A stretch of 64,000 nt of DNA from an uncultured Pseudomonadota bacterium (GCA_963749075.1 CAVVLJ010000020.1:384001-448000); one strand, 5' to 3'. Shown: positions 1 through 64,000, numbered from the stretch's first letter. Program-made: numbers and translations. Notes: generated by a model from the sequence alone, not told the origin.

Positions 1-288
1 CCCGAGGCCCGGCACGTGATCTTCCACAGCTTCGACGGCTATACGACCAACATCCCGCTTAGCGTCTTCGCGGGCGAGGACGTGATGCTCGCCGCGAGCT
101 GGGAGGGCGAGCCGCTCACCCGCGAGCACGGCGGGCCGGTGCGCGCGCTGGTGCCCAGACTCTATTTCTGGAAGAGCGCCAAGTGGCTGAAGCGCATCGA
201 GCTCAGCGCCGAGGACAAGCCCGGCTTCTGGGAGGTGCGCGGCTACCACAACGACGCCGACCCGTGGAAGGAGGAGCGCTACGGATGA
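1..288 (+). CDS. Sulfite-oxidase-like molybdopterin oxidoreductase, 5' truncated by window edge
   Basis: Motifs GYTTNIPL, PLTREHGGPVR, YFWKSAKW, GFWEVRGYH; frame open from base 1. Confidence 0.85.
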   Translation, partial: PEARHVIFHSFDGYTTNIPLSVFAGEDVMLAASWEGEPLTREHGGPVRALVPRLYFWKSAKWLKRIELSAEDKPGFWEVRGYHNDADPWKEERYG

Positions 289-782
289 CCGCTTACGATT
301 TCAGTTTCCGCTCGATCGACGGCACGCCGCTGCCGCTCGAGGCCTATCGCGGCAAGCCGGTGCTCGTGGTCAATACCGCCTCCGAGTGCGGCTTCACGCC
401 GCAATATAAGGAGCTCGAGGCCCTCTGGCGGCGCTACCGCGCGCGCGGCCTCGTCGTCCTCGGCGTGCCGTCGAACGACTTCGGCGGCCAGGAGCCGGGC
501 AGTGCCGCCGAGATCAAGAGCTTTTGCGAGCTCAATTACGCGGTCGACTTCCCGCTCGCCGGCAAGGAGAAGGTGATCGGCGCCGAGGCCCACCCGTTCT
601 ACCGCTGGGTCGCGAGCGAGCTCGGCGAGGACGCGGCACCGCGCTGGAACTTCCACAAGTACCTCGTCGGCCCCTCGGGCGAGCTCGCCGGCATGTGGCC
701 CTCGCGCGTGTCGCCCACGGCACCCGAGATCCTGCGCGAGGTCGAGGCGCTGTTGCCGGAAGCGGGAGCCGGGAAAGATTAA
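285..782 (+). CDS. Glutathione peroxidase
   Basis: VNTASECGFTPQY, LGVPSNDFGGQEPG and WNFHKYL motifs; ATGA overlap with upstream stop. Confidence 0.93.
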   Translation: MTAYDFSFRSIDGTPLPLEAYRGKPVLVVNTASECGFTPQYKELEALWRRYRARGLVVLGVPSNDFGGQEPGSAAEIKSFCELNYAVDFPLAGKEKVIGAEAHPFYRWVASELGEDAAPRWNFHKYLVGPSGELAGMWPSRVSPTAPEILREVEALLPEAGAGKD

Positions 783-796
783 AGATTGATGTGGCA

Positions 797-899
797 TACC
801 CCCCTCCCCAACCCTCCCCCTCAAGGGGGGAGGGGGCCCATTGTCGTCCACACTGGCATTTCCCTTCCCCCCTTGAGGGGGAGGGCAGGGAGGGGGGTA
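797..899. repeat. Intergenic palindromic REP/RIME-like element, family A
   Basis: Two CCCTCCCCC-(TCAA/TTGA)-GGGGGAGGG-type hairpins inside terminal inverted repeats; related copy at 51011-51110. Confidence 0.8.
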
Positions 900-917
900 G
901 CGCGCGCCGCAGTCGCC

Positions 918-2030
918 ATGAGCCGGGCGATGATTGCGCTGGCGCTTGCCGCAGCCGTCCCCGCCCGCGCCGCCGAGGTCGAGATCCCGGTCCTGGTGCC
1001 GCTCACCGGTGTCTTGGCGCTCGAAGGCACCAGCCAGAGGAACGGCGCTCTCCTCGCCTTCGCCCATCCGCCGCACGGCGTTCAGGTCAAGGGCGAGGTC
1101 TCCGACACCGGCAGTGCGCCCGAGGTGGCGGTCAATGCGCTCGAGCGCGCGGCGTTGGACGGCCATCCAATCGCCGTCGTCGCTTCCATGTTCGGGCCGC
1201 AGATCCTCGCCATGCTGCCGCTCGCCGCGCGCTACAAGCTGCCGCTCATCACCATCTCGGGCACGGCCAAGGTCACCGAGCTCGGCAATCCGTACGTCTT
1301 CCGCTTCTTCCCCGCCGACACTCTCGTCAAGCGGGCGCAGGCGCGTTTTGCCGTCGAGCGCCTGGGGAAGCGCCGGCCGGCACTCCTCTACCAGACGACC
1401 GCCTACGGCCAGAGCGGCGAGGCGGTGCTGGTGCCGGCCTTCAAGAAGCTCGGCGCACCGCTCGTCTTCGAGGACGCGCTCGATCTCTCGGTCAAGGATT
1501 TCCTGCCGATCCTCGAGCGGGTGAAGGCGGCCAAGCCGGACGTGCTCATCCTCCAGCTCCACGCCAGCTCGACGGCCCTCGTCGTGAAGCAGGCGGCGGC
1601 GATGGCGCTCGGCCTGCCCATCGTCGCCGGCTCGGCCATGCACCAGCCCTCGACCGCGGCCCTCCTCGATCCCGCCGACCTCAAGGGCGTGTGCGCCGAG
1701 ACGAGCGCTTCTCCCATCTCGGCCGAGACGCCGGAGATCGCGGCATGGCTCGCCGCCTACCGCGCGATGTTCCACGGCGATCCCGACGCCTACGCGCTCG
1801 CCCAATACGACGGCGTCGAGATGGTCGAGCGCGCGGTCGCCGAGGGCGCTGCGACGCCCGAGGCGGTGCGCGCCTATCTCGCCGGGAAGAGCTACAAGGG
1901 GCTCGCCATGACCTATAAATCCGACGGCAAGGGCAACATGGCGCATGCGGCCGAGATCGTCTGTTACGACGGCAAGACGCGGACGCCGGCCATAGCCGCC
2001 CATTACGAGAACCTCGACGCGGCGCCTTAG
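918..2030 (+). CDS. Branched-chain amino acid-type ABC substrate-binding protein
   Basis: Signal peptide, VPLTG..G motif, NPYVFR; followed by livHMGF-like genes. Start moved downstream of the REP element. Confidence 0.85.
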   Translation: MSRAMIALALAAAVPARAAEVEIPVLVPLTGVLALEGTSQRNGALLAFAHPPHGVQVKGEVSDTGSAPEVAVNALERAALDGHPIAVVASMFGPQILAMLPLAARYKLPLITISGTAKVTELGNPYVFRFFPADTLVKRAQARFAVERLGKRRPALLYQTTAYGQSGEAVLVPAFKKLGAPLVFEDALDLSVKDFLPILERVKAAKPDVLILQLHASSTALVVKQAAAMALGLPIVAGSAMHQPSTAALLDPADLKGVCAETSASPISAETPEIAAWLAAYRAMFHGDPDAYALAQYDGVEMVERAVAEGAATPEAVRAYLAGKSYKGLAMTYKSDGKGNMAHAAEIVCYDGKTRTPAIAAHYENLDAAP

Positions 2031-2053
2031 GCGGCGGCCGGGCGGGCACCCCC

Positions 2054-2926
2054 TTGCAATTCCTCCAGCTCGTCTTGGACGGCGTCGCCCTCGGGGCCGC
2101 CTATGCGCTCGTGGCCTTGGGCTTCGTGCTCGTGCTCAACGCCACGGGTGCGGTCAACTTCGCGACCGGCGACATGGTGATGGCGGGCGGCTTCGTGGCG
2201 GTGGCGCTCGCGGGCGTGCTGCCGGTCCCGGGCATCCTCCTCCTGCCGCTCGTCCTCCTCCTCATGGCGCCGCTCGGGCTCGCGGCGGCAGTGCTCGCCT
2301 ATTTCCCGCTCATGCGCCGGCCGCCTACCGCGGTCTTCATCAGCACGCTGGCGCTCGGCGTCATCCTGCAGAATACGGCGAATGCGATCTTCGGTGCTGC
2401 ACCGCAGAAGGCGCCGGCGCTTTTGGGCGAGCGCGTCTTCCATTGGGGCGCCTTGGCGCTCGGCGAGCAGTCGCTCGCCATCATCGCGACGGCGGCCGTC
2501 CTCGTCTTGGGCCAGCATCTCCTCTTCGCGCGCACTCAGCTCGGCCGCGCGCTGCGCGCGACGGCAGAGGACCGCGAGATCGCCGAGGCGCTCGGCATCC
2601 GCACGAGGCGCATGATCGCCCTCACCTTCGCTCTTGCCTCAGCACTCGCCGGTGCCGCCGGGCTCCTCCTCGCCAACCGCTATTTCGTCGAGCCCGCGCG
2701 CGGCAACGAGCTCATGCTGAGCGCCTATATCGCCGTCGTCATCGGCGGCTGGGGCAGCTTGCCGGGGGCGGTCACCGCGGCCCTCCTCATCGCCCTCTTC
2801 CAGGTCATCGTCTCGGCCTACGTCTCCTATACGGCAGCGGCAGCCCTCCTCTATGGCGTCCTCCTCGCCGTGCTCTTCTTGCGGCCCAAGGGCCTCTTCG
2901 GCGAGGCCGCGGGGCGGCGCGCCTGA
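2054..2926 (+). CDS. Branched-chain ABC permease (LivH-like)
   Basis: YALVALGFVLV..VNFATG, GRALRATAED, IGGWGSLPGA. Confidence 0.9.
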   Translation: MQFLQLVLDGVALGAAYALVALGFVLVLNATGAVNFATGDMVMAGGFVAVALAGVLPVPGILLLPLVLLLMAPLGLAAAVLAYFPLMRRPPTAVFISTLALGVILQNTANAIFGAAPQKAPALLGERVFHWGALALGEQSLAIIATAAVLVLGQHLLFARTQLGRALRATAEDREIAEALGIRTRRMIALTFALASALAGAAGLLLANRYFVEPARGNELMLSAYIAVVIGGWGSLPGAVTAALLIALFQVIVSAYVSYTAAAALLYGVLLAVLFLRPKGLFGEAAGRRA

Positions 2927-4716
2927 TGCCCGCAGCGCTCGCCAAGGGCATCCGGCTGCCGCTCCTCGCCGCGGCCCTCGCCCTGGCGATCTATCCCGCA
3001 CTTCTCGCCAACGCCTACGGCTTGCGCGTGCTGACGCTCGCCGGCATCTATGCGCTCCTCGTCATCGGCTACCAGTTCGTCTTCGGCCACGCCGGCGCCT
3101 TCTCGCTGGCGCAAGGCGCCTTCTTCGGCCTCGGCGCCTATGTGAGCGGCATCCTGGCGAGCGACCTCGGCTGGAGCTTTCCGCTCGCCTTCCCGCTCGC
3201 CGTGGCGGCACCCGCACTTCTCGCGGCCTGCGTCGCGGTGCCGGTGTTGCGGCTCGAGAGCCATTATTTCGCGCTCGCCACCTTGGGCCTCGCCCAGGTC
3301 GTGCTGCTGGCAGCGCTCGATTGGCAGGGTCTCACCGGAGGGGCGAACGGCATCGCGGCGATCCCCGCCATCGCCGCCTTCGGCGTGGCCGTGCCGGACG
3401 GCTGGCCGCTCCTCCTCCTCGTCTGGGCCTTCGTTGCGTTGGGCGGACTGCTCGCCTGGCAGCTCATGCGCGGCCTCTACGGCAGCAGCTTCCGCGTCAT
3501 GCGCGAGAGCACGAGCGCCGCGGCCTGCCTCGGCATCGACGCAGCGCGGCTGCGCTTCGCGGCTTTCCTCCTCTCGGCTGCTTACGCGGGCGCTGCCGGC
3601 GCCCTCTACGCCCATGCGATTGGCGTGATCTCGCCGAGCGTGCTCGAGTTTCCCGTCATGGTCGCCTGCCTCGCCATGGCGGTGGTGGGCGGCGCCACCC
3701 GCGTCGCGGGCGCCATCCTCGGTGCCGTGCTGCTCGTCCACCTGCCCGAGTGGTTCCGCCCCCTCGAGGGCTATTATCTCATCGCTTACGGTGCCGCACT
3801 CCTCGCCGTCATCACGGCAGCCCCCTCCGGGCTCGTGGGCGCCGCCGAGCGCCTGCGCGCCCGCCTCATGCCCGAGCCGCCGCCCGCGTGCCCGGCGCCC
3901 GCGACGACGGCTCTCCGCCCGCGCGAGGCGGCATCCGGCGCGCCCCTCCTCGAGCTCGAGCGCCTGGGCATCGCCTTCGGCGGCGTGCGGGCGCTCGGCG
4001 GCGTGAGCCTCGCCATCCGCGAGGGCGAGCTCGTGGGCCTCATCGGGCCGAACGGCTCGGGCAAGACCACGCTCGTCAACCTGGTGACCGGGCTCTACCG
4101 TCCGCGCGAGGGGCGCATCCGCTTTGCCGGCCGCGACGTCACGGGAGCGCCGGCGCACCGCTTGGCGCAGCTCGGCATCGCGCGCAGCTTCCAGAGCGTC
4201 GAGCTGGTGCCGCAGATGACGGCGCTCGACAATGTGGCCCTCGGCCGTGCTGCGCTCGAGGGCGCCGGCCTTCGCTCGGCATTCCTCGCGGGACGGCTCG
4301 ATCGGCAGCTCGCGCGCGCGCGCGCCCATGCCATGGCGCTCCTCTACGAGCTCGGCATCGCCGCCCACGCCGGCCGTGCCGCGGGCGAGCTGCCGCACGG
4401 CACCCGGCGCCTCGTCGAGATCGCGCGCGCCCTCGCCCTCGAGCCGCGGCTTCTCATCCTCGACGAGCCGGCGGCGGGCTTGGGCGAGGCTGCGGCGGCA
4501 GCACTCGGCGAGCGGCTCGAGCGTCTGATGCTGGGCGGCACAGCACTCCTCGTCGTCGAGCACGACATGCCGTTCCTCTTGGCCTTGGCGCGGCGCGTGA
4601 TCTGCCTGGCCGATGGCCGCGTCATCGCCGAGGGCACCCCCGCCGAGATGCGCGAGCATCCGCGCGTGATCGAAGCCTATCTCGGGCGCAGCGCCGAGCC
4701 GGGAGGGCTGCCGTGA
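2926..4716 (+). CDS. Fused branched-chain ABC permease/ATPase (LivM-LivG-like)
   Basis: N-terminal FSLAQGAFFGLGAY permease, C-terminal GPNGSGKT and LILDEP in one frame; TGATG coupling. Confidence 0.88.
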   Translation: MPAALAKGIRLPLLAAALALAIYPALLANAYGLRVLTLAGIYALLVIGYQFVFGHAGAFSLAQGAFFGLGAYVSGILASDLGWSFPLAFPLAVAAPALLAACVAVPVLRLESHYFALATLGLAQVVLLAALDWQGLTGGANGIAAIPAIAAFGVAVPDGWPLLLLVWAFVALGGLLAWQLMRGLYGSSFRVMRESTSAAACLGIDAARLRFAAFLLSAAYAGAAGALYAHAIGVISPSVLEFPVMVACLAMAVVGGATRVAGAILGAVLLVHLPEWFRPLEGYYLIAYGAALLAVITAAPSGLVGAAERLRARLMPEPPPACPAPATTALRPREAASGAPLLELERLGIAFGGVRALGGVSLAIREGELVGLIGPNGSGKTTLVNLVTGLYRPREGRIRFAGRDVTGAPAHRLAQLGIARSFQSVELVPQMTALDNVALGRAALEGAGLRSAFLAGRLDRQLARARAHAMALLYELGIAAHAGRAAGELPHGTRRLVEIARALALEPRLLILDEPAAGLGEAAAAALGERLERLMLGGTALLVVEHDMPFLLALARRVICLADGRVIAEGTPAEMREHPRVIEAYLGRSAEPGGLP

Positions 4717-5423
4717 GCGAGCCGCTCCTCGACATCAGAGGCCTCTCGGTGTCCTACGGCGGCAGCACGGCGCTCGAGGGCGTCTCGCTCGCGCTCGAGG
4801 CCGGCGAGGCGGTGGCCCTCCTCGGCGCCAACGGCGCCGGCAAATCGACGCTCATCAAGGCGGTGATGGGCCTCGTGCCGCACGCGGCCGCGCGCTTGAG
4901 CTTCGCCGGCGCCGACCTCCGCCGCCTCGCCACAGCCGAGCGCGCGCGGCTCGGGCTCGGCTATTGCCCCGAGGGCCGCCGCGTCTTTCCCGGCCTCAGC
5001 GTGCGCGACAATCTCGAGGTCGCGGCGCGCGCCGGACGTGCGGCGAGGCGGCGGCGGCTCGAGTCCGTGCTGACGCTCTTCCCCGCACTTGCGGAGCGGT
5101 GCCATGCGCGCGCCTGGCAGCTCTCCGGTGGGCAGCAGCAGATGCTGGCGCTCGGCCGCGCGCTCATGTCGGCACCGCGCCTCCTCCTTCTCGACGAGCC
5201 CACGCTCGGCCTCTCGCCCATCCTGGCGGACGAGGTCCTCGAGAGCGTGCGCGCGATTCAGCGCGCGGGCACCGCGGTGCTGCTCGCCGAGGAGAACGCG
5301 CGGAAAGCGCTCGCGGTGGCCGAGCGCGGCTATCTCCTCGAGCTCGGCCGCGTGGTGCGCGCGGGCTCTGCTGCGGCGCTTGCCGAAAGTGGCGCCGCGA
5401 AGCAGGCCTTCCTCGGAGGCTAG
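4713..5423 (+). CDS. Branched-chain ABC ATPase (LivF-like)
   Basis: GANGAGKS, PEGRRVF, LSGGQQQML, LLLDEP; GTGA overlap. Confidence 0.9.
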   Translation: MSEPLLDIRGLSVSYGGSTALEGVSLALEAGEAVALLGANGAGKSTLIKAVMGLVPHAAARLSFAGADLRRLATAERARLGLGYCPEGRRVFPGLSVRDNLEVAARAGRAARRRRLESVLTLFPALAERCHARAWQLSGGQQQMLALGRALMSAPRLLLLDEPTLGLSPILADEVLESVRAIQRAGTAVLLAEENARKALAVAERGYLLELGRVVRAGSAAALAESGAAKQAFLGG

Positions 5424-5496
5424 CGCGCGAACGGCTGCCTGTGTGACGATGAGGCGCCATGCAGCGAAAAGACGCTCGAACGAAGGAGGCCAAGCC

Positions 5497-5883
5497 GTGC
5501 TCAAGCATCTCAACCCCGCGACCATCGCCAAGCCCGCCGGGCGCTACAGCCAGGCGGTCGAGGTGCCGGCGGGCGCGCGCCTGCTCTATATATCCGGACA
5601 GGTCGGGGTGACGCCCGACGGCACCATGCTCGAGGGCTTCGAGGCGCAGGCGGGCCAGGCCTGGCGCAATCTCCTCGGCGTGCTCGAGGCGGCGGGCATG
5701 GGCCCGGGCGATCTCGTGCGCCTCAACTACTACCTGACCGATGCGGCGAACGTGGCGGCGTTGCGCGCCGTGCGCGACCGCTTCCTCAAGGACCCGCCGC
5801 CGGCGGCCACGCTCGTCATGATCACGGCGCTCGCCTCGCCGGCCTGGCTCGTCGAGATCGAGGCGGTCGCCGCCAAGGCGTAG
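5497..5883 (+). CDS. RidA/YjgF family protein
   Basis: YSQAV, LYISGQVG, LVEIEAVA; GGAGG Shine-Dalgarno before GTG. Confidence 0.88.
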   Translation: MLKHLNPATIAKPAGRYSQAVEVPAGARLLYISGQVGVTPDGTMLEGFEAQAGQAWRNLLGVLEAAGMGPGDLVRLNYYLTDAANVAALRAVRDRFLKDPPPAATLVMITALASPAWLVEIEAVAAKA

Positions 5884-5895
5884 CGGGTGCGTCGG

Positions 5896-7125
5896 TTATT
5901 CCACCGCCTTGAGGTGCGGTCGCTTGGCAGCCGCCGCCTCGCGCAGGTGGCCGTCGCGCGTCTGCGGCAGCTTGCGGCCCAGGATGCGCGCCGCCACCAC
6001 GGTGCGCAGGATCTGCGCGGTGCCGCCGCCGATCGTGAACATGCGCGCGTCGCGCACCATGCGCTCGAGCGGGCGGTTGCGCGAGTAGCCGGCAGCGCCG
6101 TGGATCTGGAGGGCGTCGTTGGTCACCTGGATTGCGGTCTCGGAGGCGAGCAGCTTGGCCTGCGCCGCCTCGAGCGGGTCGGGGAAGCCGGCGCCGGCAT
6201 TGGCCGCCGCCTTGTAGACGAGGGCCTCGGCGGCGGCCAGGCGCACCGACATGTCGGCGAGCATCCACTGCAGGCCCTGGAACTCGGCGATCGGGCGGCC
6301 GAACTGCTCGCGCTCCTGGCTATAGGCAAGTGCCGCCTCGTAGCTGCCCTGTGCGATGCCGAGGGCGACTGCCGCAGCGCCCACGCGCTGGCCGTTATAG
6401 GCGTTCATGAGATCGCCGAAGCCCTTGCGGAAGCCGCCGGGCGAGGGCAACGCGCGCTCGAGCGGCAGCTCGAGGTCGCGAAAGAGGATCTCCGTCTCCG
6501 GAATGCCGCGCAGGCCCATGGCCGGCTCGCGCTTGCCGATGACGAGGCCGGGATGCTCGCCGCGCACCGCGATGAAGCCGCCGATGCCCTGCTCGGCACC
6601 GCGCTCGTCGAAGACGCGCGCGAAGATGAGATGGAGCTTGGAGACGCCGCCGCCGGTGATCCAATGCTTCTTGCCGTTGAGCACGTAGCGCCCTTGGCGC
6701 TTATCGGCGCGCGTCGTCATCTCGCTCGCGGCACTGCCGGCCTCGGGCTCGGTGATGCAGATGGCGGGCTTGTCGCCCGCGAGCACGAGCTCCGCCGCGA
6801 GCCGCTTCTGCGCCTCGCTGCCGTAGGCCATGATGGCGCCGATGGCGCCCATGTTGGCCTCGACCACGATGCGCGCGGTAACGCCGCAGCGCTTGGCCAT
6901 CGCCTGGACGACGAGAACCGCGTCGAGATAGCCGAGCCCGGCGCCGCCATAGGCTTGGGGGATGGTCATGCCGAAAAAGCCGGCCGCCTTGAGCGCCGCC
7001 ACATTGTCCCAGGGATAGGCCTCGCTGCGGTCGACCTCGGCGGCGCGCGCGGCGATCTCGCCGTCGGCCAGCGCCGCGGCGCGGGCCTTGAGCGACAGCT
7101 GGTCCGCGCCGAGCCGGAAATCCAT
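5896..7125 (-). CDS. Acyl-CoA dehydrogenase-family 3-sulfinopropanoyl-CoA desulfinase-like protein
   Basis: ACAD fold lacking the catalytic Glu (MFTIGGGT, YNGQRVG). Segments LVLAGDKPAICI, WITGGGVSKLHLIFARVF and KLPQTRDG match my recollection of Advenella Acd. Confidence 0.8.
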   Translation of the reverse strand: MDFRLGADQLSLKARAAALADGEIAARAAEVDRSEAYPWDNVAALKAAGFFGMTIPQAYGGAGLGYLDAVLVVQAMAKRCGVTARIVVEANMGAIGAIMAYGSEAQKRLAAELVLAGDKPAICITEPEAGSAASEMTTRADKRQGRYVLNGKKHWITGGGVSKLHLIFARVFDERGAEQGIGGFIAVRGEHPGLVIGKREPAMGLRGIPETEILFRDLELPLERALPSPGGFRKGFGDLMNAYNGQRVGAAAVALGIAQGSYEAALAYSQEREQFGRPIAEFQGLQWMLADMSVRLAAAEALVYKAAANAGAGFPDPLEAAQAKLLASETAIQVTNDALQIHGAAGYSRNRPLERMVRDARMFTIGGGTAQILRTVVAARILGRKLPQTRDGHLREAAAAKRPHLKAVE

Positions 7126-7213
7126 GGCAGCCGTCCTTACCTGGCCGTGTCCGGCGAGTATGGGCGCGCCTTCCTCGCGAGACAAGCAGCACCGCCCCGA
7201 GCGGCGCCCGCGT

Positions 7214-7729
7214 CTAGTAGGAGCCGGTCTGGGCCATGGCGCCGGGCGCCTCGGGATAGATGAAGCCGTAGACCGCGTAGACCTTGTTGCCGAAGTCGTT
7301 GAGCGGCCCGTACCACACGCGCACCTGGCTCCAGTCGTTGTCGGGCGATTCGTCGATCACCTCCACGTCCTCCTCGACGCGGCCCCTGCGGCCGGCGATG
7401 CGCGACCAGTTGGCGTGGTCGACCTTGATGGTGCGCGCGTCGACCATCTCGGTCACCACCGCCACGTGGCCGGCGGGCATGCCGCGGCTGCGCTTGAAGA
7501 CGAGGGCGGCACCCACCGCTGGCCGGCTGCCGCGCCCGTAGCGACCGTCGGCTTCGTGCCACCAGGTCCAGGCGGCGCCATAGAGGTCGAGGCCCGAGAT
7601 GTCCCGGGCATAGGGCGCGCATTGAACGGCCCAGCTGGGCGAGGAGATGAGACCGGAGATAAGGCCGAAGACAGGGAATGTCGCAACGATGCCAATAGCG
7701 ATCAGCTTGGCGAGCTTTCGCTCCCTCAT
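7214..7729 (-). CDS. CHAP-domain protein (putative peptidoglycan amidase)
   Basis: QCAPYAR, GHVAVV, DHANW, YGFIYP; N-terminal signal/anchor. Confidence 0.85.
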   Translation of the reverse strand: MRERKLAKLIAIGIVATFPVFGLISGLISSPSWAVQCAPYARDISGLDLYGAAWTWWHEADGRYGRGSRPAVGAALVFKRSRGMPAGHVAVVTEMVDARTIKVDHANWSRIAGRRGRVEEDVEVIDESPDNDWSQVRVWYGPLNDFGNKVYAVYGFIYPEAPGAMAQTGSY

Positions 7730-7934
7730 GCCGCCCCCTTTCCCGCGCCGCTCGTTGTGTCTGCAGTTTATTTTATTGTCCGCGACCTTGTCTCAATTCG
7801 CCGCGGATTTCAAGCGTCGCGTCGCCGGCTCCGGACGGGGGCCGCTGCGGCGCCGGCCGCTCAGCCGCGAATTCATCCAGGCCGCGAACTTTACTCTTGC
7901 GCACCGGCCAAATTGGCGTAGAAGAAAGGTCGAC

Positions 7935-8030
7935 GCATACGCACGTGCCGCTGGCCCTCTGTGGTTATGCAACGACGGTCGCGTCTCTTTTGGCAACCCC
8001 GGCGCCGCGCCGGATCCGAGAGGGAGCAAT
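7935..8030 (+). promoter_or_regulatory. Putative speF-leader-like cis-regulatory RNA
   Basis: Directly upstream of ornithine decarboxylase; GCACGTGC and GCAACGACGGT blocks plus a CCGG hairpin recall the alphaproteobacterial speF leader; boundaries approximate. Confidence 0.45.
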
Positions 8031-8032
8031 CG

Positions 8033-9397
8033 ATGTTCGTAGCCAATAAGGGTGGCCCGGCCACCCGTCGTCGGATTTCCTCGTCTTCTCCGGCCGCCGC
8101 CGCGGCAGAGCGTCTGGATGCCCAGGCGGTTCCTGCGCGCGGGCGCGATGGCGTGCGGCTTGCCGGTGCGGCGCTGGCGCCGGAGCCGTCCCGCGCGCGC
8201 GCGCCGCACAAGCGCAAGGGCAAGCCGCGCCTTCGCGTCGTCGGCGCCGAGGTCGCGCGCGGCGACGTAACACCCAAGACCGCCGAGTTCCTCGCCACGG
8301 CGCGGCCGGCGACGCCCTGCCTCGTCGTCGATCTCGACGTGGTCGAGCAGAGCTATCTGGCGCTCGCCCGCTCGCTCGAGCCGGCGCAGATGTTCTATTC
8401 GGTCAAGGCGAACCCGGCGCCCGAGGTGCTGCGCCTGCTGGCGCGCAACGGCTCGGCCTTCGATGCGGCGAGCCTCGGCGAGATCGAGCTCTGCCTGGCG
8501 CTCGGCATCGATCCCGCGCGGCTCTCCTTCGGCAACACGATCAAGAAGCAGGCCGACATCGCCTTCGCCTTCGAGAAGGGCGTCCGCCTCTTCGCCTTCG
8601 ATGCGGAGAGCGAGGTCAAGAAGCTCGCCGCGGCGGCACCCGGGGCGCGCGTCTTCTGCCGCGTGCTGGTGGACAACGAGGGGGCGGAATGGCCGCTCTC
8701 GCGCAAGTTCGGCTGCGCACCCGGCATGGCGGGCGAGCTCATGCTCGCCGCCCGCTCGCTCGGGCTCGATGCCTGCGGCTTCTCCTTCCACGTCGGCTCC
8801 CAGCAGACCGACGTGGCGCAGTGGGACAAGGTGCTCGAGAAGGTCGCCCGCCTCTATCGCGAGGTGCGCGCGCGCGGGGTCGACCTCCGCCTGATCAATC
8901 TCGGCGGCGGCTTCCCGAGCCGCTATCAGCAGGACGTGCCCTCGGTCGAGGCCTATGGCGCCGCGGTGATCGCGGCGGCGCGCAAGCATTTCGGCGAGCC
9001 GTTGCCCGAGCTCATCGTCGAGCCGGGCCGCGGCGTGGTGGGCGACGCCGGCGTCATCGAGAGCGAGGTGGTGCTGATCTCGACCAAGGACGTGGGCGAG
9101 CAGACGCGCTGGGTCTACCTCGACGTCGGCAAGTTCTCCGGCCTCGCCGAGACCATGGACGAGGCGATCAAGTACCGTCTCTCGACCCCGCACGACGGCG
9201 GGCCAACCGGACCCGTGGTGCTGGCCGGTCCCACCTGCGACAGCGTCGACATCCTTTACGAGAAGGCCGGCTACCGCCTGCCGTTAGCGCTCAAGGAGGG
9301 CGACAAGGTGCACATCCTCTCCTGCGGCGCCTACACGACGACCTACTCGTCGATCGGCTTCAACGGCTTCCCGCCGCTCAAGACCTATTATCTCTGA
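8033..9397 (+). CDS. Fold-type III PLP-dependent ornithine/lysine decarboxylase
   Basis: FYSVKAN (PLP Lys), FDAAS, SFHVGSQ, NLGGGF, EPGR, GPTCDS, GAYT; start uncertain. Confidence 0.9.
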   Translation: MFVANKGGPATRRRISSSSPAAAAAERLDAQAVPARGRDGVRLAGAALAPEPSRARAPHKRKGKPRLRVVGAEVARGDVTPKTAEFLATARPATPCLVVDLDVVEQSYLALARSLEPAQMFYSVKANPAPEVLRLLARNGSAFDAASLGEIELCLALGIDPARLSFGNTIKKQADIAFAFEKGVRLFAFDAESEVKKLAAAAPGARVFCRVLVDNEGAEWPLSRKFGCAPGMAGELMLAARSLGLDACGFSFHVGSQQTDVAQWDKVLEKVARLYREVRARGVDLRLINLGGGFPSRYQQDVPSVEAYGAAVIAAARKHFGEPLPELIVEPGRGVVGDAGVIESEVVLISTKDVGEQTRWVYLDVGKFSGLAETMDEAIKYRLSTPHDGGPTGPVVLAGPTCDSVDILYEKAGYRLPLALKEGDKVHILSCGAYTTTYSSIGFNGFPPLKTYYL

Positions 9398-9514
9398 CGC
9401 CGCAAGGCGGGCCGCGGCAGCAGGGCCCGCTGCGCGCGGAAAAGAGCGCGGAGGCCGGTCGGCCGTGTGCGGTGAGTTCCGGCCTCCGCGCCGGGGAGAG
9501 CCCTCTGGACTCTA

Positions 9515-9618
9515 GGTTCCTCGCGTCGCTCCGCTCAGGCGGTTCCTCGCGTCGCTCCGCTCAGGCGGTTCCTCGCGTCGCTCCGCTCAGGCGGTTCCTC
9601 GCGTCGCTCCGCTCGGGC
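9515..9618. repeat. 26-bp tandem repeat x4 (GGTTCCTCGCGTCGCTCCGCTCAGGC)
   Basis: Three identical copies and a fourth with one mismatch, no spacers. Confidence 0.95.
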
Positions 9619-10137
9619 GCGTGCCTGATGCGGGCGGGCATCGCCGCGCGGCTCTCTTGCCGTCAAGGTGTAGGGACCTCTGCGCTCGTCGAGCTTGGCT
9701 AAGAGCTGAGCGGGGCCGGCGATCGCATCGCTCCAGGCGTGGGCGGCGGTAAGCTTCAGGCCGCGGCAGAGCGGGCCCCAGCCCTGGTCGCGCAGCCGTC
9801 CCTCGATCTTGTCGAGGATGTGGCGCGCGAGGACCTGCTCCGCGTCCGCGCCGAGGCTGTGGGGCCCGAGGTAGAGCAGTCCGATGCGGCCGTCGGGCAG
9901 GCGGCCGACGACGCCGAGCGGTGAGAGCGCTTCGCCGACGGCATCGTTGGCCTCGACCAGGCCGCGCGCGGGCAGCTCGACGGCAAAGAGCGTCAGCGGA
10001 ACATGGCTCTGCCGCAGCAGGCGGAGGCTGTAGGCCATGCTGGCCTCGAAGGCGTGGCGGGGCCAGAGGCGGCGCGCCTTCTCCTCCGGCGCGCTGCTGC
10101 CGGCGGCCACGGCCCTGGCCTTGGAGAAAAGCGACAT
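9535..10137 (-). CDS. Hypothetical protein, possibly degenerate GGDEF-like fold
   Basis: 200-aa ORF; PLTLFAVEL and VVGRLPDGRIGLL resemble GGDEF strand pattern without the motif; 3' end runs into the tandem repeat. Confidence 0.5.
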   Translation of the reverse strand: MSLFSKARAVAAGSSAPEEKARRLWPRHAFEASMAYSLRLLRQSHVPLTLFAVELPARGLVEANDAVGEALSPLGVVGRLPDGRIGLLYLGPHSLGADAEQVLARHILDKIEGRLRDQGWGPLCRGLKLTAAHAWSDAIAGPAQLLAKLDERRGPYTLTAREPRGDARPHQARARAERREEPPERSDARNRLSGATRGTA

Positions 10138-10456
10138 GCTGCCGGCTCCGCTGATATCCTTGGGCCGAAATCGTTGCGCTTGACCGGGCGGCTCGCCGCA
10201 TCCGGTCCGTCATATTCAGGTAATTAGTGGAATTGCATGGGTCGGGAGGGCGACAATATTAAGACAATAAGTGGACGACCCCCGCTATCGGTTGTGGGGC
10301 CGGGGCGGGCAGCGAGCCGGCGTGCATGAGCGGGAGCGCACTGATCCGAGCGTGCCTTGCCGCGGCTCTTGCGAACACCCAAATGCGCCCTATGATGGGG
10401 ACGGATTGCGGCGGGCGTCTTTCCCGCCGCTGCGAGAAAGAAAAATGGAGGACGAG

Positions 10457-10813
10457 ATGATCAGCAAGATGATCGGCGCGGCCCTCGTCGCCCTGCTGTT
10501 CACGGGTCCGATGGCATTCGAGGCGTTCGCGCAGTCTTCCGGCGGCACAACGAGCGAGACCACGGCCCCGGCGAAGCCGAAGCCGCCTGTCAAGGCGCAT
10601 GCGGCGGCCAAGGCCAAGCCTAAGGCCATGCCGGAGGAGAGCGCCTCGACCGCGGGGCTCGATTACCCGCCGTGCTCCCGGGCGGTCAAGGACCACTGCA
10701 TCCAGCTTTGGCAGCGCAACCTCGCCAAGGCCTATCCGCAGTGCTCCTCCGTGAAGGGTGCCGACCGCCGGGCTGCCTGCATCGAGGATGCCTACAAGCA
10801 GACCAAGAGCTAG
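10457..10813 (+). CDS. Small secreted protein with four Cys
   Basis: GGAGG SD, signal peptide ending AFA-Q, Lys/Pro/Ala linker, two YP[PQ]CS...CI units. Confidence 0.7.
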   Translation: MISKMIGAALVALLFTGPMAFEAFAQSSGGTTSETTAPAKPKPPVKAHAAAKAKPKAMPEESASTAGLDYPPCSRAVKDHCIQLWQRNLAKAYPQCSSVKGADRRAACIEDAYKQTKS

Positions 10814-10931
10814 GCCGGGAAGGTCCGTCCCTCTGGGGCGCGGTGCGATCGGCCGGCGTCCGACGTTCGCATCGCCCGAGCGCTCGCCGTAGCCTTGGTC
10901 CGGCGGCCACAGCGGCCTCCTTGCTGCGAGG

Positions 10932-11396
10932 ATGATGCGAGAGCTGCGTGCCATAATGCTGCTGACGGCCGTTGCCTTGGCAGGCTGCGTAGCACCGCCT
11001 GCGCAGGAGCGGCGCGCCGCCGATGCGGCGTCGCCGAGCCGGAAAGATGCGGTCGCCGCCATCGCTCAGGCCCCGAGACAGCAGGCCGCCCTGCCCCCTG
11101 TCCCCGTGCCTCCGCCGCGCGAGCGGCAAGCCGGCGTGGTAGCACCCGAGCGCCTGGTCGGGCTCGGCGAAGCGGATGTGCGGGCGCTCATCGGCGAGCC
11201 GGCGAGCGTGCGCGAGGAGGCGCCGGCGCTGGTGTGGCGCTATGCCTCGGCCGGCTGCGGGCTCGAGGTGTTCTTCTACATGGACCTGGCGAGCCAGACC
11301 TTCCGCGCGCTCAGCTACGAGCTCAAGCCCAAGGTGCCGCACGGGCTTGCCGGCAGCGCCTGCCTCGCCTCCTTGCACCCGGCCGCTCATGACTGA
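10932..11396 (+). CDS. Putative lipoprotein
   Basis: Lipobox LAGC; overlaps start of the response regulator. Confidence 0.7.
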   Translation: MMRELRAIMLLTAVALAGCVAPPAQERRAADAASPSRKDAVAAIAQAPRQQAALPPVPVPPPRERQAGVVAPERLVGLGEADVRALIGEPASVREEAPALVWRYASAGCGLEVFFYMDLASQTFRALSYELKPKVPHGLAGSACLASLHPAAHD

Positions 11397-12156
11397 CGCC
11401 GAGGGGCCGGCGCGGGCGCGCGTCGTGCTGGTCGACGACGACGATCTCTTCCGCGAATCCCTCGGCCAGAACCTCGGCGACGCCGGCTTCGAGGTGCGCG
11501 ATTTCCCCTCCGCCGAGGCGGCGCTCGCGCATCTCCTCGACGGCGAGAGCGACGACATCGTGCTGCTCGACTGGAAGATGCCGGGGATGAACGGCATCGA
11601 GCTCTTGCGCCGCATGCGCCAGGCGGGCCTCGAGGCGCCGGTCATCTTCCTCACCGTGCTCAACGACCAGATCTACGAGGAGGCGGCGCTGCAGGGCGGT
11701 GCGGTGGATTTCGTCGAGAAATCGCGCAGCTTCGCGATCCTGCTGCGGCGCATGAACCTGATCCTTGCCGGGCGCAAGGGCGGCGACGCCGCCCAGGCGG
11801 GCGAGGCTGGGCCGCGCCCGGCGGTCTTCCGGCGCGGCGCCCTCGAGCTCAGGCGCGAGACGAGCCGCGTCTTCTGGAACGGCTCGGAAGTGCCGCTCTC
11901 CGTCACCGAGTTCAAGATGGTCGATCTCCTCGCCACGCGCGCCGGCCGCGACGTGCGCTACCGCGATCTCTACGACCTGGTGCACGGCTCCGGCTTCGTC
12001 GCCGGCTACGGCAGCGAGGGCTATCGCTCGAACGTGCGCGCCTTCGTCAAGCGCATCCGCCAGAAGTTCCGCGACGCGGATGCCGCCTTCGACGAGATCG
12101 AGAACTATTCGGGCTTCGGCTACCGCTGGCGCGAGGGAGAGAGCGGGAATTCATAG
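11389..12156 (+). CDS. OmpR-family response regulator (ChvI-like)
   Basis: LVDDD, LLDWKMP, IFLT receiver; winged-helix with VKRIRQKFR and GFGYRW. Confidence 0.9.
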   Translation: MTDAEGPARARVVLVDDDDLFRESLGQNLGDAGFEVRDFPSAEAALAHLLDGESDDIVLLDWKMPGMNGIELLRRMRQAGLEAPVIFLTVLNDQIYEEAALQGGAVDFVEKSRSFAILLRRMNLILAGRKGGDAAQAGEAGPRPAVFRRGALELRRETSRVFWNGSEVPLSVTEFKMVDLLATRAGRDVRYRDLYDLVHGSGFVAGYGSEGYRSNVRAFVKRIRQKFRDADAAFDEIENYSGFGYRWREGESGNS

Positions 12157-12160
12157 GGCA

Positions 12161-13699
12161 ATGGGCGGCCTCGACCGGATCATGCGCTCGTTCGCTGCGA
12201 AGATCCTCGTTCTCGCCGCGATTTTCATCGCCGTGCCCGTCATCCTCTACCAGGAGTTCAAGGCGGCCGACGCGGAGAAGAACCGCCTCTTGTTCGAGAG
12301 CGTCGAGGCGCAGGGGCGGCTCGCGGCCGAGGCGTTGCGCCCCCTCGTCGCCAGCACCGACGCGCAGGCCATGCGCACGATCGCCGAGACGGTGGCGCGG
12401 CTCGGCGATTCCGGCTCCAACATCAAGCTGCTCTATCGCCCCGCGGGCGGCCCCTCGAGCCAGTCGTTCTTCTACGTGGCCTCCTCGCCGGCCGTCTCGG
12501 CTCAGTACCTCGACGAGGAGCGCCAGGATCTGCTGAACGCCGGCGTGCTCGACCGCCTCAAGGATTCCTGCGAGGAGGTGCGCTCGCTCGGCGTGCGCTA
12601 CACCAATCCGGCGGGCGGGCACGAGCTCCTCACCTCGATCACGCCCATCCGGGCCGCGAGCGGCTGCTGGGTGGTCATCACCTCCAACCGCACGGCGGAA
12701 TTCCTCGGCTCCTCGCTCGGCCAGCCCTATTGGCAGACCGATGCCGTGCGGCTCGCCGCGGCGATCTATCTGGCCATGGCGGCCCTCGTCGCGGTGCTCT
12801 TCGTCGAGGCGAGCCTGAGCCTGCGCCGCTTCGGACGGCTGGCGCGCGACTTGCGCACGGGACGCGAGCAGCGCGGCTCCTTCGCCTCGCTCAACCGCAT
12901 TCCCGAGCTCGCGGGCGTGGCCGAGGAGTTCGACCGCCTGGTCGCCACGCTGCGCTCCTCGTCCCAGGCCCTGCGCTTCGCCGCCCAGGAGATGGCGCAC
13001 GCGTTCAAGACGCCGCTCGGCATCATCGCCCAGAGCCTCGAGCCGCTCAGCCGCGGCCTCGCCGGCGAGGACGCGCGCGCTCGCCGCGCCGTCGAGCTCA
13101 TCGGCAAGTCGCTCGAGCGCCTCGACAGCCTGGTCGCCACCTCGCGCCGCCTGGACGAGGCGATCGCCGATTCGATCAACCCGCCGCGCGAGCGCGTGCC
13201 GCTCTCCGATCTCGTGGGCGAGATCGCCGGCGAGTATCGCGAGGCCCACGAGGAAGGCGGGGCGCGCTTTACCGTGGACATCGAGCGCGGCATCGCGGTG
13301 ACCGGCGCGCCGGATCTCCTCGAGATCGTCATGCAGAACCTGCTCGACAACGCGCTCAGCTTCAGCCCGCCGCAAGGCGAGATCATGGTGAGCCTGCGCG
13401 CGCGGGGCGGCGTGGCCGAACTTGCGGTCGCCGACCGCGGCCCGGGGGTGCCGGCCGACAAGATCGAGCGCATCTTCGAGCGCTTCGTCTCGCTGCGCGC
13501 GAGCGAGCCTTTGGCAAGCGGGACCGGAGAGCACGCCGCGGGCGGGCGGCGCGGCGGCGCCCACCTCGGCCTCGGGCTCTGGGTCGTGCGCCGCAACGTC
13601 GAGGCGATGGGCGGCGTCGTCGCCGCCGAGAACCGCGCGCAAGGCGGCTTCCGGGTCATCGTGGCCCTGCCGCTCGCGCGCTCGCGGCGGGCTCCTTGA
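12161..13699 (+). CDS. Membrane sensor histidine kinase
   Basis: Two TM segments, H-box AHAFKTPL, NLLDNA, DRGPG, GLGL. Confidence 0.92.
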   Translation: MGGLDRIMRSFAAKILVLAAIFIAVPVILYQEFKAADAEKNRLLFESVEAQGRLAAEALRPLVASTDAQAMRTIAETVARLGDSGSNIKLLYRPAGGPSSQSFFYVASSPAVSAQYLDEERQDLLNAGVLDRLKDSCEEVRSLGVRYTNPAGGHELLTSITPIRAASGCWVVITSNRTAEFLGSSLGQPYWQTDAVRLAAAIYLAMAALVAVLFVEASLSLRRFGRLARDLRTGREQRGSFASLNRIPELAGVAEEFDRLVATLRSSSQALRFAAQEMAHAFKTPLGIIAQSLEPLSRGLAGEDARARRAVELIGKSLERLDSLVATSRRLDEAIADSINPPRERVPLSDLVGEIAGEYREAHEEGGARFTVDIERGIAVTGAPDLLEIVMQNLLDNALSFSPPQGEIMVSLRARGGVAELAVADRGPGVPADKIERIFERFVSLRASEPLASGTGEHAAGGRRGGAHLGLGLWVVRRNVEAMGGVVAAENRAQGGFRVIVALPLARSRRAP

Positions 13700-13878
13700 G
13701 GACCCGGCCGCGGCATGCCGGGCCAGGCCCGAGCGGGTGCGCGCGGCCCTGTGACGGCGGTCACTGATTTCCCTTGCCGGGTGCAGTAGGTAGAAAGCCG
13801 GATTGCTCGCTTACGGCCGTACCCATGCGGCGCCAGCAAGTGGAGCGATCTGGAACCGTCCATCCTCCTGTGGCACTT

Positions 13879-13911
13879 GGGGCCGGACATCGCGTCCGGC
13901 CCCCTTTTTTT
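13879..13911 (+). terminator. Rho-independent terminator
   Basis: Stem GGGGCCGGAC/GTCCGGCCCC followed by a T run. Confidence 0.8.
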
Positions 13912-13935
13912 GCCCGCCTGCCGCCGCGGCGGCGC

Positions 13936-14523
13936 TCACTTGCACTTGTCGGCGGCGGTGCCGACCCAGGCCCGGCGCGTCCCCTCGCGGAAGCAGCCGG
14001 CGGCCCAGCTGCCCGTATAGCTCTCGCCGCCGGCCTGCCGGTAGGTGCCGCGGCCCTCCGCGCGGCCATCCTTCCAGCCCCCTTCGTAGCGGCTGCCGTC
14101 CGCCCACAGATAGACGCCCTGGCCGCTCCTCAGCCCCTGGCGCCACTCGCCGTCGTAGCGGTCGCCGCTGGCCCAGGCGAAGAAGCCGTGGCCGCTCTCG
14201 GCGTCGTTGCTGAGCTCGCCCCAGTAGCGGTCGCCGTTGGCCCAGCCGTAGGCGCCATGCCCGTCGTAATGGCCGGCCTTGAGGTCTCCTTCGTAGCGGC
14301 CCTCGCGGCGGCCGTCCTCGTACCACTCGAGGACGCCGTGGCCTGCCGCCACGCCGCGGACGCAAGGCCCGCTCCAGCTCAAGGTGAGGGTGGCGCGCGG
14401 ATGCTGGCGCCACACCCGGCAGCCCTTGGCGTCGGCGACCCATCCGCCGCGCTCTGCCGCATGCGGCCCGGCAAGGCTCAGCGCGATCACGGCAGCGGCG
14501 ATGCCCAGTGCGTAGCAGCGCAT
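13936..14523 (-). CDS. Secreted MORN-repeat protein
   Basis: Signal peptide; repeated GxGxYxWAxGDRYxGEW units. Confidence 0.85.
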   Translation of the reverse strand: MRCYALGIAAAVIALSLAGPHAAERGGWVADAKGCRVWRQHPRATLTLSWSGPCVRGVAAGHGVLEWYEDGRREGRYEGDLKAGHYDGHGAYGWANGDRYWGELSNDAESGHGFFAWASGDRYDGEWRQGLRSGQGVYLWADGSRYEGGWKDGRAEGRGTYRQAGGESYTGSWAAGCFREGTRRAWVGTAADKCK

Positions 14524-14738
14524 GCGGCGCTCCCGAAACGGCGGCCCAGGGAGCGTGGGCGCGGCTCGCTGCCGCCACAGAAGCTGCGCCGGCGCCCCTC
14601 GCGGGGCGCTGGCTTAAAATACAAGGCGCCATCGCCGGCCGCACGGCGAAATTCCACTTGCGCCCGCTGTGGAGGAGCGCTCCTCAACCCATGGCGAGAC
14701 GCTTGGCGAGCGCGGTCATGCCGCCCTTGGCCAGCCGG

Positions 14739-14777
14739 CGATTGGCGCCCACGATTGGCGCCCACGATTGGCGCCCC
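14739..14777. repeat. 13-bp tandem repeat x3 (CGATTGGCGCCCA)
   Basis: Read directly in the divergent intergenic region; last copy has one mismatch. Confidence 0.85.
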
Positions 14778-14887
14778 AAACTATACTCCGCGGCCAAAGT
14801 CGTATATAAAGTTGCGTCCACCGTGCCAAGCCGGGTCCGGCGGAGGCGTTGGCGTGGGCGGCGAGACGCAAGCGGCGGTGAGGGGGA

Positions 14888-16366
14888 TGCTGGAACGGGC
14901 GGCAATGCGCAAGCCGCGTCGTGGCTTGGCGGGGGGGCGGACGCGTGTCCGGTGCGCGGCCGTGCTCCGGCGGGGTGCCTCGGGCGGCCGCCGCATGCTC
15001 GTTGCCGGCGCGTTGGCGCTCGCAGCACTGGGCCTCGGCACCGGCGCGGCGGCGGCGGCGCAGACGGGTTCGGCTCCTCAGAACGTCGCCCCAGACGCCG
15101 CCTCAGACGAAGGAAGGTCTGCAGGCGCAGTACAACGACCTCTTCCAGAAGCTGCTCAAGGACCCCACCAACGTCGATCTCACCTTCCAGTTCGCCGACG
15201 TCGCCACCAAGATCGGCAACTACGAGTCGGCGATCTCGGCGCTCGAGCGCCTGCTGCTCTATGATCCCGATTTCCCGGAGGTGAAGCTCGAGCTGGCCGA
15301 GCTCTATCTCCACATCGGCTCCTACGACGTGGCGCGGGTCTATCTCAAGCAGGCCCAGCAGGAACCGAACATGCCGCTGAAGGTCGTCGCGCGCGAGAAG
15401 GCGATCGAGGACGAGCTCAACCGCCAGTCGGCAACTTCGAGGATCACCGCCAGCGTGCTCGCGGGAGCGCGCTATCAGACCAACGCCAATGCGGGTCCGG
15501 CCGGCGCCAACATCATCGTCGGCGGCGTGCCGTCGACGCTGAGCTCGATCTTCGCGCGCAAGTCCGATTGGGACGTGTTCTTCGACGGCAACATGGAGCA
15601 CAGCTACGATCTCAGCCCGGCGAGGAACGCGAAACTCGAGACCAACGTCCTCGTCTATTACTCGAAGCAGATCCGGCTGGGGCAATTCGATTCGGCGTCC
15701 ATCGAGGTGAACTCGGGGCCGCGCTTCGATATGGGCGACGGCGAGGAAGTCTATTTCCGCACGCGGCCCTATATCCTCGCCAACGAGGTGCTGCTCGGCA
15801 ACGAGCACCTCTTCTGGACGGTCGGCGGCGGCATCGAGGTGAGCCGCCCGATCACCAAGGAGCTCAAGCTCAGCGGCAACTACGAGTTCCGCTCGGAGCA
15901 TTTCTCCTACAACGACTCGGTCGGGGGCGCCCCCGGCCTGAGCGGGGGCGTGCACGCCTTCACCCTCGGCTGGAGCTACAACGTCCTCGAGAACGGCAGC
16001 CTCTCCTTCGATACGGACTACGCGATCGACAATGCGCGGGTGGACTTCAACGCCTCGCATTCGCTCGAGTTCCGCCTCAGCTACTCGCAGAGCGTGTCGC
16101 TGCCGTGGCATTTCCCGCGCGGGCCGCTCGTGCTGACGCCCGAGGTCGACCGCATCTATGCCCACTACGACCAGCCCGACCCCGGACTGGACCCGACGCG
16201 CTCGCAGGTCACCCAGGAATGGCGCTACGGCCTCAGCACCCAGCTCGGCCTGACCGAGAGCCTGGCCGCCAGCGTGCGCGTGGTCCGCGAGTTGGTGGAT
16301 GCCAACATCCCGATCAGCAAATACAACAACTCGCAGGTGATCTTCGGCCTGCTTTGGTCCTACTGA
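14888..16366 (+). CDS. TPR plus outer-membrane beta-barrel protein (Slam-like architecture), apparent frameshift near 15082
   Basis: Signal peptide (LVAGALALAALGLGTGAAAAAQ) in one frame; TPR (AISALERLLLYDPDFPEVKLELAELY) and amphipathic strands ending FGLLWSY in the next; start uncertain. Confidence 0.75.
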   Translation, partial: CWNGRQCASRVVAWRGGGRVSGARPCSGGVPRAAAACSLPARWRSQHWASAPARRRRRRRVRLLRTSPQTPPQTKEGLQAQYNDLFQKLLKDPTNVDLTFQFADVATKIGNYESAISALERLLLYDPDFPEVKLELAELYLHIGSYDVARVYLKQAQQEPNMPLKVVAREKAIEDELNRQSATSRITASVLAGARYQTNANAGPAGANIIVGGVPSTLSSIFARKSDWDVFFDGNMEHSYDLSPARNAKLETNVLVYYSKQIRLGQFDSASIEVNSGPRFDMGDGEEVYFRTRPYILANEVLLGNEHLFWTVGGGIEVSRPITKELKLSGNYEFRSEHFSYNDSVGGAPGLSGGVHAFTLGWSYNVLENGSLSFDTDYAIDNARVDFNASHSLEFRLSYSQSVSLPWHFPRGPLVLTPEVDRIYAHYDQPDPGLDPTRSQVTQEWRYGLSTQLGLTESLAASVRVVRELVDANIPISKYNNSQVIFGLLWSY

Positions 16367-16446
16367 GCGGCGGGCGAGGCCGCCCGCGTCGCGTCTCCGC
16401 CCCGCTCGGCCGCGGCGGGTTTGACGCGCTCCACCCGGATCGAGCG

Positions 16447-17964
16447 ATGGACACGGGCCCCGTCATCCATATCGAGCCGAAGGGCCTTCTTGCCAACCGC
16501 ATGATTCAATATCTGGCGGCGAAAAGACTGCAGGCGCACTGTCGCGGCAGCCGCCTATCCAACGTCAGTCTCCCCGAATGGGACCTCGTGATGCCGCCGC
16601 TCAGTAGCGGCGGAGAGGAAAGGGAGCTGGTGCTGCGCCACGAGGCGCGGGTGCCATTCCGCACCCTGGTCGAGCTGGTGAATGCCGGCGCATTCCAGCG
16701 CGTCGTGATCGCCGAAAACGCGCAACGGATGGACTATCTCGGCGAGCCCGCGGCTTGCGCGCGCGTCTTCCCGCCGAAGGCCACCCCCGCTCCGGTGGCG
16801 GACGACGAGCTCCTCATCCACATCCGCTCCGGCGACGCGGCCGGAGGCATCCAGCACTACCCGCTCGTCCCGGCGGAATTCTATCGCACGTTGAGCGAGC
16901 TGAGCGGGCTCAGGCCCTGCTTCATGGGGCAGCTCGAGAACAACGCGCACTGCGACCGGCTGCGCGAGGGCTTTCCGCACGCGCGGTTCATCGAGACGCA
17001 GGACGTCCTCAGCGACTTCGAGACGATCCGCTCGGCGCGGCACATTGCGATCGCCGTGAGCACCTTCTCCTGGCTCGCCGCCTGGCTGTCGTCGGCGGAG
17101 CGCATTTTCCTCCCCATACTCGGCTTCTTCAATCCGATGCATTTCCCGGGCTGGGGCGACATCGACCTTCTACCGACCGCGGATGCGCGCTACCGCTTCT
17201 TCCTCTTCCCGCTGCATTACGGCCTTTCGCTCGAGGAGGCTCTGCCCTCGCATGCGGAAATCGCCGCCCGTTGCAGGGAGATCTCGCCGCGCCAGGTCGA
17301 TGTCCTGCGCCAGCGCGCGCCCTACGTCCGCGTCGCTCCGTCCGACATCGACTTCAATCCGGTGTGGTACGCGCATGCCTATATCGACGCGGCGATGGAG
17401 ATCAGCGAGGGCTGGTTCGCCGGCCCGCTCGAGCACTATCTCGAGATCGGCTGCCGCCGGGGCTGCCGGCCGATGCCGCCCGGCTTTTCGCAGCGCCGCG
17501 ACCCGGTCGGCCGCGCAGCCGACGTGGCCGCCGGCAGGCCCGCGCAGCAGAGCTCGCTCAGCCCCTGGTCGGTCGGGCGCACCACGGAGGAGGACGCCGG
17601 ACGCGCCTTGCTCGGAGCGCCGCAGGAGCCCTATGCATTTCACACCAACTGGGAGAATTCTCCCTGGTGGCGCGTGGATCTCGAACGGCCCCAGGCAATC
17701 GCGGAGGTCCTCATTGACAATCGTGCGGACGATGTCCTCAATGCTGCGCGCGCCGGTCCGCTGCGCGTCGAGACGTCGATCGATATGGAGACGTGGGCCG
17801 AGCTCTTCACGACACCTCCCGGCTTGATGGGCGGCAGCGGCGGGAGAGCGGTGATTTGGACGGCACCCGCGCCGCGTGTCGCGCGTTTCGTCCGCATCGT
17901 CGTTCCGCGCTGGACCTGCCTCCATCTGCGGCAGGTGCAGATTTTCGCCAGCGCGGCAGGGTGA
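16447..17964 (+). CDS. GT11-like (alpha-1,2-fucosyltransferase-like) protein with C-terminal F5/8-type C / F-type lectin domain
   Basis: GLLANRMIQY, IHIRSGD, STFSWLAAWLS; C-terminal GRPAQQSS, FHTNWENSPWWRVDL, NRAD. Confidence 0.7.
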   Translation: MDTGPVIHIEPKGLLANRMIQYLAAKRLQAHCRGSRLSNVSLPEWDLVMPPLSSGGEERELVLRHEARVPFRTLVELVNAGAFQRVVIAENAQRMDYLGEPAACARVFPPKATPAPVADDELLIHIRSGDAAGGIQHYPLVPAEFYRTLSELSGLRPCFMGQLENNAHCDRLREGFPHARFIETQDVLSDFETIRSARHIAIAVSTFSWLAAWLSSAERIFLPILGFFNPMHFPGWGDIDLLPTADARYRFFLFPLHYGLSLEEALPSHAEIAARCREISPRQVDVLRQRAPYVRVAPSDIDFNPVWYAHAYIDAAMEISEGWFAGPLEHYLEIGCRRGCRPMPPGFSQRRDPVGRAADVAAGRPAQQSSLSPWSVGRTTEEDAGRALLGAPQEPYAFHTNWENSPWWRVDLERPQAIAEVLIDNRADDVLNAARAGPLRVETSIDMETWAELFTTPPGLMGGSGGRAVIWTAPAPRVARFVRIVVPRWTCLHLRQVQIFASAAG

Positions 17965-18111
17965 GCCGCGCGGGCGGCCGCCGGTCATGCGGCACCGGAG
18001 GCGCCGGCGCGTCCTTCGCTCGCGCCGGATCGGCCGACGCTGTAAAATCCTTTGCTTCGAGCGGCGGAGTCCGATCGCCGGCTCCGGGTGGCAAGTCAAC
18101 GAGAGCGAGCG

Positions 18112-18282
18112 ATGGAGCCGCAGGATACCGGTGATTCCGACAGCGAAGACGCCGTCGAGCCCGAATGGGAGCGGCAGAAGCGGCGCCTGCGCCGCCGCGA
18201 GCTCATCATCACCATCGTCGGTGCGATCTTTTTTCTTATGTCGCTGTTGATCCCATTCGTCACCGGCATGCATCGTCCGTGA
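18112..18282 (+). CDS. Small single-TM protein (56 aa)
   Basis: Acidic N-terminus, RRLRRR, hydrophobic helix; degenerate second copy at 19227-19313. Confidence 0.55.
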   Translation: MEPQDTGDSDSEDAVEPEWERQKRRLRRRELIITIVGAIFFLMSLLIPFVTGMHRP

Positions 18283-18342
18283 CCCGCGCGGGCGGACGGG
18301 CGCCCGCCGCCCAGCCGCGCGGCGATCTCTGACGAGCCGGCG

Positions 18343-19140
18343 TCACGTGCCGCGCGCTAACGCCGACGAGACCGGGTCGAGCCCGAATAGCACGTGGTCG
18401 ACGGAGTTGGGAAACAGGGTCTCCAAGAGAAAGCTTGGCAAGAGCTTCTGCACGAAGCATCGCGACGTATTCGTGGAATGCAGAATATGCAGGCATATGA
18501 AACTCATATCCGCCACGCCGTACATCCCGAACCGCTCCATGGCGCCCTCGGCGAACACGGCGTCCTCGCGCCAATCCAGATCCGGACACCGCACCTCGTT
18601 CCAGACCGACTTCCTGTACATGAACGAGAACCCGTAGCCGAAAACGGATCCACGCAGGTGCACATTGTTGCTGTCGTCGAAATTGACGAGCTGCACGGGC
18701 TCGTTGCCGAGGACATAATGGGGCCCGACGTGCTGGCACAAGTCGCAATGCGCAAAGATGCCATGGACCTTGCTGAAGATGAAGAAGCTGTCCAGCTTCA
18801 CGAAGCTCGCCTTCTCCTCGAACATGGCGCGGAGCATGTCCAACAGGTAGTGCTTTGCGTAAAAGTCGTCGTCGTCGAAATTTGCGATGATCTCTCCACG
18901 CGCCTGCTCGATGAGGATGTTGCGCTTCATGCCGATGGTGAGGGGTTGCGAGGAATGCCTGTAGATGACGCGCGGGTCGGCAAGTGCCGTCATGAAATCA
19001 CTGGGCGACGGACTGTCGTCCAGGACCAGCCACTCGAAATCGCTCATATGCTGAGCTTTGACGCATTCGTATATGAGCGGCAGGAAATGCTGCCGATTGC
19101 GAGTCGGCGTATTGATGCTGACTAAGGGATTTCCCGCCAT
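18343..19140 (-). CDS. Glycosyltransferase family 2
   Basis: VSINTPTRNR, EWLVLDDS, IGMKRN, NFDDDDFY, WRED; visibly lower GC than neighbours. Confidence 0.88.
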   Translation of the reverse strand: MAGNPLVSINTPTRNRQHFLPLIYECVKAQHMSDFEWLVLDDSPSPSDFMTALADPRVIYRHSSQPLTIGMKRNILIEQARGEIIANFDDDDFYAKHYLLDMLRAMFEEKASFVKLDSFFIFSKVHGIFAHCDLCQHVGPHYVLGNEPVQLVNFDDSNNVHLRGSVFGYGFSFMYRKSVWNEVRCPDLDWREDAVFAEGAMERFGMYGVADMSFICLHILHSTNTSRCFVQKLLPSFLLETLFPNSVDHVLFGLDPVSSALARGT

Positions 19141-19348
19141 GCGCGCGACTCAGGGCTCGCTTTAATCGACATTCTCCAGACGACCAAGAAAGGTAACATT
19201 CCGCTGGGATGCCCGGAAGCGAAAAGGCGCCGCCGCGAGCTCATCATCACTATCGTCGGCGCGATCCTGCCGCTCATGTCGCTGGCAATCCCCGTCATCG
19301 GCGGCGCGCACCGCTGGCGACCGGCAGAGGCAGACGGGGAGCGTCCGC

Positions 19349-20533
19349 TCACGCGCCGAGCGCCCGCTGCGCGTGCTGCAGGTTGCCCAAGACGCGCTCC
19401 CGCTCGCCGGCCGGCAGCTGGGTGCCGTCGAGCAGCATTTGGCAGACGCGCTCCGATTCGCGGTGTTCGCCTATCCAGTAGGTCGCGACCGCATATTCGT
19501 CCCAGTTGAGCCAGTCGTAGCATTCGCCCTCGATGAACAGATAGTCGCTGGCCGGCCGCGGGATTTCGGTGGCGCGCTTGGAGAAGAGATGCGCCAGCGC
19601 GTACCGGTTGCGTTCCCGGTAGAAGCGCGCCAGGCGGACGAGCGGCTCGGCCCGCTGCATGCGGTATTGGTAGGTCTGCAGATAGCACTCGACCACCGTC
19701 GCCTCGGGAAGCCCCAGGCTCTCGCTCAGGCGGGCGATCTGGTAGAGCGAATACCACACCTCTTCGACCCAGCCACCGAGCTCGGCGCGGCGCCGGTAAG
19801 TCTCGAGGGCGTCTTCCGGCCGCCCCATGTCCCTGTAGGTTTGCGCAAGATAGAAGATGTTGCGCGGCTTGAGCAGCCGCGCTTCGCCGAGAGGCTCCTT
19901 GAGATCGGCGCGCTCCGGCTCGTAGGCGGCCTGCCGCTCGAGCTCCTCGAGCGCCTCGAGGTCGCGCGTGAGGAGGGCGATGTCGCGGCTGTATTTCTCC
20001 GGCCTGCTGCTGCCGTCGGCATAGTCCAGGAACTCGATGGCATCGGTCAGCGGGGGGTCGCGGTGGATGTCGGGCGACACGCTGGCGCAATATTCGTGGG
20101 TCGAGCCCCAGTAGCGCCAGCGCCGGCCCCCGGTCAGGCGCGCGTTGACCAGGCGGACGTTGCCGTAGAAAAATCCCCATTGGTTGCGCTGGATGACGAG
20201 ATAGACGTCGGCCGCGAGCTTCTCCTTCCAGGCGGGGTCGCGCACCGTCAAGGTCATGTCCGCGTCGCAAAACAAGAGATAGTCCGCCTTGCCCTCCGCG
20301 AGACGGATCGCCTCGGTGCGATTATGGGCGAAATCGCGCCAGGGCCGCGCGTGGAGCTCGCCCGGAATCCCCCTCAAGTGGTCGAGAACGAGCTGTTGGG
20401 TGCCGTCGCCCGACCCCGTATCGACGATCACCCAGTAGTCGATGAACGGCCGCAGCGAGTCGAGGCAGCGCCCGATGACCCGGGACTCGTTCTTGACGAT
20501 CATGTTCAGGCAGACGCTGCGCTGCTGCGGCAA
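19349..20533 (-). CDS. GT2 glycosyltransferase with C-terminal TPR repeats
   Basis: CLNMIVKNE, IVDTGSGDGT, DFAHNR, CDAD, HE; FYLAQTYRD TPR region; TTG start after AAGGAG. Confidence 0.88.
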   Translation of the reverse strand: MPQQRSVCLNMIVKNESRVIGRCLDSLRPFIDYWVIVDTGSGDGTQQLVLDHLRGIPGELHARPWRDFAHNRTEAIRLAEGKADYLLFCDADMTLTVRDPAWKEKLAADVYLVIQRNQWGFFYGNVRLVNARLTGGRRWRYWGSTHEYCASVSPDIHRDPPLTDAIEFLDYADGSSRPEKYSRDIALLTRDLEALEELERQAAYEPERADLKEPLGEARLLKPRNIFYLAQTYRDMGRPEDALETYRRRAELGGWVEEVWYSLYQIARLSESLGLPEATVVECYLQTYQYRMQRAEPLVRLARFYRERNRYALAHLFSKRATEIPRPASDYLFIEGECYDWLNWDEYAVATYWIGEHRESERVCQMLLDGTQLPAGERERVLGNLQHAQRALGA

Positions 20534-20867
20534 TGGGGCTCTCCTTCGGCGGCCGCCGGGGCGAGGGTGCGGCACTCGGCTCGCCCGGACTGGCCCCGGT
20601 CCGGGCTCCCGGGAGCGCGGCGGAAGTCTAGCAGAAGCGGGCATGGCGGCGGCAATGGCGCGCGCGCGGCATGGCAGACCGCCCAACGCCCTGCCGCGCG
20701 CACTTCCGCCAGGATTCCTTCTTGCGCAGCCGCCGCAACTCCCTTAAATTCGCTTAAAATTGATAACATCGACGGCAAGCCCGCATTGCTTGCCAGCCAC
20801 AGCGAGATGGCCCGCGCCAGAGAGATTGCGCGACGGTTCAAGTGGTTAGGGCGTTCGCTAGGGGGCC

Positions 20868-20883
20868 TGGCACAACGGTTGCA
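20868..20883 (+). promoter_or_regulatory. Sigma-54 (-24/-12) promoter
   Basis: TGGCACAACGGTTGCA with exact GG-N10-GC spacing, about 175 nt upstream of the FecR/repeat gene. Confidence 0.75.
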
Positions 20884-21058
20884 TCTTAAGGCGGGCGATG
20901 AATTGCCGCACTGAATGGGCACCCGGAGCGCAGGCAACTCGGAGGACGGCGTCGCCGCTTCCGGGGAAGCCCGTGGGCTGACGCCCGATCTGTCGGGCGG
21001 CGGCCAGGACGAAGCGTGAAGCGCGCGGGGATCAGCCGCGCCGGCGGGGGAGCAGGGG

Positions 21059-24000
21059 ATGCGCGGGGTCACGTCTCGAAACGCGCTTCGCGAGAGGCTG
21101 TTAGCCGAAGCCGCCCGCTCGGTCTTCGTGGCGCTGCTCGGCCTGGGCGGCGGCGCCGGGTCCGTTGCGGCGGCCCAAGAGACGGTCGGCGTCACCTCCG
21201 CGGTCAATCCGGAGGCGGTGGGTCAGCCGCCGAATGAGCCGGAGAGCACGCTCATCGTCGGCCACGACATCATGCGCAATGAGCGCATCGCCACGAAGGG
21301 CCTGGGTCAGACGCAGATCCTCTTCGTGGACCAGTCGTCGCTGACGGTTGCCCCCAACTCGGAAGTGGTGATCGACGAGTTCGTCTACGACCCGCGCAAG
21401 CAGGCGGGCAACATGGTCGCGAATTTGACCACCGGCCTGCTCCGCTACGTGGGCGGCAAGGTGAGCAAGCAGAAGGACGTCACCTTCATGACGCCTTCGG
21501 CCGCGATCACCGTGCGCGGCGGCATCCTCTTCGTCAAGGTCGGCGCCAACGACCAGGTCACGGCGACCTTCGGCTTCGGCGAGCATATGTGCGTGCTCGC
21601 GGACGGACACAAGGTCTGCACCAACGTGCCCGGCACCTCGGTCGCCGTGCCGGGATCGGGCCAGCCTCCGTCAGCGCCCTTCGCGACCTCGCCTGCCGCC
21701 CTCCAGAGCATGATCGGCGAACTGGAAGGCGACGATCCGAACGCCCTCGCGGCCGTCATCGGCTCGATAGCACCACGAGCCGGGGGCGACCAGGGAAACC
21801 CGGGCCTAGGCGATGCCGGCCCGCCTTCGGGCGGCGGCAATGGGCTGGGCTCTTATTCGAACAGCGGGCCACAGACCTTCATTCCCAACCCGACGCCGAC
21901 GCCCACTCCGACGCCGGCGCCAACTCCTGCTCCGACACCTACGCCGACACCCACGCCGGCGCCGACACCCGCACCCACGCCCACCCCGACGCCCACGCCT
22001 ACTCCTACTCCTACGCCGACGCCGACGCCGACGCCGACACCCACGCCAACGCCAACGCCAACGCCGACCCCGACGCCCACGCCAACGCCAACGCCAACGC
22101 CGTCAAAGCACCACCATCACCACCACCATCACCATTACCAGTTCGAGTACCACCATCATTATTGGTACGACCACCATTGGTACGGCCATAGCGGCTCGTC
22201 GGGCCACAGCGGCTCCTCGGGCTACACCGGTTCCTCTGGACACAGCGGCAGCTCCGGCTTCTCCGGCTCGTCCGGGCACAGCGGGAGCTCCGGCGACAAG
22301 GGCTCGTCCGGGCATAGCGGGAGCTCCGGTGACAAGGGCTCGTCCGGCCATAGCGGCAGCTCCGGCTTCAGCGGCTCGTCCGGGCACAGCGGGAGTTCCG
22401 GCGACAAGGGCTCGTCCGGCCATAGCGGCAGCTCCGGCTTCAGCGGCTCGTCCGGGCACAGCGGGAGTTCCGGCGACAAGGGCTCGTCCGGCCACAGCGG
22501 CAGCTCCGGCTTCAGCGGCTCGTCCGGGCACAGCGGCTACTCCGGCTCCTCGGGCCATAGCGGCAGCTCCGGCTTCTCCGGCTCGTCCGGGCACAGCGGG
22601 AGCTCCGGCGACAAGGGCTCGTCCGGCCATAGCGGCAGCTCCGGCTTCTCCGGCTCGTCCGGGCACAGCGGGAGCTCCGGCGACAAGGGCTCGTCCGGCC
22701 ACAGCGGCAGCTCCGGCTTCAGCGGCTCGTCCGGCCACAGCGGGAGCTCCGGCGACAAGGGCTCGTCTGGCCACAGCGGCAGCTCCGGCTTCAGCGGCTC
22801 GTCCGGCGGCCACAGCGGCAGCTCCGGCTCGAGCGGCTCGTCCGGCGGCCACAGCGGCAGCTCTGGCTCGAGCGGCTCGTCCGGCGGCCACAGCGGCAGC
22901 TCCGGCTCGAGCGGCTCGTCCGGCGGCCACAGCGGCAGCTCCGGCTCGAGCGGCTCGTCTGGCGGCCACAGCGGCAGCTCCGGCTCGAGCGGCTCGTCCG
23001 GCGGCCACAGCGGCAGCTCCGGCTCGAGCGGCTCGTCCGGCGGCCACAGCGGCAGCTCTGGCTCGAGCGGCTCGTCCGGCGGCCACAGCGGCAGCTCCGG
23101 CTCGAGCGGCTCGTCCGGCGGCCACAGCGGCAGCTCCGGCTCGAGCGGCTCGTCTGGCGGCCATAGCGGCAGCTCCGGCTCTAGCGGCTCCTCGGGCTCC
23201 AGCGGCTCGTCCGGCTCCAGCGGCAGCTCCGGCTCGAGCGGCTCGTCTGGCGGCCATAGCGGCAGCTCCGGCTCTAGCGGCTCCTCGGGCTCCAGCGGCT
23301 CGTCCGGCTCCAGCGGCAGCTCCGGCTCGAGCGGCTCGTCTGGCGGCCATAGCGGCAGCTCCGGCTCTAGCGGCTCCTCGGGCTCTAGCGGCTCGTCCGG
23401 CTCCAGCGGCAGCTCCGGCTCGAGCGGCTCGTCTGGCGGCCATAGCGGCAGCTCCGGCTCGAGCGGCTCGTCTGGCGGCCATAGCGGCAGCTCCGGCTCG
23501 AGCGGTGCCTCGGGCTCGAGCGGCTCGTCTGGCGGCCACAGCGGCAGCTCTGGCTCGAGCGGCTCGTCCGGCTCCAGCGGCAGCTCTGGCTCGAGCGGCG
23601 CCTCGGGCTCGAGCGGCTCGTCCGGCTCGAGCGGCAGCTCCGGCTCGAGCGGTGCCTCGGGCTCGAGCGGCTCGTCCGGCGGCCATAGCGGCAGCTCCGG
23701 CTCGAGCGGTGCCTCGGGCTCGAGCGGCTCGTCCGGCGGCCATAGCGGCAGCTCCGGCTCGAGCGGCTCCTCGGGTCACAGCGGCAGCTCGGGCAACGCC
23801 AACAACTTGGGCGCGAGCGGAGACTCCGGCTCGTCGGGCCATAGCGGCAGCTCCGGCTTCAGCGGCTCGTCGGGCCATAGCGGCAGCTCCGGCTTCAGCG
23901 GCTCGTCGGGCCATAGCGGCAGCTCCGGCTCCAGCGGCTCGTCCGGTCATAGCGGCTCGTCGGGCCATAGCGGCTCGTCCGGGCACAGCGGGAGCTCCGG

Positions 24001-24418
24001 CTCCAAGGGCTCGTCGGGCCACAGCGGCTCCTCCGGGGACCACGGCTCGAGCGGCTCGTCAAGCCACAAGGACGGTAAGCACGACTACGACCGTTACACT
24101 TTCCACCGCGGGCACGAGCGCGATCTGCACGACGGCAGCGAGCACTCCAGCGGCTGGTCCGATCATAAGGACGCCAAGCACGACTACGACAAATACACGT
24201 TCCACCGCGGCAAGGACCACGAACGGCACGACAGCGGCGATCACGCCAGCAGCTGGTACCGCGATAAATTCCAGAACTATCTCGACCGCTTCGGGAAGGA
24301 GATGGACCGCTGGAAGAGAGCTGCCGAGGACCACCGCAGATGGCGGACGTGGCGCGAGCACTTCGGCATCTCGAAGGGCAAGCACCACGAGCACGATAAG
24401 GACAAGGAAGGCCACTGA
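21059..24418 (+). CDS. Exported FecR-domain protein with Pro-Thr linker, His tract, long Gly-X-Y Ser-rich repeat and His-rich tail
   Basis: Signal peptide, FecR-like [27 protein letters not shown]...[10 protein letters not shown]; 1119-aa frame stays open through all repeats. Confidence 0.85.
21890..22102 (+). repeat. Coding (Pro-Thr)n repeat
   Basis: CCNACN hexamer array with variable third positions. Confidence 0.9.
22183..24060 (+). repeat. Coding Gly-X-Y repeat array (GSS/GHS/GFS/GDK/GAS)
   Basis: 9-bp base periodicity with higher-order blocks including a 39-bp [13 protein letters not shown] unit. Confidence 0.95.
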
Positions 24419-24546
24419 GGCCGCCCCGCCTTCCTGACCTGCTTGCCGAGTGCCGAGTGTTGCCGCGCCGGCAAGCGGGCTCGGTTCATTGAGCTCGCAG
24501 CGATTGCGTGGCTCGCAAGGGGCCGCACTTCGCCCTGCGCCGGCGG

Positions 24547-26781
24547 CTATTTCGTGAGCGCGACGAACACCCCGTCCCAATCGGCGGGCGGCGGCTCCGC
24601 GCGGAAGCGCGCGATGCGGCCCTCGTAGAGCGTGTAGAGCGCCTGGAGCGTCTCGGGTGCCTGCGAGCTGCAGGCCTCGAGGTACCGGCACGCCTCGGCC
24701 CAGCGCCGCTCCCGATAGGCGGCCAGCATGGCGTCGTGGTCGGCCTTGAGCGCCGCGAAGGCGGAGTTCGCCGCGATCCCGGCGTCGCCGACGAGGGCGA
24801 AGATGTGCACCGGCACGGCCTTGCCCTTGACCCGCACCAGGTCGAGCTCGATGAAGGCGAGCCCCTCAGCCTCCTCGGCCGTCTTCTCGCCCACCACGAT
24901 ATCGACGCCGTAGCTCGCCGACTGCCCCTCGAGCCGCGAGGCCAGGTTCACGTCGTCGCCGAGCACCGAATAGTCGAAGCGCTGGGCCGAGCCCAGGTTG
25001 CCGACGCAGCAGGTGCCCGTATTGAGGCCGATGCCGATGCGCACCTGGTGGAAGGGGCGGTCCTCGGCCGCGGCTTCCTCGCGCCAGCTCTCATTGAGGC
25101 GCACGAGCTCGCTGCGCATGGCGAGCGCTGCGCGGCAGGCATGCTCGGAATGGCTCGCATCGTCGAGCGGCGCGTTCCAGAACGCCATGATGGCGTCGCC
25201 CATGTATTTGTCGACGGTGCCGCCAGCGGCAAGGATGGCGTCCGTCATGGGCGTCAAGAAGCGGTTGATGAAGCTGGTGAGGCCGTGGGCGTCGAGGCGT
25301 TCGGCGATCCCGGTGAAGCCGCGGATGTCGCTGAACATGAGCGTCATCTCGCGCATCTCCCCGCCGAGCACGAGCCGCTCGGGATGGCGCGAGAGCTGTT
25401 CGACGATGGCCGGCGCCAGATAGCGCCCGAAGGCGTGGCGCACGCGGCGGCGCTCGTTCTCCGTGCGGAAGAACAGCACGGCCGAGGAGGAGAGGTAGAC
25501 GAGGAGCACCACGATCGAGGGGAACGCCGGGTCGAACAAGAGATTGTGCGCGGCATAGGCGTACCATGACGCGCCGAACGCCGAAGCCATGGCGCCAAGG
25601 CCGAGGAAGGCCGTCCAGCGGGCACCCACCTTGGGCAGCAGCAAGAGGAGGGCGATCCCGATCACCAGCATGTAGACGAGCTCGGCCCCGAGCGCCCAAT
25701 TGGGCCGCTCGAGCGAGTCGCCGAGCAGCATCTGCTCGGTGAGCTGGGCATGGATCTCGACGCCCGGCGCGTCGGGGTCGAGCGGCGTCGGGCGGAATTC
25801 CTTGAGGCCCTGGGCGGTGGTGCCGACATAGACGATGTTGCCCTTGATCATGTCCGGGTCCACGCTGCCGTCGAGCACCTTCCAGGCGGGTACGTAGCGC
25901 TCGGGGACGGGTGGCGTGAAGTGGAGCCAGACGGTGCCGCGCGAATCGGTCGGCACCACGAGCCGGCCGACCTTGATCGAGTTCACGCCCACGTGCTCGC
26001 CGAAGCTCCTGACGCCGTTGGCACCCGTCGACTTGATGATGTAGGTGTGCGCCCCCTGCGCCACGCGCAGGGTCTCGAGCGCCACCGCCGGATAGAGCCA
26101 ATAATCGTCGAGGCCGCTCACGAGGGGCACCCGGCGGGTGATCCCGTCGATCCCGAGGATGTCGTTGAAGGTGCCGTTGCCCGCGGCGGCCGCCTCGATG
26201 CTGCCGATATTGACGACGGCGCCGCGGAACTGCGGGACCCAGGGCCGCGGATCGTCGCCGGCGATGGCGAAGCTGGCCTTTTCCCGCGGCAGGAGCGCGC
26301 CGTGCCGGTGGGTGAGCACGAAGCCGGTCACCACGCGGCTGCGCCGGATCGCGTCGCCGAGCACGTCGTCGTGGTCGGGGAGCGCCTCGATGCGCTGGAC
26401 CAGGGGGTCGTTGGGATCGAGTCCCTTGAGGTCCCCGAGGGTGTACGCCGGCGAGGTGCGGTCCGGCTCGGCAAAGACGATGTCGAAAGCGGTCACCGCG
26501 GCGCCGAGCGCGGTCAGCCGGTCGACCAGCTTGGCCATGAGCGTGCGCGGCCACGGCCATTGACCGAGGCGCGTCAGGCTGTCGTCGTCGATGTCGACGA
26601 TGCGCACCGGCACCGGCTCGTAGTCGCGCGGCTTGAGGCGCATGTAATCGTCGAAGACGAAGAGCCGCAGCTGCTCGAGCGGCACCGGCTCGGCGGCCCA
26701 GCCGGCGAGCGCTGCAAGAAGGATGACGAGGGGCACCAGAAGGTGCAGCTTGCTCTTGAGAAGGCGCTTCGCCTGTTGCAT
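24547..26781 (-). CDS. CHASE2-domain class III adenylate/guanylate cyclase
   Basis: IVDIDD..LGQWPWPR (CHASE2), TM helices, FSDIRGFT, DKYMGDAIMAFW, GDDVNLASRLEG. Confidence 0.93.
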   Translation of the reverse strand: MQQAKRLLKSKLHLLVPLVILLAALAGWAAEPVPLEQLRLFVFDDYMRLKPRDYEPVPVRIVDIDDDSLTRLGQWPWPRTLMAKLVDRLTALGAAVTAFDIVFAEPDRTSPAYTLGDLKGLDPNDPLVQRIEALPDHDDVLGDAIRRSRVVTGFVLTHRHGALLPREKASFAIAGDDPRPWVPQFRGAVVNIGSIEAAAAGNGTFNDILGIDGITRRVPLVSGLDDYWLYPAVALETLRVAQGAHTYIIKSTGANGVRSFGEHVGVNSIKVGRLVVPTDSRGTVWLHFTPPVPERYVPAWKVLDGSVDPDMIKGNIVYVGTTAQGLKEFRPTPLDPDAPGVEIHAQLTEQMLLGDSLERPNWALGAELVYMLVIGIALLLLLPKVGARWTAFLGLGAMASAFGASWYAYAAHNLLFDPAFPSIVVLLVYLSSSAVLFFRTENERRRVRHAFGRYLAPAIVEQLSRHPERLVLGGEMREMTLMFSDIRGFTGIAERLDAHGLTSFINRFLTPMTDAILAAGGTVDKYMGDAIMAFWNAPLDDASHSEHACRAALAMRSELVRLNESWREEAAAEDRPFHQVRIGIGLNTGTCCVGNLGSAQRFDYSVLGDDVNLASRLEGQSASYGVDIVVGEKTAEEAEGLAFIELDLVRVKGKAVPVHIFALVGDAGIAANSAFAALKADHDAMLAAYRERRWAEACRYLEACSSQAPETLQALYTLYEGRIARFRAEPPPADWDGVFVALTK

Positions 26782-26790
26782 GGCGCCATG

Positions 26791-27600
26791 CTACCCGCTG
26801 GCGCGCCGCTCCGCCACATGGCCGGCGAGGGCGGCAATCAGCTGCTCGAGGACGGGGCGCAGCCGCTCGGCGCGCTCGGCGCGGTAGCGGAAGGGCGGGC
26901 TCTCGTCCATGTAGGTGATCTGGCTGAGCTCGAGCTGGACGGCCTGCACGGCGTCCGCGGGGCGGCCGTACCGCCGCGTGATGTAGCCGCCGGTGAAGCG
27001 GCCGTCGAGCACGCTCGTGAAGCCCTCGGCGCTCTGGCAGAGCTCGAAGAGCCTGCGGGCGAGGCCGGCCTCCATGCTGGCGCCCTTGGCGGTGCCCAGG
27101 TTGAGGTCGGGGAGGCGGCCAGGGAAGAAGCGCGGCACGCGCGAGCGGATCGAGTGGGCGTCGAATAGGATGGCGAAGCCGAACTTGCCGCGGATGCGCT
27201 CCAGCTCGTGTGTGACGCGGTCGTGATAGGGCTTCCAATAGACGTTGATGCGGCGGTGCACCTCCTCGGCGTCGGGCTCCTCGCTTGGGCGGTAGAGCGG
27301 CAGACGCTCGAAGGTGTCGAGCGGGACGACGCCGGTGTTCTCGGCACCCGGATAGAGGGCCTCGCCGCTCGGGTCGCGGTTGAGATCGACCACATAGCGC
27401 GAGAAGTTCGCCATCAGGAAATGGGCGCCGAGCGCGCCCGCGAATTCATAGAGCCGGTCGACGTGCCAGTCGGTATCGGCCAGCACGAGCGCGGCGGGCG
27501 TCATGCGCGCCGCCAAGTGATCTGGAACGCTCGTGCCACAATGGGGGATCGAGATGAGGAGCGGTGTGCTTCCCGGGAGGAGACGGTAGATTTCGCTCAC
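26791..27600 (-). CDS. hutG: N-formylglutamate deformylase
   Basis: PLLISIPH, DTDWHV, SRYVVDLNR, DAHSIRS, GRFTGGYITR, VQLEL. Confidence 0.9.
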   Translation of the reverse strand: MSEIYRLLPGSTPLLISIPHCGTSVPDHLAARMTPAALVLADTDWHVDRLYEFAGALGAHFLMANFSRYVVDLNRDPSGEALYPGAENTGVVPLDTFERLPLYRPSEEPDAEEVHRRINVYWKPYHDRVTHELERIRGKFGFAILFDAHSIRSRVPRFFPGRLPDLNLGTAKGASMEAGLARRLFELCQSAEGFTSVLDGRFTGGYITRRYGRPADAVQAVQLELSQITYMDESPPFRYRAERAERLRPVLEQLIAALAGHVAERRASG

Positions 27601-27625
27601 GGCTTCTCCCCGCGTGAGAGGGCTT

Positions 27626-28642
27626 CTAGGCCGAACCCCGCGCGCCTTCCGTGAGGAGGCGGCAGTAGAGCGCCGCATCCACGTTGCCGCCCGAGCAGAC
27701 GACCGCGACCGCGCGCCCGGCAATAGGCAGCTTGCCGGCGAGCACGGCCGCGAGCGCCACGGCACCCCCCGGCTCGACCACCAGCTTGAAATGCTCGAAG
27801 GCTGCCGCCATGGCCGCTGCCACCTCGGCTTCGCTCACGGCAAAGCCGCTCGCGACGCGGCCCTGCATGGCGGCGAAGGTGAGCTCGCCCGGCTGCTCCG
27901 CCATGAGCGCATCGCAGATCGAGCGTCCGCCGCTGGCGTTGCTCACGCGCCTGCCTGCCGCGAGCGAGCGGGCGGTGTCGTCGAAGCCTTCCGGCTCGAC
28001 GCTGTGCACGCGCGTCGCCGGCGAGAGCTCGCTGAGGGCGATCGCGATGCCCGAGGCGAGCCCGCCGCCGCTCGCGGGCACCGCCACCGCGGCAAGCTCG
28101 ACGCCGAGCGCCGCCGCATCCTCGGCGATCTCCAGGCCCGCGGTGCCCTGGCCCGCGATGATCTCGGGGTCGTCGTAGGGCCGCACGAGCGTGGCGCCGC
28201 GCTCGGCCAGGAGCCGCGCCGCGACCGCCTCCCGGTCCTCCTTGTAGCGGTCGTAGAACACCACCTCGGCACCGTAGCCGCGGGTATTGGCGACCTTGAT
28301 GGCGGGCGCATCGGCCGGCATGACGATCACGGCCGGCATGGCGAGAAGCTGGGCCGCGGCCGCAACGCCCTGCGCATGGTTGCCGGAGGAGAAGGCGACG
28401 ACGCCGCGCGCCCGCGCCTCGGCGGGGATCTGGCTCATGCGGTTATAGGCGCCGCGGAACTTGAACGAGCCCGTGCGCTGCAGCGTCTCGGCCTTGACGA
28501 AGAGCCGGCCGCCGAGCCGGGCATCGAGCACCGGCGATGCGAGGAGCGGGGTGCGCACCGCCTGCCCGGCAAGCCGCGCCGCGGCCGCGCGCACCGCCGC
28601 CAGCGTCGAAATCGCCTTTATCTCGGGCCTCGCGTCGTTCAT
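27626..28642 (-). CDS. Threonine/serine dehydratase (serine racemase-like)
   Basis: LQRTGSFKFRGA, SSGNHAQG, SGGGL, VEPGGA, SGGN. Confidence 0.9.
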   Translation of the reverse strand: MNDARPEIKAISTLAAVRAAAARLAGQAVRTPLLASPVLDARLGGRLFVKAETLQRTGSFKFRGAYNRMSQIPAEARARGVVAFSSGNHAQGVAAAAQLLAMPAVIVMPADAPAIKVANTRGYGAEVVFYDRYKEDREAVAARLLAERGATLVRPYDDPEIIAGQGTAGLEIAEDAAALGVELAAVAVPASGGGLASGIAIALSELSPATRVHSVEPEGFDDTARSLAAGRRVSNASGGRSICDALMAEQPGELTFAAMQGRVASGFAVSEAEVAAAMAAAFEHFKLVVEPGGAVALAAVLAGKLPIAGRAVAVVCSGGNVDAALYCRLLTEGARGSA

Positions 28643-28849
28643 GGGCTCACCCCCCTCTCGAGAAAGTATATGACGACACGAGGCGCCTGCAACCGCGGCC
28701 TGGCTCCCGCGGCCTGGCTCCCGGCCGGCCCGCCCGCCCCGCCTGCGGCAAGCGGTCCCATGGCGTGGCCCCGATCTTGCTCTACCTCGAGGGAGCGGGG
28801 AGAAGGCTTCCCGTTCGGATGCAGGATCAGGATAGCGAGAGGTTCGGTC

Positions 28850-29038
28850 ATGGCATGGGTCGCAACGCACGGGCAAAACAGCCGGGAAATGGTCTCCGAG
28901 CGGCCGGCAAAAGCCGCGCGATCCGGCCTTCTTCGGCGGCTGAGAGGGGTGCGGGACATCTCCCTCCTGCTCACCGCCTGGCTGGGCAGCTGGGCCCTAG
29001 TGGTCCTCGTGGCCAGAGGCCTGTGGGGCATCCTCTAA
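28850..29038 (+). CDS. Small putative membrane protein (62 aa)
   Basis: GAGG SD before ATG; C-terminal hydrophobic helix. Confidence 0.45.
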   Translation: MAWVATHGQNSREMVSERPAKAARSGLLRRLRGVRDISLLLTAWLGSWALVVLVARGLWGIL

Positions 29039-29211
29039 GCGCGCCGTCGCCAGGCGGAGCCCACCCGCTTCGCAATTTGCAAATTGCAAGGCAAATTGCC
29101 TAAAATCCACTTCAAATCTGCTGAGCTCCTCGCGCTCCTCGTCTTAGGCCGCATCCGCACCTCCCAAGGAGGCTTGCAGCGCCGCGCGATGCCTGGCGCA
29201 GCGCGGCCCGC

Positions 29212-30015
29212 TCACGCGAAGTAGCAGGAGACCGAGCCGAAGGGGCCGTAATCCGCGTGGATCGTATCGCCCTTCTTCACGTCGATCGGCCTGATGAAGG
29301 AGCCGCTCAGGACGACTTGGCCGGGCTCGAGGGCCAAACCGTGGAGTGCGAGCTTGTTGGCGAGCCAGGCGATGCCGTTGGCCGGATGGTTGAGCACCGC
29401 CGCCGCGACCCCGGTCTCCTCGATCTGGCCGTTCTTCGCGCAGAGGCCGCCGATCCAGCGCAAATCCGTCTCGAGCGGCTTGAAGGGCCGCCCGCCCACC
29501 ACGATGCCGGCGTCGCTCGCGTTGTCGGCGATGCCGTCCGTGATCTTGCGCGTGGCCTTGCTCTCGCGGTCGACGCGCTCGATGCGCGCGTCGAGTATCT
29601 CGAGCGCCGGCACCACGTAGTCCGTGGCGTTGAGCGCATCGAAGATCGTGGCGCCGGGGCCGGAGAGCCGCCGCGCCAGCACGAAGGCGAGCTCCATCTC
29701 GATCTTGGGCTGGATGAAGCGCTCGGTCGGGATGTTCGAGCCGTCATGGAAGAACATGTCGTCGAGGAGGAAGCCGTAGTCCGGCTCGTCGATGTTCACG
29801 GTGCGCTGCATGACCTTGGAGGTGAGGCCGATCTTGCGCCCCTTGACGGTGCGCCCGCGCGAGAGCTTGAGCTGCAGCCAGGCGTGCTGGATGGCGTAGG
29901 CGTCCTCGATGGTCATGGCCGGATGCTCGCGGGTGAGCTGGCGCATGAAGGTGCGCGTGCGCTCGGCCTCCTCGAGGCGGGCGACCGCGGCCTCGATGCT
30001 CGTCTTGTCCAACAT
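29212..30015 (-). CDS. hpaH: 2-oxo-hept-4-ene-1,7-dioate hydratase
   Basis: GRKIGLTSK, IDEPDYG, EMELAF, DNA, VLNHPANG, LSGSF. Confidence 0.85.
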   Translation of the reverse strand: MLDKTSIEAAVARLEEAERTRTFMRQLTREHPAMTIEDAYAIQHAWLQLKLSRGRTVKGRKIGLTSKVMQRTVNIDEPDYGFLLDDMFFHDGSNIPTERFIQPKIEMELAFVLARRLSGPGATIFDALNATDYVVPALEILDARIERVDRESKATRKITDGIADNASDAGIVVGGRPFKPLETDLRWIGGLCAKNGQIEETGVAAAVLNHPANGIAWLANKLALHGLALEPGQVVLSGSFIRPIDVKKGDTIHADYGPFGSVSCYFA

Positions 30016-30078
30016 CGTCTTGCCTCCCTCGGATGATTTCTCTCGACGGTGCGCGTCGGACGCCGCCCGGGCGGGGTG

Positions 30079-30843
30079 TTATGCCAGCGCCACCAGGAAG
30101 AGGCGGCGGAAGGGATAGAGCGTGCGGCCGTCGGCCTCGGGCGGGTAGGCCTTGAGCACGCGCTCGCGGTACTGCGCCTCGAAGGCGCTGCGTGCCGGCT
30201 CCTCGAGTGCCGCGAGGAAGGGGCTCAACGCCGTGCCCTTCGTCCATTCGACCACCGGGTTCTCGCCGCTCAGGACCTGGAGATAGTCGATGTCCCAGAT
30301 GTTGAGGCCCTTGGCGAGGGGGGCTAGGAGGCGGTGATAGAACTGAGGGGGCGCCACGCGCGCGCTGCGCACCAGGGGCTCGAGGTGCTGGCGCCAGGGT
30401 CCTGCCGCCACCGTCTCGCGGATGGCGACGTGGGAGGGGCTGTCGTCGTTGCGCGGTACCTGCACGGCGAGTGCGCCGCCCGGCGCCACCTGTGAGAGGA
30501 GCCTCGGATAGAGCCTCTCGTGATCGTCGAGCCACTGCAGCGCCGCGTTGGTGAAGACGAGGTTGACGGGCTCCTCGGCGCGCCAGCTCGCGATGTCGCC
30601 TTGGCGCCACTCGAGCGCCGGATAGTCCTTCCGCGCTCGCTCGAGCATCTCGGCCGCGTTGTCGATGCCGATGACGTGCGCGCCCGGCCAGCGCTCCGCG
30701 AGCAGTTTGGTCACGTTGCCGGGGCCGCAGCCGAGATCGACGATGCGCCGCGGTGCCGCGAGCGGCACGCGCGCCATGAGGTCTAGCGCCGGCCGCAGCC
30801 GGTGATCGCCGAAGGCGAGGTAGAGGTCGGGGTTCCAGCTCAT
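30079..30843 (-). CDS. tam: Trans-aconitate 2-methyltransferase
   Basis: MSWNPDLYL, RPALDL, DLGCGPGN, NAALQW, PFRRLF. Confidence 0.9.
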   Translation of the reverse strand: MSWNPDLYLAFGDHRLRPALDLMARVPLAAPRRIVDLGCGPGNVTKLLAERWPGAHVIGIDNAAEMLERARKDYPALEWRQGDIASWRAEEPVNLVFTNAALQWLDDHERLYPRLLSQVAPGGALAVQVPRNDDSPSHVAIRETVAAGPWRQHLEPLVRSARVAPPQFYHRLLAPLAKGLNIWDIDYLQVLSGENPVVEWTKGTALSPFLAALEEPARSAFEAQYRERVLKAYPPEADGRTLYPFRRLFLVALA

Positions 30844-31002
30844 GGGGCGGTCTCGGGCGAAGGGTCGCGGCGATGGCGCAACGATAATGCCGCGGCTAAT
30901 CTAGCGGACGGAGAACCCCGCGCATAGCGGTGCACGTGGTGCCGGCGTCCAAACCCACGTCGGCGCCGCCCGGCGGCCGCGGCGCTTGACGGTCGGCTGG
31001 GC

Positions 31003-31022
31003 TGTGCATACATTGATGCACA
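31003..31022. promoter_or_regulatory. Palindromic operator upstream of brnT-brnA
   Basis: TGTGCAT-N6-ATGCACA, just downstream of TTGACG at 30986. Confidence 0.55.
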
Positions 31023-31082
31023 TCGTGTGTACAGAACCGCGGGCCGGGCCGGTGCGTGGCGGGACGAAGGACGTTTTTCCCG

Positions 31083-31379
31083 ATGGAGCCCGACAGGTTC
31101 GAGTGGGATGAAGCAAAGCGTCGCTTCAATCTCGAGAAGCACGGCGTCGACTTTGCAACGGCCAAACGGGTCTTTTCGTGCCCACGTCTCGAGCAAATCG
31201 ATGCGCGCCGGGATTATGGCGAGCAGAGGATCATCTCTATCGGCACGGTCTTCGGGCTTGAACTCGTCATCGTCTGCACCTTGCGCGGCAATGTGTGTCG
31301 CCTGATCTCAGCGAGAAGAGCGAATGAGCGCGAGAGACAAGCGTATCGTCAGACGTTCCCGGATATCGGCCGCGCGTGA
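31083..31379 (+). CDS. brnT: BrnT family toxin
   Basis: FEWDEAK..NLEKHGVDF, DYGEQR, RLISARRAN. Confidence 0.9.
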   Translation: MEPDRFEWDEAKRRFNLEKHGVDFATAKRVFSCPRLEQIDARRDYGEQRIISIGTVFGLELVIVCTLRGNVCRLISARRANERERQAYRQTFPDIGRA

Positions 31380-31644
31380 CCGCACCGATTGGAAGCGTCT
31401 CAAGGCGCTCACCGACAGGGAGATCCAGCGGGCCGTTGCCGAGGATCCCGACGCGGCACCGCTCCTCGATGCCGATTGGTTCAAGAGTGCCAGGCACGTC
31501 AGTCCGCCCGAGAAGGGCCGCATCACGATTCGCCTCGACAAGGACATTCTCAGCTTCTTTCGCACGTTGGGCCCGCGGTATCAGACGCGCATCAATACGG
31601 TTCTGCGCGCCTACGTCGAGCACGTCCAGCGGGCTCGCAAATAG
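31324..31644 (+). CDS. brnA: BrnA family antitoxin
   Basis: ITIRLDKDILSFF, YQTRINTVLR ribbon-helix-helix; overlaps brnT. Confidence 0.9.
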   Translation: MSARDKRIVRRSRISAARDRTDWKRLKALTDREIQRAVAEDPDAAPLLDADWFKSARHVSPPEKGRITIRLDKDILSFFRTLGPRYQTRINTVLRAYVEHVQRARK

Positions 31645-31651
31645 ACTTGGA

Positions 31652-32668
31652 CTGACAATACGCACGATCCTCATCCTCCGCCCAGGCGCCCTCGGCGACG
31701 CGCTTCTGACCCTGCCGCTCGTGGAGGCGCTCGCCGCGCGCGGGGCGGCGCGCATCCTTCTCCTCGGCACGCCGGGCTCGTGGCGCTTCCTGCGCGTCCC
31801 TTCGCCGCCGCTCGAGGTTCTCGACATGGGCGGGCGGGAGTGGCTCGGCCTCTTCGCCGGAGACGCCGAGCTCGGCGTCCGCGCCCGCGCGCTGCTTGCC
31901 GGGGTCGACGCGGCCCTCGTCCTCGCGGGCGCCCACCGCGCGGCGCTCGAGGCGGGATTGCGCGCCGCGGGCGTGCCGCAGGTCCGTGGCGCTCGACCGG
32001 CGGCACTCGGGGAGGCGGCGGATGGCGAGGACTGGCCGGCGAGCGAGGCGGTCTCAGCGCCATGGCCGCCTGGCCCGGCCCATGCGGCAGCCCGCCTCAT
32101 GGCGCCGCTCGAAGCATTGGGCGGCTGGCCGGCCGCAGCTTTGCCCCTCCCCGAGCATCCGCTCCTTCGCCTCGACCGGGTGGAGGCCGCGGCGGCCCTG
32201 GCGTCGGTCGGCCTCGCAGCGCCGCCCGAGGGCGGCATTCTCGCCCTTCATCCGGGCAGCGGCGGGGCCGCCAAATGCTGGCCCGCCCCGCATTTCGCGG
32301 CACTCGCCGCGGCAGCCGCGAAGCGCTTCGGCGTGATGCCGGTCTTCCTCGTGGGACCGGCGGACGCGGAGGCTTGGCAGGCGGTCGAGCGCGCGCTGCC
32401 GCGCGGGTTCCCGGCGCGTTCGCTCGTTGGGCGGCCGCTCCGCGAGGTGCTGGCGCTGCTCTCGCTCGCCCGCGCTTACGTCGGCAACGACTCCGGCATC
32501 AGCCATCTCGCCGCGCGCGCTTGCCCGACGCTCGCCCTCTTCGGGCCGAGCGACCCGCGCGTGTGGCATCCGCTGGGCCTGCGCGTCCGCGTGCTCAAGG
32601 CGCCCGGGGGCGATCTCGCGCGGCTTTCGGTCGAGGCGGCGCTCGCGGGGCTCGCCCGGCTCCTCTGA
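31652..32668 (+). CDS. Glycosyltransferase family 9 (heptosyltransferase-like)
   Basis: ILRPGALGD, LHPGSG..KCWP, GNDSGISHLA, LFGPSDP; no clear start codon, coordinate approximate. Confidence 0.8.
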   Translation: MTIRTILILRPGALGDALLTLPLVEALAARGAARILLLGTPGSWRFLRVPSPPLEVLDMGGREWLGLFAGDAELGVRARALLAGVDAALVLAGAHRAALEAGLRAAGVPQVRGARPAALGEAADGEDWPASEAVSAPWPPGPAHAAARLMAPLEALGGWPAAALPLPEHPLLRLDRVEAAAALASVGLAAPPEGGILALHPGSGGAAKCWPAPHFAALAAAAAKRFGVMPVFLVGPADAEAWQAVERALPRGFPARSLVGRPLREVLALLSLARAYVGNDSGISHLAARACPTLALFGPSDPRVWHPLGLRVRVLKAPGGDLARLSVEAALAGLARLL

Positions 32669-32671
32669 GCC

Positions 32672-33973
32672 CTATCCCATGGTGCGCGGCAGCCAGGTGG
32701 CGAGGAGCGGGAAGGCAATGAGGATCACCAGGCGGATGAGATCGGTCACGATGAAGGGCAGCACGCCCAGGAAGATCGTCGAGAAGCTCACGTCCGGCAC
32801 CACGCTCTTGATGACGAAGACGTTCATGCCCACGGGCGGATGGATGAGGCCGAGCTCCACCGTCATGACGATGATGACGCCGAACCACACGGGATCGAAG
32901 CCGAGTGCCGTGATGACGGGGAAGATGATCGGGATGGTGAGGATGATCATCGCCATGGCGTCCATCAGGCAGCCGAGTGCGAGATACATGAGCATGATGA
33001 GCGCCAGCACGCCGTAGCGGCCGAGCCCGAGCCCCGTCAAGAAGGCGGTGACGTTCTGGGGAGTCTGCGTGATGGTGAGGAAATAGCCGAAGAGGAGGGC
33101 GCCGATCAGGATGGTGAAGACCGCGGCCGCGGTGCGCGTGGCCTGGAGGAGCGAGCGCAGGATGTCGGCCGGCGAGAGCCGCCCGCGCGCGATGCCGATG
33201 AGGAAGGCGCCGCCGGCCCCCATGCCGCCGGCCTCGGTCGGCGTGAAGAGGCCGCCGTAGAGGCCGCCGATGACGAAGACGAAGAGGAGGAGCGGCGCCC
33301 AGATGTTGCGCAGCGCCAGCGCGCGCTCGCGCCAGGGGCTCCGCGGTCCGGCCGGCAGGAAGCCCGGCCGCAGCGCGCCGATGCCGAGGATGGTGACGAT
33401 GTACATGGTGACCGCGAGGAGGCCGGGAACGATGCCGGCGATGAAGAGCTTGCCGATGTCCTGCTCGGTGATGATGCCGTAGACGGCGAGCACGGTGGAC
33501 GGCGGGAAGATGGCGCCGAGCGTGCCGCCGGCCGCGATGACGCCGGTCGAGAAGGACTGCGGATAGCCGTAGCGCCGCATCTCGGGATAGGCCACGGTCG
33601 AGAAGGTGGCGGCGGTCGCCACCGACGAGCCGGAGATGGCGGCGAACGAGCCGCAGGCGGCGATGGTGGCGATGCCGAGGCCGCCGCGCAGGTGGCCTAC
33701 GAAGCTGTTGGCCGCCCTGAAGAGCTCGCGGCTCATGCCCGAGGTCGAGACGAACGACCCCATGAGGAGGAACATGGGGATGACGCCGAAGGTGTAGTCG
33801 GTGACCGTGCGCATCGAGGTCTGGCCGACCAGCTTGAGCGCCGGCTCGGCGCCGACGAGATAGCCGAAGCCGCCAACACCCACCAGCCCGAGCGCCATGC
33901 CGACCGGCACGCGCAGCAGCATGAGCGCGAAGAGCACGGCGAACCCCGCGACGGCGACCAAGTCCGTGCTCAT
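32672..33973 (-). CDS. TRAP transporter large permease (DctM-like)
   Basis: IPMFLLMG, SGSSVAT, GTLGAIFPPS, HPPVGMN. Confidence 0.92.
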   Translation of the reverse strand: MSTDLVAVAGFAVLFALMLLRVPVGMALGLVGVGGFGYLVGAEPALKLVGQTSMRTVTDYTFGVIPMFLLMGSFVSTSGMSRELFRAANSFVGHLRGGLGIATIAACGSFAAISGSSVATAATFSTVAYPEMRRYGYPQSFSTGVIAAGGTLGAIFPPSTVLAVYGIITEQDIGKLFIAGIVPGLLAVTMYIVTILGIGALRPGFLPAGPRSPWRERALALRNIWAPLLLFVFVIGGLYGGLFTPTEAGGMGAGGAFLIGIARGRLSPADILRSLLQATRTAAAVFTILIGALLFGYFLTITQTPQNVTAFLTGLGLGRYGVLALIMLMYLALGCLMDAMAMIILTIPIIFPVITALGFDPVWFGVIIVMTVELGLIHPPVGMNVFVIKSVVPDVSFSTIFLGVLPFIVTDLIRLVILIAFPLLATWLPRTMG

Positions 33974-33983
33974 CGCTTGAGGC

Positions 33984-34496
33984 TCACTCGACCGCCTTGG
34001 TCTGCTGGCGCGCATCCATCAGCTCGGGCCGGAAGATCAGGCGGTAGGTGCGCACGGCGATCAGCAGCACCGCCGAGACGTCGCCCACCCAGGCGACCGC
34101 GAAGAAGGGCCAGGTCGGCAGATTGAGATCGAAGGTGAGCACGTGGTCGGCGCGGGTGGTGCGCACCTTGTCGAAGAGGGTGTAGGTATGGACCGTCACC
34201 ACGAAGAGGAGCACGAGGGTCGCGAAGACGTCGATGGCGCGCTGGAGGCGCGGGCCGGCGTTCGCCCACACGAGGTCGACCGTGATGTGGGTGCCGCGGT
34301 AGCTCGTCGCCGCGATACCCCAGAAGATGAGGATGCCGAGGAGGAGGCGCCCGATGTCGTAGCTGTCGGGAATCGACAGGCTGAAGAAATAGCGCAGCAG
34401 CACCGAGACGAAGATGTCGGCCGCGACGATGCCGACGAAGGCCGCGGCGATGAGCTCGATCGAGTCGATGAAGCGGTCCATGTGGCGGCGCTTCAT
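33984..34496 (-). CDS. TRAP transporter small permease (DctQ-like)
   Basis: VLLRYFF, HITVDL, four TM segments, operon position. Confidence 0.88.
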   Translation of the reverse strand: MKRRHMDRFIDSIELIAAAFVGIVAADIFVSVLLRYFFSLSIPDSYDIGRLLLGILIFWGIAATSYRGTHITVDLVWANAGPRLQRAIDVFATLVLLFVVTVHTYTLFDKVRTTRADHVLTFDLNLPTWPFFAVAWVGDVSAVLLIAVRTYRLIFRPELMDARQQTKAVE

Positions 34497-34568
34497 GGCA
34501 GCACTTCCCCGGCCGGCTCCCAGGGGCCGGCCGCCCGGCCGGTCAGGCGCCGGCGCCGGCATGCCGCA

Positions 34569-35591
34569 TCAATAGGCCGCCTTGTATTTGACGAGCTCGG
34601 CCTTGAGCTCGGCCATCGCGGCGTCGGGGTCGACGCCCACCTTGCGCACGTTGGCGGCCCACTTGGCCTCGAGCGGTGCGGCGGCCTGGCGCCAGAGGGC
34701 GAGCTCAGCGGCGGTGAGCGAATAGACCTCGTGGCCGGGCTCGCTCTTCAGCTTGGCGATGCCGGCGTGCTCGAAATCGGCCCAGGGTGCCGCGATCTTC
34801 TCGGCCCATGCGGTATTGCAATGGTGATCGATCACCGTCTGTTGCCGGGGCGACATGCCGCCGTACTTGGCCTTGTTCATGACGAGTACGAAGGTGGTGA
34901 CGTAGAGCGGCACGTCCATGTGGTACTTGGTCACCTTGTCGATGCCGAAGAGGATGATCGAGCCCCACGGGAAGGTCACCGCGTCGGCGACGCCCTTCTC
35001 GAGGATGTCGCGCACCTCGGGTGCCGCCGCCTGCACGTTGGTGCCGCCAAGCAAGGTCACGAATTCGGCCATGGTCGCCTGCGCCGGGCGCACCTTCATG
35101 CCCTTGATGTCCGCCGGCACCACGATCTTCTTGCGCGAGTGGAAGGTGCCCGGGTCGTGCACGAAGGCGAGACAGAACTTCACGTCCTTCATCTCGCTCG
35201 GGGCGTATTTGCGGTACCACTCGTCGAGCGCCTCCGTGCCGCCCTTGGCGTCGCTCATGAGGAACGGCAGCTCGCCGGCCGCGATGATGGGGAAGCGGCC
35301 GGGCTGATAGCCGGGGTTCACGTAGGTGAGGTCGGCGATGCCGTCGCGCGCCATGTCGTAATGGTCGAAGGCCTTGCCGAGCTGCTGGGAAGGAAAGATG
35401 GTGGACTTGATCGTCCCCTTCGACTCCTCCTCGACCGACTTGGCCCAGGCCTCGAGCGCCGGCTGCAAGGGATGGGACGGCGGCACCCAGTGGGAGATCT
35501 TGAGCTCGACGGTCTTCTCCTGCGCATGGGCAGGCGCCACGGCCGCGGCGGCAAGCGCTGCCGAGAGCGCTATGAGTATGGCTTTCATCAC
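34569..35591 (-). CDS. TRAP substrate-binding protein (DctP-like, possibly aromatic acids)
   Basis: SHWVPPSHP, QQLGKAFDHYDMARDG, GYQPGRFP, KGMKVR. Confidence 0.9.
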   Translation of the reverse strand: MMKAILIALSAALAAAAVAPAHAQEKTVELKISHWVPPSHPLQPALEAWAKSVEEESKGTIKSTIFPSQQLGKAFDHYDMARDGIADLTYVNPGYQPGRFPIIAAGELPFLMSDAKGGTEALDEWYRKYAPSEMKDVKFCLAFVHDPGTFHSRKKIVVPADIKGMKVRPAQATMAEFVTLLGGTNVQAAAPEVRDILEKGVADAVTFPWGSIILFGIDKVTKYHMDVPLYVTTFVLVMNKAKYGGMSPRQQTVIDHHCNTAWAEKIAAPWADFEHAGIAKLKSEPGHEVYSLTAAELALWRQAAAPLEAKWAANVRKVGVDPDAAMAELKAELVKYKAAY

Positions 35592-35712
35592 ACCTCCCTC
35601 ATGGGCGCTCTCGCGGCGCCCTCGATGTTCGCTCCCGGACTGTAAGGCGGCCGGGCCGCCCGCGACAACAGAGAAGTGCGGGTTTGCACGCGCCTCGGAC
35701 GCGCGTGAGCGC

Positions 35713-36465
35713 CTAAAGGATCTGCGAGAGGAACTCGCGCGTGCGCGCCTCGCGCGGGTTGGCGAAGAACTCCTTGGGCGGCCCGTGCTCGACGATGATG
35801 CCGTGGTCGGTGAAGTACATGTGATCGGCGACCTCGCGCGCGAAGCCCATCTCGTGGGTGACGAGGATGCAGGTCATGCCCTCCTCGGCGAGCTCGCGGA
35901 TGGCGACCAGGACCTCCTTGACCGTCTCCGGGTCGAGCGCTGCCGTCACCTCGTCGAAGAGCATGATCTCCGGCCGCATGGCGAGGCCGCGCGCGATGGC
36001 GACGCGCTGCTGCTGCCCGCCCGAGAGCTCGCCGGGATAGGAGCCCTCCTTGCCCTCGAGCCGCACCTTCTTGAGGAGCTTGCGCGCGCGCTCCTCGACC
36101 TCGCGCTTGTCCTCCTTGAGCACGTGCACCGGCGCCATCATCACGTTCTCGAGCGCCGTCTTGTGCGGGAAGAGGTTGTACTGCTGGAAGACCATGGCGA
36201 CCTCGCGGCGCAGCTGGAGCAGCTCCTTGTCCTTGCGCATCAGGTGCACCTGGTAGTCGGCCACGCGGATCTCGCCGCGGTCGACCATGACGAGGGCGTT
36301 GATGCAGCGCAGCAGCGTCGATTTGCCCGAGCCCGAGGGGCCGATGATGCACACCACCTCGCCCTTCTCTACGTCGAGCGAGACGCCCTTCAGCACCTCG
36401 ACCGTGCCGAACGACTTGTGCACCTCGTGGATGCTGACGATGGGCCGCCCGTCCGTTTGTGCCAT
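35713..36465 (-). CDS. Polar amino acid ABC ATPase
   Basis: GPSGSGKS, LSGGQQQRVAIAR, FDEVTAALDPE. Confidence 0.93.
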   Translation of the reverse strand: MAQTDGRPIVSIHEVHKSFGTVEVLKGVSLDVEKGEVVCIIGPSGSGKSTLLRCINALVMVDRGEIRVADYQVHLMRKDKELLQLRREVAMVFQQYNLFPHKTALENVMMAPVHVLKEDKREVEERARKLLKKVRLEGKEGSYPGELSGGQQQRVAIARGLAMRPEIMLFDEVTAALDPETVKEVLVAIRELAEEGMTCILVTHEMGFAREVADHMYFTDHGIIVEHGPPKEFFANPREARTREFLSQIL

Positions 36466-36489
36466 GGCAATCGACCTCGGATGTTGCCC

Positions 36490-37382
36490 TCAGATATTGA
36501 CCGCGAAGCGGCGCTCGAGGCGCACCGTCCAGCGCGCGATCGGGTAGCAGTAGAGGAAGAACCAGACGAGGATGTAGCTGTAGAACGGCAGCAGGAGCTC
36601 GGGGCGGTTCTCGGCCGAGAGCGCGTCGCCGGTGAGCGTCATGACCTCGTTCACGCCGACGATCGAGGCGAGCACGGTCGACATGGTGAGGATCGAGTAG
36701 AGGTTCATCCACGGCGGCAGCATGCGTTTCACGCACTGCGGCAGGATGATGCGCCACATGGTCTGGCGCCGCGTGAAGGCGAGGGAGTTGGCGCTTTCCC
36801 ACTGCCCGGTCGGGATCGACTGCACGGCGCCGCGCACGATCTCCGAGACGTTGGCCATCACCGGCAGCGCCAGCCCGAAGGTCGCCTTGATCCAGTCGGG
36901 CAGCGGCACCGCCACGCCCAGGATGTGCACCTGGAAGGGCAGCAGGAACATGCAATAGAAGAGCAGCACCAGCCACGGCGCGTTGCGGAAGAAATGGGTG
37001 GTGAAGGTGGCCGCCTTGCGCACCGGCGGCAGGAGGAGATCTGCGCCAGGCCGAGCACGGTGCCGGCCGCGGTGCCGGTCGCCATGGCGAAGAAGCTGAT
37101 GGCGATGTTGAAGGCGAAGCCCTTGAGGAGAAGCGGCGTCCATCTGAGGAGTGCCGCAACGACCGAGGCCTTGGCGGGCGCCGACTGCGCCTCGGCGGCA
37201 CCCGCCGCCAGGAGGAAGACGGCGAGGAGGAGCGCTCCGTGGCCGAGGGTGAGCCTGAGCATCGGGAAGCCGAGCGCGCGCTCGGCCGCGGCTCTCGCCG
37301 CGAAGCGCTCCGCCGAGGGCAGCAGCACCGCAAGATCGCTCCCTTGCGGGAGTGCGGCAAAGCGGGGGAGGCGCCGCGCCAT
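36490..37382 (-). CDS. Polar amino acid ABC permease, apparent frameshift near 37035
   Basis: N-half (LLKGFAFNIAIS..LGLAQIS) and C-half (FFRNAPWLV, SEIVRGAVQSIPTGQWES) in different frames. Confidence 0.8.
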
Positions 37383-38143
37383 CAGATCGCTCCCGCCACG
37401 GCGACGCCGACGCCGGGCACGCGCAGCGCGTGCTCCCAGCGGTGCATCACCAGCGCCAGCACGCCGACGAGCGCCACGTAGCAGATGAGGAGCACGTTCA
37501 TCATCTCCGGCACGTTGGCCTCGTCCGACCAGATCTGGCTCGACACCCACAGCATCTCCGGCACCGAGATGGCGTAGGCGAGGGTGGTCGTCTTGATCAG
37601 GTTGACGAGGTTGTTGTTGAGCGCCGGCAGGCTGACGCGGAAGGCGAGCGGCAGGATGATGTAGATGTAGGCGCCGAGCCGGCTGTAGCCGAGGGACTCG
37701 GCCGCCTCGATCGTGGCGCGCGGCACCGCCTCGATGCCGGAGCGGAAGATCTCCACGTTGAAGGAGCCGGCGTAGAAGGAGAGCGAGAAGATGGCCCAGG
37801 CGACGTTGCTGACGATGGGGTGCTCGATGCCGTTCGCCCCCGGCAGGCGCAGGAGCGCTCCGATGCCGAAATAGAAGAAATAGAGCTGCACCAGCGGCGG
37901 CGTGTTGCGGAAGAGCTGGATGTACCAGAGGACGACCATGCGCAGCAGCCTGAGCTTCGAGCCCTGCAGCCAGGCGCCGACCACGCCGATCGCGAGGCTC
38001 AGGATGATGCAGACGATCGAGAGCTCGATCGTCATCAGCATCCCCTCGGCGAAGCGGTGGCGGTCGAAGGGGTCGTAGAAGATCGTCAGGTTGATGTTGG
38101 TATTCTGGTGCAGCCAGGCAAACCAGTTCCAGAAGGCCTGCAT
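37382..38143 (-). CDS. Polar amino acid ABC permease
   Basis: FRNTPPLVQ, EIFRSGIEAVP..EAAESLG. Confidence 0.9.
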   Translation of the reverse strand: MQAFWNWFAWLHQNTNINLTIFYDPFDRHRFAEGMLMTIELSIVCIILSLAIGVVGAWLQGSKLRLLRMVVLWYIQLFRNTPPLVQLYFFYFGIGALLRLPGANGIEHPIVSNVAWAIFSLSFYAGSFNVEIFRSGIEAVPRATIEAAESLGYSRLGAYIYIILPLAFRVSLPALNNNLVNLIKTTTLAYAISVPEMLWVSSQIWSDEANVPEMMNVLLICYVALVGVLALVMHRWEHALRVPGVGVAVAGAI

Positions 38144-38185
38144 GGATCGCCCCCCTGCGGGCAAAGCTTCTTTGCCGCGGAGCCG

Positions 38186-38275
38186 TCCCTCACCCTTCCC
38201 ATCCCTGCGGGATGGGCCCCTTCCCTCTCCCGCAAGCGGGAGAGGGTGGCGAGCGCGAGCGAGCCGGGTGAGGGA
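38186..38275. repeat. Intergenic palindromic REP/RIME-like element, family B
   Basis: TCCCTCACCC...GGGTGAGGGA ends with CCCTCTCCCGCAAGCGGGAGAGGG hairpin; longer copy at 63282-63408. Confidence 0.8.
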
Positions 38276-38285
38276 GCGCTCTCCG

Positions 38286-39095
38286 TTACTTGTACTTCGC
38301 GTGCATGTCCTCGGCGAACTGCGAGTTCGGCACGCCCCACTTCTTCTCGAGCGTGAGGATGAAGCCGCTCTTGTGCCAGTCGATGATGGTGTCGTGCATG
38401 AACTTCGCGAAGGCGGTCTCGCCGAGCTTGGCGGCGAGGCCCCAAGGCTGCACCAGGATCGACTTGAGCGGCACCTCGTAATCCTTCCATTCGGGATCGA
38501 GGAGCTGGCCGTAGAGCGCCGTGTCGTCGTAGGCGACGCCCACGCAGTTGCCGTCCTTGAGTGCTGCATAGGCCTCGGTCGTGCCCTTGAAGGCGACCGG
38601 CTCGATGCCGTACTTCTCCTGCAGCTCCTTGTTGTAGAAGGAGCCCTGGATGAGGCACACGGGCTTGCCCTTGAGCTGGGTCCAGTCGGTGAGATGCGCC
38701 GACTTGGGCGTGAGGAGGTTGGTGCCCGAGGCGTAATAGTCCGGGTCGACGATGTCGACCACCTTGCGCCGCTCCGGCGTGTCGGTCATGGTGGCGATCA
38801 TCAGGTCGATCTTGCCCTGGTCGAGGAACTGCATGCGGTTCGAGGCCACGACCGGCACCAGCTCGAGCTTGACGCCGAGGCGCTTGGCCACGTCGGCGGC
38901 GAGATCGGGCTCGATGCCGACGATGTTGCCCGAGGGATCGCGGAAGCCGTAGGGCTTGTAGTCGGCCTTGGTGCCGACGATGAGGGTGCCGCGCTTCTTG
39001 ATGTCGTCGAGCGCGTCGGCCTTGGCGGCGGCGATGCCGAGCGTGAAGCTCGCAGCACATGCGAGGAAGAGGAGTTTCGTCGCTAGTCTGCTCAT
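38286..39095 (-). CDS. Polar amino acid ABC substrate-binding protein
   Basis: Signal peptide, IKKRGTLIVG, GIEPDLA, GKIDLMIATMTDTPER. Confidence 0.92.
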   Translation of the reverse strand: MSRLATKLLFLACAASFTLGIAAAKADALDDIKKRGTLIVGTKADYKPYGFRDPSGNIVGIEPDLAADVAKRLGVKLELVPVVASNRMQFLDQGKIDLMIATMTDTPERRKVVDIVDPDYYASGTNLLTPKSAHLTDWTQLKGKPVCLIQGSFYNKELQEKYGIEPVAFKGTTEAYAALKDGNCVGVAYDDTALYGQLLDPEWKDYEVPLKSILVQPWGLAAKLGETAFAKFMHDTIIDWHKSGFILTLEKKWGVPNSQFAEDMHAKYK

Positions 39096-39243
39096 CGGCT
39101 GTCTCCCATAGGTTCTTGTTCCGCCGCGGCGGACGAGCGGCCCGCCTCAGGCGGTCCCGGCCTCTAACCTAGCCCAAAGCGGCGGCGGACTCTAGGCGCC
39201 TTTCTGGCTTGGCGCCGCCGCGAAATTCCGGGCAAATCCCGCT

Positions 39244-39711
39244 TCAGCGAACATGAGCGTGATCGTGGTGATGGCTACCCGGCGTGCCGTGCGAATGCTT
39301 CTCCGAGGCGAGCTCCACCGGCACCATCACGAGCCGGCCGTGTTTCACGCCGCGCTCGGCGATCACGTGCTCGGCGAAGTGACGCACGGCGCCGACCTGC
39401 CCTTTCAGCACCGTGACCTCCATGCAGCTGTCGTGGTCGAGGTGCACGTGGAGGGTCGAGACGGACATGTCGTGGTGCTCGTGGAAGCTGTGCGTGAGGC
39501 GCTTCGGCAGCTCGCGCGTCGCGTGATCGTAGACATAGACCAGAGCCGCAACGCAGTGCCGCTCCGGCGTCGTCTCGGCTGACGCCTGCTGCAGCCCGGC
39601 GCGGGCGAGATCGCGGATCGCTTCCGAGCGGTTCTGATAGCCGCGTACGGCGATGAGCCGGTCGAGCTCCGCCATGAGCGCGTCGTCGATGGTGATGGTC
39701 ACGCGTTGCAT
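39244..39711 (-). CDS. nikR: Nickel-responsive transcriptional regulator
   Basis: [39 protein letters not shown]; His-rich tail. Confidence 0.95.
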
Positions 39712-39762
39712 GACAAATCCTCCGGGGCATGATCAACCCTCTGGCCCTCTGCCGTGGCGGTG

Positions 39763-39790
39763 ATATGATGTTTTTCTAATAACATCATAC
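39763..39790. promoter_or_regulatory. NikR operator
   Basis: ATATGA-N16-TCATAC versus E. coli GTATGA-N16-TCATAC; dyad extends to TATGATGTT/AACATCATA. Confidence 0.85.
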
Positions 39791-39811
39791 TCACTGATCT
39801 GCGAGGGCGCC

Positions 39812-40945
39812 ATGACGGACCAGCCAACAAGTGGATTTCTAGTCTCCGGCGGTTCCCGTGTCACGCGCCGGGCCATTCTGCGTGCAGCCGGGGCGGCGAT
39901 GGTGGCGGCACCCGCACTGTTGAGGGCCCGCCCGGCCGTGGCCGGCACGATGCTGAACATCACGGCCTACGACGGCTTCATCCCGCCCGCCTTCAAGCGG
40001 CAGTTCGAGGCCGAAACCGGGATCGAGGTCCGCGTGCGCCTTGCTTCCAGCCAGGCGCCTGAGCTGAACCTGCTCGTCGCCGAGCGCCCGCATCCCCTGA
40101 GCGATATCTGCACGGTCACGGGCAACCGCATCCATCAGTTCGTCGAGGGGCAGGTGATCGAGCCGCTGGATGCGACGCGCCTCAGGAACTGGAAGCGGAT
40201 CAACCCGCTCTACACGGAGTCCGACTGGATCGCGGTCGACGGCGCCGTCATGGCCGTGCCGCTCTTCGTCGGCGCCGACGTGCTGGTCTACAACGCCGGA
40301 AAGGCCGTGCCGGCGCCCGACAGCTGGGGCGCCATGTTCGACCGGCGGTATCGGCGGCGGACGGCCTATGTGATCGAGGATTTCCTGCAATGCACCATGC
40401 TCTATCAGGGCGCCGACGGCAGCTTTGCCGCCTATGTCGACAAGCCCGACGAGGCACGCCGCGCCGTGAACGCCGCGCGCGACTTCCTCATCAGGAACAA
40501 AAGCCAGGTTCTCAAGTTCTACGAGGACGGCAGCGTGCTGCAGCAGCTCCTGATCGGCGAAGACGTGGTCCTGGCCCAAGCCTATGCCGGCACCTTGGCC
40601 AAGCTGATCTTGGCCGGCCAGCCGATCCGTCTCGTTATCCCGCGCGAGGGCAGCCTGGCCTTCGTCTACAACTTCGCCGTGGTGAAGAATGCGGCAAATC
40701 GCGACAACGCTTACCGTTTTCTCGATGCTTTGCTCGCCTATCCGGACGTCGGCGCGGCACTGACGCGCTCGGCCGGCTACACCTCGACGTTCACCGGCGC
40801 GGAAGCGTCGCTCAGCGAGCTTGAGCGCCGGGCCTTCCTGTTGACGCCGGACCAGCTGAAGCGCTTGCGCTTCCTGAGCTACAAGGCTCAGGCGCTGAGC
40901 TCGAGCTTGATCGATCGCGCGGTCGAGGAGGTGCAGGCGGGATGA
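39812..40945 (+). CDS. PotD/PotF-family ABC substrate-binding protein with Tat-like signal
   Basis: TRRAIL signal; FEAETGIEV, PDSWGAMFD, IPREGS, NRDNAYRFLD. Confidence 0.85.
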   Translation: MTDQPTSGFLVSGGSRVTRRAILRAAGAAMVAAPALLRARPAVAGTMLNITAYDGFIPPAFKRQFEAETGIEVRVRLASSQAPELNLLVAERPHPLSDICTVTGNRIHQFVEGQVIEPLDATRLRNWKRINPLYTESDWIAVDGAVMAVPLFVGADVLVYNAGKAVPAPDSWGAMFDRRYRRRTAYVIEDFLQCTMLYQGADGSFAAYVDKPDEARRAVNAARDFLIRNKSQVLKFYEDGSVLQQLLIGEDVVLAQAYAGTLAKLILAGQPIRLVIPREGSLAFVYNFAVVKNAANRDNAYRFLDALLAYPDVGAALTRSAGYTSTFTGAEASLSELERRAFLLTPDQLKRLRFLSYKAQALSSSLIDRAVEEVQAG

Positions 40946-41835
40946 TCGCGGGGGCCCCGCCGGCGGGCGGAGGACGCTCGATGAGGCCCGGCCGCCTTCT
41001 GCTGCTGCTCGGTCCTCTGCTGTGGATCGCCGGGCTGAACGTGGCACCGCTCATCGAGATGGCGCGGATCAGCCTGCTCGACAGCTATCCCGCACCGCCC
41101 GGCCACGTCGCGCGCTACAGCCTCGACAACTACCTCGCCTTCGTCGCGAGCCCGATCTACCGCGCGGCCTTCCTGCGCAGCATCGTCTTCGCCGGCGCCA
41201 CCACCGTCCTGGCGCTGCTCGTCGCCTATCCGCTGGCCTACGTGATTGCGCTCAGGGTCCCCCGGCGGCGGCGCCTGCGCCGTCTACTCCTGCTCATAGC
41301 ACCCTTCTGGACGAGCGAGATCGTGCGCATTTTCGCCGTCATGCTGCTGCTGGCCAATCGCGGGGCGGTCAATGGCGCCTTGCGCTGGGCGGGCGTCACC
41401 GACGACCCGCTGCCGCTGCTCTACAATCAATATTCGGTCGCCTTCGGCATGCTCTATGTCGTACTGCTGGCGATGCTGCTGCCGCTCTATGCGGTAATTG
41501 AGAGGCTGCGGCGGGACCTCCTCGATGCCGCCGCCGGCCTGGGCGCCAGGCCCTGGAGCCGCTTCATCCGCGTCACGCTGCCGCTCAGCCGCGACGGCAT
41601 CGCGTCGGGCTCGGCACTCGTGTTCCTCATCAGCCTGGGAAGCTTCGCGGTGCCGATGCTCCTCGGAGGCGCCGACACCACGCTCTTCTCCATGACCATC
41701 GGCAGCATGTTCGCCAGCAGCGCCGGCCGCTGGCCGCTCGGTGCGGCGTTCGGTCTCATCCTGCTGGTGGGCGGGCTCGGCATTGCCGGAGCCGTCATGC
41801 ATTTGATGGCACGGCCCAAAATGGCGCCGGCGTGA
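40942..41835 (+). CDS. ABC permease (PotB-like)
   Basis: AYPLAY, PFWTSEIVR, DAAAGLGA EAA loop; start may be 40981. Confidence 0.88.
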   Translation: MIAGAPPAGGGRSMRPGRLLLLLGPLLWIAGLNVAPLIEMARISLLDSYPAPPGHVARYSLDNYLAFVASPIYRAAFLRSIVFAGATTVLALLVAYPLAYVIALRVPRRRRLRRLLLLIAPFWTSEIVRIFAVMLLLANRGAVNGALRWAGVTDDPLPLLYNQYSVAFGMLYVVLLAMLLPLYAVIERLRRDLLDAAAGLGARPWSRFIRVTLPLSRDGIASGSALVFLISLGSFAVPMLLGGADTTLFSMTIGSMFASSAGRWPLGAAFGLILLVGGLGIAGAVMHLMARPKMAPA

Positions 41836-42623
41836 CCGCTGCACCGCCCCGGCATCGACTGCTGCGCGCGCTCTACTGGGGAGCGGTCGTGTGCCTATTT
41901 CTGCCGCTCGGGCTGATGGCGCTGATGAGCGTCAAGGATGCGCCGATCGTGGGATTCCCCGTCGACAGCGTGACACAGCGCTGGTACGCCGCGGTGTTGG
42001 CCGACCGCGAGGTCGTGCAGGCTTTCGTCTACTCCTCGGCGGTCGCCGCCGCTTCGGCGTCGCTCGCCCTTCTGGCGGGCATGTGGACGTCGCTGGCGAT
42101 CGCCAGCCTCGCGAGCCCGGTGCTGCGCGCCCTGCTGTTCTCTGCCGCCTGCCTGCCGGCCGTCACGCCCGGCATCATCTCGGCAATCTCCCTTCGCATG
42201 TTCATAGCGCTTGTGGGCCTGGATCCCGGCTTCGCGGCGATCGTGCTCGGCCATGCCGCCCATGCGGTCCCATACGTCGTCGTCATCGCCGGCCTTCGCC
42301 TGCGCGCCATGCCGCAGCGCCTGACCGACGCGGCGCGCAATCTCGGGGCGACCGAAGCGCGCACGTTTCTGCACATAACGCTTCCCTGGTTGCGCCCCGC
42401 GATCGGCGCCGCGGCGGTGCTGGCGCTGCTCGAGAGCTTCGACGACTTTCTGCGCTCCTTCTTCCTCGGCGGCTACCGCCCGACGTTGCCGGTCCTGATT
42501 TACGGCCGGCTCTTTTCCGGGCTCTCGCCGGAGATCGGCGCCATCACGACGTTGGTGCTGGCATTGACCGTCGCCGTTGGGCTTTGCGCCGAACGGCTGC
42601 TCCGGCCGATGCGGCAGGATTGA
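41832..42623 (+). CDS. ABC permease (PotC-like)
   Basis: RWY, DAARNLGA, ITLP, SFDDF, TLPV. Confidence 0.88.
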   Translation: MTAAPPRHRLLRALYWGAVVCLFLPLGLMALMSVKDAPIVGFPVDSVTQRWYAAVLADREVVQAFVYSSAVAAASASLALLAGMWTSLAIASLASPVLRALLFSAACLPAVTPGIISAISLRMFIALVGLDPGFAAIVLGHAAHAVPYVVVIAGLRLRAMPQRLTDAARNLGATEARTFLHITLPWLRPAIGAAAVLALLESFDDFLRSFFLGGYRPTLPVLIYGRLFSGLSPEIGAITTLVLALTVAVGLCAERLLRPMRQD

Positions 42624-42689
42624 GCGGCCGGCGTTAGAAAGCGGCGTTAGAAAGCGATTGACCGGCCGCGCGGGCGCCGCCCATACTGA

Positions 42690-42862
42690 GCGTGATGGTT
42701 CCCCGTCTTGGGGATTAAAAGGGAACTGCGGTGCGGGCCTTTGCCCTATGCCGCGGCTGCCCCCGCAACTGTAAGCGGCGAGCCGAGCGTCATCGAAGCC
42801 ACTGGGAAACCGGGAAGGCGACGCAAGGCGAGGACCCGCGAGCCAGGAGACCTGCCATCGGC
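42690..42862 (+). promoter_or_regulatory. Cobalamin riboswitch
   Basis: AAAAGGGAA..CGGTG, GCCCCCGCAACTGTAA, GCCACTGG..GGGAAGG and B12 box AGCCAGGAGACCTGCC. Confidence 0.95.
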
Positions 42863-42985
42863 CGTGGTCACGCGCGAACACATTGGGCGGGGTGCACCGA
42901 TGGAGATCCGGAACTGTCTCTCGCCTGAGCGGGCGGCCGGACTTTGGTTCGTGGTGACGTGCTGCGTCGCCACGAGGTCCCTGCC

Positions 42986-44943
<1,958 letters not shown>

Positions 44944-44947
<4 letters not shown>

Positions 44948-45552
44948 TGCAGCCGGCTGCTGCAATTCCGGGCGCTGCGCCAGCGACGCCTCAGCGCGTC
45001 ACCGAACCCGACGGCGCCACTCTCGAGGTCTTTCTCCTGCCCTGCGACGAGGCGAGCCTCGTCGAGCTCTTGAGCGACCTCTTCGCGAACCACTGGCAGG
45101 AGATCACCTTCGGGCCGCTCATCCAGGGTGCCGCCTGGGAGATGCGGGCACCCTTCGCACCCACCCACGTCGGCATGCTCGACGGCTATCTGACCGTCGC
45201 CTTCGGCGCCTCGCACTTCCATCTCTGCATCGGCGCGCACAAGGGGACGCACCACAGCCCCACGCCCGAGGCACTGGCGCGCCATCGCCGTACGGCGCGC
45301 GCCGAGCTCTACCGGCGCCTCGACCGCGCGGGCGCGCCGATCTCATGGGCCCTGCGGCTCTTCAACGGCCACGGCGAGCAGCAGCTGACCATCCTTCTGC
45401 CCAATCCCTTCCTCTCGCCCGACGGGGACAAGGTCGCGAAGGCGCCCGACTGGTCGCGTCTGGCGCTTTGGGACCGCTTGCGCGCGCGCTGGCTCGGCCT
45501 CGGCGAGCCCGATCCACTCGACCGCTCCGGCCGCCGCTTCAGCCACGGCTGA
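44944..45552 (+). CDS. Hypothetical protein, possibly HemS/ChuX-like fold
   Basis: ATGA-coupled to btuB; HFHLCIG and LRLFNGHGEQQLTILL segments. Confidence 0.7.
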
Positions 45553-45583
45553 GACCCCTCAACCTCGACAAGGAGATTTAGAA

Positions 45584-46156
45584 ATGCCGCAGCAAGACCC
45601 AGCGATCCTCGCCCCGTGGCGCCATTGGCTCTGGCTCGCCCTCCTGGTGGCGGCAAGCGTTGGCTTCAGCCTCGGCTTCGCCTGCGCGACACCCTTCGCC
45701 GCCTTCGCCGCGGCGGCCGCCCTCACGCTTAAGCGGCGCGATGCCCTTCTCCTCGCGGCCGCGGTCTGGCTCGCCAACCAGGTCGTCGGATTCGGCTTCC
45801 TCGCTTACCCCTGGACGGCGGAGACCCTCGCTTGGGGTGTCGCGCTCGGCGCCGCGACGGTGCTCGCCGCGATGGCCGCCCGGGCTACGGCGCTCGGCCT
45901 GAGCCAGCTCGGCCGGCTCGAGGCGGCGCTCGCCGCCTTCCTCGCGGCCTTCGCGGTCTACGAGGGGACGCTCCTCGCCGTAGCCTTGGCACTCCTCGGC
46001 GGCACGGACGCCTTCTCGCCGGAGATCGTCGGCCGCATCTTCGCCATCAATGGCGCCGCCTTCGCCGGTCTCCTGGTGCTCAACCGGCTCGCCCGCGTGG
46101 TCGGCCTCGCGGCCGGGCCCGATCTCCCGCTGCTCGCGACGGAACGGCACGCCTGA
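45584..46156 (+). CDS. Integral membrane protein, candidate cobalamin/cobalt transporter component
   Basis: AAGGAG SD; about 5-6 TM helices, ACATPFAA and WLANQ motifs; in the B12 operon. Confidence 0.7.
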   Translation: MPQQDPAILAPWRHWLWLALLVAASVGFSLGFACATPFAAFAAAAALTLKRRDALLLAAAVWLANQVVGFGFLAYPWTAETLAWGVALGAATVLAAMAARATALGLSQLGRLEAALAAFLAAFAVYEGTLLAVALALLGGTDAFSPEIVGRIFAINGAAFAGLLVLNRLARVVGLAAGPDLPLLATERHA

Positions 46157-46159
46157 GGG

Positions 46160-46897
46160 ATGAACGCAGCCTCGCGCCTCGTCTCGCTGGCACTGCACGC
46201 CGCGGTGCTGGGTGCCGTCCTCGCGTGGCATTCGCCCGGCGGCACGCCCGACGCGGAGGCCATCGTCATCCCGGTCACCCTGGTGATCGCGGCGAGCGCC
46301 GCCACCGCGGCAAGCGCCGAGGCCCCGCGCGAAGCGGCGCCACCACCCGCTGCCGCAGAGCCCTCGGCCGCAGCCGCGATCGCCGAGACCCCGCCGCAGC
46401 CCTCGCCGCTGCCCGAGCGGAAGCGCAAGCCGAGGCGCGCGGTCGCGGCGGCTGCGCCGACGGCAGCGCCCGACCCGGGCGAGGCGCAAGTCCCGGCACC
46501 ACAGGCCGGGGCGGACGAGCCGCCGCCGGCCGCACCGTCTGCGAGTGCCGCGCCAACGGCCGCAAGTGCTGTGGCGTCCGCCTCGCCGCCGGCAGCGCGC
46601 GCGGCCGGACCCGGCGCCGACTATCTCGCCGAGATCGTGGCCTGGCTCGCGCGCTACAAGCGCTATCCCGATGAGGCTCGGCGGCGCCACGACGAGGGCA
46701 CCGTGCTCATCGCCTTTGCCATCGCCCGCGACGGGCGCGTGCTGTCCTCGGCCGTGCGTGGCGGCTCGGGCAGTGCGGCACTCGACGCGGCGGCCAAGGA
46801 CATGATCCGCCGCGCCGACCCGCTCCCCGCACCGCCCGCCTCCTATCCCGGAGAGCACCTCGAGCTCGTCCTCCCGGTGACTTTCAGCCTCGAGTGA
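46160..46897 (+). CDS. tonB: Energy transducer TonB
   Basis: N-terminal TM with SLALH, Pro/Ala linker, YPDEARRRHDEGTV, SG..ALDAAA. Confidence 0.88.
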   Translation: MNAASRLVSLALHAAVLGAVLAWHSPGGTPDAEAIVIPVTLVIAASAATAASAEAPREAAPPPAAAEPSAAAAIAETPPQPSPLPERKRKPRRAVAAAAPTAAPDPGEAQVPAPQAGADEPPPAAPSASAAPTAASAVASASPPAARAAGPGADYLAEIVAWLARYKRYPDEARRRHDEGTVLIAFAIARDGRVLSSAVRGGSGSAALDAAAKDMIRRADPLPAPPASYPGEHLELVLPVTFSLE

Positions 46898-47120
46898 GGC
46901 ACCCGCGGTAGTGCCTCACTTTGAAATTCTGGTGCGATTTCAGTTACGTGGGCCGGCCCCTGAGGGAGGGTTTGACTCGCGCTTTCCTGAGGAATCTGAT
47001 ACAGAAAGGACGCGAGAAATGAGTAAGGATTCTACACGTTTCAATAGGCCCGCGAGCGGGAAAAATGCTGGCAGATGCGACCGGCGTAGCCGTGATAGCC
47101 GCTCTGGCAAGGTGGGCGCA

Positions 47121-47393
47121 ATGATAGCCAATCGGACGAAGCAGGAAGAAGTAGATCGAAATTTTGCTTTCTTCGAGAGCGAGCTGCCAAAACTTTTGCC
47201 TCAGCAGGCCGGAAAATTCGCACTTATACGCGACCTGCAAATTGTTGGCTTCTACGATACCATCCATGATGCCTATACCTCCGGTACAAAGATGTATTCG
47301 GATAATCTATTTTCAATACAGCAGGTGACCAAACAGGCTGTGGATTTGGGAGTCTTTTCTCATGCCATGCATTTGGGGACAGCACAGCGGTAA
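47121..47393 (+). CDS. Small DUF5678-like protein
   Basis: NFAFF..LPKLL..AGKFALIRD..IVGFYDT..DA pattern; AT-rich; overlaps protease gene. Confidence 0.6.
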   Translation: MIANRTKQEEVDRNFAFFESELPKLLPQQAGKFALIRDLQIVGFYDTIHDAYTSGTKMYSDNLFSIQQVTKQAVDLGVFSHAMHLGTAQR

Positions 47394-47847
47394 GCAACTT
47401 ATCTGTGCGGTATCTATCTTTCCGTCGACCGTTCTAACTCCTTCTGGAGGGGTGCCGCCGCATCTAGCGGGCGCAGCTACTTTCCCTACCTTGATTGACA
47501 CTGGGGCCGATTCCACGGGAATTAGCACGAAAGTTGCGACACAATTACAGTTACAGCCGCAAGGAAAATTTTCAGTCCACGGGGTGGGCGGTACTCGTCC
47601 TCATAATTTTTATTTTTTTGTTCTTGGTTTTCCGTTCGCAATACCTCCAGGTTCTCCTCTTCTTTCCGGCCTGCCGCCACCTGACCCAGGGCATGCTCAC
47701 GCCCAACTTCATGGTTTAGCGCAAGTGATCCGCGGCTGCGAATTTGACAGTACGGGTGCGGGGTTCGAGGTCATTTTGGGGATGGATATAATCTCGACGG
47801 GGGTCTTAGTGGTCCAGGGGCTCAATAGCTTTAGCTTTTCGTTTTGA
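47362..47847 (+). CDS. Retropepsin-like (clan AA) aspartic protease
   Basis: LIDTGA catalytic motif, HGVGG flap, ILGMDII. Confidence 0.8.
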   Translation: MPCIWGQHSGKQLICAVSIFPSTVLTPSGGVPPHLAGAATFPTLIDTGADSTGISTKVATQLQLQPQGKFSVHGVGGTRPHNFYFFVLGFPFAIPPGSPLLSGLPPPDPGHAHAQLHGLAQVIRGCEFDSTGAGFEVILGMDIISTGVLVVQGLNSFSFSF

Positions 47848-47970
47848 AAAGATGGGTGTCGTTAGCCTCCTAAGCGGCGGGAGCACACTTGCGCGCCCCC
47901 CGCTTCGTTGACGGCCGAGCGCGCCGCGTGCCAGAGTGGCGGCCCGTAACCGCAACGACGCCGGGCCGCC

Positions 47971-49185
47971 ATGGATTTTTCCTACTCGCCCAAGGTCGAG
48001 CGCCTCCTGAAGGAGCTCCGCGAGTTCATGGACCAGGTGGTCTATCCCAACGAGCGGCGCTTCTACGAGGAGCTCGAGGCGGCTGCCGAGCGCTGGACGA
48101 CGCCGCCCATCATGGAGGCGATGAAGACGGAGGCGCGCGCCGCGGGCCTGTGGAACCTCTTCCTCCCCGAGGCCGAATGGGGGGCGGGCTTGAGCAACCT
48201 CGAATACGCGCCGCTCGCCGAGGTCATGGGCCGCTCGCCCATCGCGTCGGAGGTCTTCAACTGCTCGGCCCCCGATACCGGCAACATGGAGGTGCTCGCC
48301 CGCTACGGCACGAGGCAGCAGCAGGAGCGCTGGCTCGTCCCGCTCTTGGAGGGCCGCATCCGCTCGGCCTTCGCCATGACCGAGCCGCACGTCGCCTCCT
48401 CGGACGCCACCAACATCTCCTCGCGCATCGAGCACGACGGTGGCGACTACGTGATCAACGGCCACAAATGGTGGTGCTCGGGTGCTGGCAACGCGGCTTG
48501 CGAGATCCTCATCTTCATGGGCAAGAGCGATCCCTCCGCCGCGCGCCACAAGCAGCAGTCCATGATCCTCGTGCCGCGCCGCACGCCGGGCGTCAACATC
48601 GTCCGCCCGCTACCGGTCTTCGGCTACGACCACGCGCCCCACGGCCACTGGGAGATCAGGTTCGAGAACGTGCGCGTGCCCGCCGCCAACATGCTGCTCG
48701 GCGAGGGGCGCGGCTTCGAGATCGCGCAAGGCCGCCTGGGCCCCGGCCGCATCCACCACTGCATGCGCGCGGTCGGCATGGCCGAGCGCGCACTCGAGGC
48801 CATGCGCGCGCGCGCCAAGAGCCGCGTCGCCTTCGGCCGGCCGATCGGCGAGCACGGTGCCGCCGCCGACATGATCGCGCGCTCGCGCATCGAGATCGAG
48901 CAGGCCCGCCTCCTCGTGCTCAAGGCCGCCTACATGATGGACACGGTCGGCAACAAGGCGGCGCGCAGCGAGATCGCCATGATCAAGGTGCTCGCCCCCA
49001 ACATGGCGCTCCAGGTCATCGACCGCGCCATCCAGCTCCACGGCGCTGCCGGCGTCTCCGAGGACTTCGGCCTGGCGCACGCCTGGGCGCAGGCGCGCAC
49101 GCTCCGCATCGTCGACGGGCCCGACGAGGTGCATGTGGCGCAGCTCGCCCGCCTCGAGCTCGCGAGGAACACCGCCCTCTCGTGA
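47971..49185 (+). CDS. Acyl-CoA dehydrogenase
   Basis: [46 protein letters not shown]. Confidence 0.93.
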
Positions 49186-49444
49186 GCGCCGGGCCGGAGC
49201 ACTTTCGCAGTGCAGCAGGCGGTTCCGCTCGCGTTGACGCGTTTGCGCCGCTGTGCGACAGTGCGGGAAGGGCTCGCAGAAGCTATCCGCAGCTGCGCAG
49301 GCGGCAACCATAAAGCGATAAAGTGCGGATGCAGGGAGACGCTCGCGTGAGGGACCGGCCGGTCGGATCTCGGTTGCGGCAACGCAGTTCCACGGCCTCT
49401 CCGGGCCCGTCCCGCGGCGTCGGCGGTGCTGCCGCGGAGGTGCG

Positions 49445-50266
49445 GTGAGCGCGCTGCCGCATGCGGCTCAGGCGGGCCTGCCCGACGCCGTTGCGCTGCC
49501 GCGGCCGCTTCTCGAGGTGAAGGGCCTCAGCCTCCGCTTCGGCGGCATCCTCGCCCTCGACCGGGTCTCCTTCTCCGTGGGCGAGGGCGAGATCGTCGGC
49601 CTCATCGGACCGAACGGGGCGGGCAAGACGACGCTCTTCAACATCCTCTCGCGCCTCTACCGGCCCGCCTTGGGCGAGGTGCGCTTCGATGGCGGCAATC
49701 TCCTGGCGCTGCCGCCGCACCGCATCGCCGCGGCCGGCATCGGGCGGACCTTCCAGAACCTCGCCCTTTTCGGCTCCATGAGCGTGCTCGACAACGTCAT
49801 GGTGGGCGGCCACGCCAGGGGAGAGAGCGGCTTTCTCGGCAACGCGCTCCGCCTCTCCGCGGTGCGCCGCGAGGAGGCCCGCCTCGGCGAGGCGGCGCGC
49901 CGCATGCTCGATCTCGTCGGGCTCGCGGCACTCGCCGAGCGTCCCGCAGCCAGCCTTCCCTTCGGCACGCAGAAGCGCGTCGAGATCGCCCGCGCGCTGG
50001 CGAGCCGGCCGCGGCTTCTCCTCCTCGACGAGCCGGCGAGCGGCCTCAACCACGAGGAGGTGGCCGAGCTCAGCGCCCTCCTCCTCCGCATCCGCACGGC
50101 CCTCGGACTCACCATGCTGCTCGTCGAGCATCACATGAGCTTCGTCATGGCTGTCAGCGACCGGGTGGTGGCGCTCGACATCGGCCGCGTCATCGCCGAG
50201 GGCACGCCTGCCGAGGTGCAGGCGGACAAGGCGGTGATCGAAGCCTATCTGGGGCAGGCGCCGTGA
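49445..50266 (+). CDS. Branched-chain ABC ATPase (LivG-like)
   Basis: GPNGAGKT, RTFQN, LLLDEP, VIEAYLG. Confidence 0.9.
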   Translation: MSALPHAAQAGLPDAVALPRPLLEVKGLSLRFGGILALDRVSFSVGEGEIVGLIGPNGAGKTTLFNILSRLYRPALGEVRFDGGNLLALPPHRIAAAGIGRTFQNLALFGSMSVLDNVMVGGHARGESGFLGNALRLSAVRREEARLGEAARRMLDLVGLAALAERPAASLPFGTQKRVEIARALASRPRLLLLDEPASGLNHEEVAELSALLLRIRTALGLTMLLVEHHMSFVMAVSDRVVALDIGRVIAEGTPAEVQADKAVIEAYLGQAP

Positions 50267-50979
50267 CGGCGCTCCTCCTCGAGGTCGCCCAGCTGCGCGC
50301 CGCCTATGGGCCGACCGAGGTGCTGCACGGCATCGACTTCGCGCTCCCCGAGGGCGGCATCACGGCCCTCCTCGGCGCCAATGGTGCCGGCAAGACGACG
50401 ACGCTCCGTGCCGTCTGCGGCATGGTGGCGCGGAAGGGCGAGATCCGCTTCATGGGCCAGCGCGTCGACGGCAAGGCGACCGAGGACATCGTGCGCCTGG
50501 GCGTCGCCCACGTGCCCGAGGGGCGCGGCACCTTCGTCGGCCTCTCGGTCGAGGAGAACCTGCGCATCGGCGCCTACGGCCGCCGCGTGCGCCAGGGCGT
50601 GGCGGCGGATATCGCGCGCATGTACCAGTATTTCCCGCAGCTTGCCGAGCGGCGCCGCCAGCAGGCCGGCACGCTCTCCGGCGGCGAGCAGCAGATGCTG
50701 GCGATCGCGCGGGCCCTCATGCTGCGCCCGCGCCTTCTCGTGCTCGACGAGCCGTCCTTCGGGCTGGCGCCGCTCATGGTGGCGAGCATCTTCCGCATCA
50801 TGGAGACGGTGCGGCGCGAGGAGAGCGTCAGCATCCTCCTCGTCGAGCAGAACGCCGGCTTAGCCCTCGAGCTCGCCGACCACGCCTATCTCCTCGAGAC
50901 CGGCCGCGTGGTGATGGCGGGCACTGCCGAGGCGTTCCGCCGGAACGAGCAGGTGCGGCGCTCCTACCTCGGGATCTAG
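50263..50979 (+). CDS. Branched-chain ABC ATPase (LivF-like)
   Basis: GANGAGKT, PEGR, LSGGEQQML, LVEQN. Confidence 0.9.
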   Translation: MTALLLEVAQLRAAYGPTEVLHGIDFALPEGGITALLGANGAGKTTTLRAVCGMVARKGEIRFMGQRVDGKATEDIVRLGVAHVPEGRGTFVGLSVEENLRIGAYGRRVRQGVAADIARMYQYFPQLAERRRQQAGTLSGGEQQMLAIARALMLRPRLLVLDEPSFGLAPLMVASIFRIMETVRREESVSILLVEQNAGLALELADHAYLLETGRVVMAGTAEAFRRNEQVRRSYLGI

Positions 50980-51010
50980 GGCTGCGCATGGAAACGTTGG
51001 TGCGAGAGAT

Positions 51011-51110
51011 ACCCCCCACCCCATCCCTCCCCCTCGAGGGGGGAGGGGGAATGCATGCCATGGCAACGGAGTACCCCTCCCCCCTTGTGGGGGAGGGTAG
51101 GGAGGGGGGT
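51011..51110. repeat. Intergenic palindromic REP/RIME-like element, family A
   Basis: Same double-hairpin layout as 797-899, sitting between livF and livH. Confidence 0.8.
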
Positions 51111-51149
51111 GGATCAAGCGTCAACGGTGCCCGGCACTAGGCGGCGCGC

Positions 51150-52020
51150 ATGGATCAGCTCCTCCAGCAAATCCTCTCCGGCCTCGCCACGGGCGCCATC
51201 TATGCGAGCCTGGCGCTGGCGCTCGTCATGATCTACCAGGCGACGGAATCGGTGAATTTCGCCCAGGGCGAGATGGCGATGTTCTCCACCTACATCGCCT
51301 GGACGCTGGTCGAGGCGGGGCTGCCCTTCTGGGCCGCCTTTGTGCTGACCGTGGCCATCTCCTTCCTCGGCGGCGTCCTCATCGAGCGCGTCATCATCCG
51401 ACCCGTCGAGAACGCACCCGTGCTCTCCCAGGTCATCGTCTTCATCGGGCTCCTCGTCATCTTCAACAGCACGGCGGGCTGGATCTTCACCTACACGATC
51501 AAGGAATTCCCGAGCCCCTTCGGCGATACGCCGCTCTTGGGCGACATGATCACCTCGAGCGAGCTCGGCGTGATCGGGGTGACGCTCGTCGTGCTGGCGC
51601 TGCTCTACGTCTTCTTCCGCTTCACCCCGCTCGGCTTCGCCATGCGCGCGGCGGCGCAGAACCCGGTCTCGGCGCGGCTCGTCGGCATCCGCGTGGGCTG
51701 GATGCTGGCGATCGGCTGGGGCCTCGCGGCGGCGGTCGGTGCCGTCGCCGGCATCATGGTGGCGCCGGTGCTCTTTCTCGACCCCAACATGATGAGCGGC
51801 GTGCTGCTCTATGCCTTTGCAGGAGCGCTCCTCGGCGGCATCACGAGCCCGGGCGGCGCCGTGGTGGGCGGCCTCCTCGTGGGCGTGCTGGAGAACCTCG
51901 TCGGCACCTACCTGATCGCGACCGAGCTCAAGCTGACGGTTGCCTTGACGCGTCATCATCATTATCCTCGTGGTCAAGCCGAGCGGCCTGTTCGGCGCCG
52001 CCATCGTGAAACGGGTCTAG
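51150..52020 (+). CDS. Branched-chain ABC permease (LivH-like), apparent frameshift near 51950
   Basis: VNFAQGE, MRAAAQN; natural C-terminus VIIIILVVKPSGLFG..KRV* is in the +1 frame. Confidence 0.85.
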
Positions 52021-52022
52021 CC

Positions 52023-53073
52023 ATGGTCGGGACGGCCGAGACCGCGAACGTCGAGCTGCCCGGGGCGCGCATCGCCGGTCTGCTCTGCGTCCGCCTGGCG
52101 CCGGCTCGGCGCGCTCGCGGCGCTGGCGGCAGCACTCCTGTTGCCCTGGCTCATCAGCGACTTCCGCACCTTCCAGTTCACTCTCGCAATGATCTACGCG
52201 ATCGCCCTTCTCGGCCTCAATCTCTTGACCGGCTACAACGGCCAGATCTCGCTCGGCCACGGCGCCTTCTTCGCGATCGGCGGCTATACCGCGGCGATCC
52301 TCATCCACCGCTGGGGCGTGCCCTACTACCTGACGCTGCCGCCGGCGGGCCTGCTCGCGTTCGCGGTCGGCTTCCTCTTCGGGCTGCCGGCGCTGCGCCT
52401 CGAGGGGCTCTACCTCGCCCTCGTGACCCTCTCGCTGGCGGTCGCCGCGCCGCAGTTCCTCAAATACTTTGACGGTTGGAGCGGCGGCTCCCAGGGCATC
52501 CTCATCAGCAAGCCCGCGGCACCGGCCTGGTTCCCCGTGGGCAACGACCGCTGGCTCTACTATCTCGTGCTGGCGGCACTCGTCCTCGTCTTCTGGGTCG
52601 GGCGCAATCTCTTGCAGAGCCGCACCGGGCGCGCGCTGGTCGCCATCCGCGACCACCCGATCTCGGCGACCGCGATGGGCATCAACACCGCCTTCTACAA
52701 GACGACGGCGTTCGGCGTGAGCGCCGCCATGACGGGGATCGCAGGCGCGCTCGCCGCCATCGTCACGGCCTTCGTGGCGCCCGACAGCTTCAGCCCGTTC
52801 CTCTCGATCTCCTTCATCGTAGGCTCCGTGGTCGGCGGCATCGCGACCATCTCGGGTGCCGTCTTCGGCGGCATCTTCATCCAGTTCATCCCCAACATCG
52901 CGGGCGACATTTCCGACGCCGCACCCTGGGCGATCTACGGACTGTTCCTCATCGCCTTCATGTATTTGATGCCCAAGGGCATCGCCGGTACCCTCGCGGA
53001 GCTCATTGGACGGCTTGCCGCCGGGCGGGCGGCAGCCGAAGCCAAGCCGGTGACCGATCCGGCAAGATACTGA
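52023..53073 (+). CDS. Branched-chain ABC permease (LivM-like), apparent frameshift in 52060-52140
   Basis: GYNGQISLGHGAFF, LRLEGLYLA, GRALVAIRD; likely ATG at 52023 is out of frame with the body. Confidence 0.82.
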
Positions 53074-53104
53074 TCGAACGACGGCTCAACAAGGGAGGAT
53101 AGCC

Positions 53105-54329
53105 ATGACGCTCAAGAGACGAGACCTGATGATGGCGGCGTCAGTCGCGGCACTGGCGCTCGCGTGCGGCCCGGCCAAGGCCGAGAAGATGTACGGCCCC
53201 GGTGTCAGCGACACCGAGATCAAGATCGGCAACACCAATCCCTATAGCGGCCCGGCCTCCGCCTACGGCACGATCGGCAAATCGATCGCCGCTTATTTCG
53301 CACATGATCAACGACCAAGGCGGCATCAACGGGCGCAAGATCGACTTCATCTCGCTCGACGACGGCTACAGCCCGCCGAGGACGGTCGAGCAGACGCGCC
53401 GGCTCGTCGAGGAGGAAAAGGTGCTGCTCGATTTCCAGCCCCTCGGCACGCCCTGCAATACGGCGATCGAGCCCTACATGAACGAGAAGAAGGTGCCCCA
53501 GATCTTCGTCGCCACGGGGGCCACCAAGTGGAACGACCCCAAGCACTTCCCCTGGACCATGGGCTGGCAGCCCAACTACCAGATCGAGGGGCGCATCTAC
53601 GCCGCCTATATCCTGAAGAACATTCCCGACGCCAAGATCGCCATCCTCTACCAGAACGACGACTACGGGAAGGACTATGTCAAGGGGATGATGGATGGGC
53701 TCGGCGACAAGGCCGCAAAGATGGTGGTGGCGCAGAAGTCCTACGAGACCTCGGACCCGACCGTCGATTCCCAGATCGTGGCGCTCAAGGCAAGCGGCGC
53801 CAACGTCTTCTTCAACGTGACGACGCCCAAGTTCGCCTCCCAGGCGATCCGCAAGGCCTACGACATCGGCTGGAAGCAGACCGAGTTCCTCAACAACGTC
53901 TCGAACTCGGTGAGCGCCGTGTTGCAGCCGGCTGGACTCGACAAGTCGGTCGGCATCATCTCCTCCACCTACTACAGGGACCCGGTCGATCCGCAGTGGC
54001 AGAACACCCAGGCGTACAAGGACTGGCGGGCCTGGATGAACAAGTACCTGCCGAACGGCAACCTCGGCGATGCCTTCAACGTCTACGGCTATCTTGCGGC
54101 GCAGACGATGGTCCAGGTCCTCAAGCAGGCCGGCGACGATCTCACACGCGAGAACATCATGAAGCAGGCGGCCAGCATCAAGGACCTCGAGCTCCCCATG
54201 CTGCTGCCGGGCATCAAGATCTCGACCGGCCCGAACGACTTCGCGCCGATCAAGCAGATGCAGCTCATGAAGTTCGACGGCAAATCCTGGGAGCTCTTCG
54301 GCCCCGTGCTGTCTGCGGCGGGAAGCTGA
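53105..54329 (+). CDS. Branched-chain-type ABC substrate-binding protein, apparent frameshift near 53300
   Basis: Signal plus GPGVSDTEIKIG..YSGPASAYG in one frame, MINDQGGINGRKI onward in another. Confidence 0.85.
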
Positions 54330-54366
54330 GCCGGGAGCGGCGGCGGCGGAGCCGAGAGGAGAGCCT

Positions 54367-56466
<2,100 letters not shown>

Positions 56467-56553
56467 GCGGTCGGCTTCCATGATGCATTCCGGGCGCGGC
56501 CGCCATGCGCTATACAATCATGGGGAGAGCAAGCGGCGCGGTCCGGAGGCACC

Positions 56554-58633
56554 ATGGCGCGAAGGCCGAGGAAATCGACGGCGGCCGGCAAGCAGGCCGA
56601 GAGCTATCGGCATGTGACGGCGGAAAGTCCGTCGCGGCCGGATGTCGGCACGCAGCCGCAGTTCCGCAAGAAGAAGCCGCCGGCGACCTATCGCTATGAC
56701 TCCTCGCTGTCGCCAGCGCTCGATTGGGACGGGCAGAACCCGGCGGGCGAGCAGGCCGAGGCGGCGATCAGCGACATCCTGAATATCGACTCGGGTGCGC
56801 TCGACAAGGCTGCAACGCTGGGAGAGGCTCAGGCAGCAGCGCGCGCGGCGATCGTCGGGGCGAAGGACGCGGCGGCCAGGCTGCGGCGCCTCGGCCGGCC
56901 GTTCCTCAACTGGGCCGGCAAGGCGGAGCGGCTGTCCTTCGACGTGCCGACCCTGCCGCTCTTCGTCCATGAGCGGCTCTCCACGAAGGCCATCGTCGAG
57001 ACCCTACAATCGCACGAGAAGCGCGCCGCGCAGGCCGACATGTTCAGCCTCTTCGGCGATCCGCGACGCTCCATCGCCGACCAGGTGCTGCGCGCCTACG
57101 AGTACCGCGACCAATGGGTCAACCGGATGATCCTCGGCGATTCGCTCATCGTGATGAACAGCCTGCTCCATTACGAGGGCATGGGCGGGCAAGTGCAGAT
57201 GATCTATATCGACCCGCCCTACGGCGTTAAGTTCGGCTCCAACTTCCAGCCCTTCGTGCGCAAGCGGGATGTGTCCCACAACGACGACCAGGACATGACC
57301 CGCGAGCCCGAGATGGTGAAGGCGTACCGCGACACCTGGGAGCTCGGGCTGCACTCCTACCTTACCTATCTGCGCGATCGCCTGCTGCTGGCGCGCGATC
57401 TCTTGCACGCGTCCGGCAGCGTGTTCGTCCAGATCAGCGATGAGAACCTGCATCATGTGCGGGAGCTGACGCCGGTGGATCACCATCGATACTAGCCGGG
57501 TGCCATTGGCGCTGGCGCGGCAGCGGCTACTGACCGCCACCTTTCCCTATTACCGGCTCAAGGATGAGGGACGGGGGCCGGCCGATGGATTCGTCTACGT
57601 GCGCAGGCAGAACCGCAAGGGAGAGGAAGTCGGAGGCATCGTGCCACACGTCACGCTCAAAAGCATTGCTAACAACGAGTCACCTGATGAGGAAATTCTA
57701 GTCGATCGGCCGGAGGAAGACACCGGCATTGTTCGCATCACTGGCCCATTTTGCGTCGAGGCGACGATCCCTACACCCATCGATTGGGAGCGGGACGGTA
57801 CGGAAAACGACGATCGCGCCGACACGCAAGGCAACTTCCTCGACCGCATGTTGGAAGTGCTGCGCCGGTCGCCGGTGCTGCAATTGGGCGGCGGCAAGGT
57901 GGTGACGTTCAAGAACATCCGGCCGCCGGCGAAGTCGCTCTCGCTCTCGGCCGAGGCCGTGATCGAGAACAGGCAGGTGAAGTCCGTCGCGCTCGTCTTC
58001 GGGCCGGAGAATGGCGCCGTCAGCGAGACGCTCGTCTTCACGGCGGCACGCGAGGCGCACGCGAAGAATTTCACGCACCTCTACGTGATCGGCTTCGCGA
58101 TCCAGTCGAACGCGCGCGAATTGATCGAAACCTGCGAGAGTGCGATCGGTATTCCTGCAACCTATGTCCAGGCGACCCCAGACCTTGTGATGGGCGATCT
58201 GCTCAAGACCACGCGGGCGAGCCAGATCTTCAGCGTCTGCGGCTTGCCGGAAATCAGGCTACGCAGGACGGAACCCGCTGAGGCCGGCGGTCCGGCACGC
58301 TACCGGGTAGAACTGCTCGGGCTCGACGTGTTCGATCCGGTGGAGATGGACACGGAGCACCGCAAGGGCGACGACGTGCCCTGCTGGATGCTCGATGCCG
58401 ACTATAGCGGCTTGGTCTTCCACGGCAGCCAGGTGTTCTTCCCGCGCACGGCGGCCTGGGACAACCTCAAGAAGGCACTCAAGGCGACGCATGAGGAAAG
58501 CGTGTGGGACCATCTTGCCGGCACGACCAGCGGCCCGTTCGAGGCCGGGCAGTATGGGCAGGTCGCGGTGAAGGTGATCGACGACCGGGGGAACGAGCTG
58601 CTGGTGGTGAAGAAGCTGGGCGAGGCCAAGTGA
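56554..58633 (+). pseudogene. mod: Type III RM methyltransferase (mod) with internal deletion and frameshift at 57469/57470
   Basis: IYIDPPYG motif IV present; sequence jumps from HHVREL to RRWITIDTSRVPLALARQRLL in another frame; no SAM-binding motif I and no TRD. Confidence 0.82.
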
Positions 58634-59364
58634 TGAGACGGCGGCTGCCTGCCCTCTCCGATCTGCTGATCAGCATCCTGCTGTTTGGTGGCGGGGGTGC
58701 CGTACTGCTGTTCCACGTCCCACGATCGGAGGACGCTGTTGCAGCCTTGGTCGGAGCGCTCTTCGGCGCGGGTGCTCTGTTGCTGGGAAACTGGATCAAC
58801 CGATCCAATCAAGACCGCCAGGCGGAAACCGAGTTAAACGCTAAGCGCGAGCGGATGAAGGCTCTAATCGGCTCGGACCTGGTCAACGTGGCTGTAGGGT
58901 ACCATCAACTGTACAGCATGATGACGAATGGGCTCGGGCTGTTGAAGACCGGAAACACCGAGCCAAATGGTCAGCATCTGCGAGGTTATTCCCCGAGACA
59001 GATGCCCTTCACAGACGCCCTTGCGCAGGACATCCCACTCCTCTCTACAGACGAGGTAAGGGCGATTGCAGCACTGCGGTCTAATATGGCCGCTACGACG
59101 TGTGCCATAACCGAATTCACGGACGGGTTGCGCCCCTTGAAGCTCGATTCCGCTCGATAGCTCTGGTCGATGATTTGCCGTGACATGAAGTCCTTGGCAG
59201 AGACGTTCGAGCGCATTGCTCCCTCAGCCGTTCGGAATCAGGGCGAGAAGTGGTCGGAATTTTTGCGCTGCTTGGCCGCTGCTGACGAACCCGATCCGTA
59301 TCGGATATCCAGGTCGAGCAAACCCCCCCATATGCCTCCCGGATTTTATAAGGGTTCCCGATAG
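58633..59364 (+). pseudogene. Two-TM hypothetical protein interrupted by an in-frame TAG at 59158-59160
   Basis: TGATG-coupled to mod; ORFs ending at 59160 and 59364 share a frame separated by one stop. Confidence 0.55.
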
Positions 59365-59431
59365 TGGCTTAGCAGCGCGGGAACCCGACGCCCTGTGGCC
59401 GGATTTCCCCTTTCCGGGTGTGCCGAGCAAT

Positions 59432-59449
59432 GTTATATATTCGTATAAC
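59432..59449. promoter_or_regulatory. PemIK/Kis-Kid-type operator palindrome
   Basis: GTTATA-N6-TATAAC just upstream of the antitoxin. Confidence 0.7.
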
Positions 59450-59461
59450 TCGGAGTCGTTC

Positions 59462-59722
59462 ATGTCCTATATGGCGGTGCTGCGCAAGGTCGGTGGTTCG
59501 GTGATGCTGGCGATTCCGCCGGCGCTGCTCGAAACCATGTCGCTCGCGGCCGGGAAGCCGGTTGCCGTGTCGGTCGAAGGCGGCAGGCTCGTGGTCGAGC
59601 CCGCACGGCGGCAGCACTACACGCTCGACGAGCTGCTGGCGCGATGCGACGCCGAAGCTCCACGACCGGAGGAAGAGCGGGAATGGCTCGACGCTGCCGC
59701 GGCAGGCCGTGAACTCATCTGA
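59462..59722 (+). CDS. AbrB/MazE-family antitoxin (PemI-like)
   Basis: LRKVGGSVMLAIPP, YTLDELLARCD, EWLD..GRELI. Confidence 0.9.
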   Translation: MSYMAVLRKVGGSVMLAIPPALLETMSLAAGKPVAVSVEGGRLVVEPARRQHYTLDELLARCDAEAPRPEEEREWLDAAAAGRELI

Positions 59723-60054
59723 TGGAACGGGGCGACATCTATCTGGTGTCGCTCGATCCGGCGGAAGGGCATGAGCAACGCGGCAGGCGCCCGGTGCTCG
59801 TGATCTCGCCCGGCCCGTTCAACCGGCTGACCCGGGTTCCGGTCGTGCTGCCGATCACCACCGGGGGCAGCTTCGCGCGCATGGCGGGGTTCGCCGTACC
59901 GCTCGCCGGCGCCGGAACCGAGACGACCGGCATCATCCGTTGCGACCAGCCGCGCGCCCTCGATCTTCACGCCCGCGGCGGACGCAGGCTCGAAACCGTG
60001 CCGCCCGCCATCATCGATGATGTCCTGGCGCGGCTGGCAACGATCGTGGGATAG
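59722..60054 (+). CDS. PemK/MazF-family endoribonuclease toxin
   Basis: MERGDIYLVSLDP..GHEQRGRRPVLVIS, PITTGG, CDQPRALD. Confidence 0.92.
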   Translation: MERGDIYLVSLDPAEGHEQRGRRPVLVISPGPFNRLTRVPVVLPITTGGSFARMAGFAVPLAGAGTETTGIIRCDQPRALDLHARGGRRLETVPPAIIDDVLARLATIVG

Positions 60055-60090
60055 CAACACCGGATGCCGCCGCAAGAAGGCAGCGCTCGA

Positions 60091-63000
60091 GTGAGCAATT
60101 TCGAGGTCGCTGAGCCGATCCTCAACGCGCCATTCGCGGAGCCCGCCGCGCATTGGCTGATCGAGGAGGGCAAGGAGCCCGAGCGCAGGAGCGGCCGGCG
60201 CCGCGCCGGCTACTGGTATCGCGACCCCAAGGTGCGGGATGCCTCCGAGCACGAGGCCAAGGGCGAATGGCGCGAGCTGGCGCTCGTCAACCTGATCCGG
60301 GAGCGGATGAAGGAGTGGCGCGGGGTTGGCCGCCCTGGCCTCACGCGCACGACGCGAGAGCTGATCGACTATTGGAGCCGCGACGGGCGGGAGACGCGGC
60401 TGTTCTTCGCCCAGCTCGAGGCGGCGGAGACGATCGTCTTTCTCATCGAGGCGCGGGCCGATTTCCTCCAGGGGATTGCGGTGCCGTCGGACGAGCCGGG
60501 AGACGACCAGAAGGCGGAGGGCATTCGTGCCTTTCGCCGCCTCGCCTGCAAGATGGCGACGGGCTCCGGGAAGACGACTGTCATGGCGATGCTCGCGTCA
60601 TGGAGCATCCTCAACAAGGTCAACGACCGCGCGGACCGGCGGTTCTCGGACGTCGTGCTGGCGGTCTGCCCCAACGTAACCATCCGCAACCGCCTAGCCG
60701 AGCTCGATCCGAGGGCCGGCGAAGCGAGCCTCTACCGCACGCGCGACCTCGTGCCGGAACGGCTGATGCCGGATTTGACGCAGGGGCGCGTCCTCGTCAC
60801 CAACTGGCACATTTTCGAGCCGCAGGGGAGTGCTGTCGGCGGCACCGGCGCGCGCGTGGTGAAGACCGGGCGGCCCGTGCCGTTCGACGAAACCTTCCAG
60901 GTTGCGCGCAAAACCACCTCGTTCCGCGGCAGGCGCTACATCACGCCGGAAGCGCTCGCCGCCCGGATTGCGAGCGGCGAGCTTACCGTCGTCGATGAGA
61001 AGCGCGACGCGCAAGGCAATCTCGTCAGCGTCAAGGTGCGAGGCGTCCGCTACGTGGAAAGCGACACGGCGCTCGTGGAACGCGTGCTCCGCGAGGTGGG
61101 CGGCAAGCGCAATGTCCTGGTCTTCAACGATGAGGCCCATCATGCCTACCGCATCCGCCGCAACGAGGCGCAAGGCGACGACTCCTCGGAAGAGGACGAG
61201 AACGGCGACGCGGACGAGGAATTCGTTAAGAGCGCCACGGTCTGGGTCGACGGGCTGGACCGGATCAACAAGCTGCGCGGCATCAATTTCTGCGTCGATC
61301 TGTCGGCGACGCCCTATTTCATCGGCCGGGTCGGGCAGGCGACGAACAGCGTTTTTCCCTGGGTCGTCAGCGATTTCGGGCTAACCGACGCCATCGAATC
61401 GGGGCTGGTGAAGATCCCGCAACTTGCCGTGCGCGACACGACGGGTGCGGCCATCCCCGGCTATTTCAACATCTGGCACTGGATTCTGCCCAAGCTGACG
61501 GCGGCCGAGCGCGGCGGGCGCAAGGGCAATCCGAAACCCGAGGCGATCCTGAAATACGCCGACACGCCGATCGCCATGCTCGGCAGCCTGTGGGACGAGG
61601 AACGGCGGCGATGGGAGGTGGACCTTAAAGAGGAGCGTCCGCCCGTTTTCATCCTGGTCTGCAAGAACACCAAAATCGCCAAGGTACTGCATGAATGGCT
61701 GGCGGAGGGGAAGTCGCCGACCGGCATTCCGCCGGCGAAGATCGACGCCTTGCGCAACCGGCCGGATCGGCTGGTCACGATCCGAGTGGACACCAAGGTC
61801 GTCCACGAAAGCGACAGCGACCAGGCCAAGAGCGACGAGGTGATCTGGATGCGGCTGACCCTCGACACGGTCGGCAAGCTCGATTGGCCGCGCGACCGAC
61901 AGGGCCGGCCGCTGTACGCGGAGGGCTTCGGGGAGTTGGCGGGCAAGCTCGGCCGGCCGCTGCATCCACCGGGGCGGGACATTCGCTGCATCGTCAGCGT
62001 CGGGATGCTGACCGAGGGATGGGATTGCAACACGGTCACGCATATCGTGGGGCTGCGCCCGTTCATGTCGCAGCTTCTCTGCGAGCAGGTCGTCGGACGC
62101 GGACTCCGCCGGTCGAGCTACGAGGTTGGCGAGGACGGGCGCTTGACCGAGGAAGTCGCCAAGGTGTTCGGCGTCCCCTTCGAGGTCATTCCCTTCAAGG
62201 CGAACAAGGGCGCGGCGAAAGCGCCGCGGCCGAAGCGGCACCATATCCATGCGGTGCCGGAGAAGGACGCGTATGCCATTGCCTTCCCCCGCGTCGAGGG
62301 CTTTCGGCAGGCGGTTCGCAATCGCGTGACCGTCGATTGGCCGGCGCTGGCGCCGCTCGCGCTCGATCCCAAGCGGATTCCGCCCGAGGTTCAGATGAAG
62401 GGCGCACTACCGGCAAACCGAGGGCGACCATCTCTCAGCGGTCCCGGCGCGCTCGTCGATGTGAACCTCAATCCCTATCGCAAGGGGCGCCGCCTCCAAG
62501 AGCTGGCATTCGAGATGGCCCGCGACCTGACGCGGGACTTCGGCAGCCGGAGCGAAGGCGCAGCACCGGCGCATGTCCTCTTTCCCCAACTCGCCGCGAT
62601 TGTCGCGCGCTATCTGCGGGAGAAGATCGTACCCGAGGCCCCGGCCGAGCGGATCGATGCGTTTCTCTCACCCTATTACGGATGGGTGATCGAACGGCTG
62701 GTCGAAGCGATCCGGCCCGATACCGCGCAGGGCGAGTCCCCGGAGCTGCCGGTCTTCGAGCGGAACCGAGGCGACGGCTCGACGGGGGAAGTCAATTTTT
62801 GGACCAGCCGCGACGTGCGCGATGTGGTGCGCTGCCATCTCAACTACGTGGTCGCCGATACGAAGCAATGGGAGCAGTCGGCGGCCTACCTCATCGACAC
62901 CCATCCCGCGGTGGACGCCTTCGTCAAGAACGCCGGCCTGGGTTTCGCCATCCCATACCTCCACAACGGCCAGCAGCACGACTATGAGCCGGACTTTCTC

Positions 63001-63204
63001 GTGCGCTTGAAGGGCGACAGGCCGCGTCATCTGATCCTTGAAACCAAAGGGTACGACGACCTCGCGGAGGTGAAGCGCCAAGCCGCTGATCGTTGGGTTG
63101 GCGCGGTGAATGCGGAGCGTACGTATGGGAGATGGCGGTTCGCGATGGTACGGAAGGTTGGAGACGTGCTCGCCGCCTTGAACGCGGCTGCGAGCGAGTC
63201 GTGA
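60091..63204 (+). CDS. res: Type III restriction enzyme Res subunit (helicase-like ATPase plus nuclease)
   Basis: KMATGSGKT, NDEAHH, LSATP, MLTEGWD, EQVVGRGLR, C-terminal PDF..LETKG; start 60064 or 60091. Confidence 0.88.
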   Translation: MSNFEVAEPILNAPFAEPAAHWLIEEGKEPERRSGRRRAGYWYRDPKVRDASEHEAKGEWRELALVNLIRERMKEWRGVGRPGLTRTTRELIDYWSRDGRETRLFFAQLEAAETIVFLIEARADFLQGIAVPSDEPGDDQKAEGIRAFRRLACKMATGSGKTTVMAMLASWSILNKVNDRADRRFSDVVLAVCPNVTIRNRLAELDPRAGEASLYRTRDLVPERLMPDLTQGRVLVTNWHIFEPQGSAVGGTGARVVKTGRPVPFDETFQVARKTTSFRGRRYITPEALAARIASGELTVVDEKRDAQGNLVSVKVRGVRYVESDTALVERVLREVGGKRNVLVFNDEAHHAYRIRRNEAQGDDSSEEDENGDADEEFVKSATVWVDGLDRINKLRGINFCVDLSATPYFIGRVGQATNSVFPWVVSDFGLTDAIESGLVKIPQLAVRDTTGAAIPGYFNIWHWILPKLTAAERGGRKGNPKPEAILKYADTPIAMLGSLWDEERRRWEVDLKEERPPVFILVCKNTKIAKVLHEWLAEGKSPTGIPPAKIDALRNRPDRLVTIRVDTKVVHESDSDQAKSDEVIWMRLTLDTVGKLDWPRDRQGRPLYAEGFGELAGKLGRPLHPPGRDIRCIVSVGMLTEGWDCNTVTHIVGLRPFMSQLLCEQVVGRGLRRSSYEVGEDGRLTEEVAKVFGVPFEVIPFKANKGAAKAPRPKRHHIHAVPEKDAYAIAFPRVEGFRQAVRNRVTVDWPALAPLALDPKRIPPEVQMKGALPANRGRPSLSGPGALVDVNLNPYRKGRRLQELAFEMARDLTRDFGSRSEGAAPAHVLFPQLAAIVARYLREKIVPEAPAERIDAFLSPYYGWVIERLVEAIRPDTAQGESPELPVFERNRGDGSTGEVNFWTSRDVRDVVRCHLNYVVADTKQWEQSAAYLIDTHPAVDAFVKNAGLGFAIPYLHNGQQHDYEPDFLVRLKGDRPRHLILETKGYDDLAEVKRQAADRWVGAVNAERTYGRWRFAMVRKVGDVLAALNAAASES

Positions 63205-63281
63205 GGCGAGCCCAGGTGGGGAAGGGGTTCGGGGATGGCTGAGTGGCGATGTATGCGCAGCCCGAATTCGATGGTAAATAA

Positions 63282-63408
63282 TCCCTCACCCTTCCCGTTG
63301 CTGCGCAACGGGCCCCTTCCCTCTCCCGCAAGCGGGCGAGGGGATTAAGCCCTCTCCCGCAAGCGGGAGAGGGAGGGGCCCGTCCCGAAGGGACGGGAGG
63401 GTGAGGGA
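63282..63408. repeat. Intergenic palindromic REP/RIME-like element, family B
   Basis: TCCCTCACCC...GGGTGAGGGA ends, two CCCTCTCCCGCAAGCGGG hairpins. Confidence 0.82.
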
Positions 63409-63440
63409 CAGCGCGGTCCATTCCCCGAGGAGAGTGTCCC

Positions 63441-64000
63441 ATGCGCGAAGCCGTCATCGTCTCGACCGCCCGCACGCCGATCGGCAAGGCCTACCGCGGC
63501 GCCTTCAATCTGACCCATGGTGCGACGCTCGCCGGCCACGCAATCCGCCACGCGGTCGAGCGCGCCAGGCTCGAGCCGGGCGAGGTCGAGGACTGCATCA
63601 TGGGCTGCGCCTTGCCGGAAGGGGCGACCGGCGGCAACATCGCGCGCCAGGCGGCGATCCGCGCCGGGCTGCCGGTCACCACGGGCGGCGTCACCGTCAA
63701 CCGCTTCTGCAGCTCCGGCATGCAGGCGATCGCCATCGCGGCGGGCCGCGTCGTCATGGAAGAGGTGCCGGCCGCGGTCGCGGGCGGGCTCGAATCGATC
63801 TCGCTCGTGCAGACCGAGCACCAGAACAAGCACCACTACAACGACGAGTGGATCATGGCGCACAAGCCCGAGATCTACCTCGCCATGATCGAGACCGCCG
63901 ACATCGTGGCGAGGCGCTACCAGGTGAGCCGCGAGCGCCAGGACGAGTTCGCGCTTTCGAGCCAGCTGCGCTGCGCCGCGGCCCAGCAGGCCGGCCGCTT
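63441..64000 (+). CDS. Acetyl-CoA C-acyltransferase (thiolase, FadA/PimB-like), 3' truncated by window edge
   Basis: Translated by eye: MREAVIVSTARTPIGKAYRGAF, NIARQAA, TVNRFCSSG. Confidence 0.92.
   Translation, partial: MREAVIVSTARTPIGKAYRGAFNLTHGATLAGHAIRHAVERARLEPGEVEDCIMGCALPEGATGGNIARQAAIRAGLPVTTGGVTVNRFCSSGMQAIAIAAGRVVMEEVPAAVAGGLESISLVQTEHQNKHHYNDEWIMAHKPEIYLAMIETADIVARRYQVSRERQDEFALSSQLRCAAAQQAGR

Follow-up and report, generated by a model that had tools for sequence, protein, structure and literature searches.

A candidate protein O-glycosylation cassette between a Slam-like barrel gene and the gene for a FecR-headed Gly-X-Ser repeat protein in a soil alphaproteobacterium

The locus described here spans positions 14887..26781 of a 64,000-nucleotide stretch of DNA (the window) from a soil alphaproteobacterium, and its six genes lie in almost the same places as an earlier note on this DNA had put them. 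It begins with the gene for a Slam/type-11-like outer-membrane protein composed of a signal peptide, TPR helices and a 14-stranded beta-barrel (14887..16366, + strand; TPR in Pfam), and it ends with the gene for a 1119-residue exported FecR-headed protein (21059..24418, +) and a convergent gene for a CHASE2 class III nucleotide cyclase (24547..26781, −; CHASE2 and Guanylate_cyc in Pfam). Three glycosyltransferase genes intervene between the barrel gene and the FecR-domain gene. They encode a GT11-like enzyme of fucosyltransferase fold that carries an F5/8 type C (carbohydrate-binding-like) domain, recognised by Pfam, and no signal peptide (16447..17964, +); a cytoplasmic GT2 glycosyltransferase with low GC (0.57; 18343..19140, −; GT2 in Pfam); and a cytoplasmic GT2-TPR protein, a candidate protein O-glycosyltransferase of GmaR/SunS/SgtA architecture (19349..20533, −; GT2 and TPR in Pfam). 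The GT2 and GT2-TPR genes lie on the strand opposite to the barrel, GT11-like and FecR genes, and the locus is therefore not one operon; scans for promoters and terminators across it gave results at chance level. An ORF of 56 residues (18112..18282, +), whose product is a membrane protein with a single transmembrane segment and no family match, had been overlooked in the earlier note. The 3' portion of this small gene recurs as a degenerate second copy (143 nt, 71%) at 19227..19369 (+), which is likely to be a scar of cassette rearrangement.

In the window sequence, the signal peptide of the barrel protein (ATG at 14887) is out of frame with the TPR/barrel part. Base 15082 is absent from the covering contigs of both runs of one study, X1 and X2, and the gene is therefore intact, encoding 492 residues without this spurious base; the apparent frameshift is an assembly error, which rules out a pseudogene. 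The predicted structure has 6 helices and 14 long strands (pLDDT 84.8). A fold search with it gave CymA as best match (Z 21.4, rmsd 3.7, 272 aligned) and OmpG as next (Z 20.3, rmsd 3.0, 235 aligned), with no Slam structure among the matches. The Slam/DUF560 pore of type 11 secretion consists of N-terminal TPRs and a 14-stranded outer-membrane barrel, and the modelled window barrel has this architecture. The window barrel itself gave no match to PF04575 (SlipAM), in a comparison where one search also gave no match for the control protein, and among its homologues 8/60 matched PF04575 at E<=0.01 (best 3.8e-6) and 13/60 matched TPR_Slam. In every one of the 68 loci that show a barrel, among 80 loci with related FecR genes, the barrel gene lies within 1.7 kb directly upstream of the FecR gene; because of this constancy, the 4.7-kb gap in the window represents an insertion. 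A search of plasmid records for barrel homologues gave 2 matches only, none from S. meliloti. As modelled, then, the window barrel is a Slam/type-11-like pore with a cognate partner gene, which adjoins the barrel gene in the related loci as it does in type 11 systems, although its family has only a distant likeness to theirs in Pfam.

The FecR-headed protein is made up of a signal peptide, head, stalk, His run, repeats and tail. Its N-terminal signal is hydrophobic, and it has no lipobox and no transmembrane anchor beyond the signal peptide. The FecR domain scored over its cut-off (E 3.7e-6, in a search with the N-terminal 280 residues), and the first ~70 residues of the FecR-like head (21176..21730, +) weakly resemble the LapA/MpIBP retention module: the sole PDB match of the head profile was 5IX9 (E 5e-5), the periplasmic plug of MpIBP (PMC5550230). 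Weak matches to retention_LapA (NF033682) were found for 58/67 members of the head family at E<=0.1 (best 6e-7), the window head scoring 14 bits, far below the 50-bit cut-off. The autocleavage motif of FecR is Gly-Thr, and an invariant Arg-Gly stands in its place throughout this head family. Beyond the head lie a (Pro-Thr)n stalk of about 35 units (21890..22102, +) and a Gly-X-Ser repeat region (22184..24061, +) with 184 triplets in runs of at least 5, and PF01391 (Collagen) matches the protein with 190 bits. The long unbroken Gly-X-Y run by which bacterial collagen-like proteins are recognised covers 70 triplets (residues 376-585), the repeat being interrupted beyond. Serine occupies the Y position in 162/184 triplets, none of which contains Pro, and the hundreds of Ser/Thr residues credited to this protein earlier were counted as 353 Ser and 53 Thr. 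The length of the repeat is taken from this assembly alone, short-read contigs covering both ends and parts of it with none spanning. The only Gly-X-Y runs of at least 8 triplets in the genome are those of this gene, whose product is its only long collagen-like protein. Pro-free Gly-Ser-Ser is a poor former of triple helices, and so the proposed 'fibre' may perhaps be a disordered or polyglycine-II chain.

The C-terminal tail (24062..24415, +) is rich in His, Asp and Arg (His 15%, Asp 15%), contains a 99-nt duplication and matches no family. A conserved His/Asp domain was considered and rejected, as a profile of the tails of four relatives (L004, L005, P0257 and P0258) scored the window tail no higher than 300 shuffles of it; judged by sequence, the likeness of these tails is compositional only. 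An fHbp/TbpB-like C-terminal barrel, the mark of type 11 cargo, ends 21/42 long family members (E<=0.05; 2 over cut-off). In contrast, the window protein has no match to this 8-stranded barrel and ends in low-complexity, His/Asp-rich sequence. Among the matches listed (120 of 150 proteins), none of the long FecR relatives showed a collagen run, the longest stretch being 9 triplets.

None of the cassette glycosyltransferases has a signal peptide, and all are under purifying selection by a crude dN/dS of 0.24-0.26. The GT2-TPR protein has a GT2 domain with a DxD motif followed by TPRs, and its best PDB matches are GmaR (E 2e-6), 7msk and SunS; it falls below the cut-off of the SunS family TIGR04195 (26.6 vs 350 bits). 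It is rare, occurring in 3/401 genomes of the class with its own included, and it is the only copy in its genome, where it adjoins the only long Gly-X-Y gene. In relatives, the counterpart of the GT2 enzyme (64% over 245 residues) is the first of the domains in a GT2-GT2/TPR-GT2 fusion, and it is joined to the GT2-TPR module in the related loci L116 and L119. For the third enzyme, previously called GT11-like, the profile had no PDB sequence match and PF01531 (GT11) did not match the window protein itself, with 38/61 members of its alignment matching (E<=0.05, best 1.3e-5). Its model (pLDDT 94.5) has a fucosyltransferase-type GT-B fold, with matches to FUT1 (Z 11.1, rmsd 3.8, 224 aligned), NodZ (Z 10.4, rmsd 3.3, 208 aligned), POFUT2 (Z 10.7) and POFUT1 (Z 10.1), and at residue 125 there is an HxRxGD-like motif, which we take to be a mark of this fold. 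A gmd gene scores over its cut-off in the genome, and GDP-fucose may be the donor. A search of 5 same-genus genomes, run without a positive control, gave no match to the GT11-like gene.

The suggestion that enzymes of GT2-TPR type are encoded beside collagen-like substrates is in agreement with our data. Collagen-like runs occur near 12/75 of the more distant GT2-TPR loci (0.60 Mb), compared with 0/80 FecR loci (1.33 Mb). Loose counting of Gly-X-Y had flagged 7/80 of these FecR control loci, all antisense Pro-Thr or poly-Gly runs, and a composition filter reduced these to 0/80 while keeping all 12 GT2-TPR hits. Such runs also lie near 6/17 viral GT2-TPR loci, three of which are near-copies. 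Among 8 bacterial loci examined, 4 have a collagen gene directly beside GT2-TPR and the other 4 have no collagen run of at least 8 triplets; a plasmid collection gave 12 GT2-TPR matches, 4 of which were examined. The relatives' collagens carry Thr at the Y position (e.g. 450/482 and 103/108), as against Ser in the window. The family adjoins collagen genes in Cupriavidus metallidurans CH34, Methylobacterium aquaticum and Mesorhizobium ciceri, and the core claim of glycosylation can therefore be tested in cultured strains without culturing the host of this locus.

Two further metagenome species also have the cassette placed between orthologues of the barrel and FecR genes. These species (L116/L117 and L118/L119), which share ~76% nucleotide identity, account for the closest 4 among 79 GT2-TPR loci from metagenomes, all of which adjoin orthologues of the barrel and/or FecR genes in these 4 cases. 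L119 holds genes for a barrel, GT2-TPR, a GalE-like epimerase, a GT11-like enzyme (70%), the small ORF, a GT2 fusion and FecR. Glycosyltransferases do then accompany FecR proteins elsewhere, as the earlier note had proposed to check, with the repeat tails of the L116 and L119 proteins lying beyond the contig ends, so that collagen and cassette are seen together once only. Gene order is shuffled among the cassettes and their content varies, and the place beside the barrel-FecR pair is kept over ~30% protein divergence. Not one of the 80 FecR loci has a match to any of the three glycosyltransferases. A same-genus orthologue in genome G003, which nests among the cassette-bearing lineages, has a tail with 479 Ser+Thr, no Gly-X-Y and no cassette; the GT2-TPR modules of that genome were rejected as cassette orthologues, as they belong to a different clade and lie beside their own collagen. 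The genomes of L004 and L005, whose proteins have Ser/Thr-Pro stalks, yielded no GT2-TPR in a search in which 1/5 genomes matched. From these comparisons the cassette appears to be a lineage-specific addition to an older signalling/display module, absent from most family members, and not part of its core.

The gene anatomy, the barrel-FecR pairing, the recurrence of the cassette at this position and the pairing of GT2-TPR with collagen genes are observed. The reading that we favour, with a probability of about 0.5 as a whole, is that the cassette glycosylates the repeats and that the protein is exported by Sec, is tethered in the Slam-like barrel and may signal via CHASE2. The adjacency of GT2-TPR and collagen genes, the GT2 fusion and the fucosyltransferase fold make glycosylation of the repeat protein likely, and the cassette is thus a likely O-glycosylation system for the Gly-X-Ser repeats, acting in the cytoplasm. 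By analogy with SgtA on BclA3, the cytoplasmic GT2-TPR probably places the first sugar on Y-position Ser. The GT2 and GT11-like enzymes would then lengthen the glycan and cap it, the added sugar probably being fucose or a different 6-deoxy sugar, a step towards which we lean only slightly. The glycosylated protein would cross the inner membrane by Sec, and its unfolded tail could pass through the barrel to the outside, with the folded FecR-like head left behind as a periplasmic plug in the manner of LapA/MpIBP, a step for which we put the odds just short of even. Surface display is less sure than glycosylation because the type 11 cargo barrel is missing and the N-domain resembles a retention plug only weakly. 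The head might further contact CHASE2 and so change cAMP output, a more tentative step that rests on the presence of a CHASE2 cyclase in 22/80 related FecR loci (within the DNA examined around each, at varying positions). Of the interpretation put forward earlier, the glycosylation part has thus gained comparative support, and barrel-mediated display and the link to cAMP stand as proposals. The cassette-free loci, the lack of a cargo barrel, the reversed orientation of two glycosyltransferase genes and the presence of the cyclase in a minority of loci all count against the favoured reading.

In the window, the CHASE2 cyclase, FecR-domain and TPR-barrel genes occur together, with no cNMP-binding gene in its 64,000 nucleotides. 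Such genes also cluster in Campylobacterota, together with a phosphodiesterase, according to the accessible part of PMC9239204, and in the available portions of PMC5498481 and PMC13001267, a FecR domain is present in SMc02177 of S. meliloti, where the CHASE2 cyclases CyaD1/D2/K work downstream of NsrA. These parallels of gene content would also suit a different outcome, in which the protein is glycosylated and stays periplasmic, docked on the TPRs of the barrel, and serves as a relay along a split NsrA-like path from outer membrane to CHASE2, its sugars keeping a long spacer soluble and protease-resistant. The missing cargo barrel is in its favour, as are the many homologues of only 250-300 residues that nevertheless keep the barrel and some short ones that accompany a cyclase without a barrel. 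However, the cargo barrel on half of the long relatives argues for export in this family, and a highly variable tail of 900 residues with a swappable sugar cassette would better fit an exposed structure; we consider such a relay unlikely. The sources on the S. meliloti and Campylobacterota systems, in the parts accessible, describe no glycosyltransferases or collagen-like tail.

Less probable again is that the cassette has landed at a hot spot for insertions as a passenger, its enzymes acting not on the Ser-rich protein but on LPS, on EPS or on some other protein. O-antigen is a frequent target of GT11 enzymes, the genome holds 33 GT2 matches, and the barrel-FecR module works without the cassette in most relatives; the opposite strands, shuffled order, low-GC GT2 and duplication scar would also be expected of a passenger. 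In contrast, genes for a polymerase, a flippase or a ligase are absent from all three cassettes seen, the occurrence of the GT2-TPR family follows that of collagens, and the cassette has kept its place beside the barrel-FecR pair despite the divergence of the proteins. Least probable is that the barrel exports the glycoprotein and lets it go as a matrix polymer or, via its His/Asp-rich segments, a metal scavenger, since the retention-plug-like head and missing cargo barrel speak against it, even though it has no membrane anchor, its tail is His- and Asp-rich, and hemophores and proteins that bind metals are among the known type 11 cargo in the available text of 10.1101/2024.09.26.615229.

The favoured reading, a glycosylated and tethered repeat protein, has partial counterparts in several known systems. 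As far as the accessible text of PMC7157674 goes, SgtA of C. difficile combines a glycosyltransferase with TPRs, is encoded next to bclA3 and also accepts Ser, so that in architecture and neighbourhood both loci pair a cytoplasmic GT2-TPR with a collagen-like protein bearing a hydroxyl residue at Y. Unlike SgtA-BclA3, the window locus has a Gram-negative envelope, Pro-free Gly-X-Ser, a FecR-like head and candidate extending enzymes. The HMW1A-HMW1B-HMW1C system of Haemophilus influenzae likewise combines in one locus an exported protein, glycosylated before Sec export, with a dedicated outer-membrane barrel and a cytoplasmic glycosyltransferase (PMC3983070, in the portion available). By analogy, the layout of the window locus resembles that of HMW1ABC, built on a Slam-like pore; the HMW1 system relies on a barrel of TpsB type and an N-glycosyltransferase of family GT41, whereas the window has a Slam-like barrel, GT2/GT11-type candidates for O-glycosylation and a cyclase. 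LapA and MpIBP share with the window protein a folded N-terminal domain, of weak sequence likeness, a flexible linker and a long repeat region; in contrast, they leave the cell by type 1 secretion via a TolC-like pore, where the window protein carries a signal of Sec type and is paired with a monomeric barrel, and there are no type 1 secretion genes among the ORFs of 8000-34000. A link of type 11 secretion to a glycosyltransferase or cyclase was not found in the literature searched.

If the favoured reading is true, type-11-like pores would gain clients of a new class, namely a repeat protein that is glycosylated, stays tethered and has no cargo barrel, and collagen O-glycosylation of the SgtA type would extend to Gram-negative envelopes. 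The window would also supply candidate extending enzymes, never found for BclA3 in the accessible part of PMC7157674, and a handle on what CHASE2 cyclases sense. An unlikely further possibility is that the plug-headed glycoprotein on its Slam-like pore acts as an antenna with a swappable, strain-specific fucosylated coat, the plug reporting engagement to CHASE2; this would join type 11 export, collagen O-glycosylation and cAMP signalling. We note finally that the 56-residue ORF, for which a homologue search gave 2 matches only, is conserved in the cassettes of the relatives, at 48% in L116 and L117 and 58% in L119.

The reading that best fits this locus, to which we give a probability of about 0.5, is that the glycosyltransferases modify the repeat of the FecR-headed protein, which would then be exported by Sec, thread its tail through the barrel and remain held by its head, possibly in contact with the CHASE2 cyclase. 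Probable, and best supported, is the first step, in which the GT2-TPR (19349..20533, minus strand) would prime serines at the Y position of the Gly-X-Y triplets; the GT2 (18343..19140, minus strand) and the GT11-like enzyme (16447..17964) would then extend and cap the glycan. Display through the barrel is a weak step and somewhat doubtful, and cAMP coupling, in which the retained head may touch CHASE2, is weaker still. Because all three glycosyltransferases lack a signal peptide, any glycosylation by the cassette would be cytoplasmic, a predicted site of action likened to that of HMW1 glycosylation (PMC3983070).

Among 80 loci retrieved by querying with the FecR head, 73 of which had room for an upstream barrel, 68 contained a barrel homologue, every one at most 1.7 kb upstream of the FecR gene, and 22 contained a CHASE2 cyclase (24547..26781, minus strand, in the window). 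The modelled barrel has six helices and 14 strands, its best folds being the 14-stranded CymA and OmpG, and SlipAM (PF04575) was matched by 8 of 60 barrel homologues and not by the window's own barrel protein. A C-terminal fHbp/TbpB-like barrel, the unifying feature of type 11 (Slam/DUF560) cargo (10.1101/2024.09.26.615229; PMC8406197), was found at E<=0.05 in 21 of the 42 FecR family members longer than 450 aa, two of them over cut-off. The constant pairing, the 14-stranded fold and the cargo barrels of relatives lead us to predict that barrel and FecR protein act together as a type 11 secretin and its cargo do. In contrast to typical type 11 cargo, the window protein has repeats in place of the C-terminal barrel, and so is not filed as a type 11 member; this absence, and the antisense orientation of two glycosyltransferase genes, count against the best reading. 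It is unlikely that the glycosylated protein stays periplasmic and acts as a relay. The CHASE2 cyclase-FecR-TPR cluster has been published (PMC9239204, PMC5498481), as has NsrA upstream of CHASE2 cyclases (PMC13001267, PMC7529298), and surface roles are proposed for FecR-domain proteins in Leptospira (PMC13719327). In agreement with the earlier note, which knew of no description of this combination, we found no open-access paper, supplements aside, linking the barrel-FecR-CHASE2 module to glycosyltransferases. Elsewhere in the same genome (L003:7064-9957), a stand-alone FecR-domain gene lies directly upstream of a CHASE2 cyclase, with no Slam-like barrel match. At another fetched locus (L002:9200-12318), a short gene of FecR-like type is accompanied by one for an OmpA-like lipoprotein and by a convergent CHASE2 gene; in translation, the C-terminal part of the CHASE2 protein looks like a PP2C-type phosphatase.

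Glycosyltransferases recur beside this module elsewhere. The closest 4 of 79 metagenome GT2-TPR loci (66-67%) represent two species, with 99.6% identity inside each pair and about 76% across the pairs, and all four adjoin barrel and/or FecR orthologues, whereas the 80 FecR loci gave no match to the window's three glycosyltransferases, the sole queries. At one of the four, L119, the order is barrel, GT2-TPR, GalE-like epimerase, GT11-like enzyme, small ORF, GT2-GT2/TPR-GT2 fusion and FecR-(Pro-Thr)n-His-rich gene, followed by the contig end; L116 and L117, from the other species, instead contain a PIG-L-like deacetylase and another probable glycosyltransferase. The cassette is conserved in position and variable in gene content and order. 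The window GT2 corresponds to the first domain of the fusion in relatives (64%), the three enzymes have crude dN/dS values of 0.24-0.26 when compared with L119, and solo GT2-TPRs form a supported clade. The syntenic locus of the same-genus genome G003 has no cassette, and its Ser/Thr tail is without Gly-X-Y; because it nests among cassette-bearing lineages, a putative cassette loss is suggested. A single locus shows collagen along with the cassette, because the relatives' tails lie beyond their contigs, and Ser/Thr stalks occur without GT2-TPR, both points against the best reading. It is improbable that the cassette is a passenger acting on other glycans. P0241, a fused protein in which a close relative of the GT2-TPR follows DUF707-like and YdjC deacetylase domains, is a candidate further cassette variant.

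The best solved relatives of the GT2-TPR are GmaR, 7msk and SunS, and its architecture is shared by SgtA, whose gene adjoins bclA3 and which accepts Ser besides Thr (PMC7157674). Of 401 genomes of the class, 3 gave a GT2-TPR, as did 2 of 11 genomes of the order, with the window's own genome included. Among 75 distant metagenome GT2-TPR loci, 12 have a collagen-like run nearby, versus 0 of 80 control loci, kin being non-independent and the two sets of different origin; for viral loci the figure is 6 of 17. Four of eight bacterial loci examined have GT2-TPR directly adjoining a collagen run, with Y mostly Thr (G003, C. metallidurans CH34, M. aquaticum and M. ciceri); the other four have no run of at least 8 triplets. 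In the G003 island (G003:C55:17792-37914; L090, L091), the collagen is a 1758-aa protein that runs through 475 Gly-Ala-Thr-type triplets without a break. Four GT2-TPR modules, spread over three genes, and a type 1 secretion pair are encoded in the island as well, making it a candidate glyco-collagen system with type 1 secretion; Mesorhizobium ciceri (L223) shows a comparable arrangement, in which the collagen carries DUF4347. The GT11-like enzyme resembles fucosyltransferases in fold, 38 of its 61 alignment members match GT11 weakly, and gmd is present in the genome.

The FecR-headed protein (21059..24418; 1119 aa) comprises a signal peptide, FecR-like head, Pro-Thr stalk, His run, Gly-X-Y triplets and a His/Asp-rich tail. 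Its 184 triplets (in runs of at least 5; longest run 70) have Ser at Y in 162 and no Pro, no short-read contig spans the repeat, and runs of at least 8 triplets occur genome-wide only in this gene. The head profile has a single PDB match, 5IX9, the periplasmic plug of MpIBP (PMC5550230) and modelling basis for the LapA retention module (10.1101/198937); retention_LapA (NF033682) was matched weakly by 58 of 67 heads, the window head scoring 14 bits, far under the cut-off of 50. Because of this likeness, the head is suggested to tether the protein as a plug, and a released polymer or metal scavenger, for all the His/Asp-rich tail, is the least probable alternative. A second head copy in the genome (L001:9711-11261; G000:C16 about 1263700-1265260), 70-72% identical, is followed by a Pro-Thr stalk of greater length and a short tail. 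The 20 kb fetched for this copy gave no match to barrel, glycosyltransferase or cyclase; the encoded protein is possibly a second client of the window's barrel and cassette. At L004:10007-12256, the gene between barrel and cyclase encodes a relative with the FecR head, a Ser-Pro(n) stalk resembling extensin and a His/Asp tail, and no GT2-TPR was found in that genome.

The window is part of contig C20 in a 5.49 Mb genome, related loci are from Alphaproteobacteria, and the sequencing runs containing it are soil metagenomes. All six genes of the earlier note proved genuine, with the named domains. As assembled, the barrel gene (14887..16366) has its signal peptide, starting at 14887, in one frame and its TPRs in another; because base 15082 is missing from the contigs of both runs covering it, a frameshift was rejected and the gene is intact (492 aa). 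The GT2 gene stands between a conserved gene for a 56-aa membrane protein and a degenerate duplicate of that gene. Upstream of the barrel, 7961-14523 holds an ornithine-decarboxylase-like gene, response regulator, histidine kinase and MORN-like repeat gene, syntenic in G003 and, for the MORN-like gene, also in L118, from the same species as L119; in two relatives a small lipoprotein gene, not seen in the window's ORF list, precedes the barrel. GC content at 47001-48000 is 0.53, against about 0.69 in the surrounding DNA.
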